NCBI GenBank assembly: GCA_039592335.1
Contig: JBDHBX010000003.1
Location: 131,056 to 195,055, forward strand
DNA length: 64,000 bases
DNA from: Gemmatimonadota bacterium
GTDB taxonomy: Bacteria; Gemmatimonadota; Gemmatimonadetes; Gemmatimonadales; GWC2-71-9
Direction of reading: 5' to 3'
The notes under the pieces are model-generated. The model saw only the letters and a list, made by a program, of their open reading frames with translations. It did no database searches and had not been told where the DNA came from. This document shows positions 1 through 64,000 of the stretch, piece by piece (positions within the stretch are counted from its first letter, which is position 1; each line of letters begins with the position of its first letter). A program made the position numbers and the translations under genes.

Positions 1-1352
1 TGCGCAAGCGCGAGATCTTCAAGTCGGTGCGCATCGACACGGCGACGATCGACGGCAAGTTCGCTCTCATCGTGAACACCCAGGACGGCTGGACCACCAA
101 ACCCAACCTCAAGTTCAGCGTGGCCACCGACGGAACCTGGACCGGCCGGTTCGGCCTCACCGAGGCGAACCTGCTGGGAACGGGCAACCTGGCGAGCATC
201 GCCTACGTGAAGGACGTGGACCGGCACGGTCCCGAGCTGGCCGCCAACTTCCGCCGCATCGGTGGGAGCCAGATACGGGCCAAGGGCCTGGTGAGCTTCT
301 GGAACGACGGCACCAGCGGGTGGTGGCGCGGCGGCGACCCGTTCTACTCGGACCAGGACCGGCTCTCCCTCGACTACCACGGCGACGCCGCCGGGGGACG
401 CGTGCTGCAGTTTCGGGTCGATAGCGCCGGCACCGACACCACGCAGTACCGTCGCGATGCGCTCATCAACCGGGCATGGGGCGGCTGGGCCACGTGGGCG
501 ACGCCGACCGGCTACTTCCGGCTGGGCGGGCTGGCGGAGCTCCGCCAGGACAAGTACGTGCTCTTCCAGGACACGGGCATGAGCGTGCCCGACAGCGTGT
601 ACGGCGTCGTCGGCCTGTGGGCCGAGTGGCGCCGTACCCGCTTCGCCGAGATGCGCTATTTCAACGGATTCGTCACCGAGGACATCGACGTCAGCGCGCG
701 CATCAAGCTGGGTCTCAACCTGGCGCCCGGCGCGTGGGGCTACCAAAGCAACGGCCTGGGACCACAGCTCGAGGCCGCGTTCGGCGGCACTGGAAGGACG
801 GGCTTCTTCGTGGCCACGCTCAAGGCGAACGGGCTGTTCAACGACGCCGGCCTCGACTCGGGGCGCGTCATCTTCGAGCTGACGCTGGGCACGCAGTTCG
901 CCGAGCGCCATTCCACCGGCCTATTCATCCAGGGCGGCGTGATGAAGGACCCGCCCCCCGGTGAGCAGTTCGACCTCGGCTTCACCACGCCCCCGCGCAG
1001 CTGGGCAGCGCACTCGTTCGTGGGCGACCGGTCCATTTGGGGCACCCTCGAGCACCGCTGGTTCGCGCTCGAGGGGTTGTTCAACCTGCTCTCGCTTGGC
1101 TTCGCCGCGTTCCTCGACTACGGGGGCGCCTGGTACGCCGACCAGGAGGCCCGCTTCGGCGGGAACGTGGGCATCGGGCTGCGACCCGGCGGCGCGCTCG
1201 GCACGGCCGCGCGCACCGGACGGATCGACATCGGCTACCGCTTCGGCGAGGGCTCGGACGTGGGGAGCCGCCTGGTGCTCACCTTCGGCGGCTCAATCGT
1301 GTTCCCATGGGTCAAAGACCCGGGGGTCATCGTGAGGAAGGAAGGCCCGTAG
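1..1352 (+). CDS. Omp85/BamA-family outer-membrane beta-barrel protein (surface-antigen domain); 5' end lies outside the window
   Basis: The frame is open from nt 3 (RKREIFKSVRID precedes the listed GTG at 27), so the gene enters from upstream. It shows a Gly/aromatic alternating beta-strand pattern (GWATWATPTGYFRLGG, GIGLRPGGALG, IDIGYRFG). The family call is from memory of the fold, not from a search. Confidence 0.6.
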   Translation, partial: RKREIFKSVRIDTATIDGKFALIVNTQDGWTTKPNLKFSVATDGTWTGRFGLTEANLLGTGNLASIAYVKDVDRHGPELAANFRRIGGSQIRAKGLVSFWNDGTSGWWRGGDPFYSDQDRLSLDYHGDAAGGRVLQFRVDSAGTDTTQYRRDALINRAWGGWATWATPTGYFRLGGLAELRQDKYVLFQDTGMSVPDSVYGVVGLWAEWRRTRFAEMRYFNGFVTEDIDVSARIKLGLNLAPGAWGYQSNGLGPQLEAAFGGTGRTGFFVATLKANGLFNDAGLDSGRVIFELTLGTQFAERHSTGLFIQGGVMKDPPPGEQFDLGFTTPPRSWAAHSFVGDRSIWGTLEHRWFALEGLFNLLSLGFAAFLDYGGAWYADQEARFGGNVGIGLRPGGALGTAARTGRIDIGYRFGEGSDVGSRLVLTFGGSIVFPWVKDPGVIVRKEGP

Positions 1353-2183
1353 CTAGGGCTCCAGCGCCTCCTCGATGGCGGCTCGCCGCTCGGACGGAAG
1401 GTCCGCCAGGCGCAGCGCGGCCCGCGCCAACTCGCGATACAGATCCCGCACGTCCTCAGGCAGCGCCGCCAGGTGCCGGCGTACCGTGTCGGCGTCGCCC
1501 CGTGCCACGGGGCCGGTGAGTGCGCTCGTCGGTCCGTCGGCCAGCGCCTTCTCCAGCGCCGCCGACATCAAGGGGCCAAGCGCCGCACGTGCCTGCTCCG
1601 GGCTCATTCCCGCTTCCCCCAGGAGCCCCTCGGCCACCCCCACGAGCGTCACCAGGTAGTTGGACGCGAAGACCGCAGCCGCGTGGTACACGGCCCGCCG
1701 CTCCTCGGGCACTTCGACCGGCACGAGGTCCACCGAGCGTGCCAGCGTCGACGCGACGGCCACTGCCTCCGCCGTGCCACCCACCCCGGCCACCGCACCT
1801 GCGAGGCCGGCCGCGCCCTCGGCCGACGCCTCCAACGTCTGATACGGGTGCAGCGAACCCAGCGCCGCACCGCTCGCGCCGAGCAGCGCGAGCACGTCGA
1901 GGCCAAGCGCACCCGACAGGTGCAGTACGGTGTGGCTCCCGGTCACCGCGCCGCTCGCCGCCAGCGACGCGGCGACCTCGGCTACCACGTCATCCGGCAC
2001 TGCGAGCAGCACGATCTCCGCCTCCTCCAGCCAGGGCGGGACGTCGCCGACGGTCAGTGCGAGTGGGGGGGGAACTTCGCAGGAGTGCCGGCCATGCAGC
2101 AGCACGCGGTGGCCGGCCCGGGACAGCGCGAGGCCGAGCGCGACACCAGCGCGACCCGGCCCCACGATCCCAACGGTGCTCAC
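1353..2183 (-). CDS. Rossmann-fold NAD(P)-binding protein with DUF2520-type C-terminal domain (ProC-like)
   Basis: GTG at 2183 gives VSTVGIVGPGRAGVALGLAL (GxGxxG). The listed start at 2531 would overlap the upstream peptidase gene by about 350 nt. There is a GTGA start/stop overlap with that gene. Confidence 0.7.
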   Translation of the reverse strand: MSTVGIVGPGRAGVALGLALSRAGHRVLLHGRHSCEVPPPLALTVGDVPPWLEEAEIVLLAVPDDVVAEVAASLAASGAVTGSHTVLHLSGALGLDVLALLGASGAALGSLHPYQTLEASAEGAAGLAGAVAGVGGTAEAVAVASTLARSVDLVPVEVPEERRAVYHAAAVFASNYLVTLVGVAEGLLGEAGMSPEQARAALGPLMSAALEKALADGPTSALTGPVARGDADTVRRHLAALPEDVRDLYRELARAALRLADLPSERRAAIEEALEP

Positions 2184-3811
2184 GGCGTGCGGCTGACCTC
2201 CGTGCCCTCGCGCTCCGCGAGAGTCAAGAGCTCGGTCTGCGTGCGCGCCTCCTGCAGCAGATCCAACGCCTTCTGCACCTGGGGGTCGTCCGAGATGCGC
2301 CGGCGCGACTCGGATTCTCGCCCGAACACATAGCGTTGTACCTCGTAGGCAAACTGCTGGTCGATCAGCGCTGCGGCACCGCGGAACTGCTCGTCGGTCA
2401 CCTCGATCTCGCGCTCCTTGAGGCGCGTCAGCAGCTCGGCGCGCATCTGGCGGGTCACCGAGAAGTTGGGGTCGGTCACCGTGCCAGCCGCCTTGATCTC
2501 CAGTGCGTACGTCGTCATGACGTCGCGCCACATCGGGAGCTTGGACCCGAGCGCCCGCAGGAACTCCTGCTCGACCTCGCTCAGCGTGTCGATCGGTACC
2601 ACCAGGTCGGGGTGAATCCCACCGCCACCGATCACCACGCGCCCGCCAGCAGTGCGATGCACCTGGCTCGAGTCCACCGCCGCCGTGTCGCTGCCGGGGC
2701 CCTCGACCTGGGCCACGGCCAGCGCCTCGAGACCCTGCCGATCCATGGGCCGCTGGATGGTGCGGCCGCTCGGCGTGTACCAGCGCGCGGTCGTGAGGCG
2801 CAGCGCCTCCATGCGCCCCAGTCGGAACACGGTCTGGACCAAGCCCTTACCGAAGGTGGTCGTGCCCACGATGAGGGCGCGGTCGTGGTCCTGCAGCGCC
2901 CCGGCGATGATCTCGGAGGCGCTCGCGGTGCCGCCGTTCACCAGCACGACCATGGGCATGTCGGGCCAGCGCTGCTGCTGCCGCGCCCGGTAGGAATCGG
3001 AGCTGCCGCGGGCCCGCCCCTTGGTGTCCACGACCGACTCGCCCGGGTCGAGGAACAGGTCGGTCACATCGACGCCGGCGTCGAGCAGCCCGCCGGGGTT
3101 GTTGCGCACGTCGAGAATGAGCGACCGGGCACCCTCCTCGCGCAGCCGCACGACCTCGTCCTCCAACTCGCGGGCCAGCGTCTCGCTGACGCTGGAGTAC
3201 ACCAGGGAGACGTAACCGACATCGTCACCCAGGATCGTGGAGAGCTGGATCGCGTTGATGTGGATCAGCGCCCGCGCCACGGTGACCTGGAACGACTCGG
3301 GGAGCCCGGGGCGCGCGATGGTGATCTCGACCTCGCTGCCGGGCTTGCCCCGCAGGACGGACACCGCCTGGTCGCTCTTCCACCCGAAAGTGGACTCGCC
3401 CGCCACGGCGATGATGCGGTCGCCCGTCTCCAGCCCGGCCGCTTCGGCCGGTGTCCCAGCAATGGGCGCGATGATGGTGATCCAACCGTCGCGCACGTCG
3501 ATGCGGATACCGAGCCCGCCGTAGTTGCCGGTGGTGCTCTCGGTGAGCTCCTCGTAGTCCTCCCGCCGGAGGAACCGGGCGTAGGGGTCTTCCAGCCGGT
3601 CCAGCAGGCCGTCGATGGCCATGTCGTACAGCTCGTCGACGCCGACGGAGTCGACGTAGTAGTCGGCCACGTAGCCCACCACGTCGTCGAACAGCCTCGC
3701 CTGCTGGTAGATGTTGCCCGCCCGCGAAGTGCCCCGCTGGAGGAGCCATCCGCCCGACAGGAATGAGATGAACCCCACCAGAGCGAGCAACAGAACCCGC
3801 TGACCCCTCAT
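2180..3811 (-). CDS. S41-family C-terminal processing peptidase (PDZ plus tail-specific protease domain)
   Basis: N-terminal hydrophobic anchor. PDZ-like segment GLGIRIDVRDGWITIIAPIAGTPAEAAGLETGDRIIAV. S41 core VVLVNGGTASASEIIAGALQD...TFGKGLVQ. GGAGG lies upstream of ATG 3811. Confidence 0.9.
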   Translation of the reverse strand: MRGQRVLLLALVGFISFLSGGWLLQRGTSRAGNIYQQARLFDDVVGYVADYYVDSVGVDELYDMAIDGLLDRLEDPYARFLRREDYEELTESTTGNYGGLGIRIDVRDGWITIIAPIAGTPAEAAGLETGDRIIAVAGESTFGWKSDQAVSVLRGKPGSEVEITIARPGLPESFQVTVARALIHINAIQLSTILGDDVGYVSLVYSSVSETLARELEDEVVRLREEGARSLILDVRNNPGGLLDAGVDVTDLFLDPGESVVDTKGRARGSSDSYRARQQQRWPDMPMVVLVNGGTASASEIIAGALQDHDRALIVGTTTFGKGLVQTVFRLGRMEALRLTTARWYTPSGRTIQRPMDRQGLEALAVAQVEGPGSDTAAVDSSQVHRTAGGRVVIGGGGIHPDLVVPIDTLSEVEQEFLRALGSKLPMWRDVMTTYALEIKAAGTVTDPNFSVTRQMRAELLTRLKEREIEVTDEQFRGAAALIDQQFAYEVQRYVFGRESESRRRISDDPQVQKALDLLQEARTQTELLTLAEREGTEVSRTP

Positions 3812-3869
3812 GCGCCTACCTCCATCGTGTCCGTCTCGAAACTCCCGAGTGCTTCAACCCTGCCGCCCC

Positions 3870-4493
3870 CTACGGTGTTCCGACGAGCCGCTCCCGCACC
3901 GTGTTCCAGGCCACATTGGCCAGCTCGTCCGGCCCCAGCGTCCCGTCCAGATGGATGATGCCCGCTCCCGCGGCTTCCCGGAAGGCCTGCGCCACGCGGT
4001 CGTGCATGGCGGCGTCCTCCCGCTCCATCCGGTCGGGCTGCTTGCCCTCGGAGTCCTGGCGCCGCCGGCCCTCGGCCGGGTCCAGGTCCAACACAAGGGT
4101 AACGTCCGGGGCCAACCCATTGGTTGCGAGCCGATTGGCCGCCAGGACCGCCTCCCGGTCGAGCCCGCGCCCCACCACCTGATACGCCACAGTGGAGAGA
4201 TCGAACCGGTCGCTGATCACGACCCAACTCCCGTCGTCCAGATGGGGCCGGATCACCTTGGCCACCAGCTCCGCGCGGGCCGTGAGGATGAGGAATAACT
4301 CCCCTACCGGGGTCCATGCCCGGGCCGGGTCCAGCACCAGATCCCGGGCCGCCTCGGCCGTATCGGTGCCCCCCGGCTCCCGTACCTCCAGCACCTGATG
4401 GCCCGCCTCGCGCAGCCGGCCGGCCAGCCGGGCGACCAGCGTCGTCTTGCCTGCCCCCTCGGGCCCCTCCACGACCACGAACAACCCTGCCAC
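3870..4493 (-). CDS. tmk: dTMP (thymidylate) kinase
   Basis: N-terminus FVVVEGPEGAGKTT (P-loop) and DRF motif (ISDRFDLST). GTG start at 4493. Confidence 0.9.
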   Translation of the reverse strand: MAGLFVVVEGPEGAGKTTLVARLAGRLREAGHQVLEVREPGGTDTAEAARDLVLDPARAWTPVGELFLILTARAELVAKVIRPHLDDGSWVVISDRFDLSTVAYQVVGRGLDREAVLAANRLATNGLAPDVTLVLDLDPAEGRRRQDSEGKQPDRMEREDAAMHDRVAQAFREAAGAGIIHLDGTLGPDELANVAWNTVRERLVGTP

Positions 4494-4504
4494 GTCGGGT
4501 TCCC

Positions 4505-4858
4505 TCAGTCGAGGGTGATGATCACGCTCTCGGACCCCTTCTTGATGCCCTCCATGATCTGGTCCTGCACCCGGAGCATGAGCTTGTCGAAGTTGGCCTG
4601 GGCCGCCACCAGGCTCTGGTACCGGCTATCGGACTGCACCTCGCCCAGAAGCTGCTGGTACGCCTCGCCGTCGGCCTGCGCGGGCTCCGCGCCCTCCGCC
4701 ATCGCCTTCTCCAGGCGCGCCGCGACTTGCTGCAGCTCCTCGAACTTGGCGTCCAGCTCCTCGACTCCTTCGAGGCCGTCACGGGCACGCTTGAGCGCCT
4801 TGTAGTCGTCGCTCTGTCCGATCAGACGTCCCAGCTCCTGGGCCTTCTCTTCGATCAC
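4505..4858 (-). CDS. YlbF/YmcA-family (UPF0342) small helical regulator-like protein
   Basis: 117-aa helical protein with the pattern IGQSDDYKALKRA...EELQ...YQQLLGEVQSD..Y..L..AQ..F..LM typical of YlbF. GTG start, 3 nt after the prmC stop. Confidence 0.6.
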   Translation of the reverse strand: MIEEKAQELGRLIGQSDDYKALKRARDGLEGVEELDAKFEELQQVAARLEKAMAEGAEPAQADGEAYQQLLGEVQSDSRYQSLVAAQANFDKLMLRVQDQIMEGIKKGSESVIITLD

Positions 4859-4861
4859 AGC

Positions 4862-5710
4862 TCACTCCTTGGTCGCGACGAGATAGCGCAGGCGTCCGAA
4901 CAGGTCTCTCTCGAGGCGAGCCCCACGCCAACCGGCCTCTCGAGCGAGGCGAATGGTCGCCTCCGCCCTGGTAGAATCTACTTCCAGCGCGAGCAGGCCG
5001 CCCGACGCCAGGTGCCCCGTTGCGCCCTCCAGGATCCGGCGAGAGTGCTCCAGCCCGCCCTCCCCGCTCACCAGGGCCTCGCGTGGCTCGTACAGCCGCA
5101 CGCCGCCGTCCAGGGCGTCGAACTCCTCCGCCGTCACATAGGGGGGATTGGAGACGATGGCATCGAACGTCTCCCCGACCACCGCGTCCAGCAGGTCACC
5201 CTGGCGGAACTCCACCGGGGTCGGGGGCGCCACGCGGGCCGCGTTCTGCCGCGCCGCCTCGAGCGCCGCCGTCGAAGCATCGGTCGCCACGACACGGGTG
5301 AAGCCGCCCTCGGTCGCGAGACTCAGGGCGATGCACCCGCTCCCGGTGCCCACGTCGAGGGCGGCACCCAGCTCCCGGTCCGCGGCCCACGCCAGCACGC
5401 ACTCCACCAGCCCTTCGGTCTCGGGCCGCGGGATGAGTACCCGGGGATCGATCTGCAGCTCCAGCCACCGGAACCCTGCCGTCCCCGCCGCGTACGCCGC
5501 CGGCTCGCCCCGCAGCCGACGCTTCACCACGTCGCGGTAGCGGGCGCGACTCTCCTCCGCGGCCTCAGCGCGCTGCTCGAGCCACGCGTCGCCTACCGTT
5601 TGGCCCGAGAGCCGGGCCCACAGGCCCGCTGCCTCCCGGCGTGGCGCCTCACACCCCGCCTCGGCCAGCCGCTGCGCGGCGGCGCGCAGCTCCTCGCCCA
5701 CGGTCGGCAT
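4862..5710 (-). CDS. prmC: Release-factor glutamine N5-methyltransferase
   Basis: SAM motif [14 protein letters not shown] and catalytic IVSNPPYV. Sits immediately downstream of prfA, which is the classical arrangement. Confidence 0.9.
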
Positions 5711-5715
5711 ATGGC

Positions 5716-6774
5716 TCAGCTCTCGGTGCGCTCGTCGCGGTACGCGACGGCGAGTGCCTCGATGATCTCGTCCAGCTCGCCATCGAGTACCCCATCCAGC
5801 CGGTGCGTGGTGAAGTTGATGCGGTGGTCGGTGACCCGGCTCTGGGGGAAGTTGTAGGTGCGGATCTTGGCCGAGCGGTCGCCGGTGCTGACCATGGCGC
5901 GTCGCTCACAGGCCCGTTCGGCCTCCTGCTTGGCGACCATGCGGTCCAGCAGCCGGGCCCGCAGCACTTCCATGGCTCGCATCTTGTTCTGTAGCTGAGA
6001 CTTCTGGTCCTGGCACTGGACCACGAGTCCCGTGGGCACGTGGGTGATCCGCACGGCGCTGTCGGTGGTGTTCACGCTCTGTCCGCCGGGTCCCGAGGAG
6101 CGGAAGACGTCCACCTTGAGGTCCTTCTCCTCGATCTTCACGTCCACCTCCTCCGCCTCGGGCAGCACGGCGACCGTGGCGGCGGAGGTGTGGATGCGGC
6201 CCTGGGTCTCGGTCGCGGGGACCCGCTGCACCCGGTGGACGCCCGACTCGTAGCGCAACCGGCCGTAGGCCTTCTCCCCCGCGACCTTGAACACGGCTTC
6301 CTTCACGCCCCCCACGTTGCCCTCGGAGGCGCCGACCATGTCCACCTGCCAGCCGCGCCGCTCGGCATACCGGGTGTACATACGTAGCAGGTCCGCTGCG
6401 AACAGGGCCGCCTCGTCGCCCCCCGTGCCAGCCCTGATCTCCACGATGGTGTCGCGGTCGGCGAGCGGGTCGGGTGGGACCAGCAGCTGCAGCAGTTCTG
6501 CTTCCAGCGCGGCAACCTCGGGGCCGAGCCGCTCCAAGTCGGCTTGGGCCAGCTCCGCCAGCGCCGCATCGGAATCCCGCGCCAGCTCCTCAGCCTGCTC
6601 CAACTCATCCCGCAGCTTTTCGTGGCGGGCGGCAGTCTTCTGGATGGGCTCCAGGCGGGCATGCTCCCGCCCCAGCGCCTTCAGCTTTGCGGGATCGCGC
6701 GCAGTGGCGGGGTCGGCAAGCTCTCGTTCAACTTCGGCCGCGCGAGCAAGCGCGGCCGCGAGCCGCGCTTCCAT
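5716..6774 (-). CDS. prfA: Peptide chain release factor 1
   Basis: [23 protein letters not shown] (GGQ motif) and the PxT-type RF1 region ([14 protein letters not shown]). Confidence 0.95.
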
Positions 6775-6780
6775 GGCGAG

Positions 6781-6999
6781 CTACGCTCCGGTCTTCTTGG
6801 CCGTGCCCGAGTAGCGCTGGCGGAAACGCTCCACGCGACCAGCCGTGTCCACGAGCTTCTGCTTGCCGGTGAAGAACGGATGGCAGCGCGCGCAGATCTC
6901 CACGTGGATGTCGGCCAGGGTCGAGCGCGTCTCGAACGTGTTGCCGCAGGCGCACTGCACGACCGCGCGCTGATAGGTGGGATGGATATCCGCTTTCAC
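6781..6999 (-). CDS. rpmE: 50S ribosomal protein L31 (Zn-ribbon type)
   Basis: MKADIHPTY...CACGN...[14 protein letters not shown] prefer GTG at 6999 (GGGAG 6 nt upstream) over the listed TTG at 7002. Confidence 0.9.
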
Positions 7000-7079
7000 C
7001 AAGCACTCCCAGGGTTTCCGAAGAGGCGGAAATATAAACGTGGCACGGACTTGGGGGCAAGCGGCCCCACGGAATTCGA

Positions 7080-7108
7080 TTGACAGGCTCCCGGCCGGAA
7101 CGTAACCT
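7080..7108 (+). promoter_or_regulatory. Sigma-70-type promoter of the Crp-led operon (TTGACA-N17-TAACCT), very short leader
   Basis: TTGACA at 7080-7085, a 17-nt spacer, then TAACCT at 7103-7108. The ATG at 7119 is only 10 nt after the -10 element and has no SD sequence. Confidence 0.55.
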
Positions 7109-7118
7109 AGGCCTGTTT

Positions 7119-7817
7119 ATGGGCGAAGATTCACGTGACGACGCGTCCCTTTCGGTGGCCGAGCGGCTCCGCAACATCCCGCTCTTCACACAGCTCACCG
7201 AGGAAGAGGTCACGCGCATCACCGAGGTGGCCCGGGAGCGAACCTACCCCAAGAACAGTGTCATCCTGTTCGAGGACGACCCGGGCGACGCCCTCTACGT
7301 GGTGCTCGCCGGCGAGGTGAAAGTGGTGCTGATCGGTGAGGACGGCCGCGAGGTCATCCTTTCGATGCTGCGCTCCGGCGACTTCTTCGGGGAGATGTCC
7401 CTGATCGACGATCAGCCCCGCTCGGCGCACGTGATCGCCACCGAGGACTCCAATCTGCTGGTGCTCAGGCGGGACGAGTTCCGGCAGTGCCTGGAGCAGG
7501 CGCCCCGCATCGCTCTGGGGCTGCTGCAAGCGCTCTCACGCCGCCTGCGCCGCGCCGACGACACGATCGGCGGGCTGGTGCTGCTCGACGTGAGCGGGCG
7601 GGTGGCGCGGATCCTGGTGGAGTTGGCCGACGAGCACGACGGGACGCACATCCCGCGCAAGATCACCCACCACATGCTCGCCCAGATGATCGGGTCGAGC
7701 CGCGAGACGGTCTCGCGCACGATCCGGGACCTGGGAGAACGGGGCCTCATCGAGGTCTCCCGAAAGGACATCGCCATCCGCGACCGCCCGGGTCTCGAGG
7801 AGCTAGCCGGACTTTAG
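7119..7817 (+). CDS. Crp/Fnr-family transcriptional regulator (cNMP-binding domain plus HTH)
   Basis: cNMP-binding beta-roll (GDFFGEMSLIDDQPRSAHVIA) and C-terminal HTH (SRETVSRTIRDLGERGLI). The listed TTG at 7080 is itself the -35 hexamer, so I use ATG 7119. Confidence 0.85.
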   Translation: MGEDSRDDASLSVAERLRNIPLFTQLTEEEVTRITEVARERTYPKNSVILFEDDPGDALYVVLAGEVKVVLIGEDGREVILSMLRSGDFFGEMSLIDDQPRSAHVIATEDSNLLVLRRDEFRQCLEQAPRIALGLLQALSRRLRRADDTIGGLVLLDVSGRVARILVELADEHDGTHIPRKITHHMLAQMIGSSRETVSRTIRDLGERGLIEVSRKDIAIRDRPGLEELAGL

Positions 7818-7909
7818 TGAGCCATGTCACGGGACCGACGTGACTCCACACCTTGTGTGATCGTCACCGCCGCCGGTACGTTCGCCGGGATTGTGACTGA
7901 ACCGGCCCG

Positions 7910-8785
7910 ATGACACACACGGTGACGATCTGGGGCGCGCGGGGGTCCATCCCCACCCCCGGCGCGTTGACCACCCGGTACGGGGGCAACACGCCTTGTG
8001 TCGCGGTGGAGCACAGTGGCGACGCGGGCGACCGGCTGGTCATCCTGGACGCGGGCACCGGCATCCGGCTCCTGGGACAGGAGTTGGTGGAGCGCGGCAA
8101 CGGCCCGCTGCAGGTGGACCTGCTGCTGAGCCACACCCACTGGGACCACATCCAGGGCATCCCGTTCTTCGCACCGTTCTTCGACGACGGGAACGAGGTG
8201 CGGGTCTGGGGGTCCAAGCAGGGGGACGTGGATCTCGACGCCATCCTGCGACAGCAGATGCACCCGGTGGTGTTCCCGGTGCCGCTCGATCGCGTCGCCG
8301 CGGAGTTGTTCGTGGAGCACGTGGAGCCGGGCACGTTCGAGATCGACGGCTTCGAAGTGGACGCGATTCGGCTGCGTCACCCCGGCAATACCCTGGGATA
8401 TCGGCTGACGCCGATGGGAGGCGGGGCCAGCATGGCCTACGTCACCGACAACGAGCTCGGGCCGGGCGGAGAGTACGACGTCGGGCTGCGGTGGCGCCGG
8501 AAGCTGGTGCAGTTCCTGAAGGACGTAGACGTGCTGATCCACGACGCGATGTACACGCCCCACGATCTCGACCAGCACCGCGGCTGGGGACACTCGTCGT
8601 ATGCCGAGGCGGTGACGCTGGCGGCCGAGGCACGCGTGGCACGGCTGGTGCTGTTCCACCACCGACCGGAGCACGACGACGCGGCCATGGACAACGTGGT
8701 CGAGGCGGCACAAACGGCCGCGGAGGAGTCGGGGCAGACCTTCGAGGTCATCGCGGCCACCGAAGGGATGCAGCTCACCCTCTGA
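7910..8785 (+). CDS. MBL-fold metallo-hydrolase (Lactamase_B_2 type)
   Basis: LLLSHTHWDHIQG (HxHxDH) plus downstream His/Asp ligands (IHDAMY, LFHHRPEHDD). Confidence 0.8.
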   Translation: MTHTVTIWGARGSIPTPGALTTRYGGNTPCVAVEHSGDAGDRLVILDAGTGIRLLGQELVERGNGPLQVDLLLSHTHWDHIQGIPFFAPFFDDGNEVRVWGSKQGDVDLDAILRQQMHPVVFPVPLDRVAAELFVEHVEPGTFEIDGFEVDAIRLRHPGNTLGYRLTPMGGGASMAYVTDNELGPGGEYDVGLRWRRKLVQFLKDVDVLIHDAMYTPHDLDQHRGWGHSSYAEAVTLAAEARVARLVLFHHRPEHDDAAMDNVVEAAQTAAEESGQTFEVIAATEGMQLTL

Positions 8786-8799
8786 GGATGGAGGTACGC

Positions 8800-9501
8800 A
8801 TGCGCTGGCGTTCGGTAATGGCCCTGACCCTGGCGGCGGGGCTCGCAGCACCTCAGGTCCTCCTGGGGCAGGACAGCCGGCCGGGCGTCGCGGTGATGCC
8901 CTTTGAGGACGGCGGGTCCTACGGCCAGGACGCGGAGGATTTCGAGGCGCTCACCGTGGGGATGCAGCAGTTGCTGCTCACGGAGTTCGCCATCAATGAC
9001 GCGCTGCGGGTCGTGGAGCGCGGTCGCATCAACGACCTCCTTGCCGAGATGGAGCTGGGCGCCTCGGGCACGGTGGACGCCGGCACCGCAGCCCAAGTCG
9101 GCAAGCTCGTGGGCGCCAGGTACATGGTGTTCGGGAGCTTCATCGACTGGTACGGCGACTTCCGCGTGAACGCGCGGATCGTCAACGTGGAGACGGGCGA
9201 GATCGTGAAGGTGGAGCGGGGCCGCGAGAAGCGGGAGAACCTGTTCCCCATGGTCGTGGACCTGGCGAACAACATCACCAGGGGACTCGACCTCCCGGTG
9301 CTCTCGGAGCAGGCGTTCGAGGGCCGCCGCGACCGCTCGGAGAACATCCCGCAGGAGGCGCTGAGGCTCTACAGCAAGGCCCTGCTGTACCAGGACCGTG
9401 GCGACACCGAGCGAGCCGTGGAACTGTTCAGCCAGGTGACCCGGGACTTCCCTGAGTACACGGAAGCCCAGGAGGCCTTGAGACAGCTCCAGCAGGGGTA
9501 G
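8800..9501 (+). CDS. Secreted CsgG/LpoB/FlgO-like domain protein with C-terminal TPR-like helix pair
   Basis: GGAGG lies 6 nt upstream of ATG 8800. Signal peptide MRWRSVMALTLAAGLAAPQVLLGQ. VAVMPFED...RVVERGRINDLLAEMELG...GARYMVFGSF resembles the CsgG/LpoB fold family. Confidence 0.6.
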   Translation: MRWRSVMALTLAAGLAAPQVLLGQDSRPGVAVMPFEDGGSYGQDAEDFEALTVGMQQLLLTEFAINDALRVVERGRINDLLAEMELGASGTVDAGTAAQVGKLVGARYMVFGSFIDWYGDFRVNARIVNVETGEIVKVERGREKRENLFPMVVDLANNITRGLDLPVLSEQAFEGRRDRSENIPQEALRLYSKALLYQDRGDTERAVELFSQVTRDFPEYTEAQEALRQLQQG

Positions 9502-9513
9502 TAACATAGGCGC

Positions 9514-10296
9514 GTGACGGCGCCAGTCGCAGCACTCGGGCAAGGAGCAGCGCGCTCGATCGCCTTGTTGGGGGCGCTGGCGCGCTTCTCCTTCTTCACT
9601 CTGGAGGCGGTGCGGTGGCTTCCCCGGGCCGGCCGCCGCGTAGCCTTCCGGGTGCTGCTCCGGCAGGTGTGGTTCACAGCCCTCCAGGCCCTCCCGATCA
9701 TCCTTGTCCTCTCGTCGATCCTCAGCTTCCTGGTGATCTCACAGGCGGTCCGGGAGCTGGGGCGGCTCGGCGCGACGGAGCTGCTGGGGCGGCTCATGGT
9801 GGTAGTCATCGTGCGGGAGCTGGGACCGCTGATCACGGCCCTGGCGGTGGCGGGCCGATCGGGCACGGCCATCGCGGCGGAGCTGGCCACCAACAAGGTG
9901 ATGGGCGAGATCAATGCGCTGGAGGGCATGGGCATCGATCCCCTGCACTACCACGTGCTGCCGCGCTTCGGGGCCGCCATCCTCTCGATCGTGGGGCTGA
10001 TCATCGTGTTCGATTTGGTCGCGATCGTCTCGGGCTTGCTGGCGGCCACGGCCAACGGGATGATGCCGGAGCGCTACTTCGACATCGTGCTCGCCTCGGT
10101 GTCGGCGGGCGACGTGTGGGTGACCGTGATCAAGGGACTCGTCTTCGGGATCATCGTGGGCACCATCCCCAGCTTCCACGGCCTCCGCGTGCGGGGGTCG
10201 CCCACCGAGATCCCGGTGGCGGCCAGCCGGGCCGCCGTGGGCAGCATCATCGCGATCTTCCTCTGCTCCGGCCTCTTCGTGATTCTCCTAGCATGA
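9514..10296 (+). CDS. mlaE: MlaE-family ABC transporter permease
   Basis: Multi-pass membrane protein with the conserved MlaE stretch RELGPLITALAVAGRSGTAIAAELATNKV..EINALEGMGIDP. Confidence 0.85.
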   Translation: MTAPVAALGQGAARSIALLGALARFSFFTLEAVRWLPRAGRRVAFRVLLRQVWFTALQALPIILVLSSILSFLVISQAVRELGRLGATELLGRLMVVVIVRELGPLITALAVAGRSGTAIAAELATNKVMGEINALEGMGIDPLHYHVLPRFGAAILSIVGLIIVFDLVAIVSGLLAATANGMMPERYFDIVLASVSAGDVWVTVIKGLVFGIIVGTIPSFHGLRVRGSPTEIPVAASRAAVGSIIAIFLCSGLFVILLA

Positions 10297-10961
10297 CGGC
10301 GCCGCTCTGCTTCGAGGACGTGGCCCTGCCGGGACTCGGCTCCCGGATCACGCTGGAGGTACCGGAGCACCGGGCGGTCGTGGTCACCGGCCCCGAGGCA
10401 AGCGGGGTGGACGCTCTGCCCGGGTACGCCCTGGCCCTCAGGCCCCCAGCGGCCGGCCGCGTGCTGCTCTTCGGGGAGGACGTGGCCGGCCTGTCGCGCC
10501 GCGACGCGCTCGCCTTCCGGCGGCAAGTGGGGTATTTGCCCGCCGGTGACGGCCTGCTGCACAACCTCTCCCTGCGGGACAACGTCGCCCTGCCCCTGCG
10601 CTACGGCAGCGACCTCACCGAGCGCGAGATCGACGGCCGCATCCGGATCATGCTGACGATGGTCAAGCTGCCCGACGCGCCGGACCTCCGGCCCGCCGAG
10701 GCCACCGAGGAACAGCGCCGGCGGACGGCCCTCGCGCGGGCGCTGGCGTTCGACCCCCACCTGGTGATCCTGGCCGACCCGTTCGACGGCTTGCCCACCC
10801 GGGCCGCCGCCGAGCTGCTGGAGCTTGCGCGAGGTGGGGAGACCGGGACAGGTTCGAGGCGCACCGTGTTCATGACGGGGCAGTTCATCCCCCAGCTGCT
10901 CGAGTCGCGGGTCGAGGTGCGGTACCGCCTCGCCAAGGGCGCGCTCGTGCGCGACACGTGA
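10293..10961 (+). CDS. MlaF-like ABC nucleotide-binding-domain protein with degenerate catalytic motifs (predicted pseudo-ATPase)
   Basis: ATGA overlap with mlaE. ABC fold is alignable, but Walker A reads GPEASGVD, signature ATEEQ, Walker B VILADP and H-switch MTGQ. Confidence 0.75.
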   Translation: MTAPLCFEDVALPGLGSRITLEVPEHRAVVVTGPEASGVDALPGYALALRPPAAGRVLLFGEDVAGLSRRDALAFRRQVGYLPAGDGLLHNLSLRDNVALPLRYGSDLTEREIDGRIRIMLTMVKLPDAPDLRPAEATEEQRRRTALARALAFDPHLVILADPFDGLPTRAAAELLELARGGETGTGSRRTVFMTGQFIPQLLESRVEVRYRLAKGALVRDT

Positions 10962-11013
10962 GCGGGAGGTAGCCACGGGACGCACCGATTTCCTCGTCGG
11001 GCTCTTCATCCTC

Positions 11014-11892
11014 GTGACCATTGGGATCGTGGTGGGCGCCGTGGTGCTGTCAAGCGGCCTGCTGGAGGGGCGCTACCAGCTGCACATGCTTGCCGCGGAG
11101 GCCGAGGGCCTTACCCAGGACACGCGCGTGGAGCTCCAGGGCCTCGAGATCGGGCGGGTCACGGCCGTCAACCCGCACCTCGACTCCGCGAGCAACCGGC
11201 TCGACTTCATCGCCACGCTGTCGATCCGCGAGCGCTTCCCCGACGGGACACGCCTGCAGCTCCCGATCGGTACCCAGGCGATCATCGCGCCGCCGCCAAC
11301 GCTGGTCGGCGCCGCCATCATCGAGTTCGAGATGCCCCCGCCCTCTCCGGCCTCTGCCTATCTGCAGCCCGGCGACACCCTCGACTCGGAGCGGCGCAGC
11401 AATATGATGGAGGCGCTGCTCGAGATCGCCACCGGCATGAAGGGGGACATTCTCGAAGCCCTCACCGAGACGCGCGACCTCGTGGTGAAGACGACGGCGA
11501 CCGTGGATGAGACAGGTACCCTGCTCGCCAGCGCCCGCCCCCAAGTGGAGCAGGTGCTGGACCAGCTGTCGCAGGGCCTGGAGCGCACCAACAGCATCCT
11601 GGCGCAGGTGGAGCCACGGGTCGGGCCCGTCAGCGACAGCATCATGATCGCGCTCGAGACCACGAACCGGCTGCTGGTGGAGCTCGACAGCCTCGCGATC
11701 ACCGCGCACGACATGGCGAGTGAGAACCGTGAGGACATCGACTTCGCGATTGATCGGCTCACCCGCTCCGCGGTGGTCTTCGAGCACTTCGCCGAGCAGC
11801 TCAGCCGCCGGCCGCTGCGCATGCTGTGGGGCGTCACACCTCCACCGCCACCCGACTCGGCGGTCGCCGACACCACCACGCCGTCGCCATGA
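11014..11892 (+). CDS. MlaD/MCE-family periplasmic substrate-binding protein
   Basis: N-terminal TM followed by an MCE-like beta-barrel start (VELQGLEIGRVTAVNP). The first canonical start is GTG 11014, but the MlaD-like residues RTDFLVGLFILV are encoded in frame upstream. The true start is therefore uncertain. Confidence 0.75.
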   Translation: MTIGIVVGAVVLSSGLLEGRYQLHMLAAEAEGLTQDTRVELQGLEIGRVTAVNPHLDSASNRLDFIATLSIRERFPDGTRLQLPIGTQAIIAPPPTLVGAAIIEFEMPPPSPASAYLQPGDTLDSERRSNMMEALLEIATGMKGDILEALTETRDLVVKTTATVDETGTLLASARPQVEQVLDQLSQGLERTNSILAQVEPRVGPVSDSIMIALETTNRLLVELDSLAITAHDMASENREDIDFAIDRLTRSAVVFEHFAEQLSRRPLRMLWGVTPPPPPDSAVADTTTPSP

Positions 11893-13826
11893 AGTACGCC
11901 CTGCTCCACACCGGCACGTTCGAGCTCGATGCCGTCGCGGCAGCCCTGGAAACCGAGGGCATCACACCGCAGTTGGTCGAGCCGCACGGCGAGCTGGCGG
12001 TGACCGGTTCACCCACCGTGTTGGTGCTCTCCGCGGCGAGCCGTGAGCGCTTCCCGGCCGACCGGTTACGACGGTTCGTGGGCGAGGGTGGAGCGGTGGT
12101 GGCGACCGGCGCCCTCAACGAGCAGGACGTGCCCGACGGGCTGCCCGAGGATCTGATCGCCGCCTTCGTGCCGCACCCGTGGCAGCCGCGCCAGCTCCTG
12201 GTGGCGCTGCGGGGCGCCTACCGCGAGGCCGCGGCCCGCGCCGACTCCATACGCGCGCGGCAGGAGGCGGCGTTCCGCACGCGCGAAATCAAGGAGCTCA
12301 CGCGCATCGGGATGGCGCTCTCCACCGAGCGTGACTACCACGCGCTGCTCGAGCTCATCCTGTCGCAGGCGCTGCGCATCACGGGCTCCGACGGCGGCAG
12401 CCTGTACATCGTGGAGCAGCAGGAGGACGGAACGAGGCGGCTGCGCTTCACCCTGTCCCAGAACGTCTCCCGGCCGGACATCCCGTTTGTCGAGTTCACC
12501 ATGGCGATGGACACGACCAGCATTGCGGGGTACGCGGCGACGACGGGCGAGCCGCTGGTGATCGATGACGTGTACTTCCTGCCGCCCGACGTGGACTACA
12601 CGTTCAACCGTTCGTTCGACGAGAAGTACGGGTACCGCTCGAAGTCGATCCTGACCGTCCCGATGATGGACCACAAGGACGAGGTCATCGGGGTACTACA
12701 GCTCATCAACCGCAAGCGCCACGGCGACGCCGAGCTCGCCGAACCCGAGGACTTCGACGCGGAGGTCATCCCCTACACGCACCGGCTGGTGGAGCTGGTG
12801 TCTTCCATGGCAGGACAGGCGGCCGTATCCATCGAAAACAGCCAGCTGTACGAGGACATCGAGCGGCTGTTCGAGGGGTTCGTGTTGGCGTCCGTGACCG
12901 CCATCGAGCAGCGCGACCCCACCACGTTCGGCCACTCCGGCCGTGTCGCCACAATGACGGTAGGACTGGCGGAGACCGTGGACCGGAACGCCTATGGCCC
13001 CTATCGCCACGTGCGGTTCTCCAGGGAGGAGATCCGGGAGATCCGCTACGCCGGCCTGCTGCACGACTTCGGCAAGGTCGGCGTGCGGGAACAGGTGCTG
13101 GTGAAGGCCAAGAAGCTCTACCCGCCGGACCTCGCGCTGATCCGGCAACGATTCGCGTTCATCCGCCGCACGACCGAGGCCGAGTACCACCGGCAGCGCG
13201 CCGAGTACCTCGAAAAGCACGGAAGGGACGGATACGACAAGTTCCTGCGCACCCTCGAAGGAGAACATGGGGAGCAGTTGGAGGAGCTCGACCGGTTCAT
13301 GCACTTGGTCCTCGAATCAAATGAGCCCACCGTGCTTCCGGAGGGGAGTTTCGAGAACCTGATCCACTTCGCCGACCGGTACTTCGAAGACCTCGATGGC
13401 CGCAGGCAGCCCTATCTCACCGGCGACGAGGTGCGGTTCCTGAGTATTCGCAAGGGGAGCCTGGATGAGAGCGAGCGGTTGGAGATCGAGAGCCACGTGA
13501 CCCATACCTACCGCTTCCTGCTTCAGATTCCCTGGACCAAGGAGCTGCAGTCGATTCCGGCCATCGCCTACGGGCATCATGAGAAGCTGGACGGCACGGG
13601 CTACCCGCGGCGGGTCGCGGGCGGTCAGATCCCGATTCAGACCCGCATGATGACGATCGCCGACATCTTCGACGCGCTCACCGCCGCCGACCGGCCCTAC
13701 AAGCGCGCGGTCCCCGCCCCCAAGGCAGTCGACATCCTCGAGACCGAGACCGAAGCGGGAATGCTCGATCCCGATCTGCTGAAGCTGTTCGTGGAGGCGA
13801 AGGTGTTCGACAAGCGGGAGGAGTGA
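11889..13826 (+). CDS. GAF plus HD-GYP domain protein (predicted c-di-GMP phosphodiesterase) with N-terminal receiver-like domain
   Basis: ATGA overlap with the MlaD stop. HD (GLLHDFGK) and HHEKLDGTGYPR motifs are intact. The central region is GAF-like. Confidence 0.9.
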   Translation: MKYALLHTGTFELDAVAAALETEGITPQLVEPHGELAVTGSPTVLVLSAASRERFPADRLRRFVGEGGAVVATGALNEQDVPDGLPEDLIAAFVPHPWQPRQLLVALRGAYREAAARADSIRARQEAAFRTREIKELTRIGMALSTERDYHALLELILSQALRITGSDGGSLYIVEQQEDGTRRLRFTLSQNVSRPDIPFVEFTMAMDTTSIAGYAATTGEPLVIDDVYFLPPDVDYTFNRSFDEKYGYRSKSILTVPMMDHKDEVIGVLQLINRKRHGDAELAEPEDFDAEVIPYTHRLVELVSSMAGQAAVSIENSQLYEDIERLFEGFVLASVTAIEQRDPTTFGHSGRVATMTVGLAETVDRNAYGPYRHVRFSREEIREIRYAGLLHDFGKVGVREQVLVKAKKLYPPDLALIRQRFAFIRRTTEAEYHRQRAEYLEKHGRDGYDKFLRTLEGEHGEQLEELDRFMHLVLESNEPTVLPEGSFENLIHFADRYFEDLDGRRQPYLTGDEVRFLSIRKGSLDESERLEIESHVTHTYRFLLQIPWTKELQSIPAIAYGHHEKLDGTGYPRRVAGGQIPIQTRMMTIADIFDALTAADRPYKRAVPAPKAVDILETETEAGMLDPDLLKLFVEAKVFDKREE

Positions 13827-13829
13827 GCC

Positions 13830-15356
13830 TCAGGGAGTCCCCCAGCCCCCTCCCCCCGGCGTCTCGACCTGCAGCACGTCCCCAGACTTCATCGTGAGCG
13901 CCACGCGCCCTCCCAGCGGCTCGCCATTGAGCGTGTTGCGGCCTGGGGCTCCGGGCTCCCCTCCGGCGGCCCCCTGTGGCGCGCGGCGACGGCGCTCGCT
14001 GATCACGCTCACCTCCACCTCCGTGAGCGCCTGGTAGGCACGGATCACCCCTTCTCCGCCGCGACGCTGCCCGGCGCCGCCACTGGAGGAGCGGCGAGCG
14101 TACGTCACGATCCGCATGGGGTGTTCCAGCTCGAACACCTCCACCGGCGTGTTGCGGGTGTTGGACATGCCGACGTGCACGCCCGACGGCCCGGACGCTC
14201 CCGGTGAGGCACCCTGCCCCCCCCCGAGCGTCTCATAGTACGTCCACCCGTCGCCGCCGAGCACCACGTTGTTCATCGTGCCCTGCCCCTGGGCGGCGAG
14301 GTCGGCCGCCTCGGCGAGCGCGAGAAACAGCGTGTCAGTGATCCGCTGCGACGTCTCCACGTTCCCGGCGGCGACCGCCCGGGGCCACGGTGCGTTCACC
14401 AGGGATCCCTCGGGGGCCCACACCGTCACGGCGCGGTGCATCCCGCCGTTGGTTGGGATGTCCTCGTCCACCAGGCACCGCAGCACGAACAGCACGGCTG
14501 AGCGCGTGACCGAGAGCGGGCAGTTCACGTTGCCGGCGGCGGCCGCCGCGGTGCCGGCGAAGTCCACCTTCAAGCCGGCGTCGGTGACTTCCACCGTCAC
14601 ACGGATCGGGATGTCCTCTTCGGTGACGCCGTCGCCCTCGAGCCAATCCTCGGCACCGTAGCGACCCGGCCGGACACGCGCGGCGATGGCCGCCCCCGTG
14701 CGCCGCTCGGCGTAGTCGAGCAGATCGCGTACCGCACCCTCCACGTAACCACGACCGTGGCGCTCGATGAGCTCGCGGTAGCGCGCGGCGCCCCGTTCGC
14801 ACGCCGCGAGCTGCGCGGCGAGGTCGCCCCGACGCATGTCGGGCGTGCGCACATTGGCAAGGAGCAGCTGCTCCACGTCCCGTTGCACGGCCCCCCGCGC
14901 GGTCCACTTGACCGGCGGGATGACGAGGCCTTCCTGGAAGATCTCCGTCGAGTGGGGCGGCATGCTCCCCGGACGCGAGCCGCCGACATCGGAGTGGTGG
15001 GCCCGCACCACGGTGTAGGCGGCTACGGCTCCGTCCACCTCCACCGCATGGACCATCGTGATGTCGGGGAGGTGGGTGCCACCGGTGTACGGATCGTTCA
15101 ACACGAACGTGTCGCCGGGCTCGGGATTCAGTCTGCGTACCGCCGACACCGCTTCCGGCATCGCCCCTAGGTGCACCGGGATGTGCGCCGCCTGGGCGAT
15201 CATCTCGCCGTCGGCGCTGAACACGGCTGCCGAAGAGTCCCGCCGCTCGCGCACATTGGGGGAGAGCGCGGTGGCCACCAACACCGCGCCCATTTCCTCC
15301 GCGAGGCCGGAGAACGCGTGGGCCATGACCTCGAGGCCGATAGCGTCCAGCGTCAT
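13830..15356 (-). CDS. Hydantoinase B/oxoprolinase-family protein
   Basis: Length and conserved blocks (NDPYTGGTHLPD, GGGGWGTP at the C-terminus). ATGA overlap with the upstream HyuA-type gene. Confidence 0.85.
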   Translation of the reverse strand: MTLDAIGLEVMAHAFSGLAEEMGAVLVATALSPNVRERRDSSAAVFSADGEMIAQAAHIPVHLGAMPEAVSAVRRLNPEPGDTFVLNDPYTGGTHLPDITMVHAVEVDGAVAAYTVVRAHHSDVGGSRPGSMPPHSTEIFQEGLVIPPVKWTARGAVQRDVEQLLLANVRTPDMRRGDLAAQLAACERGAARYRELIERHGRGYVEGAVRDLLDYAERRTGAAIAARVRPGRYGAEDWLEGDGVTEEDIPIRVTVEVTDAGLKVDFAGTAAAAAGNVNCPLSVTRSAVLFVLRCLVDEDIPTNGGMHRAVTVWAPEGSLVNAPWPRAVAAGNVETSQRITDTLFLALAEAADLAAQGQGTMNNVVLGGDGWTYYETLGGGQGASPGASGPSGVHVGMSNTRNTPVEVFELEHPMRIVTYARRSSSGGAGQRRGGEGVIRAYQALTEVEVSVISERRRRAPQGAAGGEPGAPGRNTLNGEPLGGRVALTMKSGDVLQVETPGGGGWGTP

Positions 15357-17320
15357 GCGCGCTCCAGGACGACCGCGCCGGTGGCGTGGACGGTGCCGTG
15401 CCAGCCCGGCTCGATCCGAATCGTGCAGTCGATCACGTCGAGCATGAACGGTCCATCCACGACGGTCCCGGATCCGAGGGCGTCGAGCGGCGCGCGCCCA
15501 TCGCCGCCCGGCGGCTCCGGCGCGCCCACACGCTCGGCCAGCCGCACGTCGGCGCCCCGCCGGCTCGCGACCACGCGCAGGTTGACCAGCTCGACCGGAC
15601 GCGCCGCATCCGCGTGGCCGAACCGCTCGCGGTGCGTGTCGTGGAAGGCGGCGGCCGTATCATCGCCCGAAGCTCCCACGGGCACGGTGAGCTCATAGCC
15701 CTGCCCCGGGTAGCGGCAGTCGGCAAGGCGCAGCAGCTCCGCTCCCACGAGGGCGTCCCGTGCCTGGTCCTCCAGGTCGGTGAAGGCTGCCTGCGAGCGC
15801 TGAGCGTCGAGCTCGTGTGCGAGGGCATGCAGCGACGACGCGAACTCGAGCTTGTCCGGCGCCGAGGCCAGACCCAGTGCCGACAGGACCCCCGCGTGCG
15901 GTGGCACAAGCGCGCGCTCCATCCCCAGGCTGTCGGCCATGCGACAGGCAAACATGGGACCGGCTCCACCGAACGCGACCAGCGTCATGGAGCGAGGGTC
16001 GACGCCCCGCTCGACGCTCACGCGCCGGAGCGCCCGCACCATGGCGGCGTTGGCGACCTCGATGACGCCGTCCGCGCACCGCTCGAGGGAAAGTCCCGCC
16101 GCCTCCGCCACGTGTCCCACCGCATCTTCCGCCTTCGCCACATCGAGGCGCAGTCCGCCGGCCAACGGATGCGCGGCGTCGAGCCACCCCAGCACCGCGG
16201 CCGCGTCAGTCACGGTCGCTTCGGTCCCTCCGGTGCCGTAGCATGCCGGCCCGGGTATCGCACCCGCGCTGCGCGGTCCCACCCGCAATGCGCCACCTTC
16301 ATCCACCCATGCCACGCTGCCGCCGCCCGCCCCCACGGTCTCGATCAGTACGTGGGGCAGCGCCAACGGCACTCCTCCCACGGCCCCGGCGGCTTGCATC
16401 ATGGGCCGACCACCCAGCACGATGCTGGCGTCGGCGCTGGTGCCACCCATATCGAGCGTGAGAAGATCGTGCATCCCGAGCTGCGCACCGACGAGTCGCG
16501 CGCCCTCGACCCCACCGGCTGGACCCGAAAGCGCGAGCGCTGCCGCGCGCTCGCCCGCCTGGGCGACGCTCAGCGTCCCGCCGTTCGAGGCCATGATCCG
16601 CAGCTCCCCGATGCCGCGGTCCGTGGCGTCTGCGCCCATGCGGGCCAGATAGCCGCTCACCTTGGGACGGAGATACGCCTCGACCGTCGTGGTGCTGGTG
16701 CGCTCATACTCGCGAAACACCGGCAGCACCTCGCAACTGGCAGCGACGGGCGTGTCGGGGAGGGCTTGGCGCAGCGCGGCCGCGAGACGCCGCTCGTGCG
16801 TCGGGTCACGGAAGCTGAACAGGAGCGTCACGGCCACAGCATCGGGCCGGTGTCGCTCGACCTCGGCCACCACGCGTTCTACCTCGGCGTCGACCAACTC
16901 CCGCACCACACCCTCGGCCCCGACCCGCTCGTCGACCCCGACGACGTCGTCGCGCGCCGTGAGGGGCGGCGGGTGGTCACGCGAGAGATCGTAGAGGTGG
17001 GAGCGATCCTGCCGCCGGAGCCAGAGGAGGTCCTCGAAACCCGCCGTGGCAACGAGCACCACACGGCCACTGCTGCGCTCCAGCAGGGCGTTCGTGGCAA
17101 CGGTGGTGCCGTGAATCAGGGCCTGGGCCGCGGACTCCCCGGCCCGCAACCGGCTCACCTCGTCCCACACCTCGGCGGCAACGGTGCCGGGCGTCGATCT
17201 GACCTTGCCGACCGTGACATCGCCGTGGGATGAGAGCGCAACGACATCGGTGAACGTGCCACCGACATCGACGCCGAACCGTGCTACCGCCGACGCCACA
17301 GCGTGTACCCGACGAGGCAC
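15353..17320 (-). CDS. Hydantoinase A/oxoprolinase-family protein
   Basis: N-terminal FGVDVGGTFTDVV and central DMGGTSAD ATPase motifs. The start may instead be GTG 17299, because 17320 overlaps the lnt stop by 37 nt. Confidence 0.85.
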   Translation of the reverse strand: MPRRVHAVASAVARFGVDVGGTFTDVVALSSHGDVTVGKVRSTPGTVAAEVWDEVSRLRAGESAAQALIHGTTVATNALLERSSGRVVLVATAGFEDLLWLRRQDRSHLYDLSRDHPPPLTARDDVVGVDERVGAEGVVRELVDAEVERVVAEVERHRPDAVAVTLLFSFRDPTHERRLAAALRQALPDTPVAASCEVLPVFREYERTSTTTVEAYLRPKVSGYLARMGADATDRGIGELRIMASNGGTLSVAQAGERAAALALSGPAGGVEGARLVGAQLGMHDLLTLDMGGTSADASIVLGGRPMMQAAGAVGGVPLALPHVLIETVGAGGGSVAWVDEGGALRVGPRSAGAIPGPACYGTGGTEATVTDAAAVLGWLDAAHPLAGGLRLDVAKAEDAVGHVAEAAGLSLERCADGVIEVANAAMVRALRRVSVERGVDPRSMTLVAFGGAGPMFACRMADSLGMERALVPPHAGVLSALGLASAPDKLEFASSLHALAHELDAQRSQAAFTDLEDQARDALVGAELLRLADCRYPGQGYELTVPVGASGDDTAAAFHDTHRERFGHADAARPVELVNLRVVASRRGADVRLAERVGAPEPPGGDGRAPLDALGSGTVVDGPFMLDVIDCTIRIEPGWHGTVHATGAVVLERA

Positions 17321-18861
17321 ACCGTCGCCAGCAGGGACAGCGTCCCTACCCAGTCACCCAACCGGGCGTAGAGCGTCACCCCGTCGGTGGTGAGGATCTC
17401 GCGCGTCTCGAACGTGCGAACGTTGAGGGCGGTCCGCTGGTGCTCCCGCCCCAGGGGATCGACAAACTCCGAGATCCCCGAGTTGGCCGCCCTGGCAATG
17501 CCCACACGGTTCTCGATGGCGCGCATGACCAGGTGCGCGGCGTGCTGGTAGGGCCCAATGGTGCGGCCGAACCACGCGTCGTTCGTGATGTTGAGGAGGA
17601 ACTCCGCGCCGTTCCGCCGGTAGCCGCGCGCGAGGTTCTCGAACGCCGACTCGTAGCAGATCAGCGCCCCGAAACGCAGCACCGTGTCCGAGCCCCGCAG
17701 CCCGAGCTCGTACACCGGCAGCGCCGTGCCCGGTGTGAAGCCGCCGAAGAACCGCGAGTGGATCCAGCGCGGGCCGGCGATGGGCACGCGCTCCGTGATC
17801 GGCACCAGATACCGCTTGTGGTAGACGGGGTACCGGTCCGACAAGCCCCAGTCGTTGAACAGATACGCCGCGTTGTAGAACTCGACGCGACCCTCCTCCG
17901 TCTGCGCGAAGTCGAGAGCGCCGAGGAAGATCGAGGTCCGCGTGGCACCACCAAACTCCCTCACGTTCACCATCCATATCGGGTTCTGCCGGAAGTAACC
18001 CGGCACGGCGACCTCCGGCCACACGACCAGGTCGGGATCACGAGACCGCGCTTTCTCGAGCAGAGACTCATTCCCCCTCAGCGCCTCGGCGGTCAGGTGG
18101 AGCAGCCCGTTCACGATCGAGTCCTGCTGCGCCTGCTCCCACTTCTCCTCGTACCCGATGTTGGGCTGCACGACCGTCACCTTCCCCGCCGTCCGGAGAT
18201 CGACGGTGCGCTCGCGCACGACGCCGTACATCAGGGCCACCACGATGCCAATACCGACGCCGCCGGCGAGTACGCCGGCCTGCCGCCGCATGGCCCGGTG
18301 TCGCCAAGCGAGCGCGAGCGCGACGTTCGCGAGCACGAGGAGCCAGGTGACGCCCCGCGCGCCCACGATGTCGGCGAGCTGCACCACCGTGGGGTAGCCG
18401 GTGAGCGAGGTGCCCAGCCCCAGCCACGGGAAGCGGAAGTCACCCTGATGCCCCACGATCCACTCGAGCGCCGTCCACAGCAGCGGGAAAATGAGCAGCA
18501 CGGAGAGCCGCGTGGTCCGCATTACCCATCCGGTCACCGCGAACAGGACCGCACTGTAGAGCGCCAGGCCGATGACGGCGCCGGCGTATCCCAGGACGGA
18601 CAGCGGCGTGAAGTGCCACAGGGCAACGACCATCCAGTGGAGTAACAGACCGTTGGCCACCAGGCCGAACCAGAATCCCTGGGCCAGGTGCCGACGCACC
18701 GGCCGCGGGTCGTCGGCGCCTTCGAGGATCAGCCAGACGGCTGGGATGAGACAGAGAAACGAGGGGAGGAAGAGATGGAACGGCGGGTAGGCGGCGCAGG
18801 TGAGGAGGGCCCCACCAATCACCAGGCGCCAGTCCCCTGGCGGCAGCGCGAGCGCCTTCAC
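17284..18861 (-). CDS. lnt: Apolipoprotein N-acyltransferase
   Basis: Multi-TM N-terminal half plus a CN-hydrolase domain (VVWPE, ICYES). 525 aa. Confidence 0.9.
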   Translation of the reverse strand: MKALALPPGDWRLVIGGALLTCAAYPPFHLFLPSFLCLIPAVWLILEGADDPRPVRRHLAQGFWFGLVANGLLLHWMVVALWHFTPLSVLGYAGAVIGLALYSAVLFAVTGWVMRTTRLSVLLIFPLLWTALEWIVGHQGDFRFPWLGLGTSLTGYPTVVQLADIVGARGVTWLLVLANVALALAWRHRAMRRQAGVLAGGVGIGIVVALMYGVVRERTVDLRTAGKVTVVQPNIGYEEKWEQAQQDSIVNGLLHLTAEALRGNESLLEKARSRDPDLVVWPEVAVPGYFRQNPIWMVNVREFGGATRTSIFLGALDFAQTEEGRVEFYNAAYLFNDWGLSDRYPVYHKRYLVPITERVPIAGPRWIHSRFFGGFTPGTALPVYELGLRGSDTVLRFGALICYESAFENLARGYRRNGAEFLLNITNDAWFGRTIGPYQHAAHLVMRAIENRVGIARAANSGISEFVDPLGREHQRTALNVRTFETREILTTDGVTLYARLGDWVGTLSLLATVCLVGYTLWRRR

Positions 18862-18898
18862 AGGCCGACTTCGCAGCCGTCGGCCGCGGAGCGGTGGC

Positions 18899-19540
18899 TC
18901 ACGGACTCCCCTTACGAGGCAGACGATACGTCAGGCCGCCGCGCACCGATGCCGTCAGCAGCTCGGTCGTCGCCTCCCCGCGCGCGTCGGCCGTGAGCAC
19001 GAGCGATTTAGTGAGCCCGATCTCGAACCCGAGCGATCCGACGATGCCCACATCCACCATGTCCAGCGCCCGCTCCACGAAGGTCCCGTTGATCGCTTCG
19101 CCATCACCGTTGCGCAGATGCAACCCCAGACCCAGGCCCGTGTAGGGCCGCACGCGCCGCGCTGGCTCGAACAGGTAGTGGAAGTCGAGCGCGAGTCCGA
19201 AATCGGCCCAGCTGATCGTCCCCAAGTCGACCGCAACGGTGGGATCGTCGATGATGTCCTCGAGCTGGCGCTCGAACTCGTCGATCTCCTCCTGGCGGAA
19301 CTGGCCCTTGAAGTACGAAGCGCTGAGCAGCACTCGCACCTTGGGCGCGAAGTTGCCGAAGTCGATGCGCAGCGCACCGACGGGCTCGGTCGTCAGTCGA
19401 TTGGACCAGACCACACCGCCCTCGAGGCCGATGCCCGCGAGGCGAAGACCCTCATAGCTGAACTGATCCCAGAAGCCCTGGGCCCACACGGACCCCGGCA
19501 GGAGCAACATGGCGAGCCCGAGTCTAATACCAGCGCTCAA
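18899..19540 (-). CDS. Putative outer-membrane beta-barrel protein (hypothetical)
   Basis: Signal peptide ending VWAQG. Alternating hydrophobic strands and GLGLGLHL-type beta-barrel patterns. I recognised no specific family. Confidence 0.45.
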   Translation of the reverse strand: MSAGIRLGLAMLLLPGSVWAQGFWDQFSYEGLRLAGIGLEGGVVWSNRLTTEPVGALRIDFGNFAPKVRVLLSASYFKGQFRQEEIDEFERQLEDIIDDPTVAVDLGTISWADFGLALDFHYLFEPARRVRPYTGLGLGLHLRNGDGEAINGTFVERALDMVDVGIVGSLGFEIGLTKSLVLTADARGEATTELLTASVRGGLTYRLPRKGSP

Positions 19541-20747
19541 GAGTCGTTCCCGGGAAGTAGGTCGTCACGATCGTGTGCGCGTCCTGCCCGGCTCGCGCCC
19601 GGCCGACGGCTCCCCACTGGCACATCCCGACTCCGTGCCCCCACCCCGCGCCAGTTGCCGTGACGCGCTCGACTCGACCTTCACGCCGGTCGACGGCGAG
19701 CTGGAAGGCGCTGCTGCCCAGGGACCGCCCGTCCGGTCTGGTGAAGACGGCGCGAACGTCGGGACCGAACACGGGTATCTCACCGCGGCTCACCTCGATC
19801 CGCACTTCGGCAACCCTGCCCGACGGTCCCGTGCGCTGCACACGCACATCGCGCAACTCGTCGAGCATAGCGGTCTCCACACCGAGCCGTGAGGACACCG
19901 TTCGCCGTAATATACGCTCCAGCGTTGCCGCGTCCCACTCGACCGTCCAGCGGAAGTTGGGCGAGATATCGCAGTAGTGCCCGCCCGACCGCCGATCCGA
20001 CACGGGCGTCAGGTACGGCAGCCGCCGGCCGAAGCGGAACACCTCCTCGGGCGAGGCGGTGGAGTATCCGCAGGTCGAGTGGTAGAAGGTGCTGATAAGC
20101 TCCCCGCGGTAGGTGACCACCGTCCCCGAAGTCGAGCGTACGCCGGCCCACCCGCGATCGCTCTCGACCTCCACGCCCCCATACGCCTGATCCGTCACCG
20201 TCGCCCGGAGATCATAGCCTTCCGCCGCGAACCGGCCGCGGTTCTTGAGCGCGTAGGTCCGCGTCACGATAGCTTGGGCCTCGACTGCCGCCTGCTCGTT
20301 CGGGGCGCGTCGCCCCAGCTCGGCATTCACCACCCCAGCGACGTACGCCTCGAGCGACAGCTCGTTCACCGCGTTGAGGGCCCCATCGTGGACGAACACC
20401 TCGACGACCCCGCGGTAGGGCTTGCCGTTCACCTCTACGAACCGCGAGCGATCGAGGCTGACGAAGGTGATACGCTCGTACCGCCCGGCACCGGGTCCTG
20501 ACACCCGAATGGCGCGGCCGTCGGGAGCCACGCGCACCTCTGCGTCCGCAGAGACTCGGAAGGCCACGCTGCCGCTCACCACGCCGCCAACGGTTCCCTC
20601 CCCCGTGATGCGTACCTCGCTCGCACCTACCACCAGGCCGATGCGAACGTCGGGCTCGTCGGTCACGCCGGGCGAGGGAGTCGGCTTGCCGCACGCCGCG
20701 AGCAGCGTCGCGATCCCGACCCCGAGTAGCACCGAGGACGGCCTCAT
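19524..20747 (-). CDS. SpoIID/LytB-domain protein (amidase enhancer/lytic transglycosylase family)
   Basis: Conserved SpoIID blocks LEAYVAGVV..E, FYHSTCGYSTAS and GHGVGMCQWGA. Confidence 0.85.
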   Translation of the reverse strand: MRPSSVLLGVGIATLLAACGKPTPSPGVTDEPDVRIGLVVGASEVRITGEGTVGGVVSGSVAFRVSADAEVRVAPDGRAIRVSGPGAGRYERITFVSLDRSRFVEVNGKPYRGVVEVFVHDGALNAVNELSLEAYVAGVVNAELGRRAPNEQAAVEAQAIVTRTYALKNRGRFAAEGYDLRATVTDQAYGGVEVESDRGWAGVRSTSGTVVTYRGELISTFYHSTCGYSTASPEEVFRFGRRLPYLTPVSDRRSGGHYCDISPNFRWTVEWDAATLERILRRTVSSRLGVETAMLDELRDVRVQRTGPSGRVAEVRIEVSRGEIPVFGPDVRAVFTRPDGRSLGSSAFQLAVDRREGRVERVTATGAGWGHGVGMCQWGAVGRARAGQDAHTIVTTYFPGTTLERWY

Positions 20748-22069
20748 TCTCCCTCCGGCCTCGCCGTGGCGTGGAAGTCGTAGTCGACGTTGTCGTCGAG
20801 GGTGACGCGGAGAAGATCACCGGGCCGGGCCCAGCCACCCTGCGCCACAAAGGTCACCCCGTCCACATCGTCGGCCTGCCAGGGAGTGCGCCCCACGTGG
20901 GTCGCCCCCGCTTCGTCGGGGTCGGCGATGCGATCCACCAGCAGCGCAATCTCACGACCTACGTAGCGCCCGAGCCGCTCCTCGGAGATCGTCCGCTGCA
21001 GCTCCAGCAGCTCCTCCTGCCGCGCTCGCTTCACGTCGTCGGGCACGTCGTCGTCGAACTCGGCGGCGCGAGTGCCCTCCTGCTCGGAGTATGTGAACAC
21101 GCCGAGCCGCTCGAACGTCATCTCCTCGGCGAAATCCAACAGCGTCCTGAAGTCCGCGTCGGTCTCGCCCGGAAATCCTACGATCGTCGTGGTGCGGATC
21201 GTGATGTCGGGGATGCGCGACCGGAGCCGGGACACCTTCTCGCGAATCGAGTCGCGTCGCTCCGGACGGCGCATGCGCTCGAGCACCGAGTCCGATGCGT
21301 GCTGGATCGGGATGTCGAGGTAGGGCACGATGCGAGGCTCGCCGGCCATCAGCTCCACGAGCCGCTCGGTGAGACCCGCGGAGTACACGTAGAGCAGACG
21401 GAACCACGGCACGCTCGTCCCCTCCAGCAACGCCTCCAGGAGGTCCGGCAACTGGGGTCCGCCGCGCCCCAGATCACGACCGAAATGTCCCAAGTCCTGC
21501 GCCACCAGGTTGATCTCCTTCGCGCCCTGGGCCTCCAACTGGCGCGCCTCCCGCACCAGCCGCTCCACGGGCTCGGAGCGGTGCTTGCCCCGCATCAGCG
21601 GGATGGCACAGAAGGCGCAGCCGTGGTCGCACCCTTCGGAGATCTTGAGGTAGCGCACGTGCGGCGCGTCGCCGAGGTACTGGCGCACGCCGGGATGGCT
21701 CGCAGCCGGATCGTCGATCAGCCCCCGTTCCGCCAGTGCGGGCACGAGCGTGTGGAGGTCGTGGAACCCGAGGAGGAGATCCACGTCGGGCATCTCCTGT
21801 CGCAACTCGTCCTGGTAGCGTTGCACCAGGCAGCCGACGGCGACCACCGCCTTGACGTCGCCCGCCTGCTTCAGATCGGCGGCGTGCAGGATGGCCTCGA
21901 TCGATTCCCGCTTCGCGGCGTCGATGAAGCCGCACGTATTCACGAGCACGACATCGGCCGCACCCAGGTTCCCCACGACCTCGGCACCGTGTCCCACGAG
22001 GTCACCGACCAGACGCTCGGAGTCGACGGTCGCCTTGTCACAGCCGAGGGAGATGATGCCGAGTTTCAT
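20744..22069 (-). CDS. rimO: Ribosomal protein S12 methylthiotransferase (radical SAM MTTase)
   Basis: MKLGIISLGCDKATVDSE N-terminus. Radical-SAM CDHGCAFCAIP. TRAM-like C-terminus. ATG 22069 fits better than the listed start at 22117. Confidence 0.9.
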   Translation of the reverse strand: MKLGIISLGCDKATVDSERLVGDLVGHGAEVVGNLGAADVVLVNTCGFIDAAKRESIEAILHAADLKQAGDVKAVVAVGCLVQRYQDELRQEMPDVDLLLGFHDLHTLVPALAERGLIDDPAASHPGVRQYLGDAPHVRYLKISEGCDHGCAFCAIPLMRGKHRSEPVERLVREARQLEAQGAKEINLVAQDLGHFGRDLGRGGPQLPDLLEALLEGTSVPWFRLLYVYSAGLTERLVELMAGEPRIVPYLDIPIQHASDSVLERMRRPERRDSIREKVSRLRSRIPDITIRTTTIVGFPGETDADFRTLLDFAEEMTFERLGVFTYSEQEGTRAAEFDDDVPDDVKRARQEELLELQRTISEERLGRYVGREIALLVDRIADPDEAGATHVGRTPWQADDVDGVTFVAQGGWARPGDLLRVTLDDNVDYDFHATARPEGE

Positions 22070-22095
22070 CGAGACTGAATATAGGGGGGAATGGA

Positions 22096-22137
22096 AAACG
22101 GGGAACGGCGCGCCCATCCACTGTCCGTTCCCTGTTT
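22096..22137 (-). terminator. Intrinsic terminator downstream of the sigma-factor gene
   Basis: GGGGAACGG (22100-22108) pairs with CCGTTCCC (22125-22132) and is extended by A/T pairs. On the minus strand the stem is followed by CGUUUUCC. Confidence 0.6.
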
Positions 22138-22154
22138 CGAGCTTGCGCCTGCCG

Positions 22155-23012
22155 CTACGAGAGGAAGCTCTCCAGCGCCCTCGCCCGGCTCACGTGCCGC
22201 AGCCTGGCGAGGGCCTTCTCCTTGATCTGCCTTACCCGCTCGCGGGTGATGCCCATCATGCTGCCGATCTCCTCGAGCGTCATGGGCTCCTGTCCGTCGA
22301 GGCCGAAATAGAGCCGCAGGATCTTGGCTTCGCGCTCCTTGAGCGTGCTCAGCACCTCCTCGATGGAGTCCGACAACGCCCGCTCGAAAGTCTCCTGGTC
22401 GGGCCCGGCGTTCTGCGTGTCGGGCAGGTAGTCCAGCAGCTTGTTGTCTTCCCCGGGAGTGAGCGGCGCATCGAGGGAAAGGTGACTCTGGGAGATGGAC
22501 AGGGTCTTGGCGACCTCCTCCTCGGAGATGTCCATCCCCTCGGCAATCTCCTCCACCGTGGGCTCGCGTCCCAGTTCCTGTTGTAGCGCCGACGAGCGCT
22601 TGCCAATCCGGTGCAACGTGCCTGCGCGATTGAGCGGCACTCGAACGATACGGCTCTGCTCGGCGAGCGCCTGGAGAATCGCCTGTCGGATCCACCACAC
22701 GGCGTAGGAGATGAACTTGATACCCTTAGTCTCGTCGAACTTGTGGGCCGCCCGAATGAGACCGAGGTTGCCCTCATTGATGAGGTCGGAGAGGCTCACG
22801 CCCTGGTTCTGGTACTTCTTGGCGACCGAGACGACGAAGCGGAGGTTGCTTCGCACCAGCTTGTCGAGCGACTCCTCGTCGCTCTGCTTGATCTGCTTCG
22901 CCAGCTCGACCTCTTCCTCCCGGCTGATCAGCGGATACTGACTGATCTCCCGGAGGTACTGGTCCAGCGAGCCTTCGTCGACAGAAGTCTTCCGGGCGGG
23001 GCCGAGTCGCAT
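22155..23012 (-). CDS. RpoD/SigA-family sigma-70 factor (short, 285 aa; regions 1.2-4)
   Basis: YLREI..YPLISREEE, NLRFVVSVAKKY, GNLGLIRAAHKFD, ISYAVWWIRQAI and a region 4 HTH LEEIGSMMGITRERVRQI. GGAGGAA SD upstream of ATG 23012. Confidence 0.9.
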   Translation of the reverse strand: MRLGPARKTSVDEGSLDQYLREISQYPLISREEEVELAKQIKQSDEESLDKLVRSNLRFVVSVAKKYQNQGVSLSDLINEGNLGLIRAAHKFDETKGIKFISYAVWWIRQAILQALAEQSRIVRVPLNRAGTLHRIGKRSSALQQELGREPTVEEIAEGMDISEEEVAKTLSISQSHLSLDAPLTPGEDNKLLDYLPDTQNAGPDQETFERALSDSIEEVLSTLKEREAKILRLYFGLDGQEPMTLEEIGSMMGITRERVRQIKEKALARLRHVSRARALESFLS

Positions 23013-23281
23013 ACGAGCAGTTCCTCCGACGGGTCCTCTAGTGGGAACCTGCGCTATACGACAACGGGCAGCCAGTCGAAGCGGCGCCCGTATTCATCCC
23101 GGCACGATCAGCGTACGCGGCGGTGTCACAACAGACGGGGAGGTCAAGGATCCCGACCGATCGCAGCGATAGGTCGGAGCGAGGCGAACCTTGTGCACAG
23201 CGGAATGCGCAGTGTATCCCAACCGCTGCCAACCGGACGCGATCCTGCAGGGTCGATCTCCCCCCAAAGAGCTTTTTTACG

Positions 23282-23533
23282 TTAGTCAGGCCGAGCCAAC
23301 GGCGCAACTGCCACGGACCACCCGCGGGCCGCCGCCCAGGCACGCAGGGCCGTCGCCAGCTCGCCGACCTCGCACTCGTGCTCCAGCGTTGCACTCACAC
23401 ACGCCGCGCGCTCACCCGCTGCGAGCTCCGCCCGCACCACCCTGGCTCGCGGTACACCCCGGAGCGACTCGAGATCCAATGCCGCGCCACCCACACTCAA
23501 TATGACGGCGACGGACGCGCGCAGGTTCCGCAT
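23282..23533 (-). CDS. Hypothetical 83-aa protein (weakly supported)
   Basis: The only ORF with genome-like GC3 in a 650-bp gap. No family recognised and no clear SD. Confidence 0.25.
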   Translation of the reverse strand: MRNLRASVAVILSVGGAALDLESLRGVPRARVVRAELAAGERAACVSATLEHECEVGELATALRAWAAARGWSVAVAPLARPD

Positions 23534-23667
23534 GCCGCCATCATGTCACCATCGCCGATCCACCACCGAACGATTGCTGTGCCGTGAGTGGCCCTTCTTC
23601 GCCGCAGCCCGCTGCTCCAGCCCCGCCACCCAAAACAGAGGACGGGGAACAGGGAACGGTCGGACGC

Positions 23668-25023
23668 TCATGCGCGTTGCAGCCCGTACTTCTCGATCTT
23701 CTTGTACAGGTTGCTGCGCGGCATGTCGAGCTTGCGAGCCGTTTCGCTCACGTTCCAGCCGTTCTCCTCGAGTTTGGCCTCGAGGAAGGCACGCTCCGCC
23801 GTCTGCTTGAACGCCTCGAAGGTGTCGCAGTGGATCAGGTTGCCCACCGCGGCGTCCGCGGTGGCACCGGTGAGGCGGGCCACGTCTGCCGCGGTCACCT
23901 CCTCGCCGGCCGAGAGAATGACCAGGCGCTCGACGGCATTCCTGAGCTCCCGCACGTTCCCGGGCCAGTCGCGACCCTCCAGCGCCAGGACCGCGTCTTC
24001 CGCGAAGGTCTTGGGCTTCACCCCGCTGTCCCGTGCCAGGTCGGCCACGAACCGCTCGATGAGGAGCGGGATGTCCTCCCGGCGTCCGCGGAGCGGTGGC
24101 ACCTCGACCGGCACCACGTTCAGCCGGTAGTACAGGTCCTCCCGGAACCGACCCGCCGCGATCTCCTCGTCGATGTTCTTGTTCGTCGCGGCGATGACGC
24201 GCACATCGACCGAGACCGGCTTGGTGGCGCCAATGCGGGTGACCACACCTTCCTCCAGCGCGCGCAACACCTTGGCCTGCGCGGCGGCGCTCATGTCACC
24301 CACCTCGTCCAGGAACAGCGTGCCGCCGTCGGCCTGCTCGAACTTGCCCGCCCGGTCGGCAAACGCCCCGGTGAACGAGCCCTTCATGTGTCCGAACAGC
24401 TCGCTCTCGATGAGCTCGCTGGGGATGGCTGCGCAATTGACTTCCACGAACGGCTGGCCGGCCCGCGGCGACCCCCGGTGAACGCCGCGAGCGACCAGCT
24501 CCTTGCCGCTCCCGTTCTCGCCGGTGATGAGCACCCGCGCGGCCGTTGGGGCGACCTTGTCGATGATCTCGATGAGATGTCGGATCGCGGCGCTGTCACC
24601 CACGATGGCGTACTTGTCGCCGACCGACGCTCGCAAGCGCACGTTCTCCGACTCGAGCTCCGCCTGCTCGAGCGCGTGGCGCAGCGTGAGCAGGATGCGA
24701 TCGGTGTCGAGCGGCTTCTCGAGAAAATCATAGGCGCCGCGCTGCGTGGCCTCAACCGCCGTCTGGATGGTCCCGTGGCCCGAGATCATGACCACCTGCG
24801 CCGCCGGATCTTGCTCCCGCATCCGGGACAGCGTCTCGAGGCCATCCATGCCCGCCATCTTCACGTCAAGCAGCACCAGGTGCGGGAGGAACTCCGGGTA
24901 CGCGTTGAGCGCGGCGGCACCGGACTCCTCGGTGTGCACCTCGATACCTTCATACTCGAGGATCTGACGCAGCGCCTCGCGCACGCCCTTCTCGTCGTCC
25001 ACCACCAGAACCCGTTTCGCCAT
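23668..25023 (-). CDS. Sigma-54-dependent response regulator (REC, AAA+, Fis-type HTH; NtrC family)
   Basis: REC with VLVVDDE..LLDVKM..EKPL. AAA+ Walker A GENGSGKE. GSFTGA (GAFTGA-type) loop. C-terminal HTH. ATG 25023 shares a TGATG overlap with the upstream gene's stop. Confidence 0.9.
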   Translation of the reverse strand: MAKRVLVVDDEKGVREALRQILEYEGIEVHTEESGAAALNAYPEFLPHLVLLDVKMAGMDGLETLSRMREQDPAAQVVMISGHGTIQTAVEATQRGAYDFLEKPLDTDRILLTLRHALEQAELESENVRLRASVGDKYAIVGDSAAIRHLIEIIDKVAPTAARVLITGENGSGKELVARGVHRGSPRAGQPFVEVNCAAIPSELIESELFGHMKGSFTGAFADRAGKFEQADGGTLFLDEVGDMSAAAQAKVLRALEEGVVTRIGATKPVSVDVRVIAATNKNIDEEIAAGRFREDLYYRLNVVPVEVPPLRGRREDIPLLIERFVADLARDSGVKPKTFAEDAVLALEGRDWPGNVRELRNAVERLVILSAGEEVTAADVARLTGATADAAVGNLIHCDTFEAFKQTAERAFLEAKLEENGWNVSETARKLDMPRSNLYKKIEKYGLQRA

Positions 25024-25682
25024 CACTCGTCCCACCGGTAGAAGGTCACACCACTCGGACCGACCTCCACGTCACCTACCGTGCGTGGCACTGGCAGGAT
25101 GAATTGCCCCTCCGAACCGCCGGTAAGGTAATTCACCAGCCTCGGAATCGCGGAGTGCGGCAACGGGAATGCCATGACCGTCACCGCGTCGGGCGTCCAA
25201 CTTACCATCCCCGTGTCCCGCACGGCGACCGCCCCGCCGACCCGGATGGGCTGCCGCCCGTGGACATACCCCGCGAGCGGGCCGAGGAGTTCCCTGCTGA
25301 ACACTTCCATCAACACCTGTCCATCCAGCGTGACCCGCTCCTCCGTCAGGGTCAGCCGCAGCGAGTCCAGCGCCCGGCGCGCCACAGGATCCAGCCGGCT
25401 TTGAATGATCGACGCCATCTCGTCGGCGGTGAGGCGCACGCGCTCGGCGCCGCCGCGCCGCGCAATCAACTCCTCCTTGCGCAGCGCCGAACGCAGCGAC
25501 GCGTCGCTCGGCACCCCCACGGCCGGCTCTTGAGGAGGCGCATCCGCCGGCTCCTGGCCGGCCACCGAGCGAACACCTGTGACGATGGGTCGACGGTACT
25601 CCCAGGCGGCGAAGCCAGCCGCCACAAACACGGTCAGCGCTCCGATGAGCGCCAGCGCGTCGCGAAGGCACCCGCCCCTCAT
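25023..25682 (-). CDS. Hypothetical membrane-anchored protein
   Basis: ATG 25682 (ATGA overlap with the thpR stop) gives MRGGCLRDALALIGALTVFVAAGFAAW (TM). The listed start at 25967 would run through thpR. Confidence 0.5.
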   Translation of the reverse strand: MRGGCLRDALALIGALTVFVAAGFAAWEYRRPIVTGVRSVAGQEPADAPPQEPAVGVPSDASLRSALRKEELIARRGGAERVRLTADEMASIIQSRLDPVARRALDSLRLTLTEERVTLDGQVLMEVFSRELLGPLAGYVHGRQPIRVGGAVAVRDTGMVSWTPDAVTVMAFPLPHSAIPRLVNYLTGGSEGQFILPVPRTVGDVEVGPSGVTFYRWDE

Positions 25683-26236
25683 GCCAGCGCTACCACCCGC
25701 CGCCGCGTGTACCGCGCACCCTGCGGCGTCAGCGTGCTCTGCATCAGATCCACCGACTCCACGGACACCTCCGTCTCGTACACCAGCGAATCCAAATCGG
25801 TCGCGAGCCCGGCAAGCGCTGCCGGTCGGGCGTCCCGCTTCACGCGACCGAGCGTGAGGTGTGGGTGGAACGGACGCCCCTCGGTCGGAAACCCGAGACG
25901 CTCCATCTCCTGCTCCATACGATGCTGCAGCAGCTCGAGGGGTGGTACCGGCTCGAGGCCGGCCCATACCACGCGCGGACGCTGTGCCGACGGAAACGCC
26001 CCGAAGCCGCCCACGGGGAGCGGGAAGGGTTTGGCGCCGACCGCCGCCGCCGCGACACCGCTGGCAATCTCAGCTTCGCGCGTGGCGTCCACGTCCCCGA
26101 GGAACTTGAGCGTGAGGTGAATCGATTCGGCCGCGACCCAGCGGACCGGATACCGTGCCGCGCGCAGCGGCGCGGCCACTTCCCACAGCGTCTCTCGGAC
26201 GTCCGTGGGAAGATTGACCGCGATGAACAGTCGCAT
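25679..26236 (-). CDS. thpR: RNA 2',3'-cyclic phosphodiesterase (2H family, LigT/ThpR)
   Basis: Two HxT/S motifs: IHLTLKFLG and HPHLTLGR. Confidence 0.85.
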   Translation of the reverse strand: MRLFIAVNLPTDVRETLWEVAAPLRAARYPVRWVAAESIHLTLKFLGDVDATREAEIASGVAAAAVGAKPFPLPVGGFGAFPSAQRPRVVWAGLEPVPPLELLQHRMEQEMERLGFPTEGRPFHPHLTLGRVKRDARPAALAGLATDLDSLVYETEVSVESVDLMQSTLTPQGARYTRRRVVALA

Positions 26237-26242
26237 CGAGGA

Positions 26243-27070
26243 TCAGGTACGCTCGGTGAGTAACTCGAGCGGGGTCTCGCTCGCCGAGAGGAGGCTTCCC
26301 CGACGATAGCCGGTGAGGTCGAGCGTCACCCGATCGAAGCCGAGCGCGAGCAGGCGCTCGCCGATGACCTCCCGCTGTCTGCGCACGCGCGGGAACTCCG
26401 ACGCGGCTACCTCAATGCGCGCCTCGCGCCCGCGATGCCGCACCCGCAGATCACCCTCGACCCCCACCGCGCGCAGCGCCGCCTCACCCTGCTCGACCTG
26501 ACGCAGCCGGTCCGGCGTCACCGACAGCCCGTACAGCACACGGCTCGAGAGACACGGGGCGGCCGGCGCGTCCCAATTGGGCAATCCAAGCCCCCGCGCG
26601 GCGGCGCGTACGTCGGCTTTGGTATATCCCGCCTCTGCCAGTGGCGAGCGAATCTCGCGCTCGCGCGCGGCGGCGAGCCCAGGCCGATGCTCTCCCAGGT
26701 CATCGGCATTAGTGCCGTCGGCCACGACCGCGATGCCGCGGTCGGCAGCGAGCGCGGCGAGCTTCGTCCACAGCTCACGCTTACAGAAGTAGCAGCGATC
26801 GGTGGGGTTAGCGACGTAGTCGGGGTCGTCCATCTCGTCGGTCCGCACCTCCACGAGCTGGAGGTCGAACCGTCGCGCGAGGTCGCGCGCCCGGTCGCGC
26901 TGGTCGGCCGACAGGGAGGGGCTGAGCGCCAGGGCCGCCATCGAGAGTTCCTTGCCCAGCACTCGCCGCGACACCACCGCGAGCACCGAGGAGTCCACAC
27001 CACCCGAGTACCCCACGAGCAGCGACGGGACGGCGCCGATCAGCGCTTCGAGCTTCGACGCGTCGGACAT
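26243..27070 (-). CDS. PP-loop ATP pyrophosphatase, LarE/TIGR00268-like
   Basis: LVGYSGGVDSSVLA (SGGxDS PP-loop) and a conserved CYFCK. I prefer ATG 27070 over the listed 27154. Confidence 0.8.
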   Translation of the reverse strand: MSDASKLEALIGAVPSLLVGYSGGVDSSVLAVVSRRVLGKELSMAALALSPSLSADQRDRARDLARRFDLQLVEVRTDEMDDPDYVANPTDRCYFCKRELWTKLAALAADRGIAVVADGTNADDLGEHRPGLAAAREREIRSPLAEAGYTKADVRAAARGLGLPNWDAPAAPCLSSRVLYGLSVTPDRLRQVEQGEAALRAVGVEGDLRVRHRGREARIEVAASEFPRVRRQREVIGERLLALGFDRVTLDLTGYRRGSLLSASETPLELLTERT

Positions 27071-27119
27071 GCGCGAATTAATAACGGCGGAGGGAAGAGG
27101 ATGGAAGGCAGATCCTGCC

Positions 27120-27986
27120 TTACCGCCGGGTCGGTCCCTCCCTGGTCCAGACAATGATCACGGCGCAGGGCGGTTGACCAGAGGCGCCGGTCCGCATGAA
27201 CTCGTGCGGGATCTCGGTGCGGCGGCGGTAGACCTCGATCCCCTCGATCTCGGTGGGGCGGTAGGAGTCGAGAGAGCTGGGATTGAAGCTGCCGCTTTCG
27301 AGGTCTGAGGAAGAGAGGCGGCCGTTTACGTAGAAGTGCACCGGACACGCGGCAGGCACGCCGTCCCTCAGGGTCAGGGGAGTCTCGGCCGAGCGGATAC
27401 TCGTCTCCCAGTTGCCTCCCTGCCGCGTGACCTCGATGCCGGGTACTGCCATGAGGAGATCGCTGGTGGCAGCCGGCCTAATCCGCTGGACGTCCTCCCG
27501 CGTGACAAAATACCCGTGGCCACGGGCCACCCTCCGGTAGAAACCCTGCAGGCCCGCCGTGCGCATCACAGGCTGCGCCTCACCCTCCACCACCACCTCC
27601 GGCAGCACTACGCTGACCGCAGCGAGGCCGACTGCGAACTCCTCGACGGCGCCTTCAGCGAGGGTGGCCTCGAGCGTGGCCCCAGCGTACCCCACCGTCC
27701 GCACGTGCACCACGTAGCGACCGGCCGACAACCCGGGAAACTCGAAGTGTCCCTCCGAACTCGTGGACGCGGACAGGGCCGTCCCGAGGAGCGTCACCTG
27801 TACTCCGGCCAAGGGCAGCCCCGTCGCCGAATCCGTGACGGTGCCGACGATGCGGGCCGTCGGCTCCTGGGCGGCGGCGAGTCCGGCAGCGAGCACGAGG
27901 GGGAACAGCAGAAACGCCACACGCCGAAGCGCGGGGTTTCGTGCCCTTCGCTCGCCGATTCGGGACCCGGAAGATGTCAATGACAT
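27120..27986 (-). CDS. Secreted CarboxypepD_reg-like domain plus TonB-receptor plug-like domain protein (no beta-barrel)
   Basis: Signal peptide. RIVGTVTDSATGLPLAGVQVTL...GRYVVHVRTVGY (CarboxypepD_reg). Plug-like DLLMAVPGIEV and IEGIEVYRRRTEIP. Ends CAVIIVWT. Paralog of 29983-31044. Confidence 0.65.
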   Translation of the reverse strand: MSLTSSGSRIGERRARNPALRRVAFLLFPLVLAAGLAAAQEPTARIVGTVTDSATGLPLAGVQVTLLGTALSASTSSEGHFEFPGLSAGRYVVHVRTVGYAGATLEATLAEGAVEEFAVGLAAVSVVLPEVVVEGEAQPVMRTAGLQGFYRRVARGHGYFVTREDVQRIRPAATSDLLMAVPGIEVTRQGGNWETSIRSAETPLTLRDGVPAACPVHFYVNGRLSSSDLESGSFNPSSLDSYRPTEIEGIEVYRRRTEIPHEFMRTGASGQPPCAVIIVWTREGPTRR

Positions 27987-28171
27987 GGCGTGACCCACCC
28001 CGTATGAAACGTGGCAGCACACCCCTGGGTTGCTCAACCAGGCAGCATTTGAATGATACACCCCCCAGGCCCGCGGTGCCCCCCCTGACCCCGCTCCCAG
28101 CAGTGGAACTGGCTGCCCGCACGGGGTAGACTACATGTTGATACACCACACGTCCCGACAAGGATACGATC

Positions 28172-29860
28172 ATGCGCGGCGCCAGCACTGCCCTCGCGAC
28201 CGCATTGCTCTTGGCCGTTCACAGCACCCCCGTGACCGCGCAGGTCGTCCAGGGACGCCTGACGGGAGCCGGGACGGAGCGACCAGTGCCGGGGGCCCTG
28301 GTAGGCCTCATCGACGGACCTGGCAGGCGGCACGGAGTCGAGCTCAGCGACGCCCATGGCCGATTCGTGCTCCGGGCGCCCCAGCCAGGCATCTACCGGC
28401 TGGAAGTACGACGCGTCGGGTATCAGACAGAGGTCTCACCGTCGCTCCATCTCTTCCAAGGCGACACGCTGCGCTACACCATGGACGTGGCCGCGGAGAC
28501 GATCCAGCTGACGGCCGTCGTTGTGGAGGAAGAAAAGCGGTGCAGTCTCCTTCCCGAGCTCGGCCGCGAGACGGCCGCCACCTGGGAGGAGGCGCGCAAG
28601 GCCCTCGATATCACGGCGTGGACCGAGGCGCGTGCCGCACTGCGCTTCCACATGGTCCAGTGGGAACGAGAGCTCGACCCCGGGGACCTCGCGATCCGGT
28701 CGCAGCGGGAGTACGAGAACGTCAGCGTGGCTCGGCAGCCGTTTCGCTCCCTCCCCGCTGGGGAGCTGTCCGCAGGCGGCTACGTGCAGCCGGCGGGCAC
28801 GAACCTGAGCTACTATGCTCCCGACGCCGAGGTGCTGCTCTCGGACACGTTCCTCGAGGACCACTGCTTCCGCCTCGAGGCCGGGGACGAGGATCACGCG
28901 GAGTTGGTGGGGCTGTTCTTCGAGCCGGTGAGCGACCGTGAGCTCCCCGACGTCAGCGGCGTCCTGTGGCTGGACCGCGGCACGGCCGAGCTGCGTCACC
29001 TAGAGTTCCGCTACGCCAATCTCGACTACGACGTGTCGCCGCGAGCCGCGGGCGGCCACGTCGCGTTCGAGCGGCTGCGCACCGGTGCCTGGATCGTACG
29101 GCGCTGGTGGATTCGCATGCCGGTCATTCAGATCGAGCGCCGCCGCAGGAGCAGCATTGGCGGCGCGGGGACGCGCGACTTCTACTCCGTGGTCTCGATC
29201 CAGGAGGAAGGTGGCGAAGTGACCGCCACCTTCAGCCGGCGCGGGGAGCAGCTCGACGGCCAGCTCACCACGACCTTGCTCGGGGCCGTGTTCGACAGCA
29301 CGGCGTGGCAGCCACTCGCGGGAGCCTCGATACGATTGCGCGGCACCGATCTCGGCGCCCTTACCGATCGACGAGGGGCATTCCGCATCTACGACGTGCC
29401 CGAAGGTCGCTACGTGGTGGAGTTCACCCACCCCCAGCTCGAGGCCTGGAATCTCCCCCTCCCCTCCGAGGAAATCGTCCTCAGGAAGGGCTACGCTACG
29501 TCGGTGACCCTGTCGGTTCCCTCCGTCGCCGCCGTTGCCACAAGCCTGTGCCCGTCCCACCTCTATCGGTCCAGCGACGGCCTCGTCGTCGGGTTCGTGG
29601 CGGACAGCAGCAGCGGAGTCCACCTCCCCGACGCAACCGTGTTCTTCGAATGGACCCAGCCTGGCGCCCGGCCTGATGCGCCGCGGGCACACATGGAGGC
29701 GAAGACCGACGCGCAGGGGTCCTACCGGGCCTGCGGCCTCCCGCCCGACATCGCGATCACGGTGTGGGCCACGGTGCTCGACCGCTGGGCCGAGCCGGCG
29801 ATCCTCCGATTGCAGCAGGGCGCGATCGCCCAGCAAGATCTGCTGGTGGACCTGCGGTAG
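28172..29860 (+). CDS. Secreted protein with multiple CarboxypepD_reg-like domains (hypothetical)
   Basis: Signal peptide ending VTAQ. N-terminal VQGRLTG..PVPGALVGL..GRFVL..GIYRLEVRRVGY, plus two further similar Ig-like segments near the C-terminus. Confidence 0.6.
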   Translation: MRGASTALATALLLAVHSTPVTAQVVQGRLTGAGTERPVPGALVGLIDGPGRRHGVELSDAHGRFVLRAPQPGIYRLEVRRVGYQTEVSPSLHLFQGDTLRYTMDVAAETIQLTAVVVEEEKRCSLLPELGRETAATWEEARKALDITAWTEARAALRFHMVQWERELDPGDLAIRSQREYENVSVARQPFRSLPAGELSAGGYVQPAGTNLSYYAPDAEVLLSDTFLEDHCFRLEAGDEDHAELVGLFFEPVSDRELPDVSGVLWLDRGTAELRHLEFRYANLDYDVSPRAAGGHVAFERLRTGAWIVRRWWIRMPVIQIERRRRSSIGGAGTRDFYSVVSIQEEGGEVTATFSRRGEQLDGQLTTTLLGAVFDSTAWQPLAGASIRLRGTDLGALTDRRGAFRIYDVPEGRYVVEFTHPQLEAWNLPLPSEEIVLRKGYATSVTLSVPSVAAVATSLCPSHLYRSSDGLVVGFVADSSSGVHLPDATVFFEWTQPGARPDAPRAHMEAKTDAQGSYRACGLPPDIAITVWATVLDRWAEPAILRLQQGAIAQQDLLVDLR

Positions 29861-29919
29861 CGTAGCGAACGGGTGCGCCACCTCACGCCGCATGGCGGAG
29901 GCTCACGTGCTGTGAAAAG

Positions 29920-29947
29920 AAACGGGCCGGTGATCACCGGCCCGTTT
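29920..29947. terminator. Bidirectional intrinsic terminator (perfect 28-nt palindrome) between convergent genes
   Basis: AAACGGGCCGGTGATCACCGGCCCGTTT. An A-run lies on one side and a T-run on the other. Confidence 0.75.
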
Positions 29948-29982
29948 GGCTTGGGCACCTAGACGCCGCGCTGCCCGCTTGG

Positions 29983-31044
29983 CTAGCCCGTCCAGATCAG
30001 GATGGCGCCGCAGCCCGTCCCGAACAGCATCTCGCCGCCCCCGGTGCCCGCGCGGTTGAACTCAAGAGGGATCTCCGACGGCCCGCGGTAGACCTCGATG
30101 CCGAGGATCTCTTCGGGGTGCACCCAGGCATCCAGATCGAGATCCAGCACCACGTCGTCGATGCGGTGCCCGTCGAGGAAGATGACCGGGTTGGCACAGC
30201 GGCCTAGGCCGCGCGCGATCTGCACGCTCACCGCACCGAGGCGGCCACTTGGTCCGACCATTAAACCGGGCACCATCCGCAGAACGTCACTCAGGTACGT
30301 GGCGTTCATCGCCTCGACATCCTGCTTCGTGATGAAGTGGCCGAAGCCACCCCGCAGGCGCCGGTAGAACCCGGCGAGGCGCGGAGAGGCATACACGGTC
30401 CGCTCGCCCAGCACAACGACTTCGGGCAGCAGGATGGGGAGCGACTGAAGGGTGAACTGCTCGAACGCCATCTCCGCCTCTGACTCCACCACCCAGAAGC
30501 GTAGCGACCGGTGGAGGTATCCAATGCGGCTGAACTCCAGCTCATTCGCGCCCCAGAAGACCTCTGTGACACTCGCCCGGAAGGAGCCGTCCTCCCCGGT
30601 CTCGCCCAGGACACCCCCGTTCAGCCAGATGAGGACTCCGTCCACCGGTTCCCCGGACTGCGCGTCGGCGATCGTGCCCCCAAGGGTCAGCTGCGGCGGC
30701 GGGGCCGGCTGGAGGGGAACAGCCCCGACGTCGATCTCTCCGTGCTGGGCCTCGGTGAGATCGAAGCCGAGCGTCTGGGGATGGAACCCGGGCTTCTGGA
30801 GGCTGAGTGTGTGGTGGCCTGCCGGGATCTGCTCGAGGCGGAACTGGCCCGTCGAGTCGGTGCGGCTCGCCGCCTCTAGGTCCAGAAGTCGCACCACCAC
30901 GTCGGGGACCGGCTGGAGTACCGAATCCAGCACCGTGCCGCGGAGCGTCACGCCGAGCTGCTGCGCCTCGCTCCGATGTGGAGTCCCCACGACGACGGCA
31001 ATCGCAAGCAGCAGGATCAATCCAGGCACGCCACGCATCACCAC
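29983..31044 (-). CDS. Secreted protein with two CarboxypepD_reg-like domains plus a TonB-receptor plug-like domain (no barrel)
   Basis: Signal peptide. Two Ig-like repeats. Plug-like DVLRMVPGLMV and ILGIEVYRGPSEIP. Ends CGAILIWTG. The start could be ATG 31038. Confidence 0.65.
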   Translation of the reverse strand: MVMRGVPGLILLLAIAVVVGTPHRSEAQQLGVTLRGTVLDSVLQPVPDVVVRLLDLEAASRTDSTGQFRLEQIPAGHHTLSLQKPGFHPQTLGFDLTEAQHGEIDVGAVPLQPAPPPQLTLGGTIADAQSGEPVDGVLIWLNGGVLGETGEDGSFRASVTEVFWGANELEFSRIGYLHRSLRFWVVESEAEMAFEQFTLQSLPILLPEVVVLGERTVYASPRLAGFYRRLRGGFGHFITKQDVEAMNATYLSDVLRMVPGLMVGPSGRLGAVSVQIARGLGRCANPVIFLDGHRIDDVVLDLDLDAWVHPEEILGIEVYRGPSEIPLEFNRAGTGGGEMLFGTGCGAILIWTG

Positions 31045-31208
31045 ATCACCCCTTTCGCTCTCCTAGAACGGTGGCCGAGCGACCCTCCGGGGTCAAGCGC
31101 GCCCCCTGACACGCGACGGCTATAGCGGCTCCTGACAGTTTTCTGCAAGGCGAGCTCGGGCGACGGAAGACGTCAAGGCCAGCGCCTCGCGTCCATGTCT
31201 CGCGCCGC

Positions 31209-32771
31209 TCAGCTCACAGGCCGATCGAGACTGCGGTACTGCACCGCCTCGGCGACGTGCCGCGACTGGATGTCGCCGTCACCCTCTACGTCGGCGATGG
31301 TGCGGGCGATCTTGAGCACTCGGTGGTAGGCCCGAGCCGAGAGCTTGAGGCGCGCGATCGCGGTCCTGAGCAGGGCGTCGGCCCCCTGGCCGATGCGGCA
31401 GAGCCGCTTCAGGTGCTTGGGAGCCATGTGGGCGTTGGCGAACAGGCCCTCACTCGCCCCGAAGCGCTCGAGTTGGCGGAGGCGCGCCTGGTTCACCCGC
31501 TCCCGCACGGCCGCGCTGGACTCCCCGCTCCGCTCGCACGAGAGCTCCCGGTACGGCACCGCCGGGACCTCGATGTGAAGGTCGATGCGGTCGAGCAGTG
31601 GCCCGGAGACGCGCGACAGGTATCGCTCGACCAGAGGCAGGCCACAGGTACAGGCGCGACTGGGATTGCCGAAATACCCGCAGGGACACGGGTTCATCGC
31701 GGCGGCGAGCATGAATCTGGCGGGATAGCAGAGCGAGGCGGCGGCACGCGAGATGGTCACGAACCCGTCTTCCAGCGGCTGACGCAGCACCTCCAGCACG
31801 TTCCTGCGAAACTCGGGGAGCTCGTCGAGGAAGAGCACGCCACCGTTGGCGAGACTCACCTCACCGGGACGCGGGTGCGCACCTCCACCGATCATTCCCG
31901 CGTCGCTGATGGTGTGGTGCGGCGCCCGAAACGGCCGTAGCGTAACAAGCGCGGCTCCGGGCGACAGCGATCCGGCTACGCTGTGGATCTTCGTGGTTTC
32001 CAGCGCCTCCTCGAGCGTCGCTTCCGGGAGAATCGTCGGCAGCCGGCGGGCGAGCATCGTCTTGCCGGAGCCAGGCGGGCCGATCATGAGCAGGTTGTGC
32101 GCCCCCGCTGCGGCGATCTCCAACGCGCGCTTGGCGTGCTCCTGGCCGCGCACCTCGGCGAGATCGGCCGCGTCATTCGACGCGCTCCCGAACAGCGACC
32201 CCCGTTCCACGGCGGCCCGCGGGAGCGGCTTCCCCTCCCGGAAGTACGCTGCCACCTGCGCGAGCGCCTCGGCCCCCAGCACCTCGATGCCCTCCACCAC
32301 GCCTGCCTCCGCCACGTTCGCCGCGGGCACGATGACGCCTCTCAGCCTCTGCGCCTTCGCGGCCAGCGCAATGGACAGGACGCCGCGCACCGGGCGCAAC
32401 CCACCCTCGAGGGAGAGCTCACCTACGACGACGTACTCCCCGAGGGCGGGCGGCCCGCTCCGCTTCGCTCCACGGCCGTTGGGGTTGAGCTGCCCCGTGG
32501 CCGCGAGGATCCCCAGCGCGATAGGCAGATCGAACGCCGAGCCCTCCTTGCGTACGTCCGCCGGGGCCAAGTTGACGGTGATCCGCTTCAACGGGAATTC
32601 AAACTCCGAGTTCGCCACCGCCGCCCCGACGCGCTCCCGTCCCTCCTTCACCGCCCCATGCGGCAGCCCTACGGTCGTGAACGAGGGCAGACCTTTCGCG
32701 ATGTCGGTCTCGACATCGACCAGATACGCGTCGATGCCGAGCACCGCGGCCGAACGCACGCGGGCGAGCAT
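31209..32771 (-). CDS. comM: YifB/ComM-family Mg-chelatase-like AAA+ ATPase
   Basis: MLARVRSAAVLGIDAY N-terminus, Walker A GPPGSGKTMLA, and LFLDELPEF. ATG 32771. Confidence 0.9.
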   Translation of the reverse strand: MLARVRSAAVLGIDAYLVDVETDIAKGLPSFTTVGLPHGAVKEGRERVGAAVANSEFEFPLKRITVNLAPADVRKEGSAFDLPIALGILAATGQLNPNGRGAKRSGPPALGEYVVVGELSLEGGLRPVRGVLSIALAAKAQRLRGVIVPAANVAEAGVVEGIEVLGAEALAQVAAYFREGKPLPRAAVERGSLFGSASNDAADLAEVRGQEHAKRALEIAAAGAHNLLMIGPPGSGKTMLARRLPTILPEATLEEALETTKIHSVAGSLSPGAALVTLRPFRAPHHTISDAGMIGGGAHPRPGEVSLANGGVLFLDELPEFRRNVLEVLRQPLEDGFVTISRAAASLCYPARFMLAAAMNPCPCGYFGNPSRACTCGLPLVERYLSRVSGPLLDRIDLHIEVPAVPYRELSCERSGESSAAVRERVNQARLRQLERFGASEGLFANAHMAPKHLKRLCRIGQGADALLRTAIARLKLSARAYHRVLKIARTIADVEGDGDIQSRHVAEAVQYRSLDRPVS

Positions 32772-32902
32772 GGGAATCCTCGGGGCCAGGGTGCCCCATG
32801 GTAGAGCGACATGCGGGAATGGCGGGATCGATGCGATGCGGGATGGGATCAGAAAACTGCGACAGCTCCGCTTACGCCGAAGCGGCAGGCTCACAACGCC
32901 AA

Positions 32903-32924
32903 GGGCCCCACATCGGTGGGGCCC
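32903..32924 (-). terminator. Candidate intrinsic terminator after the STAS-ECF-SnoaL operon
   Basis: GGGCCCCAC-atcg-GTGGGGCCC (9-bp stem). On the minus strand it is followed by UUGGCGUUGUG. The U-tract is imperfect. Confidence 0.45.
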
Positions 32925-32985
32925 AGCGGCTTCGCTTCGCTTCTATTGGCCTGCCCGTCGGCAGGCGGTGCGGCGACCTTCCCCG

Positions 32986-33354
32986 CTACATCCGATCCAC
33001 GAACCGCTCACGTACGACCTTGCCGTCGCGCCAGTGGCGTGCCACGACCTGCGTGCCCGCCCGATGTCCGGGGCGCGGACGCCGATTCACGATCCACTCG
33101 GAGACCGACGTGTCGCGGGCGGTCACGCTGCGTACCGGGAACGCCCCGAGGAAGGTCTCCACCCAGCCGAAGAACGCGAGCGCCCGTGCATAATCGGAGC
33201 CGGCGTGGCGACCGCGCAGCCCCCTCCTGGGCTGCATGGCGTCCTCGCTGTAGAACTCCTCGTACGCCTCGAGAAACCGGCCCGCGAGGAGCTTGGCATT
33301 CAGCTCCTCCTCGAGCCTGTGCACGTCGGCGGGCACGGTGCTCAGGAGATGCAT
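32986..33354 (-). CDS. SnoaL/NTF2-like fold protein
   Basis: 122 aa with a pattern like SnoaL_2 proteins (L..F..YEEFYSEDA....; W....G.VV.ERF). Starts 4 nt after the ECF sigma stop. The family call is tentative. Confidence 0.55.
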   Translation of the reverse strand: MHLLSTVPADVHRLEEELNAKLLAGRFLEAYEEFYSEDAMQPRRGLRGRHAGSDYARALAFFGWVETFLGAFPVRSVTARDTSVSEWIVNRRPRPGHRAGTQVVARHWRDGKVVRERFVDRM

Positions 33355-33358
33355 CGTC

Positions 33359-33952
33359 CTACGCCGCCTGGAGGCCGATGTCGGGCTTCACGTAGCCCAT
33401 CTCGATCGCGTAGCCGAACAGCTTCTTCTGGAGGAACTGCCGCGCCCGGTGGATCCGTGACTTCACGGTGCCCAGCGGCGCCCCCGTCTCCCGAGCGATC
33501 ACCGCGTAAGGCAGCCCGTCCATGTCGCTCATCAGGAGCGCCTGCTTGTACTCCGCCGGCAGCTCGTCCATGGCCTGAACGATCTCGTCGTCCACCAACC
33601 CATTGAAGAAGTCACGCTCCGGGTCAGGAGCGTCCCCCCGGTTCAGGATCATGAACGACTCCATGTCCTCCACGCTCATGCGGTCCACCTCGCGCTTGCG
33701 CCGGCGGTACTCGTTGATGAACGAGTTGCGGAGGATCGTGGCCAGCCACGCCCGTACGTTCGAGCCGGCATCGAAGCGGTGCCAGTTGCTGTGCGCCCGC
33801 AGCATCGTCTCCTGCACCAGGTCTTCGGCCATGGCGGGCTCACCGCTCAGGCGCAAGGCAAACCGGTAGAGGAACTCCGAGTGCGGCATCGCCAGGTCCT
33901 CGAAGATCGGCGGTGCGACCGCCATGGGAATCTCCGTGGCAACAGCGGTCAT
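33359..33952 (-). CDS. ECF-type sigma-70 family factor
   Basis: Region 2 LVQETMLRAHSNWHRFD..RAWLATILRN.FINEYRR and region 4 LPAEYKQALLMSDMDGLPYAVIARETGAPLGTVKSRIHRAR. ATG 33952 overlaps the STAS stop (ATGA). Confidence 0.85.
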   Translation of the reverse strand: MTAVATEIPMAVAPPIFEDLAMPHSEFLYRFALRLSGEPAMAEDLVQETMLRAHSNWHRFDAGSNVRAWLATILRNSFINEYRRRKREVDRMSVEDMESFMILNRGDAPDPERDFFNGLVDDEIVQAMDELPAEYKQALLMSDMDGLPYAVIARETGAPLGTVKSRIHRARQFLQKKLFGYAIEMGYVKPDIGLQAA

Positions 33953-34218
33953 AACGGCTCCTTCTGTCCCAGGAGGGCGCCAAGAAAGGGTGCGGCGTGC
34001 ACGACCTCGAACTGATCGCTCGGCAGCTCGCGGAGCATCGCGATGCCGTGCCGGTCGATCGCGGCCACGTCGGCGAAGTCGAGCTGCACCCGGCGCCCAA
34101 CGTCGATCTGCTCGCGGCACTCCTGCTCGAGCAGGCTGACGGCGTCGCCTTGAATTCGCCCCTCCACCTTGAGAGTGATCTGCGGGGGCAGTTCGGCGAG
34201 TCGGGTAATGCGCAGCAC
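33949..34218 (-). CDS. STAS-domain protein (anti-sigma-antagonist-like, lacks phosphorylatable Ser)
   Basis: 89 aa. LKVEGRI.GDAV..L......VQLDFADVAAIDRHGIAMLREL matches STAS topology. GTG start with AAGGA 7 nt upstream. Confidence 0.6.
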   Translation of the reverse strand: MLRITRLAELPPQITLKVEGRIQGDAVSLLEQECREQIDVGRRVQLDFADVAAIDRHGIAMLRELPSDQFEVVHAAPFLGALLGQKEPL

Positions 34219-34255
34219 GCTCCGGTCCTTGGCAGTGGGTTCGCTACTCCTTTAT

Positions 34256-34271
34256 AGCAGACCACGTGCCA
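34256..34271 (-). promoter_or_regulatory. Sigma-54 (-24/-12) promoter upstream of the STAS-ECF-SnoaL operon
   Basis: The minus strand reads TGGCACGTGGTCTGCT (GG-N10-GC, TGGCAC-N5-cTGCt), about 38 nt upstream of the STAS start and directly downstream of a sigma-54 EBP gene. Confidence 0.65.
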
Positions 34272-34333
34272 CACCGAGCCGGACGGTCACGATTCGTCTA
34301 AACAGTTGGAAAAGAAATACTTACAAGACATGA

Positions 34334-34357
34334 CGGCCGGGCAATCGGACCCGGCCG
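34334..34357 (-). terminator. Candidate terminator hairpin after the EBP gene
   Basis: CGGCCGGG-N8-CCCGGCCG. On the minus strand it is followed by UCAUGUCUUGUAAGUAUUUCUUUUCC (U-rich, but not immediately adjacent). Confidence 0.4.
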
Positions 34358-34372
34358 CGAACACAGTACTTA

Positions 34373-34400
34373 CGATATTTCGTCAGGCGACGAAATATCG
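34373..34400. promoter_or_regulatory. Perfect AT-rich inverted repeat, candidate enhancer (UAS) for the sigma-54 promoter
   Basis: CGATATTTCGTC-aggc-GACGAAATATCG. Arms are 12 bp. The centre lies about 120 bp upstream of the -24/-12 element. Confidence 0.45.
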
Positions 34401-34416
34401 GTGGCGCACCATCTCA

Positions 34417-36318
34417 TCAGGCGCCGCCGTTACGCACGATCCCCAGCTTCTTCATGCGCGCCTGGAGCGTCGTGGGCTTCATCCCCAGGATGCGGGCGGC
34501 GCCCTTGGGCCCGCTCACCCGCCAGCTGGTGTGCTCCAGCGCGCTCAGGATATGGCGCCGCTGCACCTCGTCCAGCGTCAGGAGCGCACCCTCGGCAGCC
34601 ACCGGTCCCGACTCCCGCAGCCACTCGCCCAGCTCCAGCTCGGTCTCCGGGCTCACGATCACGGCGCGCTCGATCACGTTCTCGAGTTCCCGTACGTTGC
34701 CCGGCCACACATAGCTCTTGAGCGCGTTCATCGCCCGCTGCGGCACGGTCTCGATTGTCTTCCCCATCCGCTTAGCGTACTTCTGCACGAAGTAGTTCAC
34801 CAGGACCGGGATGTCGCCCTTGCGGTTCCTGAGGGCCGGCACAGGGATCGGGTACACCTTGAGCCGGAAGTACAGGTCGGAGCGGAAACGCTGCTCCTCC
34901 ACGGCACGCTCGAGGTCCCGGTTGGTGGCCGCCATCACCCGCACGTCCACGGTGATCGACTTGCTGCCGCCCACGCGCTCGAACTCCCCGTCCTGCAGCA
35001 CTCGCAACAGCTTCACCTGGAGCTCCGCCGGTAGGTCGCCGATCTCGTCGAGGAAGATGCTGCCACCGTCGGCCAACTCGAAGCGCCCCTCCCGGCGCCG
35101 CGTCGCGCCGGTGAAGGCACCCTTTTCGTGCCCGAACAGCTCGCTCTCGATGAGGCCCGCGGAGAGCGCCGCACAGTTCACCTTCACGAGGACGCTGTCC
35201 TTGCGAGTGCTCGCCCCGTGGATCGCGCGCGCGACCAGTTCCTTGCCGGTGCCGGTCTCGCCCGTGATGAGCACGGTGGAGTCGGTCGCCGCCACCCGCT
35301 CGATGTCCCGGAACAGCTTCTTGATGTTGGTCGAGGCACCCACGATCTCCCCGAAGTTGTGCTCCATCTCGATCTCTTCCTGCAGGTACACCTTCTCGAG
35401 ACTGAGCTTGCGGCGCTGCTCCTCGCCCTGAACCCGCTCGGAGATGTCCCGGGCCAGGGCCAGCACCCGCTTCGTGCCCCCCTCCTCCAGCAGGCAGGTG
35501 CGCACCTCCACGGGGAATCGCGTGCCGTCCTTGCGGCGATGCAAGCCGGCGATCGTCGTGGGGCCGGACCGCTCGATCTCCTCCAGGTTGCGGCGCAGCC
35601 GCTCCGGCGAGAAACCCTCCCAGACGTCCCACACGCGCATCCTGCTCAACGCACCGCGGTGGTAGCCGCTGGAAACCACGGCGTGCTGGTTCACCTCCAC
35701 GATGCGGCCGTTCTGCTCGATGACGTAGATCGCGTCGGCGGCCCGCTCGACCAGGCGGCGGAAGCGCTCTTCACTCTCGCGCAGCTTCGCCTCCGCCTCC
35801 TTGCGTTGGGTCACGTCGCGCACCCAGGCGATGACCCGCCGCTCGCCCTCCATGTCCACCGCCGAGGCGGAGATCTCGGCCGCCAGCTTGGTGTGGTCCT
35901 TGGTGACGCAGCTGAGCTCATCAGTCCAGCCCATGCCGTCGCGCAGCACCCGGCGGGTGAAGTCCTGGAGCTGGCCCACCTCGTCGGGATGGATGGCGGA
36001 GACCGGCAGCCTCATGAGCTCCTCGCGCGTGTACCCGAGCAGCTCACAGGCCCGCGGATTGACGTCCAGGATCGCGCCACCCATTGGCTCGATGACGAAC
36101 AGGGCGTCATGCGAGTGCTCGAAGAAGCTGCGCAGGCGCTCCTCGCTCTTGCGCAATGCTTCCTCGGCCCGCTGCAGCACCTGGCGCGCTTCGCGCGACG
36201 CCTCGAACTGCACCTCGAGAACCTCGAGCTCCGAAAGGAGCTGCTCTCGGCTCTTGCGTCCGACCTTGGCCGGCTCGTCCGCGCGGACGGTGAATTCGCC
36301 GGTGTCGCCTGGGCTCAT
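34417..36318 (-). CDS. Sigma-54-dependent transcriptional activator with two PAS domains (PAS-PAS-AAA+-HTH), no receiver domain
   Basis: AAA+ [25 protein letters not shown]-terminal HTH ([21 protein letters not shown]). Two PAS-like segments. I prefer ATG 36318; the listed start is TTG 36345. Confidence 0.9.
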
Positions 36319-36607
36319 GGCTCGCTCATTCCCCCTCGGTCGCAATCTGACACGTCTGACAATATTTGGTAAGTTCCTCGCCGTTCAGGCAGGCTGCGCC
36401 GGTGTGGCGGCGCACGACGTAAGTCGTTACCCCATAGCACGTTTCGTCCATCAGCACCACCTGGGAACCCGACCGGACCCAGCCACGTTCTCGTATCCAA
36501 CCACGACGTGTTGGGCGGCCTCGCGGCCCTGTGAGGTTCTCGCTGGAGGGGTGAGCGAGCATCCACTGCTCGGCCTGACGCGTCGCGGCTTTTCCTCCCC
36601 GACCGAA

Positions 36608-36636
36608 AGAGGCGGCCTCCAACGGAGGCCGCCTCT
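36608..36636 (-). terminator. Intrinsic terminator after the MFS transporter gene
   Basis: AGAGGCGGCCTCC-aac-GGAGGCCGCCTCT (13-bp stem). On the minus strand it is followed by UUUCGG. Confidence 0.7.
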
Positions 36637-36668
36637 CGCGTTTGGATGCGCTCGGCGTGTCTCGCCGA

Positions 36669-38006
36669 TCACTCCTCCCGGGCCTTCGCCCGTGCCACCG
36701 CTTCCGCTTCCAGGGTCGACCTCACCGTGATGGTCTCCAGCCCGTGGGCCTTGGGACCGGTCTCCTGCTTGCGCAGCATCACCGCAAAGAGGAACCCGAG
36801 AACGCCCAACACCGAGAAGATCCACATGCCGGCGGCGTAGCCGCCCGGGTTGGCGGCGCTCGCCTCGAAGGCGTCGTTCGTCCTGCCGATGAGCCAGTTC
36901 ATCCCCGCAACACCGATCTGCTGCACCAGCGTCATCACGGCGTACCCGGTCCCGAGCCGGTTCTCGGGCACGATGTACGCGACGGCCGGCCACATCACCG
37001 CGGGAATGAGGGAGAATGCGAGGCCCATCATCACGACCGGCACGCCCAGCGGCACGAGCTGGTACGCCATCATCAAGTACACCGGCATGAGCAGGAACGA
37101 GCCCGCGGCCATGAACAGCGCACGCTTGCCGAACCGGTCCACCAGGAGGCCGAACAGCGGCGTCGCGATCATGGCGGAGAGCGGCAGGATGCTGTTCAAG
37201 CCACCGGCGCCCTCACGCGTGAGACCGTGGCCCTCGATGAAGAACTTGATGGCGAAGCTGCGGAACGGGAAGATCGCCGAGTAGAAGGTCACACAGAGCA
37301 GCACCACCAACCAGAACGACCGGTCGAAGCGGAACATGTCCTTCACGACGAGCCGGTCGATCTCGCCCCGCTCGCCCAGCGCGTAGCGCCGCCGGGCCCC
37401 CGTTTCCATCACGCCGTAGCCGATGGCCGGGACCACGCACAGCAGGCTCAGCACCGCAGCCACGATCAGCGGCCCCTGCCAGCCCGTGTAGGCGAAACCC
37501 GCCCAGCTGGGGGAGTTGTCGGCCGCGACCTGCCCCAGCCGCGCGAAGGTGAGGTTCAGCCCGAAGGCGAAACTCAGCTCCTTCCCCTTGAACCATTTGG
37601 CGAGCGCGGTCGTGATCGCCACGATGAGCGGCTCGGAGCCGATGCCGAGCAGGAAGCGGGCCGACAGCATGACCGACAGCTCGCCCGAGACGGCATTGAG
37701 AATCGCCGCGACGGTGCACAGGGCGCCGAAGAAGATGATGGAGATAACCGTACCGAACCGGTCGATCACGACACCGCCGATGAGCAGCACGATCACCGCG
37801 GCGATGCTGTACACCGAGTAGAGCTGGCCGATGTTCTCGTCGCTGAACCCCAGGTCGGCCTTGAGAATGTCGGCGATGGGCGCAACGGAATCGTAGACGT
37901 AGTAATTCCCGAACATCGCAAGGCTGACGACGACCAGCACCGCCCAGCGATAGAGCGTCGGCGGCGGTGGGCGCACCACGTCTGCGGCGGCTCGAGGTTC
38001 GGTCAT
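36669..38006 (-). CDS. MFS transporter
   Basis: 445 aa with about 12 predicted TM segments and MFS-type loop motifs (GGVVIDRFG, LVDRFGKR). Confidence 0.8.
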   Translation of the reverse strand: MTEPRAAADVVRPPPPTLYRWAVLVVVSLAMFGNYYVYDSVAPIADILKADLGFSDENIGQLYSVYSIAAVIVLLIGGVVIDRFGTVISIIFFGALCTVAAILNAVSGELSVMLSARFLLGIGSEPLIVAITTALAKWFKGKELSFAFGLNLTFARLGQVAADNSPSWAGFAYTGWQGPLIVAAVLSLLCVVPAIGYGVMETGARRRYALGERGEIDRLVVKDMFRFDRSFWLVVLLCVTFYSAIFPFRSFAIKFFIEGHGLTREGAGGLNSILPLSAMIATPLFGLLVDRFGKRALFMAAGSFLLMPVYLMMAYQLVPLGVPVVMMGLAFSLIPAVMWPAVAYIVPENRLGTGYAVMTLVQQIGVAGMNWLIGRTNDAFEASAANPGGYAAGMWIFSVLGVLGFLFAVMLRKQETGPKAHGLETITVRSTLEAEAVARAKAREE

Positions 38007-38122
38007 GCGCGCGATCCTTTGGGCGTCGACACCGGTTTCTGACAGACGAGAAGTGTTGGGAGGTGATGCGGGCCCAAGTATGGGCCGGCGGCCGCGCGAG
38101 CGCCAGCCGCGGGCCAGCTCCC

Positions 38123-39613
38123 TCAGACCGTGACGGGGAGACCCTGCTCTCGCGCGTACCGCATCAGTTGGCGCACCCCGCCCTTGAACGAATAGGCCTC
38201 GTAGCCCTCCCGCTGCATGACTTCGGCGACGTAGGCGGTCTGCACGCCAAAGCTGCAGTAGAGTACGTAGGTCCTGGTCTTGTCCAGGCTCTTGAAGTGC
38301 GCCGCCAGATCGGTGATGTCGCGCTGTTCGGCGCCGGGATAGTGCCAGTGCTGGAAGTGGTGGGGCTCGCGACAGTCAAAGACCACGGCACCGTCGAGGA
38401 TCTCCGCGGCGAAGAGGTAGGGCTGGACCAGATCCACATCCTGAAGCGCCCGTAGATCCAGCGTCTTCCGCTCAGCGACCGCATGCTGCAGCAAGGAGAG
38501 GTCGACGTGTGATTCCTCGTCGCGCGCCGCGGCCGGCTTCGCATGCGTCACCGGCCGGTCGGGCAGAATGGCGCAGTACTCCCGCACGTGCGCGCTCAGC
38601 ACGGCCGTGCCGATCCGCTCGGCCAGCGCGATGATCTCGAGCTTGTCGAGCCCGAGCAACGGCCGGAACACGGGCAGCGAGGCCACCTCATCGATGGCGC
38701 GCAGGTTTCCCAGGGTCTGCGAGGAGACCTGCCCCACCGCCTCCCCGGTGATCACGGCCTCGCCTCGGATGTCCTGCGCGACCGCCTCACCGGCGCGATA
38801 CATGAGCCGTTTGAGCACGACCTGCCAGTACTTCGGCTGGACCTCCTCTTTGAGGTCGTCCACCACGGGCACGAATTCCACCACGTGGATGCGCGGCTGA
38901 TCCCCGAAGCTCCACTCGTCGGCCAGGATCTTGGCCACCGACACCACGGCGCGCTCGTACGCCTCCCCACCGAGGTTGCAGAACACGTAGTCGAGGGAGA
39001 TGCCGCGTTTGAGCATGAGCCACGCAGCCACCGCCGAGTCGAACCCGCCGGAAATGAGGCACACGGCCTTCCCCTCGACGCCGAGCGGAAGCCCCCCGGC
39101 CCCTGGCTCCCGGCCACTGTAGAGGAAGGCCTCCTCGTCGCGCACTTCCACCGCAACGGTAACGTCGGGATGATCGAGGTCGACCGACGCGGCATGGCGG
39201 TCCAGCGCGGCGCCGAGCCGCACCTTGATGTCTTGCGCGGTGAACGGATGCGTACCGACGCGGCGCGCGCGCACCGCGAATTTCCGGTCCCGCACCCGAT
39301 CGGCGAACAGCGACTCGCCGGCGCGCACGATCTCGTCGAGGTCGGCGGCCAGCCGCGCCTCGACCTCGGACACGCTGCTCACCCCGAACACCGCCGCTAG
39401 GCGCTTGAGCGCGGAGCGATCGGACGCCTCCACCAGAATGCGGCTCCAGCGCGCGTCGATTCGGGAATCGATGTTGGCGGCGGCGAGCGCATCGCGCATG
39501 TTGTGCACGAGCCGCTGCTGAAAGCGTCGGCGGGTCCTGCGCGCCTTGGTGGCGACTTCGGGCGCCACGCGAACCAGGAAGAGCGTGTAGTCAGGCGTCG
39601 CCTTCGACGTCAT
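38123..39613 (-). CDS. thiI: tRNA 4-thiouridine(8) synthase ThiI with C-terminal rhodanese domain
   Basis: THUMP-like N-terminal region, PP-loop CLISGGFDSAVAAW, and rhodanese with catalytic Cys (LYCSFGVQT). Confidence 0.9.
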   Translation of the reverse strand: MTSKATPDYTLFLVRVAPEVATKARRTRRRFQQRLVHNMRDALAAANIDSRIDARWSRILVEASDRSALKRLAAVFGVSSVSEVEARLAADLDEIVRAGESLFADRVRDRKFAVRARRVGTHPFTAQDIKVRLGAALDRHAASVDLDHPDVTVAVEVRDEEAFLYSGREPGAGGLPLGVEGKAVCLISGGFDSAVAAWLMLKRGISLDYVFCNLGGEAYERAVVSVAKILADEWSFGDQPRIHVVEFVPVVDDLKEEVQPKYWQVVLKRLMYRAGEAVAQDIRGEAVITGEAVGQVSSQTLGNLRAIDEVASLPVFRPLLGLDKLEIIALAERIGTAVLSAHVREYCAILPDRPVTHAKPAAARDEESHVDLSLLQHAVAERKTLDLRALQDVDLVQPYLFAAEILDGAVVFDCREPHHFQHWHYPGAEQRDITDLAAHFKSLDKTRTYVLYCSFGVQTAYVAEVMQREGYEAYSFKGGVRQLMRYAREQGLPVTV

Positions 39614-39664
39614 GTACCGAAGGTACGCTGCGTCTGGGGGGATTCCAAGCGAGGTGCGAAGGGC

Positions 39665-40132
39665 TTACGGGCCCGCGAAGATCGCGCTGATCCGCCGCGC
39701 TCGATAGTCGAAGATCGCGTCGAGCTGCCGCCGCACCATGATGGCGTGTGCCGCCAGCCCCATCGGCCCGAGCGGCAGCGCGTACTCGACGCGGTCCGAC
39801 ACCTGGACGCCTTCGACCACGGGGCGGAAGGTGTGCAGGTGATACCACGACTTGTACGGCCCCACCACCATTTCGTCGGCGAAGCACACGTTCGAAACGA
39901 AGCGGTCGATGCGCGACTCCCACCGCATCGGGAGACCGAGCCAGCGGATGCGGTAGCGAATGCGTGTGCCCTCGCGAACGGCCGCATCGGACGCCCACTG
40001 CACCTGGAAGTTGAGCCACGAGGGGGTGATCTCGGCGAGGTTACGCGGGTTCTGGAAGAACGCGAAGACATCGTCGAGGTCGGCCGGCACGATCTGGGTG
40101 CGCGACAGCACGAACCGCTTGCCGTTCTTCAT
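39665..40132 (-). CDS. SRPBCC (START/Bet v1-like) family protein
   Basis: 155 aa. VFAFFQNPRNLAEITP...W.H.H.F pattern. ATG 40132 overlaps the photolyase stop (ATGA). The listed 351-aa version is a spurious extension. Confidence 0.7.
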   Translation of the reverse strand: MKNGKRFVLSRTQIVPADLDDVFAFFQNPRNLAEITPSWLNFQVQWASDAAVREGTRIRYRIRWLGLPMRWESRIDRFVSNVCFADEMVVGPYKSWYHLHTFRPVVEGVQVSDRVEYALPLGPMGLAAHAIMVRRQLDAIFDYRARRISAIFAGP

Positions 40133-41607
40133 GGCGCCAGCGCCTCTGCGCCGTAGCGCTCGAGATACGGCCGCACACGCAGCTTGCGCGCCGTGTTCTG
40201 CGAGCTCATGTAGCGCACATTGCCGAACACCGGCCGCTCCGGCCCCCAGGCGCGATCGTAGCGGCCCAGCACCCAGAAGATCCCCGAGTACGAGTTCGGA
40301 TCGCGACCGTCCAGCGCATACTTGTTGTTGAGCTCGACCATGAAGTGCAGCGCCTCCTCGGGCGAGGCCGACCACTCCAGGATCTTCTTGCCCCACAGCA
40401 TGCGCAGGTAGTTGTGCACCTGCCCCTCGCGCAGCAGCTGGCGCTGCGCCGCGTTCCACAACTCGTCGTGCGTGGCCGCCGTTTCGAACGCGGCGAGGTC
40501 GTAGCGGTATTCCCGCGGATCGCTGGCGTGGTCCGCCAGCGTCCGCCGAGCCCACTCCGGCAAGGAGTCGTAGCGGTCGTAGTCGGAGCGAAACGCGCAC
40601 ATGTTGTATCCCAGCTCGCGCCACGTGACCAGCTGATCCACGAAGGCGGTGGCGCTCTCTCGCATGCCCCACCCGGCACGGCCGCCCCTCGCCTCCGGCC
40701 TCAGCTCGTCGGGTGTCCACCCCTCGGTGTCCGCCACCCGCGCGAACAGCTCGTGGACGCCCAGGTGACCGAAGTGGAGGTACGGCGAGAGACCGCTGGT
40801 GCCCGGCTCACCGAGCTCGTTACGGCACTCCGCATAGTGCGGGAGCCGCTCGACGAGAAACCGGTCGACGGCCTCGAACGCGGCGCGGGGACCGCCCCGC
40901 AGCGCGGCCGGCGGCACGGCGTGATCGACCGGCAGCGCCGTCAGGGCCGCGGGCTCAACCGCCAGCAGCGCGGGAGGGGCCGCTGGCCAGCAATCGGTCA
41001 CGGCCCGATCGACACCGCCGAAGCGCGGTGCGTCGAGCGCCGCCACCGGATCCTCGAGCGGCCAATCCACGAGATGCTCTGAAAGCTCGCGGTGCAGAAA
41101 GCGGCGGAACTGATGCGCGGTCCCGAAGGCCCGGGGCGCTGCCCCGAGGGGGAGGAGCCCGTTGGCGTCCACGGCCTCGAGTTGGACAGGCACCCGCAAG
41201 GCAGCGGTGTCGAGCATGCGCGGGAGGAAGAACGCCGGGTTATCGTCGGTCACGATCACGGCGGCCGACCGCGCCAGGGTCTCCAACAGGCCCTTCCCCG
41301 CTCCCGGCTCCGGCTCGACGTAGGGAAGATAGCCGACCGGCCGCCCCGCGAGGGAAGCGGCGTGGTCCGCCATGCCCTGCAGTGCGAACGCGTGGAAGCG
41401 CTCGCTGGCCCAGGGGTAGTCCGCACGGAGCGCTTCCAGCACGAGCAGCGGCTGGCGAAGCTCGTTGGCCCACTCCACCGCCCGCTCGAGAGCGTAGTTC
41501 GCGGTGAGCCGCCGGTGTGCGGTCATCCAGTACAGCACAAACCGGCCTGCGCGGCGCGGCGATGCGTCGTTGGCAGCTCGGATGCGGATACCGGGAACGG
41601 GGCTCAT
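40129..41607 (-). CDS. phr: Class II CPD deoxyribodipyrimidine photolyase
   Basis: N-terminal FVLYWMTAHRRLTANYAL and C-terminal FAD-binding block WNAAQRQL..EG.VHNYLRMLWGKKILEW, typical of class II enzymes. The alternative start is GTG 41643. Confidence 0.9.
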   Translation of the reverse strand: MSPVPGIRIRAANDASPRRAGRFVLYWMTAHRRLTANYALERAVEWANELRQPLLVLEALRADYPWASERFHAFALQGMADHAASLAGRPVGYLPYVEPEPGAGKGLLETLARSAAVIVTDDNPAFFLPRMLDTAALRVPVQLEAVDANGLLPLGAAPRAFGTAHQFRRFLHRELSEHLVDWPLEDPVAALDAPRFGGVDRAVTDCWPAAPPALLAVEPAALTALPVDHAVPPAALRGGPRAAFEAVDRFLVERLPHYAECRNELGEPGTSGLSPYLHFGHLGVHELFARVADTEGWTPDELRPEARGGRAGWGMRESATAFVDQLVTWRELGYNMCAFRSDYDRYDSLPEWARRTLADHASDPREYRYDLAAFETAATHDELWNAAQRQLLREGQVHNYLRMLWGKKILEWSASPEEALHFMVELNNKYALDGRDPNSYSGIFWVLGRYDRAWGPERPVFGNVRYMSSQNTARKLRVRPYLERYGAEALAP

Positions 41608-41663
41608 GGACCTTTCGGGGGCGCCGCCGGAGGGCGACGCCACGAGACGAGTGCAGGTGAAAC

Positions 41664-41693
41664 GAGGGGCCGGCGGATCAGCGCCGACCCCTC
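41664..41693 (-). terminator. Hairpin after the fasciclin gene (weak or leaky terminator candidate)
   Basis: GAGGGGCCGGCG-gatca-GCGCCGACCCCTC (one mismatch). On the minus strand it is followed by GUUUCACC. The U-tract is short, so read-through into phr is plausible. Confidence 0.4.
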
Positions 41694-41706
41694 CTCAACC
41701 ATCAGG

Positions 41707-42216
41707 CTACCACTCGGGCAAGATCACCGTGTCGATCACGTGAATCACGCCGTTCGAGGCCTCCACGTCGGCCTTTACCACCTTGGCATCGTTCACGTAG
41801 ACCGAGCCGTACTTTACCTTGATCTTCACGTCGTGGCCATTCACCGTCGTCGCGCGGTCGAGCTCCACCGCCTGATCGGAGGTGACGCGGCCGGCCACCA
41901 CGTGGTACGTCAAGATTGCGGTCAACTTCTCCTTGTCCTCGAGCAACGCCTCGACGGTGCCCGCGGGCAGCTTAGCGAAGGCCTCGTCCGTCGGCGCAAA
42001 TACCGTGAACGGGCCCTCGCCCTTGAGCGTCTCGACCAGGCCCGCGGCCTGAAGCGCTGCCGCCAGCGTGTTGAACGAGCCGGTGGCGACCGCCACGTCT
42101 ACGATGTCGTCCGATGTGTAGCCGGCCGAGCTGCTCGAGTGCTTCATCTGGGCCTGGGCCGAGCCGGCGACCAAGAGGCCGGCGGCGACCAGGGTAGTGA
42201 GGGTGCGGAACTGCAT
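41707..42216 (-). CDS. Secreted fasciclin (FAS1) domain protein
   Basis: Signal peptide [25 protein letters not shown]1 motifs [10 protein letters not shown] and [16 protein letters not shown] lies 8 nt upstream of ATG 42216. Confidence 0.85.
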
Positions 42217-42276
42217 GATGGGTGCCTCCAAGAAGTGATGGGTAATGCGACTTGATCTATACGGAAGCCCGGCCAC

Positions 42277-42372
42277 CTAGCCGCGCGCTGGGGCGGAGAG
42301 CCGGCGGCGCTGGATCGCCCGCCACTGCAGGGCCTTGTACAGCACTGCGGCGACGATGTCCAGCTTGTTCAT
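42277..42372 (-). CDS. 31-aa mini-ORF (MNKLDIVAAVLYKALQWRAIQRRRLSAPARG), first cistron of the light-locus operon
   Basis: Strong SD GAGGAGG 5 nt upstream of ATG 42372. It lies downstream of the predicted minus-strand promoter. The 61-aa listed version would start inside the promoter/operator. Confidence 0.4.
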   Translation of the reverse strand: MNKLDIVAAVLYKALQWRAIQRRRLSAPARG

Positions 42373-42415
42373 TCTGACCTCCTCGAAACGCTTGACTGTC
42401 CAACCGACGTCCAAG

Positions 42416-42444
42416 AATGTATGTGATAGTCTAGGGTTTGTCAA
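42416..42444 (-). promoter_or_regulatory. Sigma-70-type promoter for the mini-ORF/fasciclin/photolyase transcription unit
   Basis: The minus strand reads TTGACA (42444-42439), a 17-nt spacer, then TACATT (42421-42416). Confidence 0.6.
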
Positions 42445-42482
42445 GTGAATGTCTAACGTCATATGTTGACAAGACTTAGACA
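42428..42482. promoter_or_regulatory. Candidate CarH/LitR operator: five TWGACW hexamers at 11-bp phasing, diverging from a centre near 42460
   Basis: Minus strand: TAGACT (42433-42428), TTGACA (42444-42439), TAGACA (42455-42450). Plus strand: TTGACA (42466-42471), TAGACA (42477-42482). Two of the five are the -35 hexamers of the divergent promoters. Confidence 0.55.
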
Positions 42483-42494
42483 GAATGATACTTT
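42466..42494 (+). promoter_or_regulatory. Sigma-70-type promoter of the CarH/LitR-like gene, predicting a leaderless mRNA
   Basis: TTGACA (42466-42471), a 17-nt spacer, then TACTTT (42489-42494). ATG 42502 is 7 nt after the -10 element and has no SD. Confidence 0.55.
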
Positions 42495-42501
42495 ATCGGC
42501 C

Positions 42502-43446
42502 ATGAGCGCACCGACTGGAAACCGCGAGCCACGCCATCCGATCCGGGTGGTCTCCCTGCGAACCGGCCTGTCCCCGGATGTCCTGCGGGTCTGGGAGCGG
42601 CGCTACGGCGTGGTCACCCCGCAGCGCAGCGAGGGCGGACAGCGACTGTATTCGGACGCCGACATCGAGCGCCTCGGCTTGCTGAATCGCGCCACCCAGG
42701 CCGGCCGAGCCATTCGGCAGGTGGCCGAGCTCCGCAACGAGGAGCTGGTCGCGCTGCTGGAGGAGGACGCCGCCGCCCGTGCCTCGGGCGCTTCGACGGC
42801 CCCCGGGACCCTCGGCGCAGCGCAGGACTACCTGGCCGGCGCGCTCACCGCGGTGGAGGCCCTGGACTCTGGACGGCTGCAGTTCGTGCTGAGGCAGGCC
42901 GTGTTCGGCCTGGGAGCCACGGACTTCGTGGATCACGTGCTCGCCCCCCTGCTCCGTCAGATCGGGGACCGTTGGCACCACGGCACGCTCACCCCAGCGC
43001 ATGAGCACGCCGCGTCCGTCATCGTCAGGCGCACGCTCCAATGGATGGAGGAGATCCTGGAGGTCCCCGGCTCGGCGCCGTTGATACTGGTGACGACGCC
43101 CGCCGGTGAGCGGCACGAGATGGGTGCCATTCTGGTGGGGGTGGTGGCTGGCACCGAGGGATGGCGCACGGTCCAGCTGGGACCCGACCTGCCTGCGGCC
43201 GACATCGCGGAGGCCGCGAGACAGGCCGGCGCCCACGCGGTGGCCGTGAGCAGCATCCGGGCAGACGATGCCGCGCGACTCCTGGCGGAACTCGAAGGAC
43301 TACGAGCGGCGCTGCCCGACGGGGTGGAGCTGCTGGTCGGGGGAGCGGCGACCGCGCCGCTGAGCCGCCGGATCGAGGCGATGGGAGCGCGGTACCTGGC
43401 CGGCTTCGACGAGCTCAGGCAGTACCTGCAGGACCTGCAGCGCTAG
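42502..43446 (+). CDS. CarH/LitR-family MerR-type regulator with C-terminal cobalamin-binding photoreceptor module
   Basis: MerR HTH (IRVVSLRTGLSPDVLRVWERRYG). Wx9EH motif (WHHGTLTPAHEH). B12-binding ExHxxG (GERHEMG) with downstream SS and VGG. The alternative start is ATG 42463. Confidence 0.85.
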   Translation: MSAPTGNREPRHPIRVVSLRTGLSPDVLRVWERRYGVVTPQRSEGGQRLYSDADIERLGLLNRATQAGRAIRQVAELRNEELVALLEEDAAARASGASTAPGTLGAAQDYLAGALTAVEALDSGRLQFVLRQAVFGLGATDFVDHVLAPLLRQIGDRWHHGTLTPAHEHAASVIVRRTLQWMEEILEVPGSAPLILVTTPAGERHEMGAILVGVVAGTEGWRTVQLGPDLPAADIAEAARQAGAHAVAVSSIRADDAARLLAELEGLRAALPDGVELLVGGAATAPLSRRIEAMGARYLAGFDELRQYLQDLQR

Positions 43447-43478
43447 CTACCCACCCCCCGTGGGCACAGCTCGTCCTG

Positions 43479-45341
43479 CTACAGATCCCGCGGCGACCGC
43501 ACACCCCCACCGGGCACCGATTCCACCTCTTCCGGCTGCGGTGTGTGGTCTTCCCCGGGGTTGATGAAGCGGTCGTGCTCGATGAGGTACTGCTTGTCGT
43601 ACAGCTGGCGGTAGCGGCCGCGCCTGGCGAGCAGTTCGTCGTGCGTGCCGCGCTCCACAATCTCCCCCTCCTCGAGCACCAGGATCTGATCGGCGCTGCG
43701 GATGGTGGAAAGACGGTGTGCGATCACGAACGAGGTTCGGCCATGCCGCAATGTGCGCAGGCCGTCCTGGATCATCGCCTCGCTCTCGCTGTCGAGGCTG
43801 GACGTCGCTTCGTCCAGAATCAGGATCCGGGGATCGGCGAGAATGGCCCGCGCGATGGCAATCCGCTGGCGCTGGCCACCCGACAGCTTGATGCCGCGCT
43901 CGCCCACGATCGTGTCGTAGCCGTCCTCGAACTCATCGATGAACACGTTCGCATGTGCGATGCACGCAACTTCCTTGATCTCGTCGAGCGTGGCGTGCGG
44001 CCGCGCAAACGCGATGTTCTCGGCGATGGTGCCGTCGAACAGGAAGTTGTCCTGTAGCACCACGCCGAGCAGGCCACGGTAGTCGCGCAGGGGAACCGTG
44101 CCGAGGTCGCGCCCGTCCACCGTGATCGTCCCGGCGTTCGGCTGGTTGAAGGCCATCGCCAGGGAGATCAGCGTGCTCTTGCCCGAGCCGCTCGATCCCA
44201 CCAGCGCGGTGGTGGAGCCGGCCGGCGCGCTGAACGACACGTTCTTGAGCACGGGGACGTCGGGGTTGTACTCGAACCACACGTCCTGAAAGCCGATCTC
44301 TCCGGCGATCTCCCCGAGCGGTTCCTTGTCCCAGTCCTTTTCCTCCTCGGTGGCCATACGCCGGATCTCGCGAATGCGGTCGAGGCCGGCGAAAGCCTCG
44401 CTGATCTGGGTACCGATCTCGGCGATGGATACGAGGGGCGCGGCCACCAGGCCGGTGAAGAAGATGAACATCACGAAATCGCCGAGCGTCATCGTGCCGT
44501 CGAGGATCGCCCGGCCACCCACCACGATCATGATCACACTGATCGCACCCACGATCGCCGTGGTGAACGCGCCGATCCCCGAGATCCCGGTGATCGCCTT
44601 GGCGATGTTGCGGAACAGGCGGTGCACCCCGCGGGCAAACACGAGCTGCTCTCCCCGCTCGGCGACGTAGGCCTTCACGACGCGCACGCCGCCCAGGGAC
44701 TCGGCCAGCCGGCCCGTGACCTCGGCGTTGATCTTCCCCCGCTGGCGGAAGATGGGCCGCAGCCTGTTGAACGCGACCGCCATCGCCCCACCGAACGTGA
44801 CAAGCACAATGAGGATGACCGCCGTGAGCTTCCAGTTGAGCACGAACAACACGGCAAGCGCGATGGCGGCCGTCACCAGGCCGCCGGTAAGCCGGACCAA
44901 GCCGGTGCCGACCAGGTTCCGGATTCCCTCGGCATCAGTCATGATGCGGGAGATGAGCACGCCGGTCTTAGTGGAGTCGAAGTAGCTCACGGGCAGCCGG
45001 CTCACGTGCGCCTGCACCGCCTTGCGCATATCGGCGATGGCGCGCTGAGCGGTCACCCCGAGCACCTGGGCCAGTGCGAACGAGGTCGTCGCCTGCACCA
45101 GGGTGGCGCCGCCCACGGCGGCGGCCAGCGGAATGAGCAGCTCCGCCTTGCCCTGCCCGACCACGTCGTCAATCATGAATTTGGATGAGCCGGGAAGCAC
45201 GAGGCCCGCCAGCCGGTTCACGATCATGATCACCGCACCAAGGGCTAGACGGCGGCGGCGCGTCCAGATGACCTCACGCGCCTCGCGCCACACCTGTCCG
45301 AGGTCGAGCCTCTTCTTCTGTTGCGTCTTCTCGTCGGTCAC
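43479..45341 (-). CDS. ABC exporter, fused permease/ATPase (MsbA/multidrug type)
   Basis: Six-TM N-terminal half. Intact Walker A GSSGSGKST, signature LSGGQRQR, Walker B ILILDEATS and H-loop IAHRL. Confidence 0.9.
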   Translation of the reverse strand: MTDEKTQQKKRLDLGQVWREAREVIWTRRRRLALGAVIMIVNRLAGLVLPGSSKFMIDDVVGQGKAELLIPLAAAVGGATLVQATTSFALAQVLGVTAQRAIADMRKAVQAHVSRLPVSYFDSTKTGVLISRIMTDAEGIRNLVGTGLVRLTGGLVTAAIALAVLFVLNWKLTAVILIVLVTFGGAMAVAFNRLRPIFRQRGKINAEVTGRLAESLGGVRVVKAYVAERGEQLVFARGVHRLFRNIAKAITGISGIGAFTTAIVGAISVIMIVVGGRAILDGTMTLGDFVMFIFFTGLVAAPLVSIAEIGTQISEAFAGLDRIREIRRMATEEEKDWDKEPLGEIAGEIGFQDVWFEYNPDVPVLKNVSFSAPAGSTTALVGSSGSGKSTLISLAMAFNQPNAGTITVDGRDLGTVPLRDYRGLLGVVLQDNFLFDGTIAENIAFARPHATLDEIKEVACIAHANVFIDEFEDGYDTIVGERGIKLSGGQRQRIAIARAILADPRILILDEATSSLDSESEAMIQDGLRTLRHGRTSFVIAHRLSTIRSADQILVLEEGEIVERGTHDELLARRGRYRQLYDKQYLIEHDRFINPGEDHTPQPEEVESVPGGGVRSPRDL

Positions 45342-45366
45342 GGTCTAGAACTACTCACGGGGTGCC

Positions 45367-45561
45367 GTGCCTGAGTCAAGTGGCGGCCTCCGCAACGTCG
45401 ACTGTTTCCCGGGATCGTACAACGAGTACGACGGTCTCGCAGAAGCGTACATGGTGAATGGTGACCGGGAGCTGGCGATCGAGAACTACCGACGCTCGCT
45501 GGAGCTCAACCCCGCCAACCAGAACGCCGTCGACACGCTGCGCCGTTTGGGAGCGCCCTAG
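45367..45561 (+). pseudogene. 3' remnant of a TPR-tailed gene (or a tiny stand-alone TPR peptide)
   Basis: YDGLAEAYMVNGDRELAIENYRRSLELNPANQNAVDTLRRL is a single TPR of the kind found at the C-terminus of larger hydrolases. No N-terminal domain and no SD are present. It abuts the ABC exporter's promoter region. Confidence 0.35.
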
Positions 45562-45624
45562 CCGCCCGCGGACACACGGTCGGGCCACCCTAACGTCCCC
45601 GCGGCCCGACCTGTACCTTCTCGC

Positions 45625-46302
45625 ATGGTCTACGCCCTCATGACGAGCGGCGGGAAGGATTCCATTCTCGCCCTCGACCGCGCGCGCGACGCCGGGCTCG
45701 AGGTTCGGTACCTCGTCAGCTTCCACGACGGGGCGACCGGGCGCGTGCGGTTTCATGGGGTGCGCCACGAGCTGATCGGGCGGCAGGCGGAAGCGCTGGG
45801 CCTGGAGTGCCTCAGCATGCCGACCCTCCCCACCACCTTCGAGTCCACTTTCACCCAGTCGCTGCGCGAGCTCAAGGGCCTCGGCGTCAGGGGCGTCGTG
45901 TTCGGCAACGTGAGCCTGGCCGACGTCCGGTCCTGGTACGAGGAACGCGTACAGGCGGCGGGGCTGGAGCACGTGGAGCCGCTGTGGGGCGGCCCGGCCG
46001 TCGAGGTGGCGTGGGCCGTGGTAGAGCGCGGCTACCGCGCTATCATCGTGAGCGCCGATCTCGCGCGCGGGGCCGCGTCGTTCCTGGGACGTGAGTTCGA
46101 TGCCGATCTCGTCACGGAGATCAGCACGCGGGACGACCTGGACCCGTGCGGCGAGCGCGGGGAATTCCACACCTTCGTGTTCGACGGGCCGGAATTCCGC
46201 TCACCGGTGGGATTCTCGCGCGGCGAAACGGTGGAGTTCGAGGGGCACCGCTTCATGGATCTGGTGCCGGCCGGCGCGGCCCGCACCTCCAAGTGGGATT
46301 AG
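45625..46302 (+). CDS. Dph6/MJ0570-related PP-loop ATP pyrophosphatase (DUF71)
   Basis: MVYALMTSGGKDSILAL (SGGKDS PP-loop) and the C-terminal DPCGE.GEFHTFV block. Confidence 0.75.
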   Translation: MVYALMTSGGKDSILALDRARDAGLEVRYLVSFHDGATGRVRFHGVRHELIGRQAEALGLECLSMPTLPTTFESTFTQSLRELKGLGVRGVVFGNVSLADVRSWYEERVQAAGLEHVEPLWGGPAVEVAWAVVERGYRAIIVSADLARGAASFLGREFDADLVTEISTRDDLDPCGERGEFHTFVFDGPEFRSPVGFSRGETVEFEGHRFMDLVPAGAARTSKWD

Positions 46303-46919
46303 GCCTTCACTGCTCTCGCCTCGCGGGCGTCCAGCGCCTCGATGAACGCCTCACCGAAGTAGTACTTCAACTCGTCCCGCCCACCATGGTAGATCGTGGG
46401 GCCGGTGTCGAGACACACCAGCTCGTCTTCGCCTACCTCGTCTGCCACGCACAGCGTGGCGTCGTAAAAGGTGAGCGGGAAGAGACAGTCAACCATCGAT
46501 TTCAGCTCGCGGTGGTCGAGTCCCTCCTCCAGGCAGTAGGCGTGCAATAGGCAGCCGCGGCCCTCACGGTTGCGGAACACGCACGAGCCGTCCACCACCC
46601 GTGTGCGGTGGGAGCCGCCGCCGGGGACCTCGGGATCCTTCTCGAACTCGCCCGTGAACCACCGCTGCCGCGGAATCTTCGTGTAGCGCTCGATCCCGGC
46701 GGCGTGGCCCTGAATGCGCCCGTAATGGTACAGGTCCACGTCCACTCCGTACTGGCAGCACCAGTCGTCACAGAACGTGCACTGCAGGCAGTGGGTGAAG
46801 TAGGTGCGGCGAAAAATGTCGGTGTCGATGTGCGTGATCACGGGCGCGCCGTAGCGGCTCGCGAACGCTTCGGGAAGGGCTACGACGCCCTGCACCGTCG
46901 AGGAGTTCGATATGGTCAT
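46299..46919 (-). CDS. YkgJ-like Cys-rich (CxxCxxCC) Fe-S/Zn-binding protein (UPF0153-like)
   Basis: HCLQCTFCDDWCC and further Cys (GSCVF, GCLLHAYC). ATG 46919. The listed 393-aa version has an implausible N-terminal extension. Confidence 0.65.
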   Translation of the reverse strand: MTISNSSTVQGVVALPEAFASRYGAPVITHIDTDIFRRTYFTHCLQCTFCDDWCCQYGVDVDLYHYGRIQGHAAGIERYTKIPRQRWFTGEFEKDPEVPGGGSHRTRVVDGSCVFRNREGRGCLLHAYCLEEGLDHRELKSMVDCLFPLTFYDATLCVADEVGEDELVCLDTGPTIYHGGRDELKYYFGEAFIEALDAREARAVKA

Positions 46920-47033
46920 TGGGGAAACAATGTAATCAAGTGCGTAACGAGACGGTCGCGCCCTCGCCTGAGACCCTCCCAGGCGGTACACTTGTAGGTA
47001 CACCTGTCGATGCAGTCCGGCGGAAGGACAACC

Positions 47034-48443
47034 ATGCCCAGTGGTCGCGCCAAGAAGCGCCACGAGGTCGCACTGGTGACCGTGAGCCACCGCCTGCCGG
47101 TTACACTGCGCCGCGGACCGAACGGACCCGAGCGCGTGCGCTCCAGCGGTGGCCTCGTCGCGGCGTTCGCGCCAATCCTGGAAGATCGCGGCGGCGTGTG
47201 GATCGGCTGGCCGGGACTCGAATTGCGCCCCGGCGAGAGTGTCTCGGCGATCAACGACCCTTACCACCTCGAGCCGGTCGGCATCCCACGCCAGGACTTC
47301 AAGCCCTACTATCAAGGCTTCTCCAACCGCACGCTCTGGCCCCTGTTTCACACGCTTCCCGGGCAAGCCGTCTTCGAAACGAGCGAGTGGGAGGCATACG
47401 GGCGCGTGAACGAGCGGTTCGCCGAGGCAACCGCCGCCGTGATCGGACCCGACGACCACGTAGTGGTGAACGACTACCAACTGATGCTGGCGCCGGGCAG
47501 GCTACGGAAGCTGGCGCCCTCAACGGCCGTCGCGTTCTTCCTGCACATCCCCTTCCCGCCGTTCGATGTCTACCGCGTGCTGCCGTGGGCACGGCCGCTG
47601 CTGCGGGGCGTGCTCGCCGCGGACCTCGTCGGATTCCACGTCTCCGGGTACGCGCGCAACTTCCTCGACTGCGCGCACCGGCTGCTGGGACTCAAGGTCG
47701 ACCAGCGGCGCGGCATCGTGCAGATGGATGGGCGCACGGTGCGGGTGATCGCGCTGCCGTTGGGGATCGACTTCAAGCACTACGAGGAGCTGGCCAAGGA
47801 GGCACCCGACTCCGGCTTCCGAGAGGACGAGCACGTGGTGCTGGGGGTGGACCGGCTCGACTACACCAAGGGCATCCCGCAGCGGCTCCACGCCTTCGCG
47901 CGACTGTTCCAGACCTACTCGGACCACCGGGGGAAGGTCACCCTGCTGCAGATTGCGGTCCCAAGCCGCTCGGAGGTCACGGAGTACAAGGAGCTCAAGC
48001 GGGAGATCGACGAGCTGGTGGGCCAGGTGAACGGGCGCTTCGGCACCGCAAACTGGACACCGATCAGGTATCTCTATCGCTCGGTGTCACCCGAGAAGCT
48101 CACCGCCATGTACCGCGACGCCGACGTGGGCTCCGTCACGCCGCTGAGGGACGGCATGAACTTGGTGGCCAAGGAATTCGTGGCCTGCCAGGTGGGCAAC
48201 CCCGGCGTGCTGGTGCTGTCACACACGGCCGGGGCTGCCGAGACCATGACAGAGGCCATCATGGTCAACCCCTACGACATCGACGACACCGCCGCCAAAC
48301 TGCACCAGGCGCTCACGATGCCCAAGAAGGAACGCCACGCACGCATGCAGGCCCTGAGGAAGCGCGAGGCCAAGCACGACGTGCACGAGTGGGCCAGAAA
48401 GCTGGTGCAGAAGTTGGGGAGGGCGGCAAGAGAGAACCCGTAG
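47034..48443 (+). CDS. otsA: Alpha,alpha-trehalose-phosphate synthase (GT20)
   Basis: LVTVSHRLP, FSNRTLWPLFH, NDYQLML, LGVDRLDYTKGI, PLRDGMNLVAKEF. GGAAGGA lies 5 nt upstream of ATG 47034. Confidence 0.9.
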   Translation: MPSGRAKKRHEVALVTVSHRLPVTLRRGPNGPERVRSSGGLVAAFAPILEDRGGVWIGWPGLELRPGESVSAINDPYHLEPVGIPRQDFKPYYQGFSNRTLWPLFHTLPGQAVFETSEWEAYGRVNERFAEATAAVIGPDDHVVVNDYQLMLAPGRLRKLAPSTAVAFFLHIPFPPFDVYRVLPWARPLLRGVLAADLVGFHVSGYARNFLDCAHRLLGLKVDQRRGIVQMDGRTVRVIALPLGIDFKHYEELAKEAPDSGFREDEHVVLGVDRLDYTKGIPQRLHAFARLFQTYSDHRGKVTLLQIAVPSRSEVTEYKELKREIDELVGQVNGRFGTANWTPIRYLYRSVSPEKLTAMYRDADVGSVTPLRDGMNLVAKEFVACQVGNPGVLVLSHTAGAAETMTEAIMVNPYDIDDTAAKLHQALTMPKKERHARMQALRKREAKHDVHEWARKLVQKLGRAARENP

Positions 48444-48484
48444 AGAGGCGAGCGGCGCCGCCGCGCAGCTGCGAGCCCACGGTG

Positions 48485-48509
48485 CAAGCCCCGCTCATTG
48501 CGGGGCTTG
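48485..48509 (+). terminator. Intrinsic terminator after otsA
   Basis: CAAGCCCCGC-tcatt-GCGGGGCTTG followed by TCGTATATT. Confidence 0.7.
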
Positions 48510-48524
48510 TCGTATATTGGCGCC

Positions 48525-49739
48525 ATGATCACGTCCGCTCGCGGAAAGTGGTTCACACTGGGGCTGCTCGCCCTGGCCGAGTTGCTCGGCATGAGCCTCT
48601 GGTTCTCGGCGAGCGCCGTATCCGAGGAGCTACAGCAGCTCTGGGGCTTGAGCCAGGCCGAGGCCGGCTGGCTCACGGCGATCGTGCAGCTGGGATTCGT
48701 GGTCGGGACGGCCGTGGCTGCGGTGCTGAACCTCGCCGACGTCGTGCCGGCGCGGTTCTACTTCGCCGCCGCTGCGGTGCTGGGAGCGCTCGCCAACGCG
48801 TTGCTCGTGATCGCACCACAGTACGAGCTCGCGCTGGTGCTGCGGTTCGCAACCGGGTTCTTCCTGGCCGGGGTCTACCCGCCTGCGATGAAGATGGCGG
48901 CCACCTGGTTCCGCCAGGGCCGCGGCCTCGCGATCGGCACGGTGGTCGGCGCGCTGACCGTGGGCAAAGCGGGGCCTTACCTCATGCGCGCCTGGGTGCC
49001 GAGCGGCATCGCGTTCGTCGTCCTCTCCGTGTCCGCCGGTGCGGTGCTGGCAGCGCTGCTCGTTGCCACGGAGTACCGCGACGGGCCGCACGCGTTCGAG
49101 CGCCGGCCGTTCTCGTGGAAGCTCGTGAGTACTGTGCTGCGGCGCCGGGAGTGGCGCCTCGCCACCGGTGGGTATCTGGGACACATGTGGGAGTTGTACG
49201 CTTTCTGGACCTGGATCCCGGCGTTCCTCGCCGCCAGTGCCGCGGCGCTGGCCGCATCCGGGCACCCAGCACCAACAACTCCACAGGTGAGCTTTGTCGC
49301 ATTCCTCGCGATCGCCGTGGGCGGCGCCGGATGTCTCTGGGGCGGCTGGATGGCCGACCGCATCGGCTACGAGCGGCTGGTCACTCGGGCCATGGCCGCG
49401 AGCGGCACGTGCGCCCTGCTGATCGGCGTGGTGTTCGGCGCGAGCTTCTGGTTACTGGTGCCGCTCACGCTGGCGTGGGGCTTCTTCGTCATCGCCGACT
49501 CGGCCCAGTTCAGCGCGCTGGTCACGGAGGTGAGCCCGCCGCACGCCGTGGGCACCGCGCTCACGCTGCAGACGTCGCTCGGTTTCCTGCTCACCATGGT
49601 CACCATTCAGCTGGTGCCGAACGTGGCCGAGCTGATCGGGTGGCGCTGGGCCTTTGCGTTCCTGGCGCTCGGGCCGGCGGCTGGGATTTGGGCGATTGGG
49701 AGGTTGAGGGTGGGGGGGGAGAGACTGCGCGCGCGCTAG
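48525..49739 (+). CDS. MFS transporter
   Basis: About 12 TM segments. ATG 48525 lies just after the otsA terminator. The listed TTG 48498 falls inside the terminator stem. Confidence 0.8.
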   Translation: MITSARGKWFTLGLLALAELLGMSLWFSASAVSEELQQLWGLSQAEAGWLTAIVQLGFVVGTAVAAVLNLADVVPARFYFAAAAVLGALANALLVIAPQYELALVLRFATGFFLAGVYPPAMKMAATWFRQGRGLAIGTVVGALTVGKAGPYLMRAWVPSGIAFVVLSVSAGAVLAALLVATEYRDGPHAFERRPFSWKLVSTVLRRREWRLATGGYLGHMWELYAFWTWIPAFLAASAAALAASGHPAPTTPQVSFVAFLAIAVGGAGCLWGGWMADRIGYERLVTRAMAASGTCALLIGVVFGASFWLLVPLTLAWGFFVIADSAQFSALVTEVSPPHAVGTALTLQTSLGFLLTMVTIQLVPNVAELIGWRWAFAFLALGPAAGIWAIGRLRVGGERLRAR

Positions 49740-49761
49740 TGTCGCAGGCGGCCAGGCACGG

Positions 49762-49793
49762 AACGGCTCGCCGGAGAGTTCCGGCGAGCCGTT
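49762..49793. terminator. Bidirectional terminator between the convergent MFS and S8 peptidase genes
   Basis: AACGGCTCGCCGG-agagtt-CCGGCGAGCCGTT (perfect 13-bp stem) followed by TGGCGTT. Confidence 0.7.
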
Positions 49794-49817
49794 TGGCGTT
49801 CCAGGTCTTTGAGGAAC

Positions 49818-51266
49818 CTAGTTGGCGCCTACCGCGCTGGCGGCATTGAGACGGCCCTTGCCATAGTAGGGGTCGTTCCCCTTCTTGCCGAGGTCGTCCG
49901 CGGTTCGTTGGATGATGGTCTTGATGCGACCGGGCCTCCTGCCAACGTCCTCAACGAGTAGGCTCGCCACGCCGGAAACGTGCGGCGCGGCCATGGAAGT
50001 GCCACTCGCCCCCACAACCCAAGTGGGCGAGGACCAACAGCCAATCACCAAGCTCGTCTGTGAGCACGCCGCCCAAACCCAGCCAGCGTCGTTGGTTATC
50101 GCATCCCCGCCGGGCGCGGCAACACTGATCGCGGAGTTCCCAAAGTTCGTATACGGGGCGATGGCGTCGATTCCGATCCAAGGGCCAGCGTAGCCAGCGC
50201 CGGCTTCCGGGGCGGTAGCCGATACACAGATCGTGTTGGGTACATCGCAGTAGGTCGCGAAAGCATTGCCGTTATGATCCAGATCCCAAGCTGCGTTGCC
50301 TGCGGATACGACAACCGTTACTCCCCTGTTGTTTGCGTAGTTGAATACCCTGTTGATGAAGCCAACGAACCATCCGTTGTGCGCCTTCGTGAACCCACCG
50401 CCGAGGCTCATGTTGATGACGTCGGCACCGTTGTCCACCGCGTGAAGCACGCCGTCTATGACTGCACTGAACGGGCAGCTAACATAAACCACACCTATGG
50501 CAAGAGAGTCTGGATCGTACCCGCAGACTTTCACGCCGATGAGAGTCGTCTGGGTCGTGACGCCAGCCGCGACATACGAATTGCTCACTGCCGTGGCTGC
50601 CACGTGAGTGCCGTGGAAGTACAGATCCGTCACGTAGTCGCGACCCGCAAAGTAGAGATCGGTCAAGTAATCATCGAACGGCATAAACGAAACGGATCGT
50701 GACAGATCCACGCGCCCCTCAAGATCGGCGTGCAGATAGTCAATGCCGGTATCGAGAATCGCGACAGTAACATCCGAGGAGCCCGTCCTCTGCGCACCCC
50801 AAACATCGTCTGCTTGAATCGCCCGCATGTTCCACTGCCACAGATAGAAGTCTGCAGTTGTCGGATCGCCGGGACTCATTACTGCGTCGGCTTCAACGGC
50901 CTCGTCATTCACGATCGGATTGAGCTCAAATGCATTATCCTCGTACAGCTTTCTGACGTACTTCTTCCTACCGAGCGCACTGGCGGCGGTCTCGTCCAGC
51001 CCACTGACCGCCGCGACGCCAATGTCATGCGAAAAGACCACGCTGCCGCCCAGCCTCTCGACATCGGCGGTGAACCCGGCGGGGACGCCCTTTCTCCTGA
51101 ACATGATCAAGTGCCGGTCACTGATTTCGAAATCCCCGGTACCGACCACGGAGAAGTCCGGCTGCTCGATCGGCGCTTCCGCCGGCCCATCCGCGCACGC
51201 AAACGCAAACACCGCCAGCGCAGCCACGGCCGTCAGCCGCAACCCAATTCGTGATGCAGTGCTCAT
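49818..51266 (-). CDS. S8 (subtilisin-family) serine peptidase, probable lipoprotein with I9-like propeptide
   Basis: Catalytic Asp (VAILDTGID), His (HGTHVAAT) and Ser (SGTSMAAPHVSG). Lipobox-like VFAFAC. GGAGG SD upstream of ATG 51266. GC content is markedly lower than in the neighbouring genes. Confidence 0.9.
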   Translation of the reverse strand: MSTASRIGLRLTAVAALAVFAFACADGPAEAPIEQPDFSVVGTGDFEISDRHLIMFRRKGVPAGFTADVERLGGSVVFSHDIGVAAVSGLDETAASALGRKKYVRKLYEDNAFELNPIVNDEAVEADAVMSPGDPTTADFYLWQWNMRAIQADDVWGAQRTGSSDVTVAILDTGIDYLHADLEGRVDLSRSVSFMPFDDYLTDLYFAGRDYVTDLYFHGTHVAATAVSNSYVAAGVTTQTTLIGVKVCGYDPDSLAIGVVYVSCPFSAVIDGVLHAVDNGADVINMSLGGGFTKAHNGWFVGFINRVFNYANNRGVTVVVSAGNAAWDLDHNGNAFATYCDVPNTICVSATAPEAGAGYAGPWIGIDAIAPYTNFGNSAISVAAPGGDAITNDAGWVWAACSQTSLVIGCWSSPTWVVGASGTSMAAPHVSGVASLLVEDVGRRPGRIKTIIQRTADDLGKKGNDPYYGKGRLNAASAVGAN

Positions 51267-51363
51267 GTAGTTACCTCCATCGAGAGGGGTGACAAGGAAC
51301 CACGCCGATTCACGCCGGCGCCTCCTCCGTCGGCTCGTCACGCTACAATCCCAAATACAGAAA

Positions 51364-51392
51364 AGGCGTGCGGCCAAACGGCCGACACGCCT
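51364..51392 (-). terminator. Orphan intrinsic terminator (no upstream CDS on its strand)
   Basis: AGGCGTGCGGCC-aaac-GGCCGaCACGCCT. On the minus strand it is followed by UUUUCUGUAUUUGG. It lies about 100 nt upstream of the S8 start. Confidence 0.6.
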
Positions 51393-51669
51393 GTGTCACT
51401 CGTAATACCAGTTGGGCGGCACACACACACGCGCTGCCCGGCTGCCGTAGTCATACGCCAGGTGGCACCCACAAAGCGTGTGAATCCCAATACCCATGCA
51501 CTAACCCGTCCCGAGAGGCCTGCGGAGGGCGCAGCCACGGCCTCAACCCAGTCTCCTCGCGAAGATACCGGGGGGACGAGCGCCCGCAAGGAGCCGGCGG
51601 GCTCACTGCCCAGGCCTGGCGACCGGCCTGCTTCCAGTCCAGAATTGGCTCTATTAGACCCCGAGTCAG

Positions 51670-52278
51670 ATGGGAGGGGACCGGGTCGTGACACGACAGA
51701 CGCCGAAGCAGTCCCGCTTACACTTCCACCCCCTCACCCCTGCCCGCTGGGCCGATTTCGAGCAGCTGTTCGGCGAGCGCGGGGCCTGCGGGGGCTGCTG
51801 GTGCATGTGGTGGCGGCTCAAGCGCTCGGAGTTCGAGAAGCGAAAGGGCGCCGGCAACAAGCGGGCGATGAAGGCGATCGTGCGGAAGGGCGACGTCCCA
51901 GGAATAATCGCGTACGCGGGGAAGCAACCGGTCGGCTGGTGCGCCGTCGCCCCCCGCGAGAACTACGGCACGCTGGAGCGCTCCCGCATCCTCAAGCCGG
52001 TGGACGACCACCCGGTCTGGTCGGTGGTCTGCTTCTTCGTGGAGAAGGCCCACCGCGGTACCGGCGTATCGGTGGAGCTGCTGCGCGCCGCGGTCGCCCA
52101 CGCCAAGCGGCACGGGGCCCGGATTGTAGAGGGCTACCCCGTGGAGCCGAAGCAGGACCGCATGCCCGACGCCTTCGCCTGGTTCGGCCTAGCCTCGGCC
52201 TTCGAGCGGGCCGGCTTCGAGGAGGTGGCGCGGCGGTCGCCCACCCGTCCCATCATGCGGTTACACATCAAGAAGTGA
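51670..52278 (+). CDS. GNAT-family N-acetyltransferase (CGGCWCMWWR-motif subgroup)
   Basis: FEQLFGERGACGGCWCMWWR N-terminal motif and acetyl-CoA region HRGTGVSVELLRAAVAHAK. Confidence 0.75.
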   Translation: MGGDRVVTRQTPKQSRLHFHPLTPARWADFEQLFGERGACGGCWCMWWRLKRSEFEKRKGAGNKRAMKAIVRKGDVPGIIAYAGKQPVGWCAVAPRENYGTLERSRILKPVDDHPVWSVVCFFVEKAHRGTGVSVELLRAAVAHAKRHGARIVEGYPVEPKQDRMPDAFAWFGLASAFERAGFEEVARRSPTRPIMRLHIKK

Positions 52279-52291
52279 TGGCTCACTTACC

Positions 52292-52981
52292 GTGACACGC
52301 ACCGCTCGTGACTACTACGCCGAGTTCAGCACCGGGTACGCCGAGAAGATCCGGCAGCTCGTGCCGCGGTACGACGAGATGCTGGAGACAATCCTGGACC
52401 TCCTGCAGCTGGCCCTTCCCCGCGCTGTCCTGGATATCGGCGCCGGCACCGGCAACGTGTCGGACCAGGTGCTCAGGGGGTTCCCGGAAGCCCGCGTGAC
52501 GGCCCTCGATGCTTCGCCCGAGATGCTGCAGCAGGCGCGCACGCTGCTGGCACCCCACGGGACGCGCGTCACCGTCGTTCGGCACGACATCGCGGGCTAT
52601 GCGCCAGAGCGCTCCTTCGACGCCGTGTTCTCGAACCTGGTGCTGCACAACCTGCCCCCCGACACGAGGCGGGAGACGCTCGGCGCCATCCGGCGCTGGC
52701 TCAACCCCGGCGGCGGCGTCTTCATCTGGGGCGAGATGATCATGCATCCCGATCCGGCGGTGCAGCAGCACTTCGCCCGGCAACGCGCCGAGCACGCCCT
52801 CGCCGCGGGCTGCGCGCAGGACTTCGTGGACTGGAACTTCGAGAAGGAAAGCAGGCAGGATCATCCCTGGACCGCGGCGCAGACGCTCGAGGAGCTCGCC
52901 GCGGCCGGATTCGAGAACCCCGAGGTCGTGTGGGCGCACGATGCCTTCGCGGTCTTCTTCGCAGCTGTGAACGAGCCATGA
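52292..52981 (+). CDS. Class I SAM-dependent methyltransferase
   Basis: VLDIGAGTGNVS (motif I), ALDASPEM, and FDAVFSNLVLHNL. GTG start. Confidence 0.75.
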   Translation: MTRTARDYYAEFSTGYAEKIRQLVPRYDEMLETILDLLQLALPRAVLDIGAGTGNVSDQVLRGFPEARVTALDASPEMLQQARTLLAPHGTRVTVVRHDIAGYAPERSFDAVFSNLVLHNLPPDTRRETLGAIRRWLNPGGGVFIWGEMIMHPDPAVQQHFARQRAEHALAAGCAQDFVDWNFEKESRQDHPWTAAQTLEELAAAGFENPEVVWAHDAFAVFFAAVNEP

Positions 52982-54423
52982 CCACCATATCCGACATCCA
53001 CATGACCCCTGACCAGTTCCGCCGCGCCGGACACGCCGTAGTGGACTGGGTGGCGCAATACATGGAGCAGGTGGAGCAGTACCCCGTACTCTCCCAGGTC
53101 AAACCCGGTGAGATCCGCGGGCAGCTCCCCGACACCGCGCCCCAGCAGGGCGAGCCGCTGGAGGCGGTGCTACACGACCTGAACGAGGTAATCCTGCCGG
53201 GCATCACACACTGGCAGTCGCCCAACTTCTACGCGTTCTTCCCTGCCAACGCGTCGGGCCCGGCCATTCTGGGCGACCTGGTGTCCTCGGGTCTCGGCGT
53301 GCAGGGAATGGCGTGGGCCACGAGCCCGGCGTGCACCGAGCTGGAGACGCACGTGCTGGACTGGCTGGTGGACATGCTCGCCCTGCCCGAGTCGTTCAAG
53401 TCGACCGGCGCGGGCGGCGGCGTCATTCAGGACACGGCCTCCAGCGCCTCGCTCTGCGCGCTCTTGGCCGCGCGGGAGCGGGCGACGATCGGCCGCGCCA
53501 ACGCCGAGGGAGTGACGCGGACGCTGACAGCCTACATATCGAGCCAGGGACACTCGTCAATCACCAAGGCGGCGGGCATCGCCGGCGTCGGGCGCGACCA
53601 CCTGCGCCTGATCGACGTGGATGAGACCTATGCGATGCGGCCGGACGCGCTGGAGCGGGCGATCACCCAGGACCGCGAGGCCGGTCACCTGCCCTTCTTC
53701 GTGGCGGCGACCGTCGGCACGACCCCGTCCACCGCGATGGATCCGCTGCAGCCGATCGGTGAGATCTGCCGGCGCCACGGCCTCTGGCTCCACACGGACG
53801 CCGCCCTGGCCGGGACGGCCGCCCTCTGCCCCGAGTTCCGCTGGATCCACGACGGGCTGGAGCTGGCCGACAGCTACTGCTTCAACCCGCACAAGTGGAT
53901 GCTCACCAACTTCGACTGCGACGCCTTCTACGTGACCGATCGTAGCGCGCTGATCGACGCTCTGAGCATCCTGCCCGAGTACCTGCGCACGAAGTCCTCG
54001 GAGTCGGGCGCAGTGATCGACTACCGCGACTGGCACGTGCCGCTGGGTCGGCGCTTCCGGGCCCTCAAGCTGTGGTTCGTGATCAGGCACTACGGCGTGG
54101 AGGGCTTGCAGCTCCACGTGCGCGAGCACGTGAAGCTCGCCCAGAAGTTCGCGGCATGGATCGAGGCGGACGACCGCTTCCAGCTCGCCGCGCCCACTCC
54201 GCTCAATCTCGTATGCTTCCGCCACGTGGGTGGGGACGAGGTGAACCAGCGCCTGATGGACGAGCTGAACGCGTCGGGAAGGCTCTACCTGTCACACGCC
54301 AGGTTGGACGACCGGCTGGTGCTGCGCCTGGCCATCGGCGCCGCGGGCACGCGGCGGCGCCACGTAGAGCGGACCTGGGAGCAGATTCGCGAGACGGCGG
54401 ACGCGATCGTGCGCCGAGCATAG
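52978..54423 (+). CDS. Pyridoxal-dependent aromatic-L-amino-acid/tyrosine decarboxylase (group II)
   Basis: ILPGITHWQSPNFYAFFPAN and PLP-Lys motif FNPHKWMLTNFDC. ATGA overlap with the upstream methyltransferase. Confidence 0.9.
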   Translation: MTTISDIHMTPDQFRRAGHAVVDWVAQYMEQVEQYPVLSQVKPGEIRGQLPDTAPQQGEPLEAVLHDLNEVILPGITHWQSPNFYAFFPANASGPAILGDLVSSGLGVQGMAWATSPACTELETHVLDWLVDMLALPESFKSTGAGGGVIQDTASSASLCALLAARERATIGRANAEGVTRTLTAYISSQGHSSITKAAGIAGVGRDHLRLIDVDETYAMRPDALERAITQDREAGHLPFFVAATVGTTPSTAMDPLQPIGEICRRHGLWLHTDAALAGTAALCPEFRWIHDGLELADSYCFNPHKWMLTNFDCDAFYVTDRSALIDALSILPEYLRTKSSESGAVIDYRDWHVPLGRRFRALKLWFVIRHYGVEGLQLHVREHVKLAQKFAAWIEADDRFQLAAPTPLNLVCFRHVGGDEVNQRLMDELNASGRLYLSHARLDDRLVLRLAIGAAGTRRRHVERTWEQIRETADAIVRRA

Positions 54424-54450
54424 CGCGAGGCAGGAGGATCGAAAGGGAGC

Positions 54451-55065
54451 ATGGGCCGCAAGACACACTGGGAGCGCGTCTTCGTGACGCAGTCGCCGGA
54501 CGAGGTGGGCTGGTTTCAGCCGCGGCCGACTCTGTCGCTGCAACTCATGGACTCAGCCGGCGTGCCGCGCGACGCCGGTATCATCGACGTTGGCGCCGGC
54601 GCCTCCACACTGGTGGACGAGCTGCTCGAGCGCGGCTGCGCTGACGTCAGTGTGCTGGACGTGTCGAGCTCAGGGATGCAGCACATCAAGCAGCGGCTGG
54701 GCGAGCGGGCCGAGCAGGTGCAGTGGATCGAAGCCGACGTCACCGGATTCCACCCCGAGCGACGGTGGGACCTGTGGCACGACCGCGCCGTGCTGCATTT
54801 CCTCACCGATCCATCGGACCGCAAGGGCTACCGCCGCGCGCTGGAGGAGGGGGTGGTGCCCGGCGGGCACGTCATCATCGCGACGTTCGGCCTCGAGGGA
54901 CCCACGCGGTGTAGCGGACTGGAGGTGCGGCGATACAGTCCCGCCATGCTGTCCGCCGAGCTGGGCGATGCCTTCGAGCTGCGCGAAGCCCGCGGCGAGG
55001 ATCACCTCACCCCCACGGGCGTCGTGCAGCCGTTCGTCTTCTGTCTCTTCCGCCGGCACGGGTAG
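54451..55065 (+). CDS. Class I SAM-dependent methyltransferase (second, unrelated in sequence to 52292-52981)
   Basis: IIDVGAGASTLVDELL (motif I), VLDVSSSG, and WHDRAVLHFL. Confidence 0.75.
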   Translation: MGRKTHWERVFVTQSPDEVGWFQPRPTLSLQLMDSAGVPRDAGIIDVGAGASTLVDELLERGCADVSVLDVSSSGMQHIKQRLGERAEQVQWIEADVTGFHPERRWDLWHDRAVLHFLTDPSDRKGYRRALEEGVVPGGHVIIATFGLEGPTRCSGLEVRRYSPAMLSAELGDAFELREARGEDHLTPTGVVQPFVFCLFRRHG

Positions 55066-55123
55066 CGGCAAACCCAGGCGCATCCGCTGGCGGCCCCGTC
55101 GGTGGCACGTCATTATCAGCGCT

Positions 55124-55618
55124 ATGCCCGTGACCATCCGCCCCATGACCCCCGACGACTGGGAGGCGGTCCGCGCCATCTACCAGGAAGGCATTGCCAC
55201 GGGGATCGCCACGCTGGAGACCGAGCCGCCTGACTGGGAGCAGTGGGACCAGACGCACAAGCCCGAGTGCCGGCTGGTCGCTGAGGATGATGGACGGGTC
55301 GTGGCGTGGGCGGCCCTCACCTCGGTGTCCCACCGTCCCTGCTACCGCGGCGTGGCCGATGAGACGATCTACGTGGCCGACGACGCGCAGGGTCGCGGGA
55401 TCGGCCGGATCCTCATACAGCAGCTGGTCGAGCAATCGGAGCGCGCGGAGTACTGGACCCTGCAGGCCGCCATCTTCCCCCAGAACGAGGCGAGCGTCGC
55501 GCTACACGAGGCCTGTGGCTTCCGGACGGTGGGCGTGCGGCAACGCATCGGCGAACGAGATGGGAAGTTCCACGACGTTCTCCTGATGGAGCGCCGCAGT
55601 CTCGTCGTAGGGCGATGA
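55124..55618 (+). CDS. GNAT acetyltransferase of the phosphinothricin/L-amino-acid N-acetyltransferase (PAT/MnaT) type
   Basis: IRPMTPDDWEAVRAIYQEGIATGIATLETEPP..W and QGRGIGRILIQQL. 164 aa. Confidence 0.8.
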   Translation: MPVTIRPMTPDDWEAVRAIYQEGIATGIATLETEPPDWEQWDQTHKPECRLVAEDDGRVVAWAALTSVSHRPCYRGVADETIYVADDAQGRGIGRILIQQLVEQSERAEYWTLQAAIFPQNEASVALHEACGFRTVGVRQRIGERDGKFHDVLLMERRSLVVGR

Positions 55619-56181
55619 AGGCCCGCTCGTATTCCCACGTCGTGGGGTTCGACGACGCGCCGTTCGCGCGCGAGCACCGGGGCGATGTGCCCGTGGTGGG
55701 CGCCGTGTTCGCCGGCCTCCGCCTGGAGGGCGTGCTCAGCGGCAAGGTGCGGCGCGACGGCGCCAACGCGGCCCGCAACCTCGCCGCCCTCGTGAGCGGA
55801 TCGAAGTACGCCCCGCAACTCCAACTGGTGCTACTCCAGGGCATCGCGCTGGCGGGGTTCAACGTCGTGGACCTGCACGACCTGCATGAGCGGCTCAACG
55901 TCCCGGTGATGGTCGTGGCCCGCAAGCAGCCTCGGCTACACAAGGTGCGGCGCGCTCTGCTGCTCTTGCCGGGTGGCGAGCGCAAATGGCAGATCATTGA
56001 GCAGCTGGGGCCGCCCGAGCCGTTGGCCGGCGTCCACGTGCAGCGGGTGGGCATCCCCAGACGGGACGCCGAGCGGGTGATCCGGCGGCTCGCCGTGCAC
56101 GGCAGCATTCCCGAGCCGTTGCGCGCGGCCCACCTCATCGCGGGCGGCCTCACGGCCGGTCAGAGTCGGGGACGCACCTAA
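55615..56181 (+). CDS. DUF99 (endonuclease-V-like, mostly archaeal) family protein
   Basis: HVVGFDDAPF....VVGAV..G.R.EGVL...V..DG.....L and LVLLQGIALAGFNVVD. ATGA overlap with the PAT gene. The family call is from memory. Confidence 0.65.
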   Translation: MKARSYSHVVGFDDAPFAREHRGDVPVVGAVFAGLRLEGVLSGKVRRDGANAARNLAALVSGSKYAPQLQLVLLQGIALAGFNVVDLHDLHERLNVPVMVVARKQPRLHKVRRALLLLPGGERKWQIIEQLGPPEPLAGVHVQRVGIPRRDAERVIRRLAVHGSIPEPLRAAHLIAGGLTAGQSRGRT

Positions 56182-56205
56182 GCACGAAACACGAGGAGCC
56201 ACACG

Positions 56206-56306
56206 ATGCAGTGGGAATACAAGATGCTCTCGATGAAGACCGGGAGCTTCGTCGGCGGGAAATTGGACGACGCGACGTGATCGCGGTGTTCAAGCGGCAA
56301 CGCTAG
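56206..56306 (+). pseudogene. Decayed DUF4177-like gene (internal deletion plus frameshift)
   Basis: GAGGAG SD, then MQWEYKMLSMKTGSFVGGKLDDAT-stop (24 aa). The +2 frame immediately continues VIAVFKRQR-stop. These match the N- and C-terminal ends of about 60-aa DUF4177 proteins, with the middle missing. Confidence 0.45.
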
Positions 56307-56358
56307 CGCCGACCCGTTAGTATCCGAACCGACTGACGAACCCGAACGAGGAGCCGAC

Positions 56359-56802
56359 ATGCATCAGGCGATCCTGCTGCTGCACGTGCTTGGCGCCACC
56401 ATCTGGACGGGCGGCCATCTGGTCCTGGCCATCACCGTGCTGCCGCGCGCCCTGCGCGCAAAGGATCCCTCGATCGTGGAGCAGTTCGAAGGGGGCTACG
56501 AGAAGCTCGGGATGCCGGCGCTCGTGCTCCAGCTGCTCACTGGCCTGTGGCTCGCCCACCGGCTCCTGCCCGACCCGGGGGCGTGGTTTGCCTTCGGCTC
56601 GCCGGCGGCCGCCAACATCTTCGCCAAGCTGTGCCTGCTCGTGCTCACGCTCGCACTGGCACTCCACGCCCGGTTGCGTGTCATTCCCCGCCTCAACGCA
56701 GAGCGGCTCCCGACCCTCGCGGTACACGTCGTTCTCGTCACGATTCTGTCGGTGCTGTTCGTGGTAGTGGGCGTCGGCTTCCGAACGGGCGGGATCCTGT
56801 AG
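56359..56802 (+). CDS. CopD-like integral membrane protein
   Basis: Four TM helices. LLHVLGATIWTGGHLVL resembles the CopD/YcnJ C-terminal domain. GAGGAG SD. Confidence 0.6.
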   Translation: MHQAILLLHVLGATIWTGGHLVLAITVLPRALRAKDPSIVEQFEGGYEKLGMPALVLQLLTGLWLAHRLLPDPGAWFAFGSPAAANIFAKLCLLVLTLALALHARLRVIPRLNAERLPTLAVHVVLVTILSVLFVVVGVGFRTGGIL

Positions 56803-56902
56803 CGCGAGCGCGCCTCCTGGTGACCGCCCCGAACCCACCACGCCGCGTTGTCCCGGCCGCGCCACCTGGGTAAACTCCGACCTGCGAACGGGCGGTGACG
56901 AC

Positions 56903-57754
56903 GTGGAGCTTCCCCGAGCCATCCTGGCAGCACTCCTCATCACGGTGGTGGTCTCCGCCGTCGCCCCTGGCGCCGCCGGGGCCCAGGACGTTGATCGTTT
57001 CCTGCCGCGGCGCGCGTACCTGCCCCGGCTCTACGCGGGCTACCGCGAGCCGATCACCGCAGCCAAGCTCGTGTTCGTCACCCAAAGCCCGCACCTCTTC
57101 GGCGAGCTGCTGGAGGGCGAGGCGGACTTCGGTGCGTCATTCCCCATCTACCTGCTGGCGGGGAACAGCCTGGCGGACGGCTTCGTGTTTGGGGTCGAGG
57201 CCGGGATCTTCAGCCGCTGGAACATGGAGACGCGGGAGAAGGACCTGATTGCGACGGACTGGATCCTCGCGATCCCGTTCGTGCTGCACCGCGGCAACCA
57301 CTGGCTGCGCTTCCGCTACTTTCACACCAGCGCCCACATGGGCGACGAGTACATCAAGGTCTTCGAGGTGCCGCGCGTGGACTTCACGCGCGATGAGCTG
57401 GAGCTGGTGGGCCTGCTGCAGGCGCACGAGTTGCTCGGCGTGTATGCCGGCGGGAGCTGGGTGCTCCGCCGCGATCCCCCCGACATGAAGCGCTGGAACC
57501 TGCGCGGGGGCCTGCAGTTCGAGGCGCAGCCGCTGAACGGGGGCCGGCCCTATGCAGCGGTGGACGTGCAGCTCGACGAGGACGACGACTGGAAGCCGCA
57601 GCTCACGATTCACGCAGGGTTCCACTTCTTCAGCGCCGACCGGGCGCGCGGCATCCGCCTGATCTCGGAGTTCTTTACGGGGCCGACGTGGCAGGGGCAG
57701 TTCTACACCGACAACACGACGTACTTCACCCTCGGGGTGGTGATCGATCTCTAG
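56903..57754 (+). CDS. DUF1207 domain protein (secreted)
   Basis: Signal peptide. F.YFHTSAHMGDEY and the overall pattern recall DUF1207. GTG start. Confidence 0.65.
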   Translation: MELPRAILAALLITVVVSAVAPGAAGAQDVDRFLPRRAYLPRLYAGYREPITAAKLVFVTQSPHLFGELLEGEADFGASFPIYLLAGNSLADGFVFGVEAGIFSRWNMETREKDLIATDWILAIPFVLHRGNHWLRFRYFHTSAHMGDEYIKVFEVPRVDFTRDELELVGLLQAHELLGVYAGGSWVLRRDPPDMKRWNLRGGLQFEAQPLNGGRPYAAVDVQLDEDDDWKPQLTIHAGFHFFSADRARGIRLISEFFTGPTWQGQFYTDNTTYFTLGVVIDL

Positions 57755-57843
57755 CCTGGCCGGTCGTTCCTGAGACCGGCCCCGGACGATAGCTTTGTCG
57801 ACAATCCGATTCGATGCGGTGGGACTCACCGGGGAGGGGTTTG

Positions 57844-60800
57844 ATGAAAAGGACATGGGTTTTCCTGCTGGCGCTCGCCATCCTGCTGCCCGCGCCGCCG
57901 GCGCTCGCGCAGAGAGAAGACGAGGACAAGCCACCCGAGCTGGATAGCAGCCTCGTCTCGGGGCTCAAGCTGCGTAACATCGGCCCCGCGCTCATGTCGG
58001 GACGGGTCATCGACATCGCTGTGGACCCGGTGAGACGGAGCACGTGGTACGTGGCCATGGCCTCCGGCAACGTCTGGAAGACGGAGAATGCCGGCACCAC
58101 GTGGAGCCCGATCTTCGACAAGTACGGCTCCTACTCCATCGGCGACGTCACGGTCGATCCCAACAACCGCTTCGTGGTGTGGGTCGGCACGGGCGAGAAC
58201 AACAGCCAACGGAGCGTCGGCTACGGCGACGGCGTGTACAAGTCGCTGGACGGGGGCCGCAGTTTCAAGAACGTGGGGCTCGAGAATTCCGAGCACATCG
58301 GCAGGATCCTCGTCGATCCGCGCAACTCGGACGTCGTCTACGTGGCAGCGCAGGGTCCGCTGTGGGCGCCCGCCGGCGACCGCGGCTTGTACAAGACCAC
58401 CGACGGCGGCGAGACGTGGACCAAGGTGCTGGAGATCAGTGAGAACACCGGCGTCACCGAAGTGCTGTTCGACCCGCGCAACCCGGACGTGATCTACGCC
58501 GCCTCCTACCAGCGGCGGCGCCACGTCTGGACGCTGCTCAACGGCGGGCCGGAGTCCGGCCTCTACAAGTCCACCGACGCGGGCGCGACCTGGCGCAAGA
58601 TCAACAAGGACCTACCGCGCGGCGACAAGGGCCGCATCGGGCTCACCATCTCGCCCATCGACCCCGACGTGCTCTACACCATCGTCGAGGCGACGGGGGA
58701 CAAGGGCGGCTTCTACCGCTCCGCCGACGGCGGGGAGAACTGGAAGCGGATGAGCGACTACATGAGCTCGAGCCCACAGTACTACAACGAGATCTACGCC
58801 GATCCCCACAAGTTCGACCGCGTCTACTCCCTGGACACCCGCATGATGGTGTCGGAGGACGGCGGCAAGACGTTCGAGCGGCTGGGCGAGCAGTGGAAGC
58901 ACGTGGACAACCACGCGCTGGAGTTCGACCCCGACGATCCCGATCACCTGCTCATCGGGTGTGACGGCGGGCTATACGAGACCTGGGATCGCGGCAAGAG
59001 CTATCACTTCTACGCCAACCTGCCGGCCACACAGTTCTACAAGGTGGCGGTCAGCAACGATACGCCGTTCTACTACGTATACGGCGGCACACAGGACAAC
59101 AACACCCAGGGCGGACCGTCCCGCACCACGAACGTGCACGGCATCCGCAACAGCGACTGGTTCATCACGGTGGGCGGCGACGGTTTCGATCCGGCGGTCG
59201 ACCCCGAGGATCCCAACATCGTGTACTCGCAGTGGCAGTACGGCGGCCTGGTCCGGTACGACCGTCGCACCGGCGAGATGATCGACGTCAAGCCGCAGCC
59301 CGAGACGCAAGGCCCGCCGCTGCGCTGGAACTGGGACTCGGCGCTGCTGATCAGTCCGCACTCGGCGTCGCGCATCTACTTCAGCGCGCAGATCCTGTTC
59401 CAGAGCGACGACCGCGGCGACACGTGGCGCGCGATCAGCCCCGACCTCACGCGCAACATGGACCGCAACCGCCTCGAGATCATGGGGCGGGTGTGGAGCG
59501 TGGACGCGGTGGCCAAGAACCGCTCCACGTCGTTCTACGGCACCGTCGTCGCCCTGACCGAGTCCCCGCTCGTCGGGGGACTGCTGTACGTCGGGACCGA
59601 TGACGGCCTGGTCCAGGTCACGGAGGACGGCGGCGCCAACTGGCGGCGCATCGACAAGGTCGGCGACGTGCCCGAGATGACCTACGTCAACGACATCGAG
59701 GCCTCGGTGCACGACCCCAACACGGTCTTCGCCGTGTTCAACAACCACAAGATGGGCGACTTCAAACCCTACGTGTACAAGAGCACCAACCGCGGCGGCT
59801 CGTGGTCATCGATCACGGGCGACCTGCCCGAGCGCGGATCGGTGTACACGATCGCGCAGGACCACGTGAACCCGAACCTGCTGTTCGTGGGTACCGAGTT
59901 CGGCATCTTCTTCACCGTGGACGGCGGCCGCAAGTGGGTCCAGCTCAAGGGCGGCATGCCGACCATCGCGGTGCGAGACCTCGAGATCCAACGGCGGGAG
60001 AACGACCTCGTGGCCGCGTCGTTCGGTCGCAGCTTCTACATCCTGGACGACTACACGCCGCTGCGGGAGGTGAGCGACGCCTTCGCGCAGGCCCACGAGG
60101 CGCACATCTTCCCGATCAAGCGCTCGCTGATGTACATCCAGCGACGCACCCTGGGCGGTGGAGAGAAGGCCAGCCAGGGGGCGAGCTTCTACACCGCGCC
60201 CAACCCGGCGTTCGGCGCCACCTTCACCTACTACCTGCGCGAATCCCTCAAGACGCAGCGCGCGCAGCGGCAGCAGCGCGAGGGCAAGCTCGCCAAGGCG
60301 GGGCAGGACACACCCTACCCCGCGTGGGACGCGTTGAAGGCCGAGGACCGCGAGGAAGACCCAGCGGTGACGCTGATCGTGAGGGACGAGATGGGCGACG
60401 TGGTGCGGCGCATCACCGGCAAGACCGGCAAGGGCATCCACCGCGTAACCTGGGACTTCCGCTATCCGGCCTATACGCCGACCCGTCTCGAGGGCGGCGG
60501 GGGTGGCGGCTTCTTCGGTGGTGGCTTCGGTCCCATGGCACTGCCGGGCACCTACACGGTGAGCCTGGAGAAGCGCGTGAACGGGGTGAGCACCGAGCTC
60601 GTGGGTCCCACGACCTTCGAGGTCGAGCCGCTCGGCATGGCGAGCCTCGGCGAGGTCGACCGCGCGGCGCTGCTCGCCTTCCAGAGGCAAACCGGCGAGC
60701 TGCAGCGCGCCGTCATGGGCGCCAGCCGGGCAGCAAGCGAGGCCGCCAACCGGCTCAAGTTCATCAAGCGCGCCATCGAGGAGTCACCCAACGTGGATCT

Positions 60801-61134
60801 CACGGTGCGCGACGAAGCCAGGGCACTGGAGATCCGGCTCATGGACCTCCAGGAAGCGCTGAGCGGCGACCGGACCATGCCGCGTCGCAACGAGCCCGGG
60901 ATGCCGGGTATCCAGAGCCGTGTTCAGCAGATCGTGCGCGGGCACTGGAGCACGACGTCGGCGCCGACTGCCACACATCGGCGCAACTACGAGATCGCGT
61001 CGGAGCAGTTCGGCGAGATCGTGGATGACCTGCGACAGCTGATCGAGGTGGACCTCGTGGCATTCGAGGGCCGGCTCGAGGCTGCCGGCGTGCCGTGGAC
61101 GCCGGGACGTGGCGTGCCGCGCTGGCCGCGGTAG
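57844..61134 (+). CDS. Large secreted BNR/Asp-box, sortilin(VPS10)-like beta-propeller protein
   Basis: Signal peptide MKRTWVFLLALAILLPAPPALAQ. Repeated SxDxGxTW Asp-boxes (TENAGTTW, SLDGGRSF, TTDGGETW, STDAGATW, SADGGENW, SEDGGKTF, TEDGGANW, STNRGGSW, TVDGGRKW). Confidence 0.8.
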   Translation: MKRTWVFLLALAILLPAPPALAQREDEDKPPELDSSLVSGLKLRNIGPALMSGRVIDIAVDPVRRSTWYVAMASGNVWKTENAGTTWSPIFDKYGSYSIGDVTVDPNNRFVVWVGTGENNSQRSVGYGDGVYKSLDGGRSFKNVGLENSEHIGRILVDPRNSDVVYVAAQGPLWAPAGDRGLYKTTDGGETWTKVLEISENTGVTEVLFDPRNPDVIYAASYQRRRHVWTLLNGGPESGLYKSTDAGATWRKINKDLPRGDKGRIGLTISPIDPDVLYTIVEATGDKGGFYRSADGGENWKRMSDYMSSSPQYYNEIYADPHKFDRVYSLDTRMMVSEDGGKTFERLGEQWKHVDNHALEFDPDDPDHLLIGCDGGLYETWDRGKSYHFYANLPATQFYKVAVSNDTPFYYVYGGTQDNNTQGGPSRTTNVHGIRNSDWFITVGGDGFDPAVDPEDPNIVYSQWQYGGLVRYDRRTGEMIDVKPQPETQGPPLRWNWDSALLISPHSASRIYFSAQILFQSDDRGDTWRAISPDLTRNMDRNRLEIMGRVWSVDAVAKNRSTSFYGTVVALTESPLVGGLLYVGTDDGLVQVTEDGGANWRRIDKVGDVPEMTYVNDIEASVHDPNTVFAVFNNHKMGDFKPYVYKSTNRGGSWSSITGDLPERGSVYTIAQDHVNPNLLFVGTEFGIFFTVDGGRKWVQLKGGMPTIAVRDLEIQRRENDLVAASFGRSFYILDDYTPLREVSDAFAQAHEAHIFPIKRSLMYIQRRTLGGGEKASQGASFYTAPNPAFGATFTYYLRESLKTQRAQRQQREGKLAKAGQDTPYPAWDALKAEDREEDPAVTLIVRDEMGDVVRRITGKTGKGIHRVTWDFRYPAYTPTRLEGGGGGGFFGGGFGPMALPGTYTVSLEKRVNGVSTELVGPTTFEVEPLGMASLGEVDRAALLAFQRQTGELQRAVMGASRAASEAANRLKFIKRAIEESPNVDLTVRDEARALEIRLMDLQEALSGDRTMPRRNEPGMPGIQSRVQQIVRGHWSTTSAPTATHRRNYEIASEQFGEIVDDLRQLIEVDLVAFEGRLEAAGVPWTPGRGVPRWPR

Positions 61135-61164
61135 TCGCTACGCCATCCTGAGACACGCGGCATC

Positions 61165-61192
61165 GAGGCGGCGGGCGGGTGCCCGCCGCCTC
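61165..61192 (+). terminator. Intrinsic terminator after the BNR protein gene
   Basis: GAGGCGGCGGGC-gggt-GCCCGCCGCCTC followed by TTGTACTTAGATT. Confidence 0.7.
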
Positions 61193-61212
61193 TTGTACTT
61201 AGATTGGGTGCT

Positions 61213-61743
61213 ATGAGCCAGCCGACCGTTCTCATCAGTGAAACCGACATCCAGCGCCGCGTGGACGAGCTGGCCGCGGAGATCTCCCGCGATTACGCCG
61301 GGAAGGGCGAGATCACGCTCATCGCGGTGCTCAAGGGCGCGTTCATCTTTCTCGCCGACCTGTCCCGCCGGCTCACTGTTCCCCGGCGCATCGAGTTCAT
61401 GGGGCTGTCCAGCTATGAGGAGGGCAGCACGCACAGTGGGGCCGTGCGGCTGGTGATGGACCTGCGCGAGAGCATCGAGGACCGGCACGTGCTCGTCGTG
61501 GAGGACATCGTCGACACGGGCCGGACCCTGCACTACCTGATCGAGCTGCTGAAGACCCGGGACCCCGCCTCGGTACGCGCCTGTGCCATCGTACGCAAGA
61601 AGGACCGCCACGAGGTAGAGGTGAACATCGACTACCTGGGATTCGACATCCCCGACGCGTGGGTGGTGGGTTACGGGCTAGACTACGACGAGCAGCACCG
61701 CACCCTGCCGTACATCGGGTTCGTGGAACCCGACGAGGGTTAA
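61213..61743 (+). CDS. hpt: Hypoxanthine phosphoribosyltransferase
   Basis: VLKGAFIFLADL, PRPP motif VLVVEDIVDTGRTL, and GYGLDY. Confidence 0.9.
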   Translation: MSQPTVLISETDIQRRVDELAAEISRDYAGKGEITLIAVLKGAFIFLADLSRRLTVPRRIEFMGLSSYEEGSTHSGAVRLVMDLRESIEDRHVLVVEDIVDTGRTLHYLIELLKTRDPASVRACAIVRKKDRHEVEVNIDYLGFDIPDAWVVGYGLDYDEQHRTLPYIGFVEPDEG

Positions 61744-61771
61744 CCGCCGAGCGTGCCCGCCCTTTGGCGAA

Positions 61772-61801
61772 CGGCCGGCCCCGGAGACCCGGAGCCGGCC
61801 G
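61772..61801 (+). terminator. Terminator hairpin between convergent hpt and the M28 peptidase gene
   Basis: CGGCCGGCCCCGG-agac-CCGGAGCCGGCCG (one mismatch) followed by CTCTGCTTTCGG. Confidence 0.55.
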
Positions 61802-61827
61802 CTCTGCTTTCGGACGAGGGCGGTCGC

Positions 61828-63492
61828 CTACTCGCCGCCCGCCATCACCGAATCACGCTTCGCCTTGAAGGCCACGCCTTCCCGCCAGTTGGGGAAAGTG
61901 TCCTCGTTGGCCAGCCGGAAGCCCACACGGAACAGCAGCTGCAGGTCGTCCACCGCACCGCTGAGATCCCAGTTCACGTCGTACTCGTCGGACGGCTTAT
62001 GGTAGTTCTCCGCGGTGTACTCGGCCTTGCGCTCCACCGTCCACGACTCGCCGTGCTCCACGTGGTCGATCCCCTGATCGGTGTACAGCGCCGGAACGCC
62101 TTCCTTGGCGAAGTTGAAGTGGTCGGAGCGGAAGTAGAAGCCCTTCTCCGCCTCTGGATCGGGCCGCACGCGCCGCTTCTGCTTGCGGGCCGCGTCGGTC
62201 AGGTAGTCGTCCAACTCGGAGTTGCCCAGGCCGATCACCGTGACGTCGTTCATCGGTCCGTAGATGTTGAGCCCGTCCATGTTTATCGCCGCCACCGTCT
62301 TGGCGAGTGGGACCGTCGGGTTCACGGCATAATGCGCCGAGCCCAGCAATCCCTGCTCCTCGGCCGTCACGGCGAGGAACATCACGGAGCGCAGCGGCCG
62401 CGTCTCCAATGACGCATACACCCTGGCGAGCTCCAGCAGGCCCGCTGTGCCGGTCGCATTGTCGAGCGCCCCGTTGTAGATCTGGTCGCCCTCGAGCGAG
62501 GCGTCCATTCCCAGGTGATCCCAGTGCGCCATGTACACCACGTACTCGTCGGCGCGCTCGCTGCCCAGCAGCATGCCCAGCACGTTGTTCGACGTGGAGC
62601 GGCGCACCGTGTTGCGCAGCGTGACCGACGCCGTCACCGGCATCGGCACGGGATTGAAGTTGCGCGTCCTCGCGAGCTGCGCGAAGGAGTCACAGTTGAG
62701 CCCCGCCTGCGTGAAGATGTCGCGCGCGGCGTCGAGCGTGAGCCAGCCCTCCACGGCGACGCGCGACATGTTGTTGTCTTCGCGCACCAGGTCGAACTGC
62801 GGCCCACTCCAGCTGCTCTCCACCACGGCCCAGGGGTACCCCGCCGCTTCGGTCTCGTGGATGATGAGCGCGGCCGCCGCACCCTGCCGCGCCGCTTCCT
62901 CGTACTTGTAGGTCCAGCGACCATAGTAGGTCATCGCGTTGCCATTGAACAACGCGGCGTCCTTGGTGGGAAAGCCCGGGTCATTGACCAGGATCACCAC
63001 GGTCTTGCCGGTGACGTCCACACCCTCGTAGTCGTTCCAGCCGTACTCCGGCGCCACAATGCCATATCCCACGAAGATCATTTCTGACGCGTTGATGCTC
63101 GACCGGTTGACCACGCGGGTAGTCCAGGCCATGAAGTCGCGTCCGTAGCGCCAGCGCGTGGTGCGGCCGTTCCCCGTAATCGTGAGTTGGGCACTCGGCC
63201 TCGCCGCAATAGAGACCAACGGCACCTCCTGCAGGTAGCTGTCGCCGTTCCCCGGCTCGAGCCCGATCGCCCGGAACTGTTCCTGGAGGTACGCGAGGGT
63301 ACGCTCCTCACCGACCGAGGAGGGCCCCCGGCCCTCGAAAGAGTCGGCGGACAGAATCTCCACGTGCGCCGCGAGCTCTTCCGCCGTCATGAGATCGAGT
63401 GCCGCTGTCAGCACGGGGTCCTCACCACAGCTCGCGGCGAGCAGGACCATCGCGGCCGTCGCGGTAATGCCGACAAACCTGTTCGCTTTCAT
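61828..63492 (-). CDS. M28-family aminopeptidase with PA domain, probable lipoprotein
   Basis: Lipobox LLAASC. Metal-ligand blocks YMAHWDHLG, NGALDNATG, FLAVTAEEQGLLGS and FRSDHFNF. ATG 63492. Confidence 0.85.
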   Translation of the reverse strand: MKANRFVGITATAAMVLLAASCGEDPVLTAALDLMTAEELAAHVEILSADSFEGRGPSSVGEERTLAYLQEQFRAIGLEPGNGDSYLQEVPLVSIAARPSAQLTITGNGRTTRWRYGRDFMAWTTRVVNRSSINASEMIFVGYGIVAPEYGWNDYEGVDVTGKTVVILVNDPGFPTKDAALFNGNAMTYYGRWTYKYEEAARQGAAAALIIHETEAAGYPWAVVESSWSGPQFDLVREDNNMSRVAVEGWLTLDAARDIFTQAGLNCDSFAQLARTRNFNPVPMPVTASVTLRNTVRRSTSNNVLGMLLGSERADEYVVYMAHWDHLGMDASLEGDQIYNGALDNATGTAGLLELARVYASLETRPLRSVMFLAVTAEEQGLLGSAHYAVNPTVPLAKTVAAINMDGLNIYGPMNDVTVIGLGNSELDDYLTDAARKQKRRVRPDPEAEKGFYFRSDHFNFAKEGVPALYTDQGIDHVEHGESWTVERKAEYTAENYHKPSDEYDVNWDLSGAVDDLQLLFRVGFRLANEDTFPNWREGVAFKAKRDSVMAGGE

Positions 63493-63622
63493 GAGACCGA
63501 CCTTCCTCCCCTGTTTCCACTTCAACCGTCGGCGAGTGGGGTCACACCACCACTCGCCAGCCCGACGTAGCCTAATGCCTTTGGCGCGAAACGGAAACGG
63601 GGAGGGGCCGCGGCTCGGGCGC

Positions 63623-64000
63623 TCAGCGCGACAGGGCGGACTCGCGGGACTCGGCGGAGGAGGGATCGCGCCGAGCGGGCTGCCGCCGCCTCACTCGGCG
63701 GTGCACCAGCCGGTACCCCAAGAGCAGGACCAGGGCGAGCCCGTACAGGGCCGGCCGACGCGTATCGGCCTTGACCAGCCAAAGGAAGTGGAGCACGGCA
63801 CCGGCGCCGGCCAGGTACACCAGTCGGTGCAGTCGCTGCCAGCGTTTGCCGCCGAGGCGCTTCACCCACCCGCGCGTCGACGTCACCGCGAGCGGGGCCA
63901 GGAGCAGGAACGTGGCGAAGCCCACGGTGACGTAGGGCCGCTCCGCCACGTCCTCGACCACGACGGCCAGCGAGAGCCCCTCGCCCGTGAGCCAGGTCTG
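63623..64000 (-). CDS. msrQ: MsrQ/YedZ-type heme-binding membrane subunit (ferric-reductase-like TM domain), 5' end outside the window
   Basis: The frame stays open to nt 64000 (..TWLTGEGLSLAVVVEDVAERPYVTVG). RLGGKRWQRLHRLVYLAGAGAVLHFLW is the conserved MsrQ His-containing helix. Confidence 0.7.
   Translation of the reverse strand, partial: QTWLTGEGLSLAVVVEDVAERPYVTVGFATFLLLAPLAVTSTRGWVKRLGGKRWQRLHRLVYLAGAGAVLHFLWLVKADTRRPALYGLALVLLLGYRLVHRRVRRRQPARRDPSSAESRESALSR

Follow-up and report, generated by a model that had tools for sequence, protein, structure and literature searches.

We identified a plus-strand cluster of seven genes (7119-13826) encoding, in order, a Crp regulator, an MBL hydrolase, a CsgG-N/TPR periplasmic protein, MlaE, an MlaF-like protein, MlaD and a GAF-HD-GYP protein. 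The cluster is conserved throughout Gemmatimonadales, and its MlaF-like subunit has lost all of its catalytic motifs. The module probably links envelope state to signalling rather than working as an ATP-driven pump. A more specific reading, which we hold with about as much confidence as doubt, is that an Mla-like envelope complex working without ATP would be tied to the hydrolysis of c-di-GMP, with transcription under control of the cAMP type. Coordinates refer to the window, the whole 64-kb stretch of DNA that was analysed, and the features are as follows.

7080-7108, plus strand: promoter P1 of the Crp gene, read from the sequence (-35 TTGACA 7080-7085, N17, -10 TAACCT 7103-7108)
7119-7817, plus strand: g1, CRP-family regulator of the cAMP-receptor type, 232 aa (Pfam cNMP_binding 98.6 bits, HTH_Crp_2 71.4 bits)
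7817-7844, no strand assigned: CRP-box-like element, palindrome GTGAGCCATGTCAC (7817-7830) and a third half-site GTGAC (7840-7844)
7853-7882, plus strand: internal promoter-like element P2 for g2-g7 (TTGTGT 7853-7858, 18-nt spacer, TACGTT 7877-7882)
7910-8785, plus strand: g2, MBL-fold hydrolase, 291 aa (Pfam Lactamase_B_2 67.7 bits)
8800-9501, plus strand: g3, secreted protein, 233 aa (Pfam CsgG 61.1 bits over residues 26-115 only, weak LpoB and TPR matches)
9514-10296, plus strand: g4, MlaE-type permease, 260 aa (Pfam MlaE 192.6 bits)
10293-10961, plus strand: g5, MlaF-like predicted pseudo-ATPase, 222 aa (Pfam ABC_tran, 38.6 bits only)
10975-11892, plus strand: g6, MlaD/MCE protein, from its probable start (Pfam MlaD 32.9 bits)
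11889-13826, plus strand: g7, 645 aa (Pfam GAF and HD_5/HD-GYP)

Each of the seven gene assignments was backed by a Pfam domain search, and GC3 was 0.89-0.93 across all seven genes. Read directly, the junctions from g1 to g7 measured 92, 14, 12, -4, 52 and -4 nt, with the starts of g5 and g7 overlapping the stops of MlaE and MlaD (ATGA in both cases). Gene content, order and tight spacing were thus as the earlier note had described them. The value of 52 nt is counted to the first canonical start of MlaD, GTG 11014. Because coding-type conservation (synonymous-site variation) extends 5' of this GTG, and because a conserved Shine-Dalgarno sequence (GGGAGG, 10964-10969) precedes ACG 10975 as the sole start candidate in this clade, g6 probably starts at the conserved ACG, and the true g5-g6 gap is probably 13 nt. 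A Shine-Dalgarno sequence (GGAGG) also lies 5 nt 5' of the g3 ATG (8800). We then compared loci from 74 Gemmatimonadota species, judging order wherever the contig was long enough. The gene-neighbourhood check that had been proposed across the phylum was strongly positive: the order was kept in 74/74 loci as far as the contigs reach, at protein identities as low as 30-50%. The lowest identities were 51% for g5, 30% for MlaD and 45-58% for the HD-GYP protein, and the cluster was also found in an outlier at 51% identity. Median gaps were 15 nt for g2-g3 and 8.5 nt for g3-g4; the -4 overlap occurred in 37/72 loci for g4/g5 and in 61/64 for g6/g7.

The TTGACA-N17-TAACCT promoter claimed upstream of the Crp gene is present, and its TTGACA was found in 57/60 orthologous upstream regions (chance 0.018 per region). 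The fuller pattern TTGAC[AT]-N16-18-TANNNT was found in 56/60. A consensus promoter scanner missed P1 because the -10 TAACCT fits the consensus at only 3/6 positions. Only 10 nt separate this -10 from ATG 7119, so the Crp mRNA would be nearly leaderless. The phosphate-binding cassette of g1 is intact (FGEMSL...PRSA). Its best solved relatives are Thermus thermophilus Crp (4ev0), M. tuberculosis Crp, GlxR and E. coli CAP, and its recognition helix (SRETVSR) is identical to that of 4ev0. This helix fits the CRP pattern R-E-x-x-x-R, which reads GTGA, as known from E. coli CAP.

The g1-g2 spacer is 92 nt, and this length is conserved among loci. The palindrome GTGAGCCATGTCAC shares its first base with the end of the g1 stop codon (TAG, 7815-7817), and GTGA-N6-TCAC is unique to this site within the window. 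With the third half-site, the element has the form GTGA-N6-TCAC-N10-GTGA. At the equivalent position, TGA-N6-TCAC was present in 46/61 loci and TGA-N6-NCAC-N8-11-GTGA in 56/61. The spacer alignment was 53% identical overall, with TGA, CAC and GTGA as the invariant columns. Each locus has a single such site, and a weak hairpin (GTCAC...GTGAC) or the binding of a different factor could explain it instead. P2 ends 27 nt 5' of the g2 ATG. We observed a sigma70-like element (TTGNNN-N16-19-TANNTT) in 25/61 spacers, with the distance from the -10 end to the g2 start being exactly 27 nt in 20 of the 25, 24 nt in four and 49 nt in one. At the position equivalent to P2, 14 other loci of the 61 carried a sigma54-like element (TGGCAN-N5-TTGC). 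P2 is sigma70-like in the source clade and sigma54-like in another. Sigma54-like promoters normally require an enhancer-binding protein, not CRP, and the sigma54-like form in one subclade counts against CRP control of the operon.

The earlier note had proposed a seven-gene operon. A scan of the cluster sequence found no convincing intrinsic terminator within it. Given the conserved CRP-box-like element and the second promoter-like element in the g1-g2 spacer, the cluster is probably not a simple single transcript. These elements suggest a regulator gene followed by a six-gene target operon (g2-g7), into which transcription from P1 may also read through.

The MBL protein had been proposed as a cyclic-nucleotide phosphodiesterase, a guess now backed at the level of motifs. 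Its metal motif (S74-HTHWDH-80) agrees with the signature [T/S]HXHXDH by which atypical class-II phosphodiesterases are defined (PMC9293780). Like Rv1339, YfhI and Corynebacterium glutamicum CpdA of that class, it has a Lactamase_B_2-type MBL fold and RNase Z relatedness (PMC9293780). It also matched the NCBIfam model NF041851 ("cyclic nucleotide-degrading phosphodiesterase"; E = 4e-14) along its whole length, though at 52.5 bits, far under the curated cut-off of 400. There was also a weak precomputed Pfam match to Anti-Pycsar_Apyc1. We regard g2 as a candidate enzyme of this class. The g3 protein begins with a signal peptide that lacks a lipobox Cys; it has an alpha/beta domain resembling CsgG-N, LpoB and TolB-N, and ends in a TPR.

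The permease g4 aligned nearly full length with MlaE of Pseudomonas aeruginosa, Acinetobacter baumannii and E. coli, and with mycobacterial YrbE1A. Its partner g5 retains the MlaF fold (AF2 model pLDDT 91.3; top structural match E. coli MlaF, 6xbd_I, TM 0.88). When g5 was aligned with MlaF of A. baumannii and of P. aeruginosa, Walker A was seen to read GPEASGVD (Val for Lys, Asp for Thr), the Q-loop Gln is Ala, LSGGQ is ATEEQ, the Walker B Asp is Ala with the catalytic Glu changed to Asp, and the H-loop His is Gly. Loss of all five catalytic motifs was common to 17 homologues, down to 59% identity; as a control, an ABC exporter elsewhere in the window had canonical motifs. The gene is under purifying selection (dN/dS 0.13-0.19), and a segment covering the Q-loop and helical subdomain (GYLPAGDGLLxNLSL...LPLR) is nearly invariant. 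By homology with MlaF, this segment should be the permease contact. We predict that g5 is incapable of ATP binding or hydrolysis. An inactive MlaF had been hinted at before; the hint is borne out and sharpened by the family-wide loss of the five motifs. The earlier note's idea of trafficking that answers to cNMP and c-di-GMP, or signals by way of them, stands as an inference, and the dead ATPase makes ATP-driven trafficking by this module alone unlikely.

We compared the complex with known systems. Like MlaFEDB of E. coli, A. baumannii and P. aeruginosa, it has a contiguous MlaE permease, MCE-domain MlaD and MlaF-fold cytoplasmic subunit. Unlike MlaFEDB, its g5 lacks every ATP motif and the C-terminal extension (222 vs 269 aa), MlaB and a clustered MlaC are missing, MlaD is lengthened by a helical extension, and the operon adds cNMP and c-di-GMP signalling proteins. 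As claimed, no STAS/MlaB or MlaC gene was evident within +/-10 kb of the cluster. This had been read as a departure from the canonical operon, but it is normal outside Proteobacteria: the ancestral core consists of MlaEFD, and MlaABC were largely added within Proteobacteria (PMC10665443). The minimal MlaEFD of Veillonella parvula likewise has an MlaE-F-D core without MlaA, MlaB or MlaC, an elongated MlaD and overlapping start/stop codons; however, its MlaF is described as closely resembling that of model diderms, its MlaD ends in an outer-membrane beta-barrel, and its neighbours are tolC/tamB (PMC10665443), whereas our cluster has a dead ATPase, a helical extension only and signalling neighbours. 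The closest g5 relatives outside the family are semi-degenerate MlaF-like proteins from uncultured organisms (P0262, P0270 and P0283; 43% identity for P0262 vs 26-29% for canonical MlaF). Their clusters share the E-F-D order, a TPR partner protein and the loss of LSGGQ and the catalytic Glu. In these proteins, unlike g5, the Lys of Walker A and the Asp of Walker B are retained, and their clusters have a longer MlaD, a downstream TPR lipoprotein and no Crp, MBL or HD-GYP genes.

Some MCE systems have no ATPase. Like PqiABC or LetAB, the complex could form a bridge or channel that lets lipids pass passively, independently of ATP, with g5 as a structural plug and with the Crp and phosphodiesterases functionally unrelated, sharing the transcript for regulatory economy. 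We consider this unlikely, though not far-fetched. MlaD (g6) starts with a TM helix and has an MCE domain, a ~150 aa helical extension weakly similar to Mce4_CUP1 and a Pro-rich tail. Its best PDB relative is 13hr, a solved 312-aa "Mce/MlaD domain-containing protein" (residues 6-265 aligned), a full-length similarity that fits a bridge. The nearest g5 relatives also sit in clusters of MlaE, degenerate MlaF, long MlaD ("Helical_needle") and TPR lipoprotein without signalling genes, and trans-envelope MlaD bridges have been discussed (PMC10665443). However, the MCE proteins known to span the envelope are much longer than this MlaD (292-305 aa), and the MlaD/HD-GYP ATGA overlap (61/64) together with the full signalling set in every locus exceeds regulatory convenience.

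It is rather improbable that the module is an ATP-driven lipid transporter that draws on an active ATPase of the MlaF/MceG type from another locus, in place of g5 or paired with it, with the signalling genes merely co-regulated. In Actinobacteria, one orphan MceG/Mkl serves several Mce operons, and MlaE and MlaD here look intact. In surveyed Gemmatimonadetes genomes, the MlaE/MlaD copy number ranges from one to four (at most four MlaE and three MlaD), some with clustered MlaF and some with MlaE-MlaD pairs without MlaF (PMC10665443, Supplementary Data 1), so an active ATPase from elsewhere could serve this permease. Against this, the translation of g5 is coupled to that of MlaE (ATGA in 37/72 loci), and g5 is under purifying selection and keeps the predicted permease-contact segment, so that it should occupy the nucleotide-binding-domain sites. 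In a heterodimer containing g5, both composite sites would still be defective, as g5 has neither Walker A nor the signature motif. Furthermore, we found no second MlaE, MlaF or MlaD within +/-10 kb of any locus or across the 64-kb window.

The flank 3' of g7 is variable among loci: hyuB/hyuA directly follow the cluster in many, and hyuB is missing or displaced in many. The divergent prmC-prfA-rpmE upstream is equally syntenic in the same loci, so neighbourhood conservation alone is no proof of a functional link. That the cluster is conserved only through synteny of the whole chromosomal region within the order, with the seven genes forming no functional system, fits these neighbours but is very unlikely, because the genes share one strand with overlaps or gaps of <= ~15 nt in g2-g7 and conserved regulatory elements, and because they are never rearranged at identities down to 30-50% even as the downstream flank changes.

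The g7 protein comprises a pseudo-receiver (residues 1-95), a long helix, a GAF domain and an HD-GYP domain with a ~100 aa helical insert. HD (392-393), HHE (563-565) and GYP (571-573) were invariant in 24 homologues; the catalytic motifs are intact. In the AF2 model (pLDDT 78.5), the REC-GAF part matched a dual-sensor kinase (6oap/6oaq), and the structures closest to the GAF domain were cNMP-binding GAFs, including cAMP-bound Lcd1. The best solved relatives of g7, PmGH (Persephonella marina, 4mcw) and V-cGAP3 (5z7c), likewise combine GAF with HD-GYP and have its metal and GYP motifs; relative to these, g7 adds the N-terminal pseudo-receiver, the long connecting helix and the insert. Candidate substrates are c-di-GMP or cGAMP. 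In Xanthomonas, the HD-GYP c-di-GMP phosphodiesterase RpfG and the CRP-family factor Clp act in one pathway, a pairing similar to that seen here. Clp senses c-di-GMP, whereas the phosphate-binding cassette of g1 is of the canonical cNMP kind and its nearest relatives are cAMP-dependent CRPs. RpfG has a true receiver fed by RpfC, whereas g7 has a pseudo-receiver and GAF and is encoded alongside an Mla-like complex.

Under the reading that we prefer, an ATP-independent complex coupled to second-messenger signalling, the CRP-type regulator, made from its own conserved promoter, most likely controls the g2-g7 operon. It would act through the GTGA-N6-TCAC box, ~60-66 bp upstream of the inferred internal-promoter start site. 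The MBL enzyme may degrade the cyclic nucleotide that activates g1, giving feedback. MlaE, the MlaF-like protein and MlaD would form an inner-membrane complex in which g5 keeps the MlaF fold and MlaE-contact region but does not use ATP. The operon also encodes g3, the periplasmic protein with CsgG-N/TolB-N-like and TPR parts. The Mla-like complex may be a passive conduit for lipids or hydrophobic ligands, or a sensor of envelope state. The pseudo-receiver-GAF-HD-GYP phosphodiesterase would be made in translational coupling with MlaD, and the dead nucleotide-binding domain may be a scaffold or a transducer towards it. Envelope (lipid) status would thus be coupled to c-di-GMP turnover under cAMP-type transcriptional control.

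The stretch 7119-13826 of the window (G+C of the window ~68%) holds seven ORFs, all on the plus strand. Pfam confirmed each domain that the earlier note had named from sequence alone. GC3 per gene was 0.89-0.93 from g1 to g7.

Genes of the cluster, with Pfam matches
7119-7817, plus strand: g1, Crp regulator (cNMP_binding and HTH_Crp_2)
7910-8785, plus strand: g2, MBL hydrolase (Lactamase_B_2)
8800-9501, plus strand: g3, CsgG N-terminal region/LpoB-like and TPR protein; signal peptide without lipobox
9514-10296, plus strand: g4, MlaE (193 bits)
10293-10961, plus strand: g5, MlaF-like protein (ABC_tran, only 38.6 bits)
end at 11892, plus strand: g6, MlaD
11889-13826, plus strand: g7, GAF and HD-GYP protein

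Read directly at the junctions, the gaps from g1 to g7 were those of the earlier note: 92, 14, 12, −4 (ATGA), 52 to the first canonical start, and −4 nt (ATGA). The upstream flank is a divergent rpmE-prfA-prmC group. Downstream lies a convergent hyuB/hyuA pair, with the hyuB stop 3 nt from the g7 stop (TGA 13824-13826). Because g7 and hyuB leave no intergenic room for a terminator (13824-13832), transcription of each gene must end within the other. A scan of the whole window against Rfam at gathering thresholds gave zero matches, which argues that the cluster contains no c-di-GMP or other riboswitch.

Three further features of the window were recorded. The NCBIfam model TIGR04510 describes a ‘putative peptide modification system cyclase’, a far larger protein that includes a module of the CsgG-N/TPR kind; its positions 281-431 match the CsgG-N/TolB-N-like and TPR region of g3 (E = 3e-7). 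The ORF at 42463-43446 (+) adjoins a canonical full-length ABC exporter at 43479-45341 (−); by eye it resembles CarH/LitR-type regulators, with a MerR-type HTH joined to a B12-binding-like domain. Among the genes listed further downstream (~15396-23800, gene list of locus L081) are those for an apolipoprotein N-acyltransferase (LNT_N and CN_hydrolase), a SpoIID-domain protein, a MiaB-like radical-SAM enzyme, a sigma-70 factor and an NtrC-type sigma54 activator.

We fetched loci from 80 species representatives with a profile of the MlaF-like protein and mapped the window proteins onto them by tblastn. The order Crp-MBL-CsgG/TPR-MlaE-MlaF-like-MlaD-HD-GYP was kept in 74/74 Gemmatimonadota loci, as far as the contigs reach. 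The window belongs to a Gemmatimonadales-type genome; JGI/NCBI contigs carry a protein 100% identical to g7, and the close relatives are all labelled Gemmatimonadota, Gemmatimonadales or Gemmatimonadaceae. Identities across loci fell to ~51% for g5, 30% for MlaD and 45-58% for the HD-GYP protein, and an outlier at 51% identity, drawn from the clustered protein library, had the cluster too. Packing was tight, with median gaps of 15 nt (g2-g3) and 8.5 nt (g3-g4) and 4-nt overlaps at g4/g5 (37/72 loci) and g6/g7 (61/64). The earlier note had named a non-conserved neighbourhood as grounds for refutation, and on this count the attempt at refutation failed decisively.

We aligned g5, the most unusual protein of the cluster, residue by residue with solved MlaF. 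The motifs of a catalytically competent ATPase (Walker A, Q-loop, LSGGQ, Walker B and H-loop) were absent from g5.

Catalytic motifs of MlaF and their counterparts in g5
Walker A: canonical GPSGTGKTT; g5 GPEASGVDA (Lys to Val, Thr to Asp)
Q-loop: canonical Gln; g5 Ala
Signature: canonical LSGGM; g5 ATEEQ
Walker B: canonical Asp; g5 Ala
Catalytic residue: canonical Glu; g5 Asp
H-loop: canonical His; g5 Gly

These losses recurred in 17/17 aligned g5 homologues, whose identity was as low as 59%, and P0241-P0243, divergent cluster representatives, showed them as well. Among the 17 homologues the former Walker B and catalytic positions were variable; the segments GYLPAGDGLLxNLSL...LPLR, ARALAFDP, PFDGL and RGGE were near-invariant. 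The predicted structure is a confident nucleotide-binding domain (AF2 pLDDT 91.3), with E. coli MlaF as its top Foldseek match (6xbd_I, TM 0.88, rmsd 2.2 Å). The dN/dS of g5 was 0.13-0.19, similar to neighbouring genes; together with the conserved length, this rules out a decaying pseudogene. Lineage-wide degeneracy of ABC proteins is ruled out by the canonical motifs of the exporter at 43479-45341 in the same window. The conserved losses, the retained fold, purifying selection and the canonical in-window control thus identify g5 as a maintained pseudo-enzyme.

An exhaustive profile search with the g5 family reached no more than 27 cluster representatives at E <= 1e-30; grouped at 50% identity, the family comes down to a few clusters. 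The next relatives (26-43% identity) keep the Walker A Lys and have lost LSGGQ and the catalytic Glu. Their genes, from uncultured bacteria, lie in clusters of the form MlaE-F*-long MlaD (‘Helical_needle’)-TPR lipoprotein, which have no signalling genes. Such semi-degenerate relatives include the library proteins P0262, P0265, P0270, P0274, P0283 and P0290 and the loci L084 (2255-5798), L085 and L089 (4185-7667); they read DDP, DQP or DTP instead of DEP. The proteins encoded 3′ of their MlaD are TPR-like lipoproteins, with no significant similarity to g3 or g7. Beside these relatives, g5 seems to be the final stage of a wider grade of degenerate MlaF-like subunits that lacks a description so far.

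One main rival to an ATP-independent module is that an active ATPase is supplied in trans. Gemmatimonadetes genomes are listed with one to four MlaE/MlaD copies in a phylogenomic survey that assigned MlaF by synteny only and did not examine catalytic motifs (PMC10665443). Neither the window nor the 20-kb loci contained another Mla or any active MlaF. If g5 formed a heterodimer with an active partner, both sites would still be crippled, because both the P-loop and the signature of g5 are gone.

The membrane and MCE subunits appeared intact. Against the MlaE-family permease model PF02405, g4 scored 192.6 bits (cut-off 22.5), and it aligns to solved MlaE and YrbE chains. Against the MCE-domain model PF02470, g6 (MlaD) scored 32.9 bits (cut-off 25.1); its match to the MCE family TIGR00996 (E = 8e-15) fell under the cut-off. 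The g6 protein carries a helical extension (~150 residues) and is similar from end to end to the 312-aa MCE protein of the solved structure 13hr.

The N-terminal TM segment of g6 is conserved, and the segment TGRTDFLVGLFIL upstream of GTG 11014 is conserved with synonymous variation. The MlaD start almost certainly lies upstream of this GTG, judging by the conservation of the coding sequence. ACG 10975 is the sole start candidate after the in-frame stop in the window’s clade, and it is preceded by a Shine-Dalgarno GGGAGG at 5 nt (GGAGG at 5-6 nt across the clade; window 10964-11013 and L001-L010). In two of these loci (L008 and L010), an in-frame TGA stands just upstream, and no ATG, GTG, TTG, CTG or ATN precedes the conserved TM-coding segment. 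Other clades have GTG, ATG or CTG at the equivalent place. The start of MlaD thus appears to be the non-canonical ACG 10975, in which case the g5-g6 gap would shrink to 13 nt.

MlaB (STAS), MlaC and MlaA were not found within +/−10 kb of the cluster. The absence of MlaB and MlaC that the earlier note had stressed was therefore borne out over this distance, but it is not informative, since these proteins are non-defining outside Proteobacteria: the phylogenomic survey concluded that the ancestral core was MlaEFD and traced the origin of MlaABC to Proteobacteria and allies (PMC10665443). The module has the MlaE permease, the MCE subunit and the MlaF fold of an Mla-type (MCE) ABC transporter but lacks the catalytic ATPase. 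We therefore file it as an Mla/MCE ABC variant and not as an MlaFED transporter.

The HD-GYP motifs of g7 are intact. H392-D393, H563-H564-E565 and G571-Y572-P573 were invariant in 24 sequences, the HD_5 match scored 102 bits, and essentially all homologues are 645 aa long. In the structural model, a REC-like domain at the N-terminus leads through a long helix to a GAF domain, whose nearest structural neighbours are cNMP-binding GAFs, and an HD-GYP domain with a helical insert. The N-terminus lacks the features of a receiver domain (acidic pocket, conserved beta3 phospho-acceptor Asp, beta5 Lys): beta1 is not followed by an acidic pair, the conserved Pro is not preceded by a Lys, and at the beta3 position the window has Ser where homologues have D/T/H/G/A. 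Pfam Response_reg gave no match to it even at E = 10. At the same threshold, residues 1-130 matched only a non-significant DUF4350 in Pfam, leaving a STAS/MlaB-like assignment of the N-terminus unsupported.

The g2 hydrolase carries S74-H-T-H-W-D-H80 (Lactamase_B_2, 67.7 bits). The corresponding [T/S]HXHXDH motif is the defining signature of the atypical class-II cNMP phosphodiesterases Rv1339, YfhI and CpdA (PMC9293780). The curated NCBIfam model NF041851 matched g2 at positions 3-235 of 253 (E = 4e-14), with a score of 52.5 bits against a cut-off of 400.

The promoter proposed ahead of g1 (P1), TTGACA (7080-7085)-N17-TAACCT (7103-7108), proved real in the phylogenetic sense. TTGACA occurred in 57/60 orthologous upstream regions (chance rate 0.018 per region) and the full motif TTGAC[AT]-N16-18-TANNNT in 56/60. 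The −10 element ends 10 nt before the g1 ATG in the window’s clade, so the mRNA would be nearly leaderless. A divergent rpmE promoter, TTGCCC-N18-TATATT at 7031-7060 (−), is also conserved across many loci, with a GGAAATATA block in 28/60 upstream regions and a conserved ACTTGGGGGCAAG block.

The g1-g2 spacer is conserved in length (median 89 nt) and is not neutral. A CRP-type palindrome GTGA-N6-TCAC, GTGAGCCATGTCAC (7817-7830), begins on the final base of the g1 stop codon, and a third half-site GTGAC (7840-7844) lies 3′ of it. The pattern TGA-N6-NCAC-N8-11-GTGA was present in 56/61 spacers, and its TGA, CAC and GTGA bases were the only invariant columns of an alignment otherwise 53% identical. 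Downstream of the box is a second promoter-like element (P2), in the window TTGTGT (7853-7858)-N18-TACGTT (7877-7882). This sigma70-like form occurred in 25 loci, with the −10 end exactly 27 nt before the g2 start in 20/25. At the equivalent position, 14 loci of a more distant subclade have a sigma54-type TGGCAN-N5-TTGC, which looks like a promoter-class switch at a fixed position. In those loci (L016, L018, L026, L028, L035, L039, L043, L045, L049, L054, L060, L062, L064 and L066) 22-32 nt separate the −24/−12 element TGGCAG-N5-TTGCA from the g2 start downstream of it, and in 13/14 the distance is 30-32 nt. The upstream TGA...CAC...GTGA element is retained with both types of P2.

The g1 protein has a phosphate-binding cassette (FGEMSL...PRSA) and a C-terminal HTH (Pfam); its sequence reads FGEMSLIDDQPRSA, with the recognition helix SRETVSR. 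T. thermophilus Crp has exactly this helix, and E. coli CAP has its R-E-x-x-x-R, which reads GTGA, in common with g1. The top solved relatives of g1 are cAMP-dependent CRPs; the NCBIfam CRP equivalog model scored 135.5 bits, under its cut-off of 266. On sequence features, g1 is a CRP proper and the FNR type is excluded, and it probably binds the GTGA-N6-TCAC box adjoining its own gene. A consensus promoter scan inside the cluster gave only weak matches (9478, 9673 and 11381), and a terminator scan gave two poor terminator-like sites, both within coding sequence; we took none of these as real. The simplest reading of the layout is a regulator gene followed by a six-gene operon under its control. 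The spacer box and P2 thus refine the single seven-gene operon first proposed but do not overturn it, as transcripts from P1 may read through into g2-g7, with no terminator between g1 and g2.

Building on the conserved composition, the regulatory motifs, the selected loss of the ATPase motifs and the intact HD-GYP motifs, we propose that Crp, probably with cAMP, drives the six-gene operon from P2, and that the MBL enzyme may feed back on the cyclic nucleotide. The MlaE/pseudo-MlaF/MlaD complex would work without ATP, as a passive conduit or an envelope-lipid sensor. The conserved translational coupling of MlaD and the HD-GYP protein may reflect a physical or functional link, through which the envelope state could modulate c-di-GMP hydrolysis. 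We give this integrated model (Crp-driven operon, ATP-independent Mla complex, HD-GYP coupling) roughly an even chance of being right; its transducer version we regard as rather unlikely. The observation in the earlier note was confirmed, but its interpretation was supported only in part.

A second main rival is a purely structural, passive lipid bridge whose signalling genes are co-transcribed but unrelated to it. The last rival is mere regional synteny; the seven genes showed no rearrangement across the loci, and the flank 3′ of g7 was variable.

More tentatively, MlaE-MlaD with a dead nucleotide-binding domain might be a transporter-derived trans-envelope receptor whose transport function is gone, a possibility we consider doubtful. 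A lipid or hydrophobic ligand in the MCE/MlaE pocket would then act through the pseudo-ATPase on the pseudo-receiver-GAF-HD-GYP protein and so on the c-di-GMP level, with cAMP/Crp and the MBL phosphodiesterase forming a transcriptional feedback loop.

Mla/MCE systems are central to outer-membrane lipid homeostasis, and their transport direction and need for ATP are disputed. If the receptor reading is true, a natural ATPase-null Mla system would bear directly on the dispute over the contribution of ATP hydrolysis to Mla lipid movement. In the literature searched, we found no description of an HD-GYP protein linked to Mla genes, of an MCE system with an inactive ATPase subunit or, for Gemmatimonadetes and Mla, of this module. 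Genes for a CRP-type regulator, for a candidate cNMP phosphodiesterase and for an HD-GYP protein are in fixed genetic coupling with the module, which points to a link between envelope state and second-messenger signalling, of a kind for which the same literature held no description. Beyond the g5 family, the profile search brought to light a wider grade of degenerate MlaF-like subunits, so far uncharacterised, among uncultured bacteria. The conserved promoters and CRP-box offer experimental handles in a poorly studied phylum, and the module as a whole is of interest to specialists in envelope biogenesis and second messengers. An order-wide Mla module under purifying selection, with an ATPase subunit devoid of every catalytic motif, is a natural experiment, indicating that an MlaE-MlaD complex can be useful without ATP hydrolysis.

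Follow-up and report, generated by a model that had tools for sequence, protein, structure and literature searches.

In Vibrio fischeri an enhancer-binding protein (EBP), SypG, acts with sigma-54 on a locus that includes sypA, the gene of a STAS-only protein; SypE phosphorylates SypA on the canonical Ser, and SypA acts on the production of biofilm polysaccharide. The small protein HycA antagonises the EBP FhlA, whose sensory part is a formate-binding GAF region. The gene hycA is the first of the FhlA-dependent hyc operon, PspA is the anti-activator of PspF, and the enhancer (UAS) of FhlA is CATTTCGTACGAAATG (PMC4987338). A known sigma-54 to ECF cascade is that of HrpRS and HrpL (ECF32) in Pseudomonas syringae and Erwinia, where an ECF sigma without anti-sigma factor is expressed from an EBP-activated sigma-54 promoter and is controlled by transcription (PMC8999054). 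Other anti-sigma-less ECFs (ECF41, ECF56, ECF294, ECF295, ECF205) are genetically tied to a SnoaL-like domain, fused to them as a C-terminal extension (PMC7826278), and ECF41-type sigmas are regulated by fused SnoaL domains (PMC7826278, PMC8999054). Single-domain STAS proteins encoded beside a sigma gene are represented by SpoIIAA and RsbV, the anti-sigma antagonists of partner-switching systems.

The locus described here belongs to a Gemmatimonadota bacterium and lies in a window of 64 kb (the whole stretch of DNA that was analysed). Its minus-strand order is EBP, 198-nt spacer, 89-aa STAS protein (mini-STAS), ECF sigma and 122-aa protein; this order, the spacer, the promoter element and the palindrome, all reported in the initial annotation, were located again at the following positions:

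34417..36318, minus strand: FhlA-like sigma-54 EBP, PAS-PAS-AAA+(GAFTGA)-HTH_8, receiver-less (Pfam and NCBIfam)
34219-34416: spacer between EBP and STAS, 198 nt, with the palindrome, a terminator-like hairpin and TGGCACGTGGTCTGCT
34373..34400: probable enhancer (UAS), CGATATTTCGTC-GCCT-GACGAAATATCG, a perfect inverted repeat with 12-nt arms
34333..34358, minus strand: GC-rich terminator-like hairpin, probable end of the EBP transcript (terminator scan)
34256..34271, minus strand: predicted sigma-54 -24/-12 promoter TGGCACGTGGTCTGCT, 1 mismatch to TGGCACG-N4-TTGCW
33949..34218, minus strand: mini-STAS, operon gene 1, 89 aa, GTG start, MLRIT...TLKVEGR...LDFADV..ID-R-HG
33359..33952, minus strand: ECF sigma, 197 aa (Sigma70_r2 3.9e-20, r4_2 4.1e-18)
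32986..33354, minus strand: divergent SnoaL/NTF2-like protein, 122 aa, 4 nt past the ECF stop (profile and fold)
32903..32924, minus strand: probable operon terminator, hairpin GGGCCCCAC-CGAT-GTGGGGCCC, then TTGGCGTTGTG

The locus resembles the Hrp cascade in having an anti-sigma-less ECF gene behind an EBP-dependent sigma-54 promoter; it differs in its PAS-bearing, FhlA-like EBP (the HrpR/HrpS pair is sensor-less), in its SigH/TIGR02947-like ECF, in the STAS gene that stands between promoter and ECF, and in its Gemmatimonadota host, where no T3SS context surrounds the locus. In its core the EBP resembles FhlA most, and the UAS half-site ATTTCGT/ACGAAAT is common to both, but the sensors here are PAS domains and the spacing of the half-sites is 6 bp wider. 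As in the hyc and psp operons, a small protein is the product of gene 1 in an EBP-dependent sigma-54 operon; those of hyc and psp act back on the EBP, whereas in this locus the product, a STAS domain, has no relationship to HycA or PspA, and such feedback is proposed for it below. In contrast to SpoIIAA/RsbV, the mini-STAS has Arg in place of the phosphorylatable Ser, is accompanied by neither an RsbW/SpoIIAB kinase nor a PP2C phosphatase, has an ECF and not a group 3 sigma as its neighbour, is shorter, and belongs to a family that tracks a sigma-54 EBP. To the extent tested, SypA does not belong to the MLRIT/TLKVEGR family. Unlike the SnoaL domains of fused ECFs, the SnoaL-like protein is encoded by a separate gene found in a narrow clade only, and TIGR02960 is not the nearest model to the ECF core.

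The EBP has 633 aa from its ATG (642 aa if the TTG at 36345 is used) and matches two PAS domains, Sigma54_activat (2.7e-72), AAA_lid_14 and HTH_8 in Pfam, by which no receiver domain was found; it carries the GAFTGA and ESELFGH motifs, and FhlA is the best NCBIfam match for its core. The AAA+-HTH core shares 56-77% identity with mini-STAS-adjacent EBPs of other lineages, compared with 44-49% for other EBPs in the same DNA and 44% for the second EBP of the window; on these values the mini-STAS-adjacent EBPs are one orthologous group.

The GC of TGGCACGTGGTCTGCT falls at 34257-34258 and the 3' end of the element lies 37 nt ahead of the STAS GTG start. Sites with at most one mismatch number 2 in the window against 0.58 expected, a roughly 3.5-fold excess that is statistically weak in one window, and the promoter call is strong because the element is conserved across loci, not because of this single match. 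In the orthologous loci L001 and L004 its GG and GC are invariant and the spacer between them is variable, and 30 of 31 loci, drawn from many lineages, have a GG-N10-GC element upstream of the mini-STAS gene, 14-48 nt ahead of the start (about 150 nt in one clade). Among the 31 loci examined, 13 have an element with no more than one mismatch and 29 one with no more than three (0.6% and 6.1%, respectively, of random 200-nt segments).

About 117 bp separate the centre of the palindrome from the -24 GG downstream, and the palindrome arms have no other perfect copies across the 64 kb. In 19 of 28 loci the promoter is preceded, at a distance of 90-125 bp, by CGAWATWTCG-related motifs, often paired 18-19 bp apart (background, 3.6% of random 200-nt segments), and the half-site core ATTTCGT/ACGAAAT is also the core of the FhlA UAS (PMC4987338). 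In L001 and L004 the left arm is degenerate and the right half-site is retained, which fits a protein site rather than a hairpin; both loci also keep a GC hairpin at the place of 34333..34358, and the RNA fold of 34325-34420 gave z=-5.1. The initial annotation had read the spacer as a sigma-54 promoter with its enhancer, and the recurring UAS-like motif with its FhlA half-site agrees with this geometry at the level of sequence. Its further proposal, that sigma-54 and the EBP direct transcription of the ECF gene, has good support in the recurrence of EBP, promoter and UAS across loci: this gene is very probably read from the sigma-54 promoter under the control of the adjacent receiver-less PAS EBP.

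An orthologous FhlA-like EBP adjoins the mini-STAS gene in 25 of 29 dereplicated loci, the remaining four being contigs that are too short for a call. Of the 23 metagenome loci, 18 have an EBP immediately ahead of the mini-STAS gene in the same orientation and 2 others have one in the vicinity, the remainder being short contigs, and the linkage extends to loci of Rokubacteria, Verrucomicrobia, Competibacteraceae, Nitrospiraceae and Acidobacteriaceae. What follows the mini-STAS gene is variable: an ECF comes directly after it in 15 of the 29 dereplicated loci, with best NCBIfam models of at least four types, and non-sigma genes follow in at least 11 loci (CHRD, lactonase, DoxX, DUF3307-Rieske-DinB, CRP), the cargo types being interspersed on the STAS tree. 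Gene content, conservation of promoter and UAS, EBP-STAS linkage and variability of the cargo were thus established by comparison of sequences. Judged from these neighbourhoods, what is conserved as a unit is the EBP with the sigma-54 promoter and the mini-STAS, and the mini-STAS tracks the EBP and promoter, not the ECF; the trio is apparently a widespread and undescribed regulatory cassette, often with an ECF as cargo.

The STAS-ECF-SnoaL triad, put forward initially as a module, is not supported as a conserved functional unit: an ECF is present in about half of the loci and belongs to at least four families, unrelated genes take its place elsewhere, and the SnoaL-like gene is missing in L012 and L033.

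The mini-STAS matches STAS_2 (Pfam) with E=1.6e-5 and a score of 25.4 bits that does not reach the gathering score (29.2), and its relatives carry PF13466/PF01740. The best solved relative by profile match is the anti-sigma antagonist TM1442, and in the alignment with it the Arg of AIDRHG, the residue that follows the conserved Asp, occupies the phospho-Ser position, as expected of the non-phosphorylatable protein first described. This position is other than Ser/Thr in 17 of 19 members of the family, which comprises 1097 protein clusters from at least eight named bacterial lineages. Kinase, phosphatase and anti-sigma genes were found in none of the annotated mini-STAS contexts, and the absence of a kinase and of a classical anti-sigma noted earlier holds for the locus and its annotated orthologous loci (no HATPase kinase, zf-HC2 or transmembrane anti-sigma gene). 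Relative to two orthologous loci, substitutions are in excess at the third codon position in all four annotated frames, which marks these as coding frames, and the pattern gave no sign of an overlooked conserved alternative frame. The gene rpoN was not found within the 64-kb window.

The ECF start overlaps the STAS stop as ATGA, and overlaps of this kind (ATGA, GTGA or 4-nt) occur in the window, L012 and L045. The sigma is SigH/TIGR02947-like with a score below the family cutoff (NCBIfam); TIGR02960, the long SnoaL-carrying type, is matched more weakly and by the N-terminal part only. For the 122-aa protein, the SnoaL-like identity proposed initially failed with every Pfam HMM (no Pfam or NCBIfam match at E<=1) and was recovered by profile homology and predicted fold: a profile search gave 122 relatives, with SnoaL_2/SnoaL_5/SnoaL accounting for 25 of 45 aligned sequences, and the best PDB matches of its AF2 model (pLDDT 86, pTM 0.79) are all SnoaL-like or NTF2 folds. 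It has lost the DVVMQEN...GK.ANR.RE motif of its enzyme-like SnoaL relatives and so may act by binding, with the ECF as a possible partner. Its gene is confined to a narrow Gemmatimonadota clade and one other contig, and is absent from the nearest outgroups (L012 and L033), both with the same ECF type; on this distribution the protein is a lineage-specific addition.

The locus may be pictured as a sigma-54 regulatory cassette that has a secondary sigma factor under its control and in which the mini-STAS feeds back on the EBP, a reading with about even chances of being correct. The cytoplasmic EBP would sense a signal through its PAS domains, bind the palindrome and remodel the sigma-54 RNA polymerase held at TGGCACGTGGTCTGCT, which would drive the mini-STAS, ECF sigma and SnoaL-like genes as one operon. 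Control of the ECF would lie mainly in its synthesis, as in the HrpRS to HrpL cascade, which would explain the missing anti-sigma gene. By analogy with PspA/PspF and HycA/FhlA, the mini-STAS could modulate the EBP as anti-activator or co-activator. To our knowledge, there is no known case of a STAS domain that binds an AAA+ activator, and the EBP already has PAS sensors of its own, so that a separate modulator is not strictly required.

Instead of contacting the EBP, the mini-STAS and/or the SnoaL-like protein might bind the ECF and set its activity post-translationally, sigma-54 being left with transcription only; this is unlikely, if a serious contender, and would amount to a new form of anti-sigma-less control. 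The translational coupling of STAS and ECF, of a tightness often seen between interacting partners, and the ECF found immediately behind the STAS in roughly half of the cassettes argue for it and against the STAS-EBP reading. The same is true of L015, where the ECF type of the window (51% and 49% identity) occurs together with a SnoaL-like relative (43%) and with a mini-STAS (39%) in a different arrangement, the mini-STAS following the ECF paralogue with no sigma-54 promoter visible there. The SnoaL-like gene, moreover, occupies the usual anti-sigma position of SigH/SigR-type ECFs, its product lacks the motif of its SnoaL relatives, and fused SnoaL domains set the precedent cited above. Direct control of the ECF accounts poorly, however, for mini-STAS genes ahead of non-sigma genes or of four ECF types, for the missing SnoaL-like gene in L012 and L033, for the next closest SnoaL-like relatives (P0023 and P0024), which lie in polysaccharide-type contexts with no ECF, and for the ECF itself, a SigH-like protein without extension and not of the SnoaL-fused kind.

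It is rather improbable that the mini-STAS is no more than the leading and best conserved target of the regulon, with a task unrelated to either regulator (e.g., binding of a ligand or nucleotide, or an MlaB-like accessory role for an ATPase or transporter encoded elsewhere) and an ECF controlled by transcription only. STAS_2 is the MlaB-type family and JGI labels some members 'MlaB component', the redox/stress cargo (DoxX, CMD/AhpD-like, Rieske, DinB, CHRD, SigH-like ECF) would fit a shared small effector, and no partner gene is evident; nevertheless, the strict first-gene position and co-inheritance with one EBP orthologue group, kept from lineage to lineage amid otherwise changing genes, are more typical of a regulator, and Mla or transporter genes are absent nearby. 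That the -24/-12 element and the palindrome are chance matches or a terminator, the operon being served by read-through from the EBP gene or by an unrecognised sigma-70-type promoter, is very improbable: the weak single-window excess and the place of the palindrome just past the EBP stop codon, where it could fold as an RNA hairpin, are outweighed by the conservation of the element far above background, the decay of one palindrome arm with retention of the other half-site, the separate GC hairpin between the EBP gene and the promoter, and the lack of any sigma-70-like promoter in 32700-36700. At the other end of the operon, the RNA fold of the region around the probable terminator (32890-32990) gave z=-3.6.

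Read on the minus strand from 36318 to 32986, the locus (window base composition, 68% G+C) comprises, in order, an FhlA-like enhancer-binding protein (EBP) of sigma-54, a spacer of 198 nt, a short STAS-only protein (mini-STAS), an ECF sigma factor and a 122-aa ORF. The initial annotation described it accurately, its genes and spacer elements being recovered at their places by inspection of the sequence, Pfam searches and promoter and palindrome scans. The features are:

Start at 36318 (-): EBP, 633 aa, with two PAS domains, a sigma-54 interaction AAA+ domain, AAA_lid_14 and a Fis-type HTH
34373-34400: perfect 12+12 palindrome CGATATTTCGTC-GCCT-GACGAAATATCG, candidate upstream enhancer site (UAS)
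34333-34358: GC-rich terminator-like hairpin
34256-34271: sigma-54 -24/-12 element TGGCACGTGGTCTGCT, one mismatch to the consensus, separated from the STAS start by 37 nt
33949-34218 (-): mini-STAS, 89 aa, GTG start; STAS_2 match at 1.6e-5, just below the gathering score
Following gene (-): ECF sigma, 197 aa, its ATG overlapping the STAS stop as ATGA; TAG stop
End at 32986 (-): 122-aa ORF, with a 4-nt gap to the ECF stop

The closest relatives of the window are Gemmatimonadota MAGs. The same order of the four genes recurs in the Gemmatimonadota chromosome CP070716 (2.87 Mb) and in a second lineage with 75–85% protein identity, the genes to the right of the unit differing between these loci; the arrangement of the four predicted genes is conserved within the clade. 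Against the two orthologous loci (L001 and L004), third codon positions take most substitutions in all four annotated frames, which are therefore real genes. A canonical anti-sigma factor in an overlooked frame was also looked for, and the substitution pattern does not point to any conserved overlapping frame in which one could be hidden.

The EBP carries the features of a sigma-54 activator, namely an AAA+ domain (Sigma54_activat, 2.7e-72) with the GAFTGA motif at 35121 and a DNA-binding HTH (HTH_8, 5e-9); no receiver domain was found with Pfam, and FhlA is the best NCBIfam match for its core. Other EBPs linked to a mini-STAS are 56–77% identical to it across the AAA+-HTH core and vary in their sensor parts (two or three PAS, GAF, or PAS-PAS-GAF). 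A second sigma-54 EBP is encoded in the window at 23668-25035 (-), with motifs GSFTGA and ESELFGH; it shares only 44% core identity with the STAS-linked EBP and corresponds to the receiver-domain EBP of L001. An RpoN box was not found within the 64-kb window, and sigma-54 use is implied indirectly by this second EBP and its counterpart in L001.

Promoter elements were scored against the consensus TGGCACG-N4-TTGCW (-24 GG, -12 GC). In the spacer alignment of the window, L001 and L004 the GG...GC of the -24/-12 element is retained while the intervening bases have changed, and the right half of the palindrome and the GC-rich hairpin are also retained. Across 31 loci, orthologous and distant, a GG-N10-GC element precedes the mini-STAS start in 30, at a distance of 14–48 nt as against about 150 nt in one clade. 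With at most one mismatch in 13 loci and at most three in 29, the element is conserved well above background (0.6 and 6.1%, respectively, of random 200-nt pieces of the same DNA). Further upstream, 90–125 bp from the promoter, a CGAWATWTCG-type motif occurs in 19 of 28 loci (background rate, 3.6%), often as paired copies 18–19 bp apart. The motif shares its half-site core, ATTTCGT/ACGAAAT, with the UAS of FhlA, CATTTCGTACGAAATG (PMC4987338), and the candidate UAS is a conserved palindromic motif located at the distance expected of sigma-54 enhancers (about 80–150 bp). A conserved ECF-type autoregulatory promoter (SigH-like GGAAT-N17/18-GTT) was not seen by eye in the spacers of the window, L001 and L004. 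This phylogenetic footprinting strongly supports the earlier proposal that sigma-54, together with a cytoplasmic PAS-containing EBP, transcribes the ECF gene, and we regard such control as very probable.

Between the hairpin and the promoter lies an AT-rich stretch (34295-34330 (-), ..AAGTATTTCTTTTCCAACTGTTTAGAC..), partly kept in L001 and L004 (AAGT...AA..TTAGA), which could be an IHF-type bending site. The only other match to the sigma-54 consensus with at most one mismatch in the window, TGGCACGGCTGGTGCT at 8637-8652 (+), was dropped as probably due to chance because it sits inside overlapping long ORFs.

The assignment of the 89-aa protein to the STAS fold is supported by profile searches: the protein itself matches STAS_2, although under the gathering score, its relatives carry PF13466 or PF01740, and the family profile matches TM1442, SpoIIAA and RsfB. 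The family is sharply defined by the signature MLRIT..TLKVEGR..LDFADV.F[IV]D..G and comprises 1097 clusters in a profile search, with source names that include Gemmatimonadales, Rokubacteria, Handelsmanbacteria, Verrucomicrobia, Latescibacteria, Binatia, Competibacteraceae and Nitrospirales. The position of the phosphorylatable Ser, the residue after the conserved Asp (Ser59 in TM1442), is occupied by Arg in the window protein, and of 19 family members only the two most divergent have Ser or Thr there. The protein had been called non-phosphorylatable and devoid of a partner kinase, and both statements agree with these data and with the Pfam-annotated contexts of the family loci, in which neither a HATPase_c anti-sigma kinase nor a PP2C phosphatase was found. 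As the phospho-Ser is replaced and no kinase or phosphatase is encoded nearby, the mini-STAS, judged from its sequence, cannot work as a classical partner switch.

Mini-STAS loci were gathered by exact-protein look-ups, a genome scan and a two-block DNA pattern scan of metagenomes. The genome scan, based on a narrower STAS alignment, was swamped by chance pattern matches (four confirmed among more than 600), and the two-block scan recovered 23 metagenome loci. In 18 of these the mini-STAS is immediately preceded by an EBP on its own strand, 176–257 nt away, in two more the EBP is near, and the remainder are short contigs; an adjacent EBP is also present in all longer contexts from other lineages. 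Of 29 dereplicated loci, 15 have an ECF sigma gene next after the mini-STAS. These sigma factors are SigH-like (the window and its nearest outgroups L012 and L033), PRK12533-like, PRK11922-like or, in a Nitrospiraceae genome, TIGR02943-like. At L031, L041 and L042 two different ECFs stand in tandem, a PRK12533/SigH-like one first and a PRK11922-like one second. Other cassettes carry a secreted CHRD protein, a lactonase propeller, DoxX with a CMD/AhpD-like protein, a DUF3307-Rieske-DinB set, a CRP-type regulator or an unknown protein. In the STAS tree cassettes with and without an ECF are interspersed, and those with a lactonase are sister to the window's ECF clade. The invariant unit is the EBP, the sigma-54 promoter and the mini-STAS, with exchangeable cargo, and the STAS-ECF-SnoaL triad is not supported as the functional unit that had been envisaged.

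Some loci depart from the usual layout. In L036 (1598-2299) a CRP/FNR-type regulator (cNMP_binding and HTH_Crp_2) follows the mini-STAS, with the EBP downstream on the opposite strand; the cassette would therefore also drive a non-sigma secondary regulator. In L043 (2213-6458, a Verrucomicrobia MAG) only fragments were called of the EBP that precedes the mini-STAS and of the ECF that follows it (PAS, AAA+/HTH and Sigma70_r2, each on its own), which could reflect decay or assembly frameshifts; a second EBP, 49% identical, and DoxX-Rieske-cytochrome c genes lie further downstream.

The ECF sigma contains sigma-70 regions 2 and 4 only, and its annotation is confirmed by Pfam (Sigma70_r2, 3.9e-20; r4_2, 4.1e-18) and by TIGR02937 (101.5 bits; cutoff, 42.9). 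The best NCBIfam model, the SigH-like TIGR02947 (SigH_actino), scores 135.5 bits, far below its cutoff of 251.6, so that the ECF group is not assignable from this match. As had been observed, no cognate anti-sigma gene (ASDI, ZAS or transmembrane) is adjacent, the neighbors being the STAS and SnoaL-like genes only, and the orthologous loci are likewise devoid of one. Unlike in ECFs of the ECF41/56 type, in which a SnoaL-like domain is fused to the C-terminus, the SnoaL-like protein is encoded here by a separate ORF.

This 122-aa protein, whose gene is followed by a hairpin with a T-rich tail, had been described as SnoaL-like; it has no Pfam or NCBIfam match, and neither it nor its nine closest relatives match any Pfam family at E<=1. 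Its SnoaL-like character emerged by other means. Close clusters are only seven, all from Gemmatimonadota, and their profile retrieved 122 full-length relatives from 1.84 billion representatives; 25 of 45 aligned sequences match SnoaL_2, SnoaL_5 or SnoaL, among them P0026 (profile E=1.6e-16), with SnoaL_2 at 36.4 bits, above the gathering score of 27. An initial AlphaFold (AF2) model based on the seven close homologues was discarded (pLDDT 50.6); with a deeper alignment, which contained SnoaL members and thus biases the model toward that fold, values of pLDDT 86 and pTM 0.79 were obtained. All top Foldseek matches of this model in the PDB are SnoaL-like/NTF2 proteins (CatM, limonene epoxide hydrolase, SnoaL and AknH; TM 0.5–0.58). 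The motif DVVMQEN...GK.ANR.RE, conserved in the SnoaL-positive relatives, is lost in the 122-aa protein and its nine closest relatives. On profile homology, motif loss and modeled fold, it is a divergent protein of predicted NTF2/SnoaL fold that is probably no longer the same kind of enzyme as its SnoaL relatives.

The SnoaL-like gene is missing from L012 and L033, which are the two closest outgroups to retain the window's ECF type, and reappears in L015 only. Within its subgroup, P0021 (encoded in L015) is the only relative linked to an ECF, the contig of P0022 being too short; a general ECF link was rejected given the contexts of P0023 and P0024, which contain no ECF. These two, the next closest relatives, share a repeated context (L018 564-2650 and L017 4375-5688, respectively) consisting of an unknown gene of 204–212 aa, the SnoaL-like gene and an NAD-dependent epimerase, with polysaccharide export genes near. 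L015 (1-2043, a 2-kb contig) encodes two paralogous ECFs of the window's type: a unit with a sigma-54-like promoter (TGGCACGCCCCCTGCC), an ECF (51% identity) and the SnoaL-like gene (43%) is convergent with the second paralogue, which is followed by a divergent 99-aa mini-STAS with Thr at the phospho-position. The SnoaL-like protein may serve as an accessory that binds the ECF, or it may simply be cargo.

A cascade in which sigma-54 controls an ECF gene would follow the logic of HrpRS-HrpL (PMC8999054), and transcriptional control of this type explains the missing anti-sigma factor. As to the mini-STAS, the initial annotation held that it and/or the SnoaL-like protein act post-translationally on the ECF. 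This alternative stays alive because the STAS and ECF genes are tightly coupled (ATGA overlap) and ECF cargo is frequent after the mini-STAS (15 of 29 loci); set beside the exchangeable cargo and the patchy SnoaL-like gene, we consider it unlikely. Our tentative preference, possible and somewhat short of probable, is that the mini-STAS would act back on its own EBP or on the sigma-54 initiation complex.

HycA modulates FhlA, the closest match of the EBP core. PspA, the modulator of PspF, is the product of the first gene of the EBP-regulated operon, and hycA is first in the hyc operon (PMC4987338). The mini-STAS gene matches this first-gene position in 30 of 31 loci; its product has no homology to PspA or HycA in Pfam, and its contact with the EBP is what we infer from the analogy. 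A bolder version of this feedback reading, rather doubtful at present, is that mini-STAS proteins constitute a dedicated class of partners of FhlA-like EBPs, a non-phosphorylatable STAS domain binding their conserved AAA+/HTH core, tuning their activity and forming a portable self-regulating cassette free of kinase and phosphatase. If true, such a cassette has spread through at least eight named lineages, repeatedly switching on ECFs.

The cascade principle is already known, to our knowledge from essentially one model, HrpL. A widespread conserved EBP/sigma-54/mini-STAS cassette, often with ECFs, appears to be undescribed: full-text literature searches gave no paper tying STAS-only proteins to sigma-54 EBPs and no mention of STAS in the ECF re-classification, nor did a review of STAS-only proteins mention this association. 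The data suggest that such cascades occur commonly in little-studied lineages (Gemmatimonadota, Nitrospirota, Rokubacteria, Verrucomicrobiota, Acidobacteriota and Competibacteraceae), in the form of a recognizable cassette with predictable promoter and enhancer that always includes a STAS-only protein incapable of the textbook phosphorylation-driven partner switch. Action of the mini-STAS on the EBP would widen the known roles of STAS domains and introduce a bEBP modulator of a new type. With its conserved promoter and candidate UAS the regulon is directly testable, and these two elements could find use as an expression module under tight control. To ECF classification the cascade offers one route by which ECFs without anti-sigma factor can be controlled.

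As to the signal, the DoxX, AhpD-like, DinB, Rieske and CHRD cargo and the SigH-like ECF hint, speculatively, at redox or thiol stress. The window mini-STAS (33949-34218 (-)) has a Cys at residue 34, in the motif E-x-E-C, which is retained in most but not all family members and, taken with the redox-type cargo, could hint at thiol sensing. L025 contains, 2.9 kb downstream of its mini-STAS gene, a further mini-STAS-like ORF that is truncated (10456-10668, ..LVTLKVEGRVVAEWVQVLHGECLQWI..).

Follow-up and report, generated by a model that had tools for sequence, protein, structure and literature searches.

A predicted CarH-type light-sensing locus with fasciclin and photolyase output in a Gemmatimonadota genome

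Described light- and oxidant-responsive regulons

The closest described counterparts of the locus presented here are the CarH (class I LitR) systems of Thermus thermophilus, Myxococcus xanthus and Bacillus megaterium. CarH proteins combine a MerR-type DNA-binding domain bearing an RxWERRY motif, a four-helix bundle whose Wx9EH motif caps the Ado group of adenosylcobalamin (AdoCbl) and a Rossmann-type B12 motif, and their operators comprise three or four tandem 11-bp repeats (nnnnTnnACAn) that include the -35 TTGACA (PMC9304148). Wx9EH separates CarH from the B12-independent CarA, from which it is missing; the histidine after the tryptophan contacts the Ado group (PMC9304148). The present locus shares these elements, together with a regulator gene lying divergently beside its targets and probable autorepression. 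It differs in having no linked carotenoid gene, its output being DUF378–FAS1 plus SRPBCC and photolyase, in having two opposed repeat sets for two back-to-back promoters, with an extra repeat pair at one transcription start, and in the apparently leaderless mRNA of the regulator.

Two further regulons bear comparison. The targets of Pseudomonas class II LitR (PplR/PmlR) include photolyase, furan-fatty-acid synthase, FolE and proteins of unknown function, with neither fasciclin nor DUF378 among those named in the available part of the source (PMC9758184). MerR-family light regulation is common to both systems, and loci related to ours place CMAS, amine oxidase, DUF1365, DUF1295, desaturase and FolE genes under the operator found here, but class II LitR lacks the B12-binding Rossmann domain and depends on a LOV protein, whereas the regulator described here has the full AdoCbl module. 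In Rhodobacter (Cereibacter) sphaeroides, the sigma-E/ChrR targets described in the available parts of the sources include photolyase, the fatty-acid-modifying RSP1087-1091 and the periplasmic fasciclin Fdp (RSP1409), a direct sigma-E target (PMC3546557, PMC7074977); DUF378 is not mentioned in those parts. This gene set parallels that of our locus, and Fdp is the nearest solved single-domain relative of the fasciclin encoded there. Control is different, however, with an ECF sigma/anti-sigma pair sensing singlet oxygen in R. sphaeroides and, as predicted here, a direct B12 photoreceptor-repressor. By analogy, the regulon of our locus may be the functional counterpart of both the sigma-E/ChrR and the proteobacterial class II LitR regulons.

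A fourth point of reference is the algal carotenoid-binding FAS1 protein AstaP, which shares with our fasciclin a single secreted FAS1 domain and is itself induced by photo-oxidative stress. The residues that line its hydrophobic tunnel are conserved across many members of the FAS1 family, although carotenoid binding is regarded as a green-algal neofunctionalisation and P74615 of Synechocystis, the one bacterial homologue put to the test, showed no zeaxanthin binding in vitro (PMC10147662).

The features listed below lie in a 64-kb stretch of DNA (the window), which was analysed as a whole. Those named in the original prediction were all found in the positions that it had given them.

38123-39613, minus strand: ThiI tRNA 4-thiouridine synthase with C-terminal rhodanese domain (TIGR00342, 293.8 bits against a cut-off of 264.5)
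39614-39648, minus strand: thiI promoter, leaderless (shared by the window and L001-L005, with a variable spacer)
39665-40132, minus strand: SRPBCC protein, a helix-grip, ligand-binding fold (Pfam Polyketide_cyc)
40129-41607, minus strand: class II CPD photolyase, 492 aa (TIGR00591, class II structures, gene call)
41612-41650, minus strand: second hairpin, immediately upstream of the photolyase ribosome-binding site (-20.7 kcal/mol, z -3.5; also in L001 and L002)
41655-41697, minus strand: first hairpin, G+C-rich, just past the fasciclin stop codon (-27.9 kcal/mol, z -4.3)
41707-42216, minus strand: secreted single-domain fasciclin (FAS1) protein, 169 aa (Pfam Fasciclin, 150 bits)
42277-42372, minus strand: 31-aa ORF, remnant of a DUF378 gene (alignment with L001, L002 and L060; GGAGG Shine-Dalgarno)
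42397-42455, minus strand: fasciclin-operon promoter and operator (promoter scan 10/12, 17-nt spacer; repeat positions)
42466-42494, plus strand: regulator promoter (sequence reading; layout kept in about 45 loci)
42502-43446, plus strand: predicted CarH-type (class I LitR) AdoCbl-dependent light-sensing repressor, 314 aa (Pfam, alignment with T. thermophilus CarH, motifs)

The regulator and its operator

Pfam identifies MerR_1 (53 bits), MerR (34.5 bits) and B12-binding_2 (35 bits) domains in the regulator as well as a B12-binding domain (33.4 bits against a cut-off of 32.1), so that both B12 domains whose confirmation had been called for are present, and independent gene calls agree on a 314-aa protein. 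CarH is by a wide margin its top NCBIfam family, with a score of 146 bits that falls under the equivalog cut-off of 400 (NF052513), a strict model that appears to be tuned to near kin of characterised CarH proteins. The alignment with T. thermophilus CarH (5c8d) is full-length (E 5e-35) and pairs GERHEMGA of the regulator with GERHEIGA. Regular-expression searches placed RVWERRY, the RxWERRY recognition-helix motif, at residues 29-35, the Wx9EH stretch WHHGTLTPAHEH at residue 158 (its counterpart in 5c8d is WHRGEIGVAEEH) and the B12 motif ERHEMG-x41-SSI-x27-GG at residue 203. The last of these agrees with D/ExHx2G/P-x41-SxT/V-x22-27-GG except that the SxT/V position reads SxI, with isoleucine instead of threonine or valine. 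With Wx9EH and ExHxxG both intact, the CarH/LitR-type assignment first made from these two motifs holds as a prediction, all of the sequence hallmarks of the type being present, and from this we infer that the protein binds AdoCbl and responds to light.

Might the protein bind a corrinoid but sense B12 availability or redox, or be CarA-like and need a partner antirepressor? Regulators with B12-binding domains and other inputs do exist, CarA among them (PMC9304148), and the score below the curated CarH cut-off would fit. Against this, the Wx9EH motif that CarA lacks (PMC9304148) is not only intact here but invariant in 60/60 regulator homologues, and the targets found across related loci (photolyases, furan-fatty-acid-like genes, FolE and CrtI) are all related to light or singlet oxygen. 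We regard such a non-light input as scarcely probable. No genes for B12 uptake or synthesis were seen in the window.

The regulator is transcribed divergently from the minus-strand array, as originally described, and the 129 bp between the two carry seven 11-bp TnnACA repeats over two back-to-back consensus promoters. In the regulator promoter the -35 box (TTGACA, 42466-42471) is itself a repeat and a second one (TAGACA, 42477-42482) lies inside the 17-nt spacer; the -10 box (TACTTT, 42489-42494) is 7 nt from the ATG, and the mRNA is probably leaderless. This layout (TTGACA-N5-TrGACA, -10 TAnnnT, N7, ATG) recurs at about 45 loci. On the fasciclin strand, DR1 (TAGACA, 42455-42450), DR2 (TTGACA, 42444-42439, the -35 box) and dr3 (TAGACT, 42433-42428) stand in 11-bp register, followed by the -10 box (TACATT, 42421-42416) and by two start-site repeats, dr4 (TGGACG, 42413-42408) and DR5 (TGGACA, 42402-42397). 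A CarH operator is defined by at least three tandem 11-bp repeats that overlap a -35 or -10 box of the promoter under control, and the region contains such an array.

All four matches of the window to TGTCNA-N5-TGTCNA (with at most one mismatch) fall within 42397-42482, and the composite operator/promoter pattern occurs at 24 of 67 related loci and on 120 metagenome contigs but at none of the shuffled loci, which places the arrangement well above chance. Moreover, the layout is kept base-for-base in register across regulators that are merely 41-81% identical. These observations support the prediction of a CarH-type operator covering both -35 boxes and the fasciclin transcription start. The two repeat sets run in opposite directions, unlike the single same-direction array of the TtCarH–DNA structure, implying more than one oligomer or some other geometry.

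Taken together, the domains, motifs and operator make it likely that the locus is an AdoCbl-dependent light switch of the CarH/class I LitR type governing a photo-oxidative-stress and UV-repair regulon. If the regulator behaves as its family does, then in the dark the AdoCbl-loaded protein would oligomerise and bind the 11-bp TnnACA direct repeats; one set, spread over the -35 box and spacer of the leaderless regulator promoter, would bring about autorepression, whilst the opposite set would cover the -35 box of the strong divergent promoter, with a further pair at its transcription start. Light would photolyse AdoCbl and release the repressor from the DNA, allowing both promoters to fire. The divergent transcript would then encode the DUF378 remnant, the fasciclin and, by read-through of the two hairpins, the photolyase and its coupled SRPBCC protein.

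The divergent gene array

The first gene of the array had been taken for a mini-ORF unexpected in a promoter-proximal position. DUF378 proteins (PF04070) are small membrane proteins whose domain of about 60 residues has two predicted membrane helices. Alignment with L001, L002 and L060 shows that the 31-aa ORF is a relic of such a gene, from which an in-frame internal deletion of 126 nt has removed 42 codons of the domain core, leaving the GGAGG ribosome-binding site, the first 10 codons and the last 20. Relatives that retain the whole gene reach 69-86 bits with PF04070; the remnant itself has no Pfam match and lacks a recognisable DUF378 domain. DUF378 is a recurrent first gene at related operators. 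At least 16 contigs, drawn from four or more samples, have exactly this ORF and, judged by this recurrence, the deletion is fixed in the population. A novel small gene, considered as another identity for the ORF, was ruled out by the same alignment.

The fasciclin that follows matches PF02469 with 150 bits against a cut-off of 22, over profile positions 2-123 of 123, and has an N-terminal Sec-type signal peptide with cleavage after AQA, as judged by eye. Among solved single-domain proteins it is closest to R. sphaeroides Fdp (1w7d, E 2e-38); the match to the AstaP structure (8c18; 59 bits, E 5e-15) reflects general FAS1 similarity. To our knowledge, bacterial FAS1 proteins have no known ligand. 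Fasciclins induced by light or singlet oxygen are on record in Rhodobacter, Synechocystis and Mycobacterium kansasii (PMC3546557, PMC7074977, bioRxiv 10.1101/2023.09.22.558817, PMC9861118).

The hairpin beyond the fasciclin gene had been called weak; with a 12-bp G+C stem and a fold that no shuffle among 200 equalled, it is instead strong, although its U tract is weak. A hairpin of different sequence occupies the same place in L001-L005, so that structure is conserved across six genomes, and the element is possibly a partial terminator or an RNA-stabilising element. Strong and conserved as it is, it could stop most transcripts short of the photolyase gene, with an effect on the stoichiometry of the products.

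The photolyase probably starts at ATG 41607, on which independent gene calls agree. TIGR00591 (phr2) is its top family, at 356 bits and under the cut-off of 550; at E<=1e-5 its PDB matches are to class II enzymes only (2xry, 8oet, 5o8d and 3umv, E 5e-75 to 3e-61, residues 9-487). These full-length matches bear out the class II assignment over class I, DASH and 6-4 enzymes. The gene is coupled to that for the SRPBCC protein by an ATGA overlap with its stop codon, as had been noted; the AlphaFold model of the latter (pLDDT 92) has generic START/Bet v 1 structural matches.

A sigma-70 consensus scan found no further promoter-like site and no canonical terminator from 42416 to 39665, and the 99-nt fasciclin–photolyase gap in particular shows neither a promoter-like site nor a conserved -35/-10 motif. 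These results bear on an unlikely but credible arrangement in which the switch controls the DUF378 remnant and fasciclin only, the first hairpin being an efficient terminator and photolyase–SRPBCC being expressed from an unrecognised promoter of their own. The stability of that hairpin, its structural conservation in six genomes and the second hairpin next to it would all fit, as would the weak U tract, a poor tract being common in intrinsic terminators of high-G+C bacteria, and a photolyase promoter could escape a sigma-70 consensus scan. The gap is nevertheless devoid of a promoter motif, unlike the clearly conserved starts of thiI and the regulator, and at L008, L019 and L066 the photolyase gene carries the operator or is promoter-proximal, which places photolyase in the regulon generally. 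We therefore infer an operon extending to SRPBCC, in which the hairpins would probably reduce expression of photolyase and SRPBCC relative to fasciclin.

The original prediction had carried the light/UV unit one gene further. ThiI, identified by its ThiI_fer, THUMP, ThiI and Rhodanese domains (Pfam), is encoded 51 nt downstream of SRPBCC, and read-through could raise its expression in light and so link tRNA s4U photochemistry to the switch. The common orientation, the short gap, the lack of any scored terminator and the synteny in six genomes are all compatible with this. However, thiI has its own promoter (-35 TTGGAA, 39648-39643; 17-nt spacer; -10 TACCTT, 39625-39620; 6 nt to the ATG), and TTGGAA-N17-TACCTT-N6-ATG is found in all six of these genomes, conservation around a variable spacer being the signature of an independent leaderless start. 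No TnnACA repeat pairs occur at this promoter, and the six genomes (the window and L001-L005) form one clade, thiI being missing at the approximately 60 other genome loci as well as on the metagenome contigs with the recurrent genes. Light control of thiI is accordingly distinctly unlikely: we judge the gene, from its promoter and distribution, to be a constitutively promoted neighbour and a separate transcription unit, and the s4U/near-UV idea is left without comparative support. The operator over both -35 boxes supports a photoprotective unit under the regulator, one without thiI.

Conservation of the output and its meaning

Comparison with around 190 related loci showed the fasciclin, originally thought an unexpected target, to be the rule and not an oddity among genes divergent from homologues of the regulator. 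FAS1 lies divergent from the regulator within 1.5 kb at 32 of 56 informative genome loci, making it the most conserved partner in the clade, and FAS1, SRPBCC, DUF378 or photolyase adjoins the regulator at 42 of the 56. An operator-only metagenome scan gave DUF378 (53) or FAS1 (27) as the first gene on about 80 of 104 real contigs, counts that are biased toward these genes because the search pattern was derived from fasciclin-type promoters. A CarH-like gene lies divergently upstream on 74 of the 120 metagenome operator contigs.

The four genes are shuffled in order but retain their linkage to the regulator, and class II photolyase is sometimes replaced by a class I-type enzyme, as at L066 (photolyase–DUF378–FAS1, reading away from the regulator) and L015 (SRPBCC–DUF378–FAS1–photolyase). 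At L008 and L019, unlinked fasciclin and photolyase genes each have their own copy of the operator. SRPBCC adjoins the regulator in many lineages and at L072 heads a furan-fatty-acid-like cluster (regulator, SRPBCC, DUF2177, desaturase, amine oxidase, DUF1365, CMAS, DUF1295); FolE also falls under the same operator at related loci. Carotenoid genes were absent from the sampled ORFs of the window, as had been stated, and nearly all related loci are without a linked one, a single CrtI-family case (L197) being found among about 100 operator contigs.

A further, frankly speculative possibility, which we consider a long shot, is that DUF378, FAS1 and SRPBCC serve in light-induced handling of lipophilic photoprotectants in the cell envelope. 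Under this reading a START-like SRPBCC protein in the cytoplasm and a FAS1 protein in the periplasm, perhaps docking onto the DUF378 membrane protein, would bind and move carotenoids or oxidised or furan lipids. Silkworm BmCBP, a water-soluble carotenoid carrier, has the START (SRPBCC) fold. Both folds thus have eukaryotic carotenoid-carrier precedents, AstaP for FAS1 and BmCBP for SRPBCC, and the regulator family classically controls carotenogenesis. If true, this would provide a molecular function for bacterial fasciclins such as Fdp and sll1483.

Whilst the kind of regulator is itself known, a conserved DUF378–FAS1 output of a CarH-type regulator is not known to have been described before. 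Gene linkage suggests that the conserved core output of this regulator clade is an envelope module of DUF378 and FAS1 rather than carotenoid synthesis.

The regulator and its operator

The regulator is, by all sequence criteria, a CarH-type photoreceptor. Its alignment with CarH of T. thermophilus (5c8d; E 5e-35) covers the full length of the protein, with the Wx9EH and ExHxxG motifs in register, and its best NCBIfam family is CarH, at 146 bits against a strict cut-off of 400. The RxWERRY, Wx9EH and B12 motifs of CarH have been defined previously (PMC9304148); here, the recognition helix reads RVWERRY at residue 29, the Wx9EH motif WHHGTLTPAHEH lies at residue 158 and ERHEMG-x41-SSI-x27-GG begins at residue 203. 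An intact Wx9EH separates AdoCbl-dependent CarH from B12-independent CarA (PMC9304148), and the motif is kept in all 60 of the 60 readable homologues. The original prediction of a CarH/LitR-type regulator with both motifs is upheld, as is its expectation of B12-binding_2 and B12-binding domains. All the features it listed (regulator, 31-aa ORF, fasciclin, photolyase, SRPBCC and ThiI) are present.

Features of the locus (window positions)
42502-43446, +: regulator, matching MerR_1, B12-binding_2 and B12-binding
42477 and 42466, +: regulator-strand repeats TAGACA and TTGACA (the latter the -35 box), read from the sequence
42455, 42444 and 42433, -: fasciclin-strand repeats TAGACA, TTGACA (the -35 box) and TAGACT, in exact 11-bp register
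42421-42416, -: fasciclin promoter -10 box TACATT, ending a 17-nt spacer
42413 and 42402, -: start-site repeats TGGACG and TGGACA, over the expected fasciclin transcription start
42277-42372, -: 31-aa ORF with a GGAGG ribosome-binding site
41707-42216, -: fasciclin protein (150 bits)
51 nt beyond the SRPBCC gene, -: ThiI with rhodanese domain (domain and family matches)

Window G+C content is 62-72%, and the closest relatives are Gemmatimonadota metagenome-assembled genomes whose regulators are at most 81% identical. Independent metagenome gene calls give the same starts for the regulator (314 aa), fasciclin (169 aa) and photolyase (492 aa). An ABC exporter gene (ABC_membrane and ABC_tran; 43479-45341, -) converges on the regulator, 32 nt from its stop codon, a synteny limited to the closest clade (L001-L006).

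A CarH operator is built of 11-bp repeats (nnnnTnnACAn), three or four in tandem, and one of them includes the -35 sequence TTGACA (PMC9304148). The intergenic region here is read as such an operator, superimposed on two back-to-back promoters. The two repeat sets are oppositely oriented, which suggests that more than one oligomer may bind. On the regulator side, the -10 box (TACTTT, +) lies only 7 nt from the ATG, implying a leaderless mRNA; this leaderless layout is kept in around 45 loci (upstream regions of L001-L062). A two-repeat pattern matches the window four times, each time inside 42397-42482, and a promoter scan of 37900-43600 returned no further promoter-like site. The same operator and promoter layout is found, in register, 5' of around 45 homologous regulators, whilst a strict composite pattern (operator plus promoter elements) matches once in the window, in 24 of 67 related loci and never in shuffled sequence. 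So compact and well defined an element could serve for light-controlled expression.

The divergent genes

Alignment of the window with two loci of the closest clade (L001 and L002) reveals an internal deletion of exactly 126 nt (42 codons) in a DUF378 gene of 73 aa, the 31-aa ORF retaining the ribosome-binding site and the first 10 and last 20 codons, in frame. Intact relatives match PF04070 with 69-86 bits; the ORF itself has no Pfam match. The identical ORF recurs in at least four samples, on 16 or more contigs, which rules out an assembly artefact and indicates that the deletion is real and fixed in the population. The alignment likewise favours a deletion remnant over a leader peptide or a new small protein. 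The mini-ORF of the original prediction is therefore present as listed but is a DUF378 relic rather than a novel gene, a lesson for annotation. The normal operon would be DUF378-fasciclin, with DUF378 lost from the window's species.

Among single-domain proteins of solved structure, R. sphaeroides Fdp (1w7d; E 2e-38) is nearest to the fasciclin protein. The photolyase has class II enzymes as its only solved relatives (E 1e-74), confirming the predicted class, and the SRPBCC start codon overlaps the photolyase TGA as ATGA, so that the proposed coupling also holds. The SRPBCC protein matches no PDB sequence; its confident model (pLDDT 92) gives matches of a generic kind alone, to START, Bet v 1, PYL and TcmN-cyclase structures, from which no specific ligand can be assigned, and a homologue search reached close Gemmatimonadota relatives but not other phyla.

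How far transcription extends from the fasciclin promoter turns on the fasciclin-photolyase gap. A hairpin lies 3' of the fasciclin stop codon (12-bp G+C stem, -27.9 kcal/mol, z -4.3), with hairpins of differing sequence at the same place in L001-L005, the clade sharing the window's synteny. A second (41612-41650, -; -20.7 kcal/mol), also present in L001 and L002, sits just 5' of the photolyase ribosome-binding site, where it might affect translation or read-through. Both hairpins lack a good U tract, and the scan scored no canonical terminator. Partial read-through, leaving fasciclin levels above those of photolyase and SRPBCC, is what we infer from this arrangement. The photolyase could instead be expressed from a separate promoter of unrecognised type, given the hairpins that precede it; the gap holds no conserved promoter motif, and we judge this rather unlikely. 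Read-through from the fasciclin promoter remains the preferred reading.

The original prediction also suggested that thiI belongs to a combined light/UV unit, and this part is not sustained. The 51-nt gap before thiI contains TTGGAA-N17-TACCTT-N6-ATG. These elements are shared by the window and L001-L005, with a variable spacer, and are arranged for a leaderless start like that of the regulator. No TnnACA pair occurs there, and thiI linkage is limited to one clade among the genome loci and metagenome contigs listed. On these three grounds we conclude that thiI is probably an independent neighbour of the light locus; adjacency is insufficient to place it in a light regulon. Both thiI and the regulator seem to be leaderless, with a -10 box (TAnnnT) 6-7 nt 5' of the ATG and no Shine-Dalgarno sequence (39611-39648 and 42489-42504), unlike the DUF378 remnant and its fasciclin neighbour, which have strong GGAGG sites.

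Upstream of an MFS gene and thiI, 33359-36345 (-) holds an ORF for an ECF-type sigma factor and, overlapping, a small STAS-like ORF, together with the gene for a sigma-54 activator that has two PAS domains (only the activator was checked against Pfam); no link between this group and the light locus was found. The whole window has no tRNA and no Rfam match, and hence no cobalamin riboswitch.

Conservation of the linkage

Linkage in genomes was counted by tblastn over the 56 loci with at least 1 kb 5' of the regulator; all-against-all ORF clustering merged sense with antisense ORFs, inflating cluster counts. A fasciclin gene is divergent from the regulator within 1.5 kb in 32/56 loci, and fasciclin, SRPBCC, DUF378 or photolyase (any one) adjoins it in 42/56. 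The linkage persists despite changing gene order: the regulator diverges from photolyase-DUF378-fasciclin in L066 (Acidobacteriota) and from SRPBCC-DUF378-fasciclin-photolyase in L015. The photolyases beside DUF378 and fasciclin in these two loci (L066 1803-3320; L015 2-1384) are of class I type (PF00875 and PF03441), a non-orthologous enzyme in the slot held by class II in the window's clade.

In two loci (L008, L019) photolyase is divergent from a second fasciclin gene, with their own operator copy between them. In four others a second operator copy separates the gene for a DUF4397-repeat lipoprotein of around 700 aa from a divergent DUF2177-DUF1295 operon that also has a fatty-acid desaturase gene (L012 1417-1517, L016 4987-5045, L020 5495-5604, L022 5544-5602). 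The L072 regulator is the first gene of a co-oriented cluster with very short gaps (7033-14320), followed by SRPBCC-DUF2177-desaturase-amine oxidase-DUF1365-CMAS-DUF1295, in which the regulator and SRPBCC genes overlap, the desaturase is of the fatty-acid type and CMAS is a methyltransferase; it resembles the furan-fatty-acid/singlet-oxygen genes of Rhodobacter and Pseudomonas. Translations inspected by eye placed ccmA/C/F-like cytochrome c maturation genes past the regulator upstream region in a 12-locus subclade (L009, L010, L014, L027, L034, L036, L041, L042, L045, L047, L055, L062), with fasciclin in between in 10/12 and no fasciclin match in L010 and L034; this is probably unrelated synteny.

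Metagenomes were scanned with a pattern of operator and -35 elements only, excluding coding sequence, and at least 120 contigs matched. Among the matches listed, a CarH-like gene is divergent upstream in 74/120; 16 of the 120 are below 50% G+C, mostly tandem-repeat noise, and first genes were counted on the remainder.

First downstream gene among the metagenome matches listed (the pattern derives from fasciclin-type promoters, toward which counts lean)
DUF378: 53 contigs
Fasciclin: 27 contigs
UfaD-like amine oxidase: 6 contigs
DUF4397: 5 contigs
FtsH: 2 contigs (54-58% G+C; identified by eye only)
FolE: 1 contig
CrtI-family desaturase: 1 contig (L197)

Chance adjacency of fasciclin and regulator is ruled out by conservation across genome loci and metagenome contigs, with DUF378 and fasciclin commonest as first genes among the metagenome matches listed.

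B12-based CarH photoreceptors are mainly described as carotenoid-synthesis switches (PMC9758184, PMC9304148). A weak motif test on the ORFs lying up to 4.5 kb from the regulator, across 67 loci, revealed no crt-like cluster or signature, and 10 sampled large window ORFs included no carotenoid genes. The sole CrtI-family gene among the metagenome operator contigs listed is that of L197 (TIGR02734, 433 bits), preceded by the operator/promoter. The same element lies 5' of GTP cyclohydrolase I (FolE), FtsH (two contigs) and an unknown secreted protein (L144, L136, L190, L186). These contigs hint at lineage-specific regulon members.

Relation to known light responses

As a CarH/class I LitR switch the locus is unremarkable. 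Its target set resembles photo-oxidative-stress regulons under other regulators. In Pseudomonas, photolyase, furan-fatty-acid synthase and FolE are under class II LitR control (PMC9758184), and the direct targets of R. sphaeroides sigma-E/ChrR include the fasciclin Fdp/RSP1409 as well as a photolyase and genes for fatty-acid modification (PMC3546557, PMC7074977, PMC7561615). The fasciclin gene sll1483 of Synechocystis is singlet-oxygen-induced (bioRxiv 10.1101/2023.09.22.558817), and mpk83 and mpk70 of M. kansasii are light-induced (PMC9861118). Algal AstaP binds carotenoids; the Synechocystis homologue did not (PMC10147662). Our literature search returned no paper tying fasciclin to CarH or DUF378 to light. 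The locus is a further member of the CarH family. As far as could be found, its conserved output, in which photolyase and SRPBCC join an envelope module of DUF378 and fasciclin, has no earlier description. Overall, the original observation was sound and its interpretation holds in part, failing for thiI and the mini-ORF. The regulatory claims made here have a sequence and comparative basis.

Taken together, a CarH clade of Gemmatimonadota and some Acidobacteriota appears to be wired to a small membrane protein and a secreted fasciclin, not to carotenoid synthesis, with photolyase, SRPBCC and furan-fatty-acid-like genes added in varying combinations. In Rhodobacter, Synechocystis and mycobacteria, fasciclins recur among the genes that light or singlet oxygen induces. 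With a direct link to a photoreceptor readable from sequence in around 100 loci, the role of these proteins becomes testable, and the link suggests the cell envelope as a photoprotection target in bacteria.
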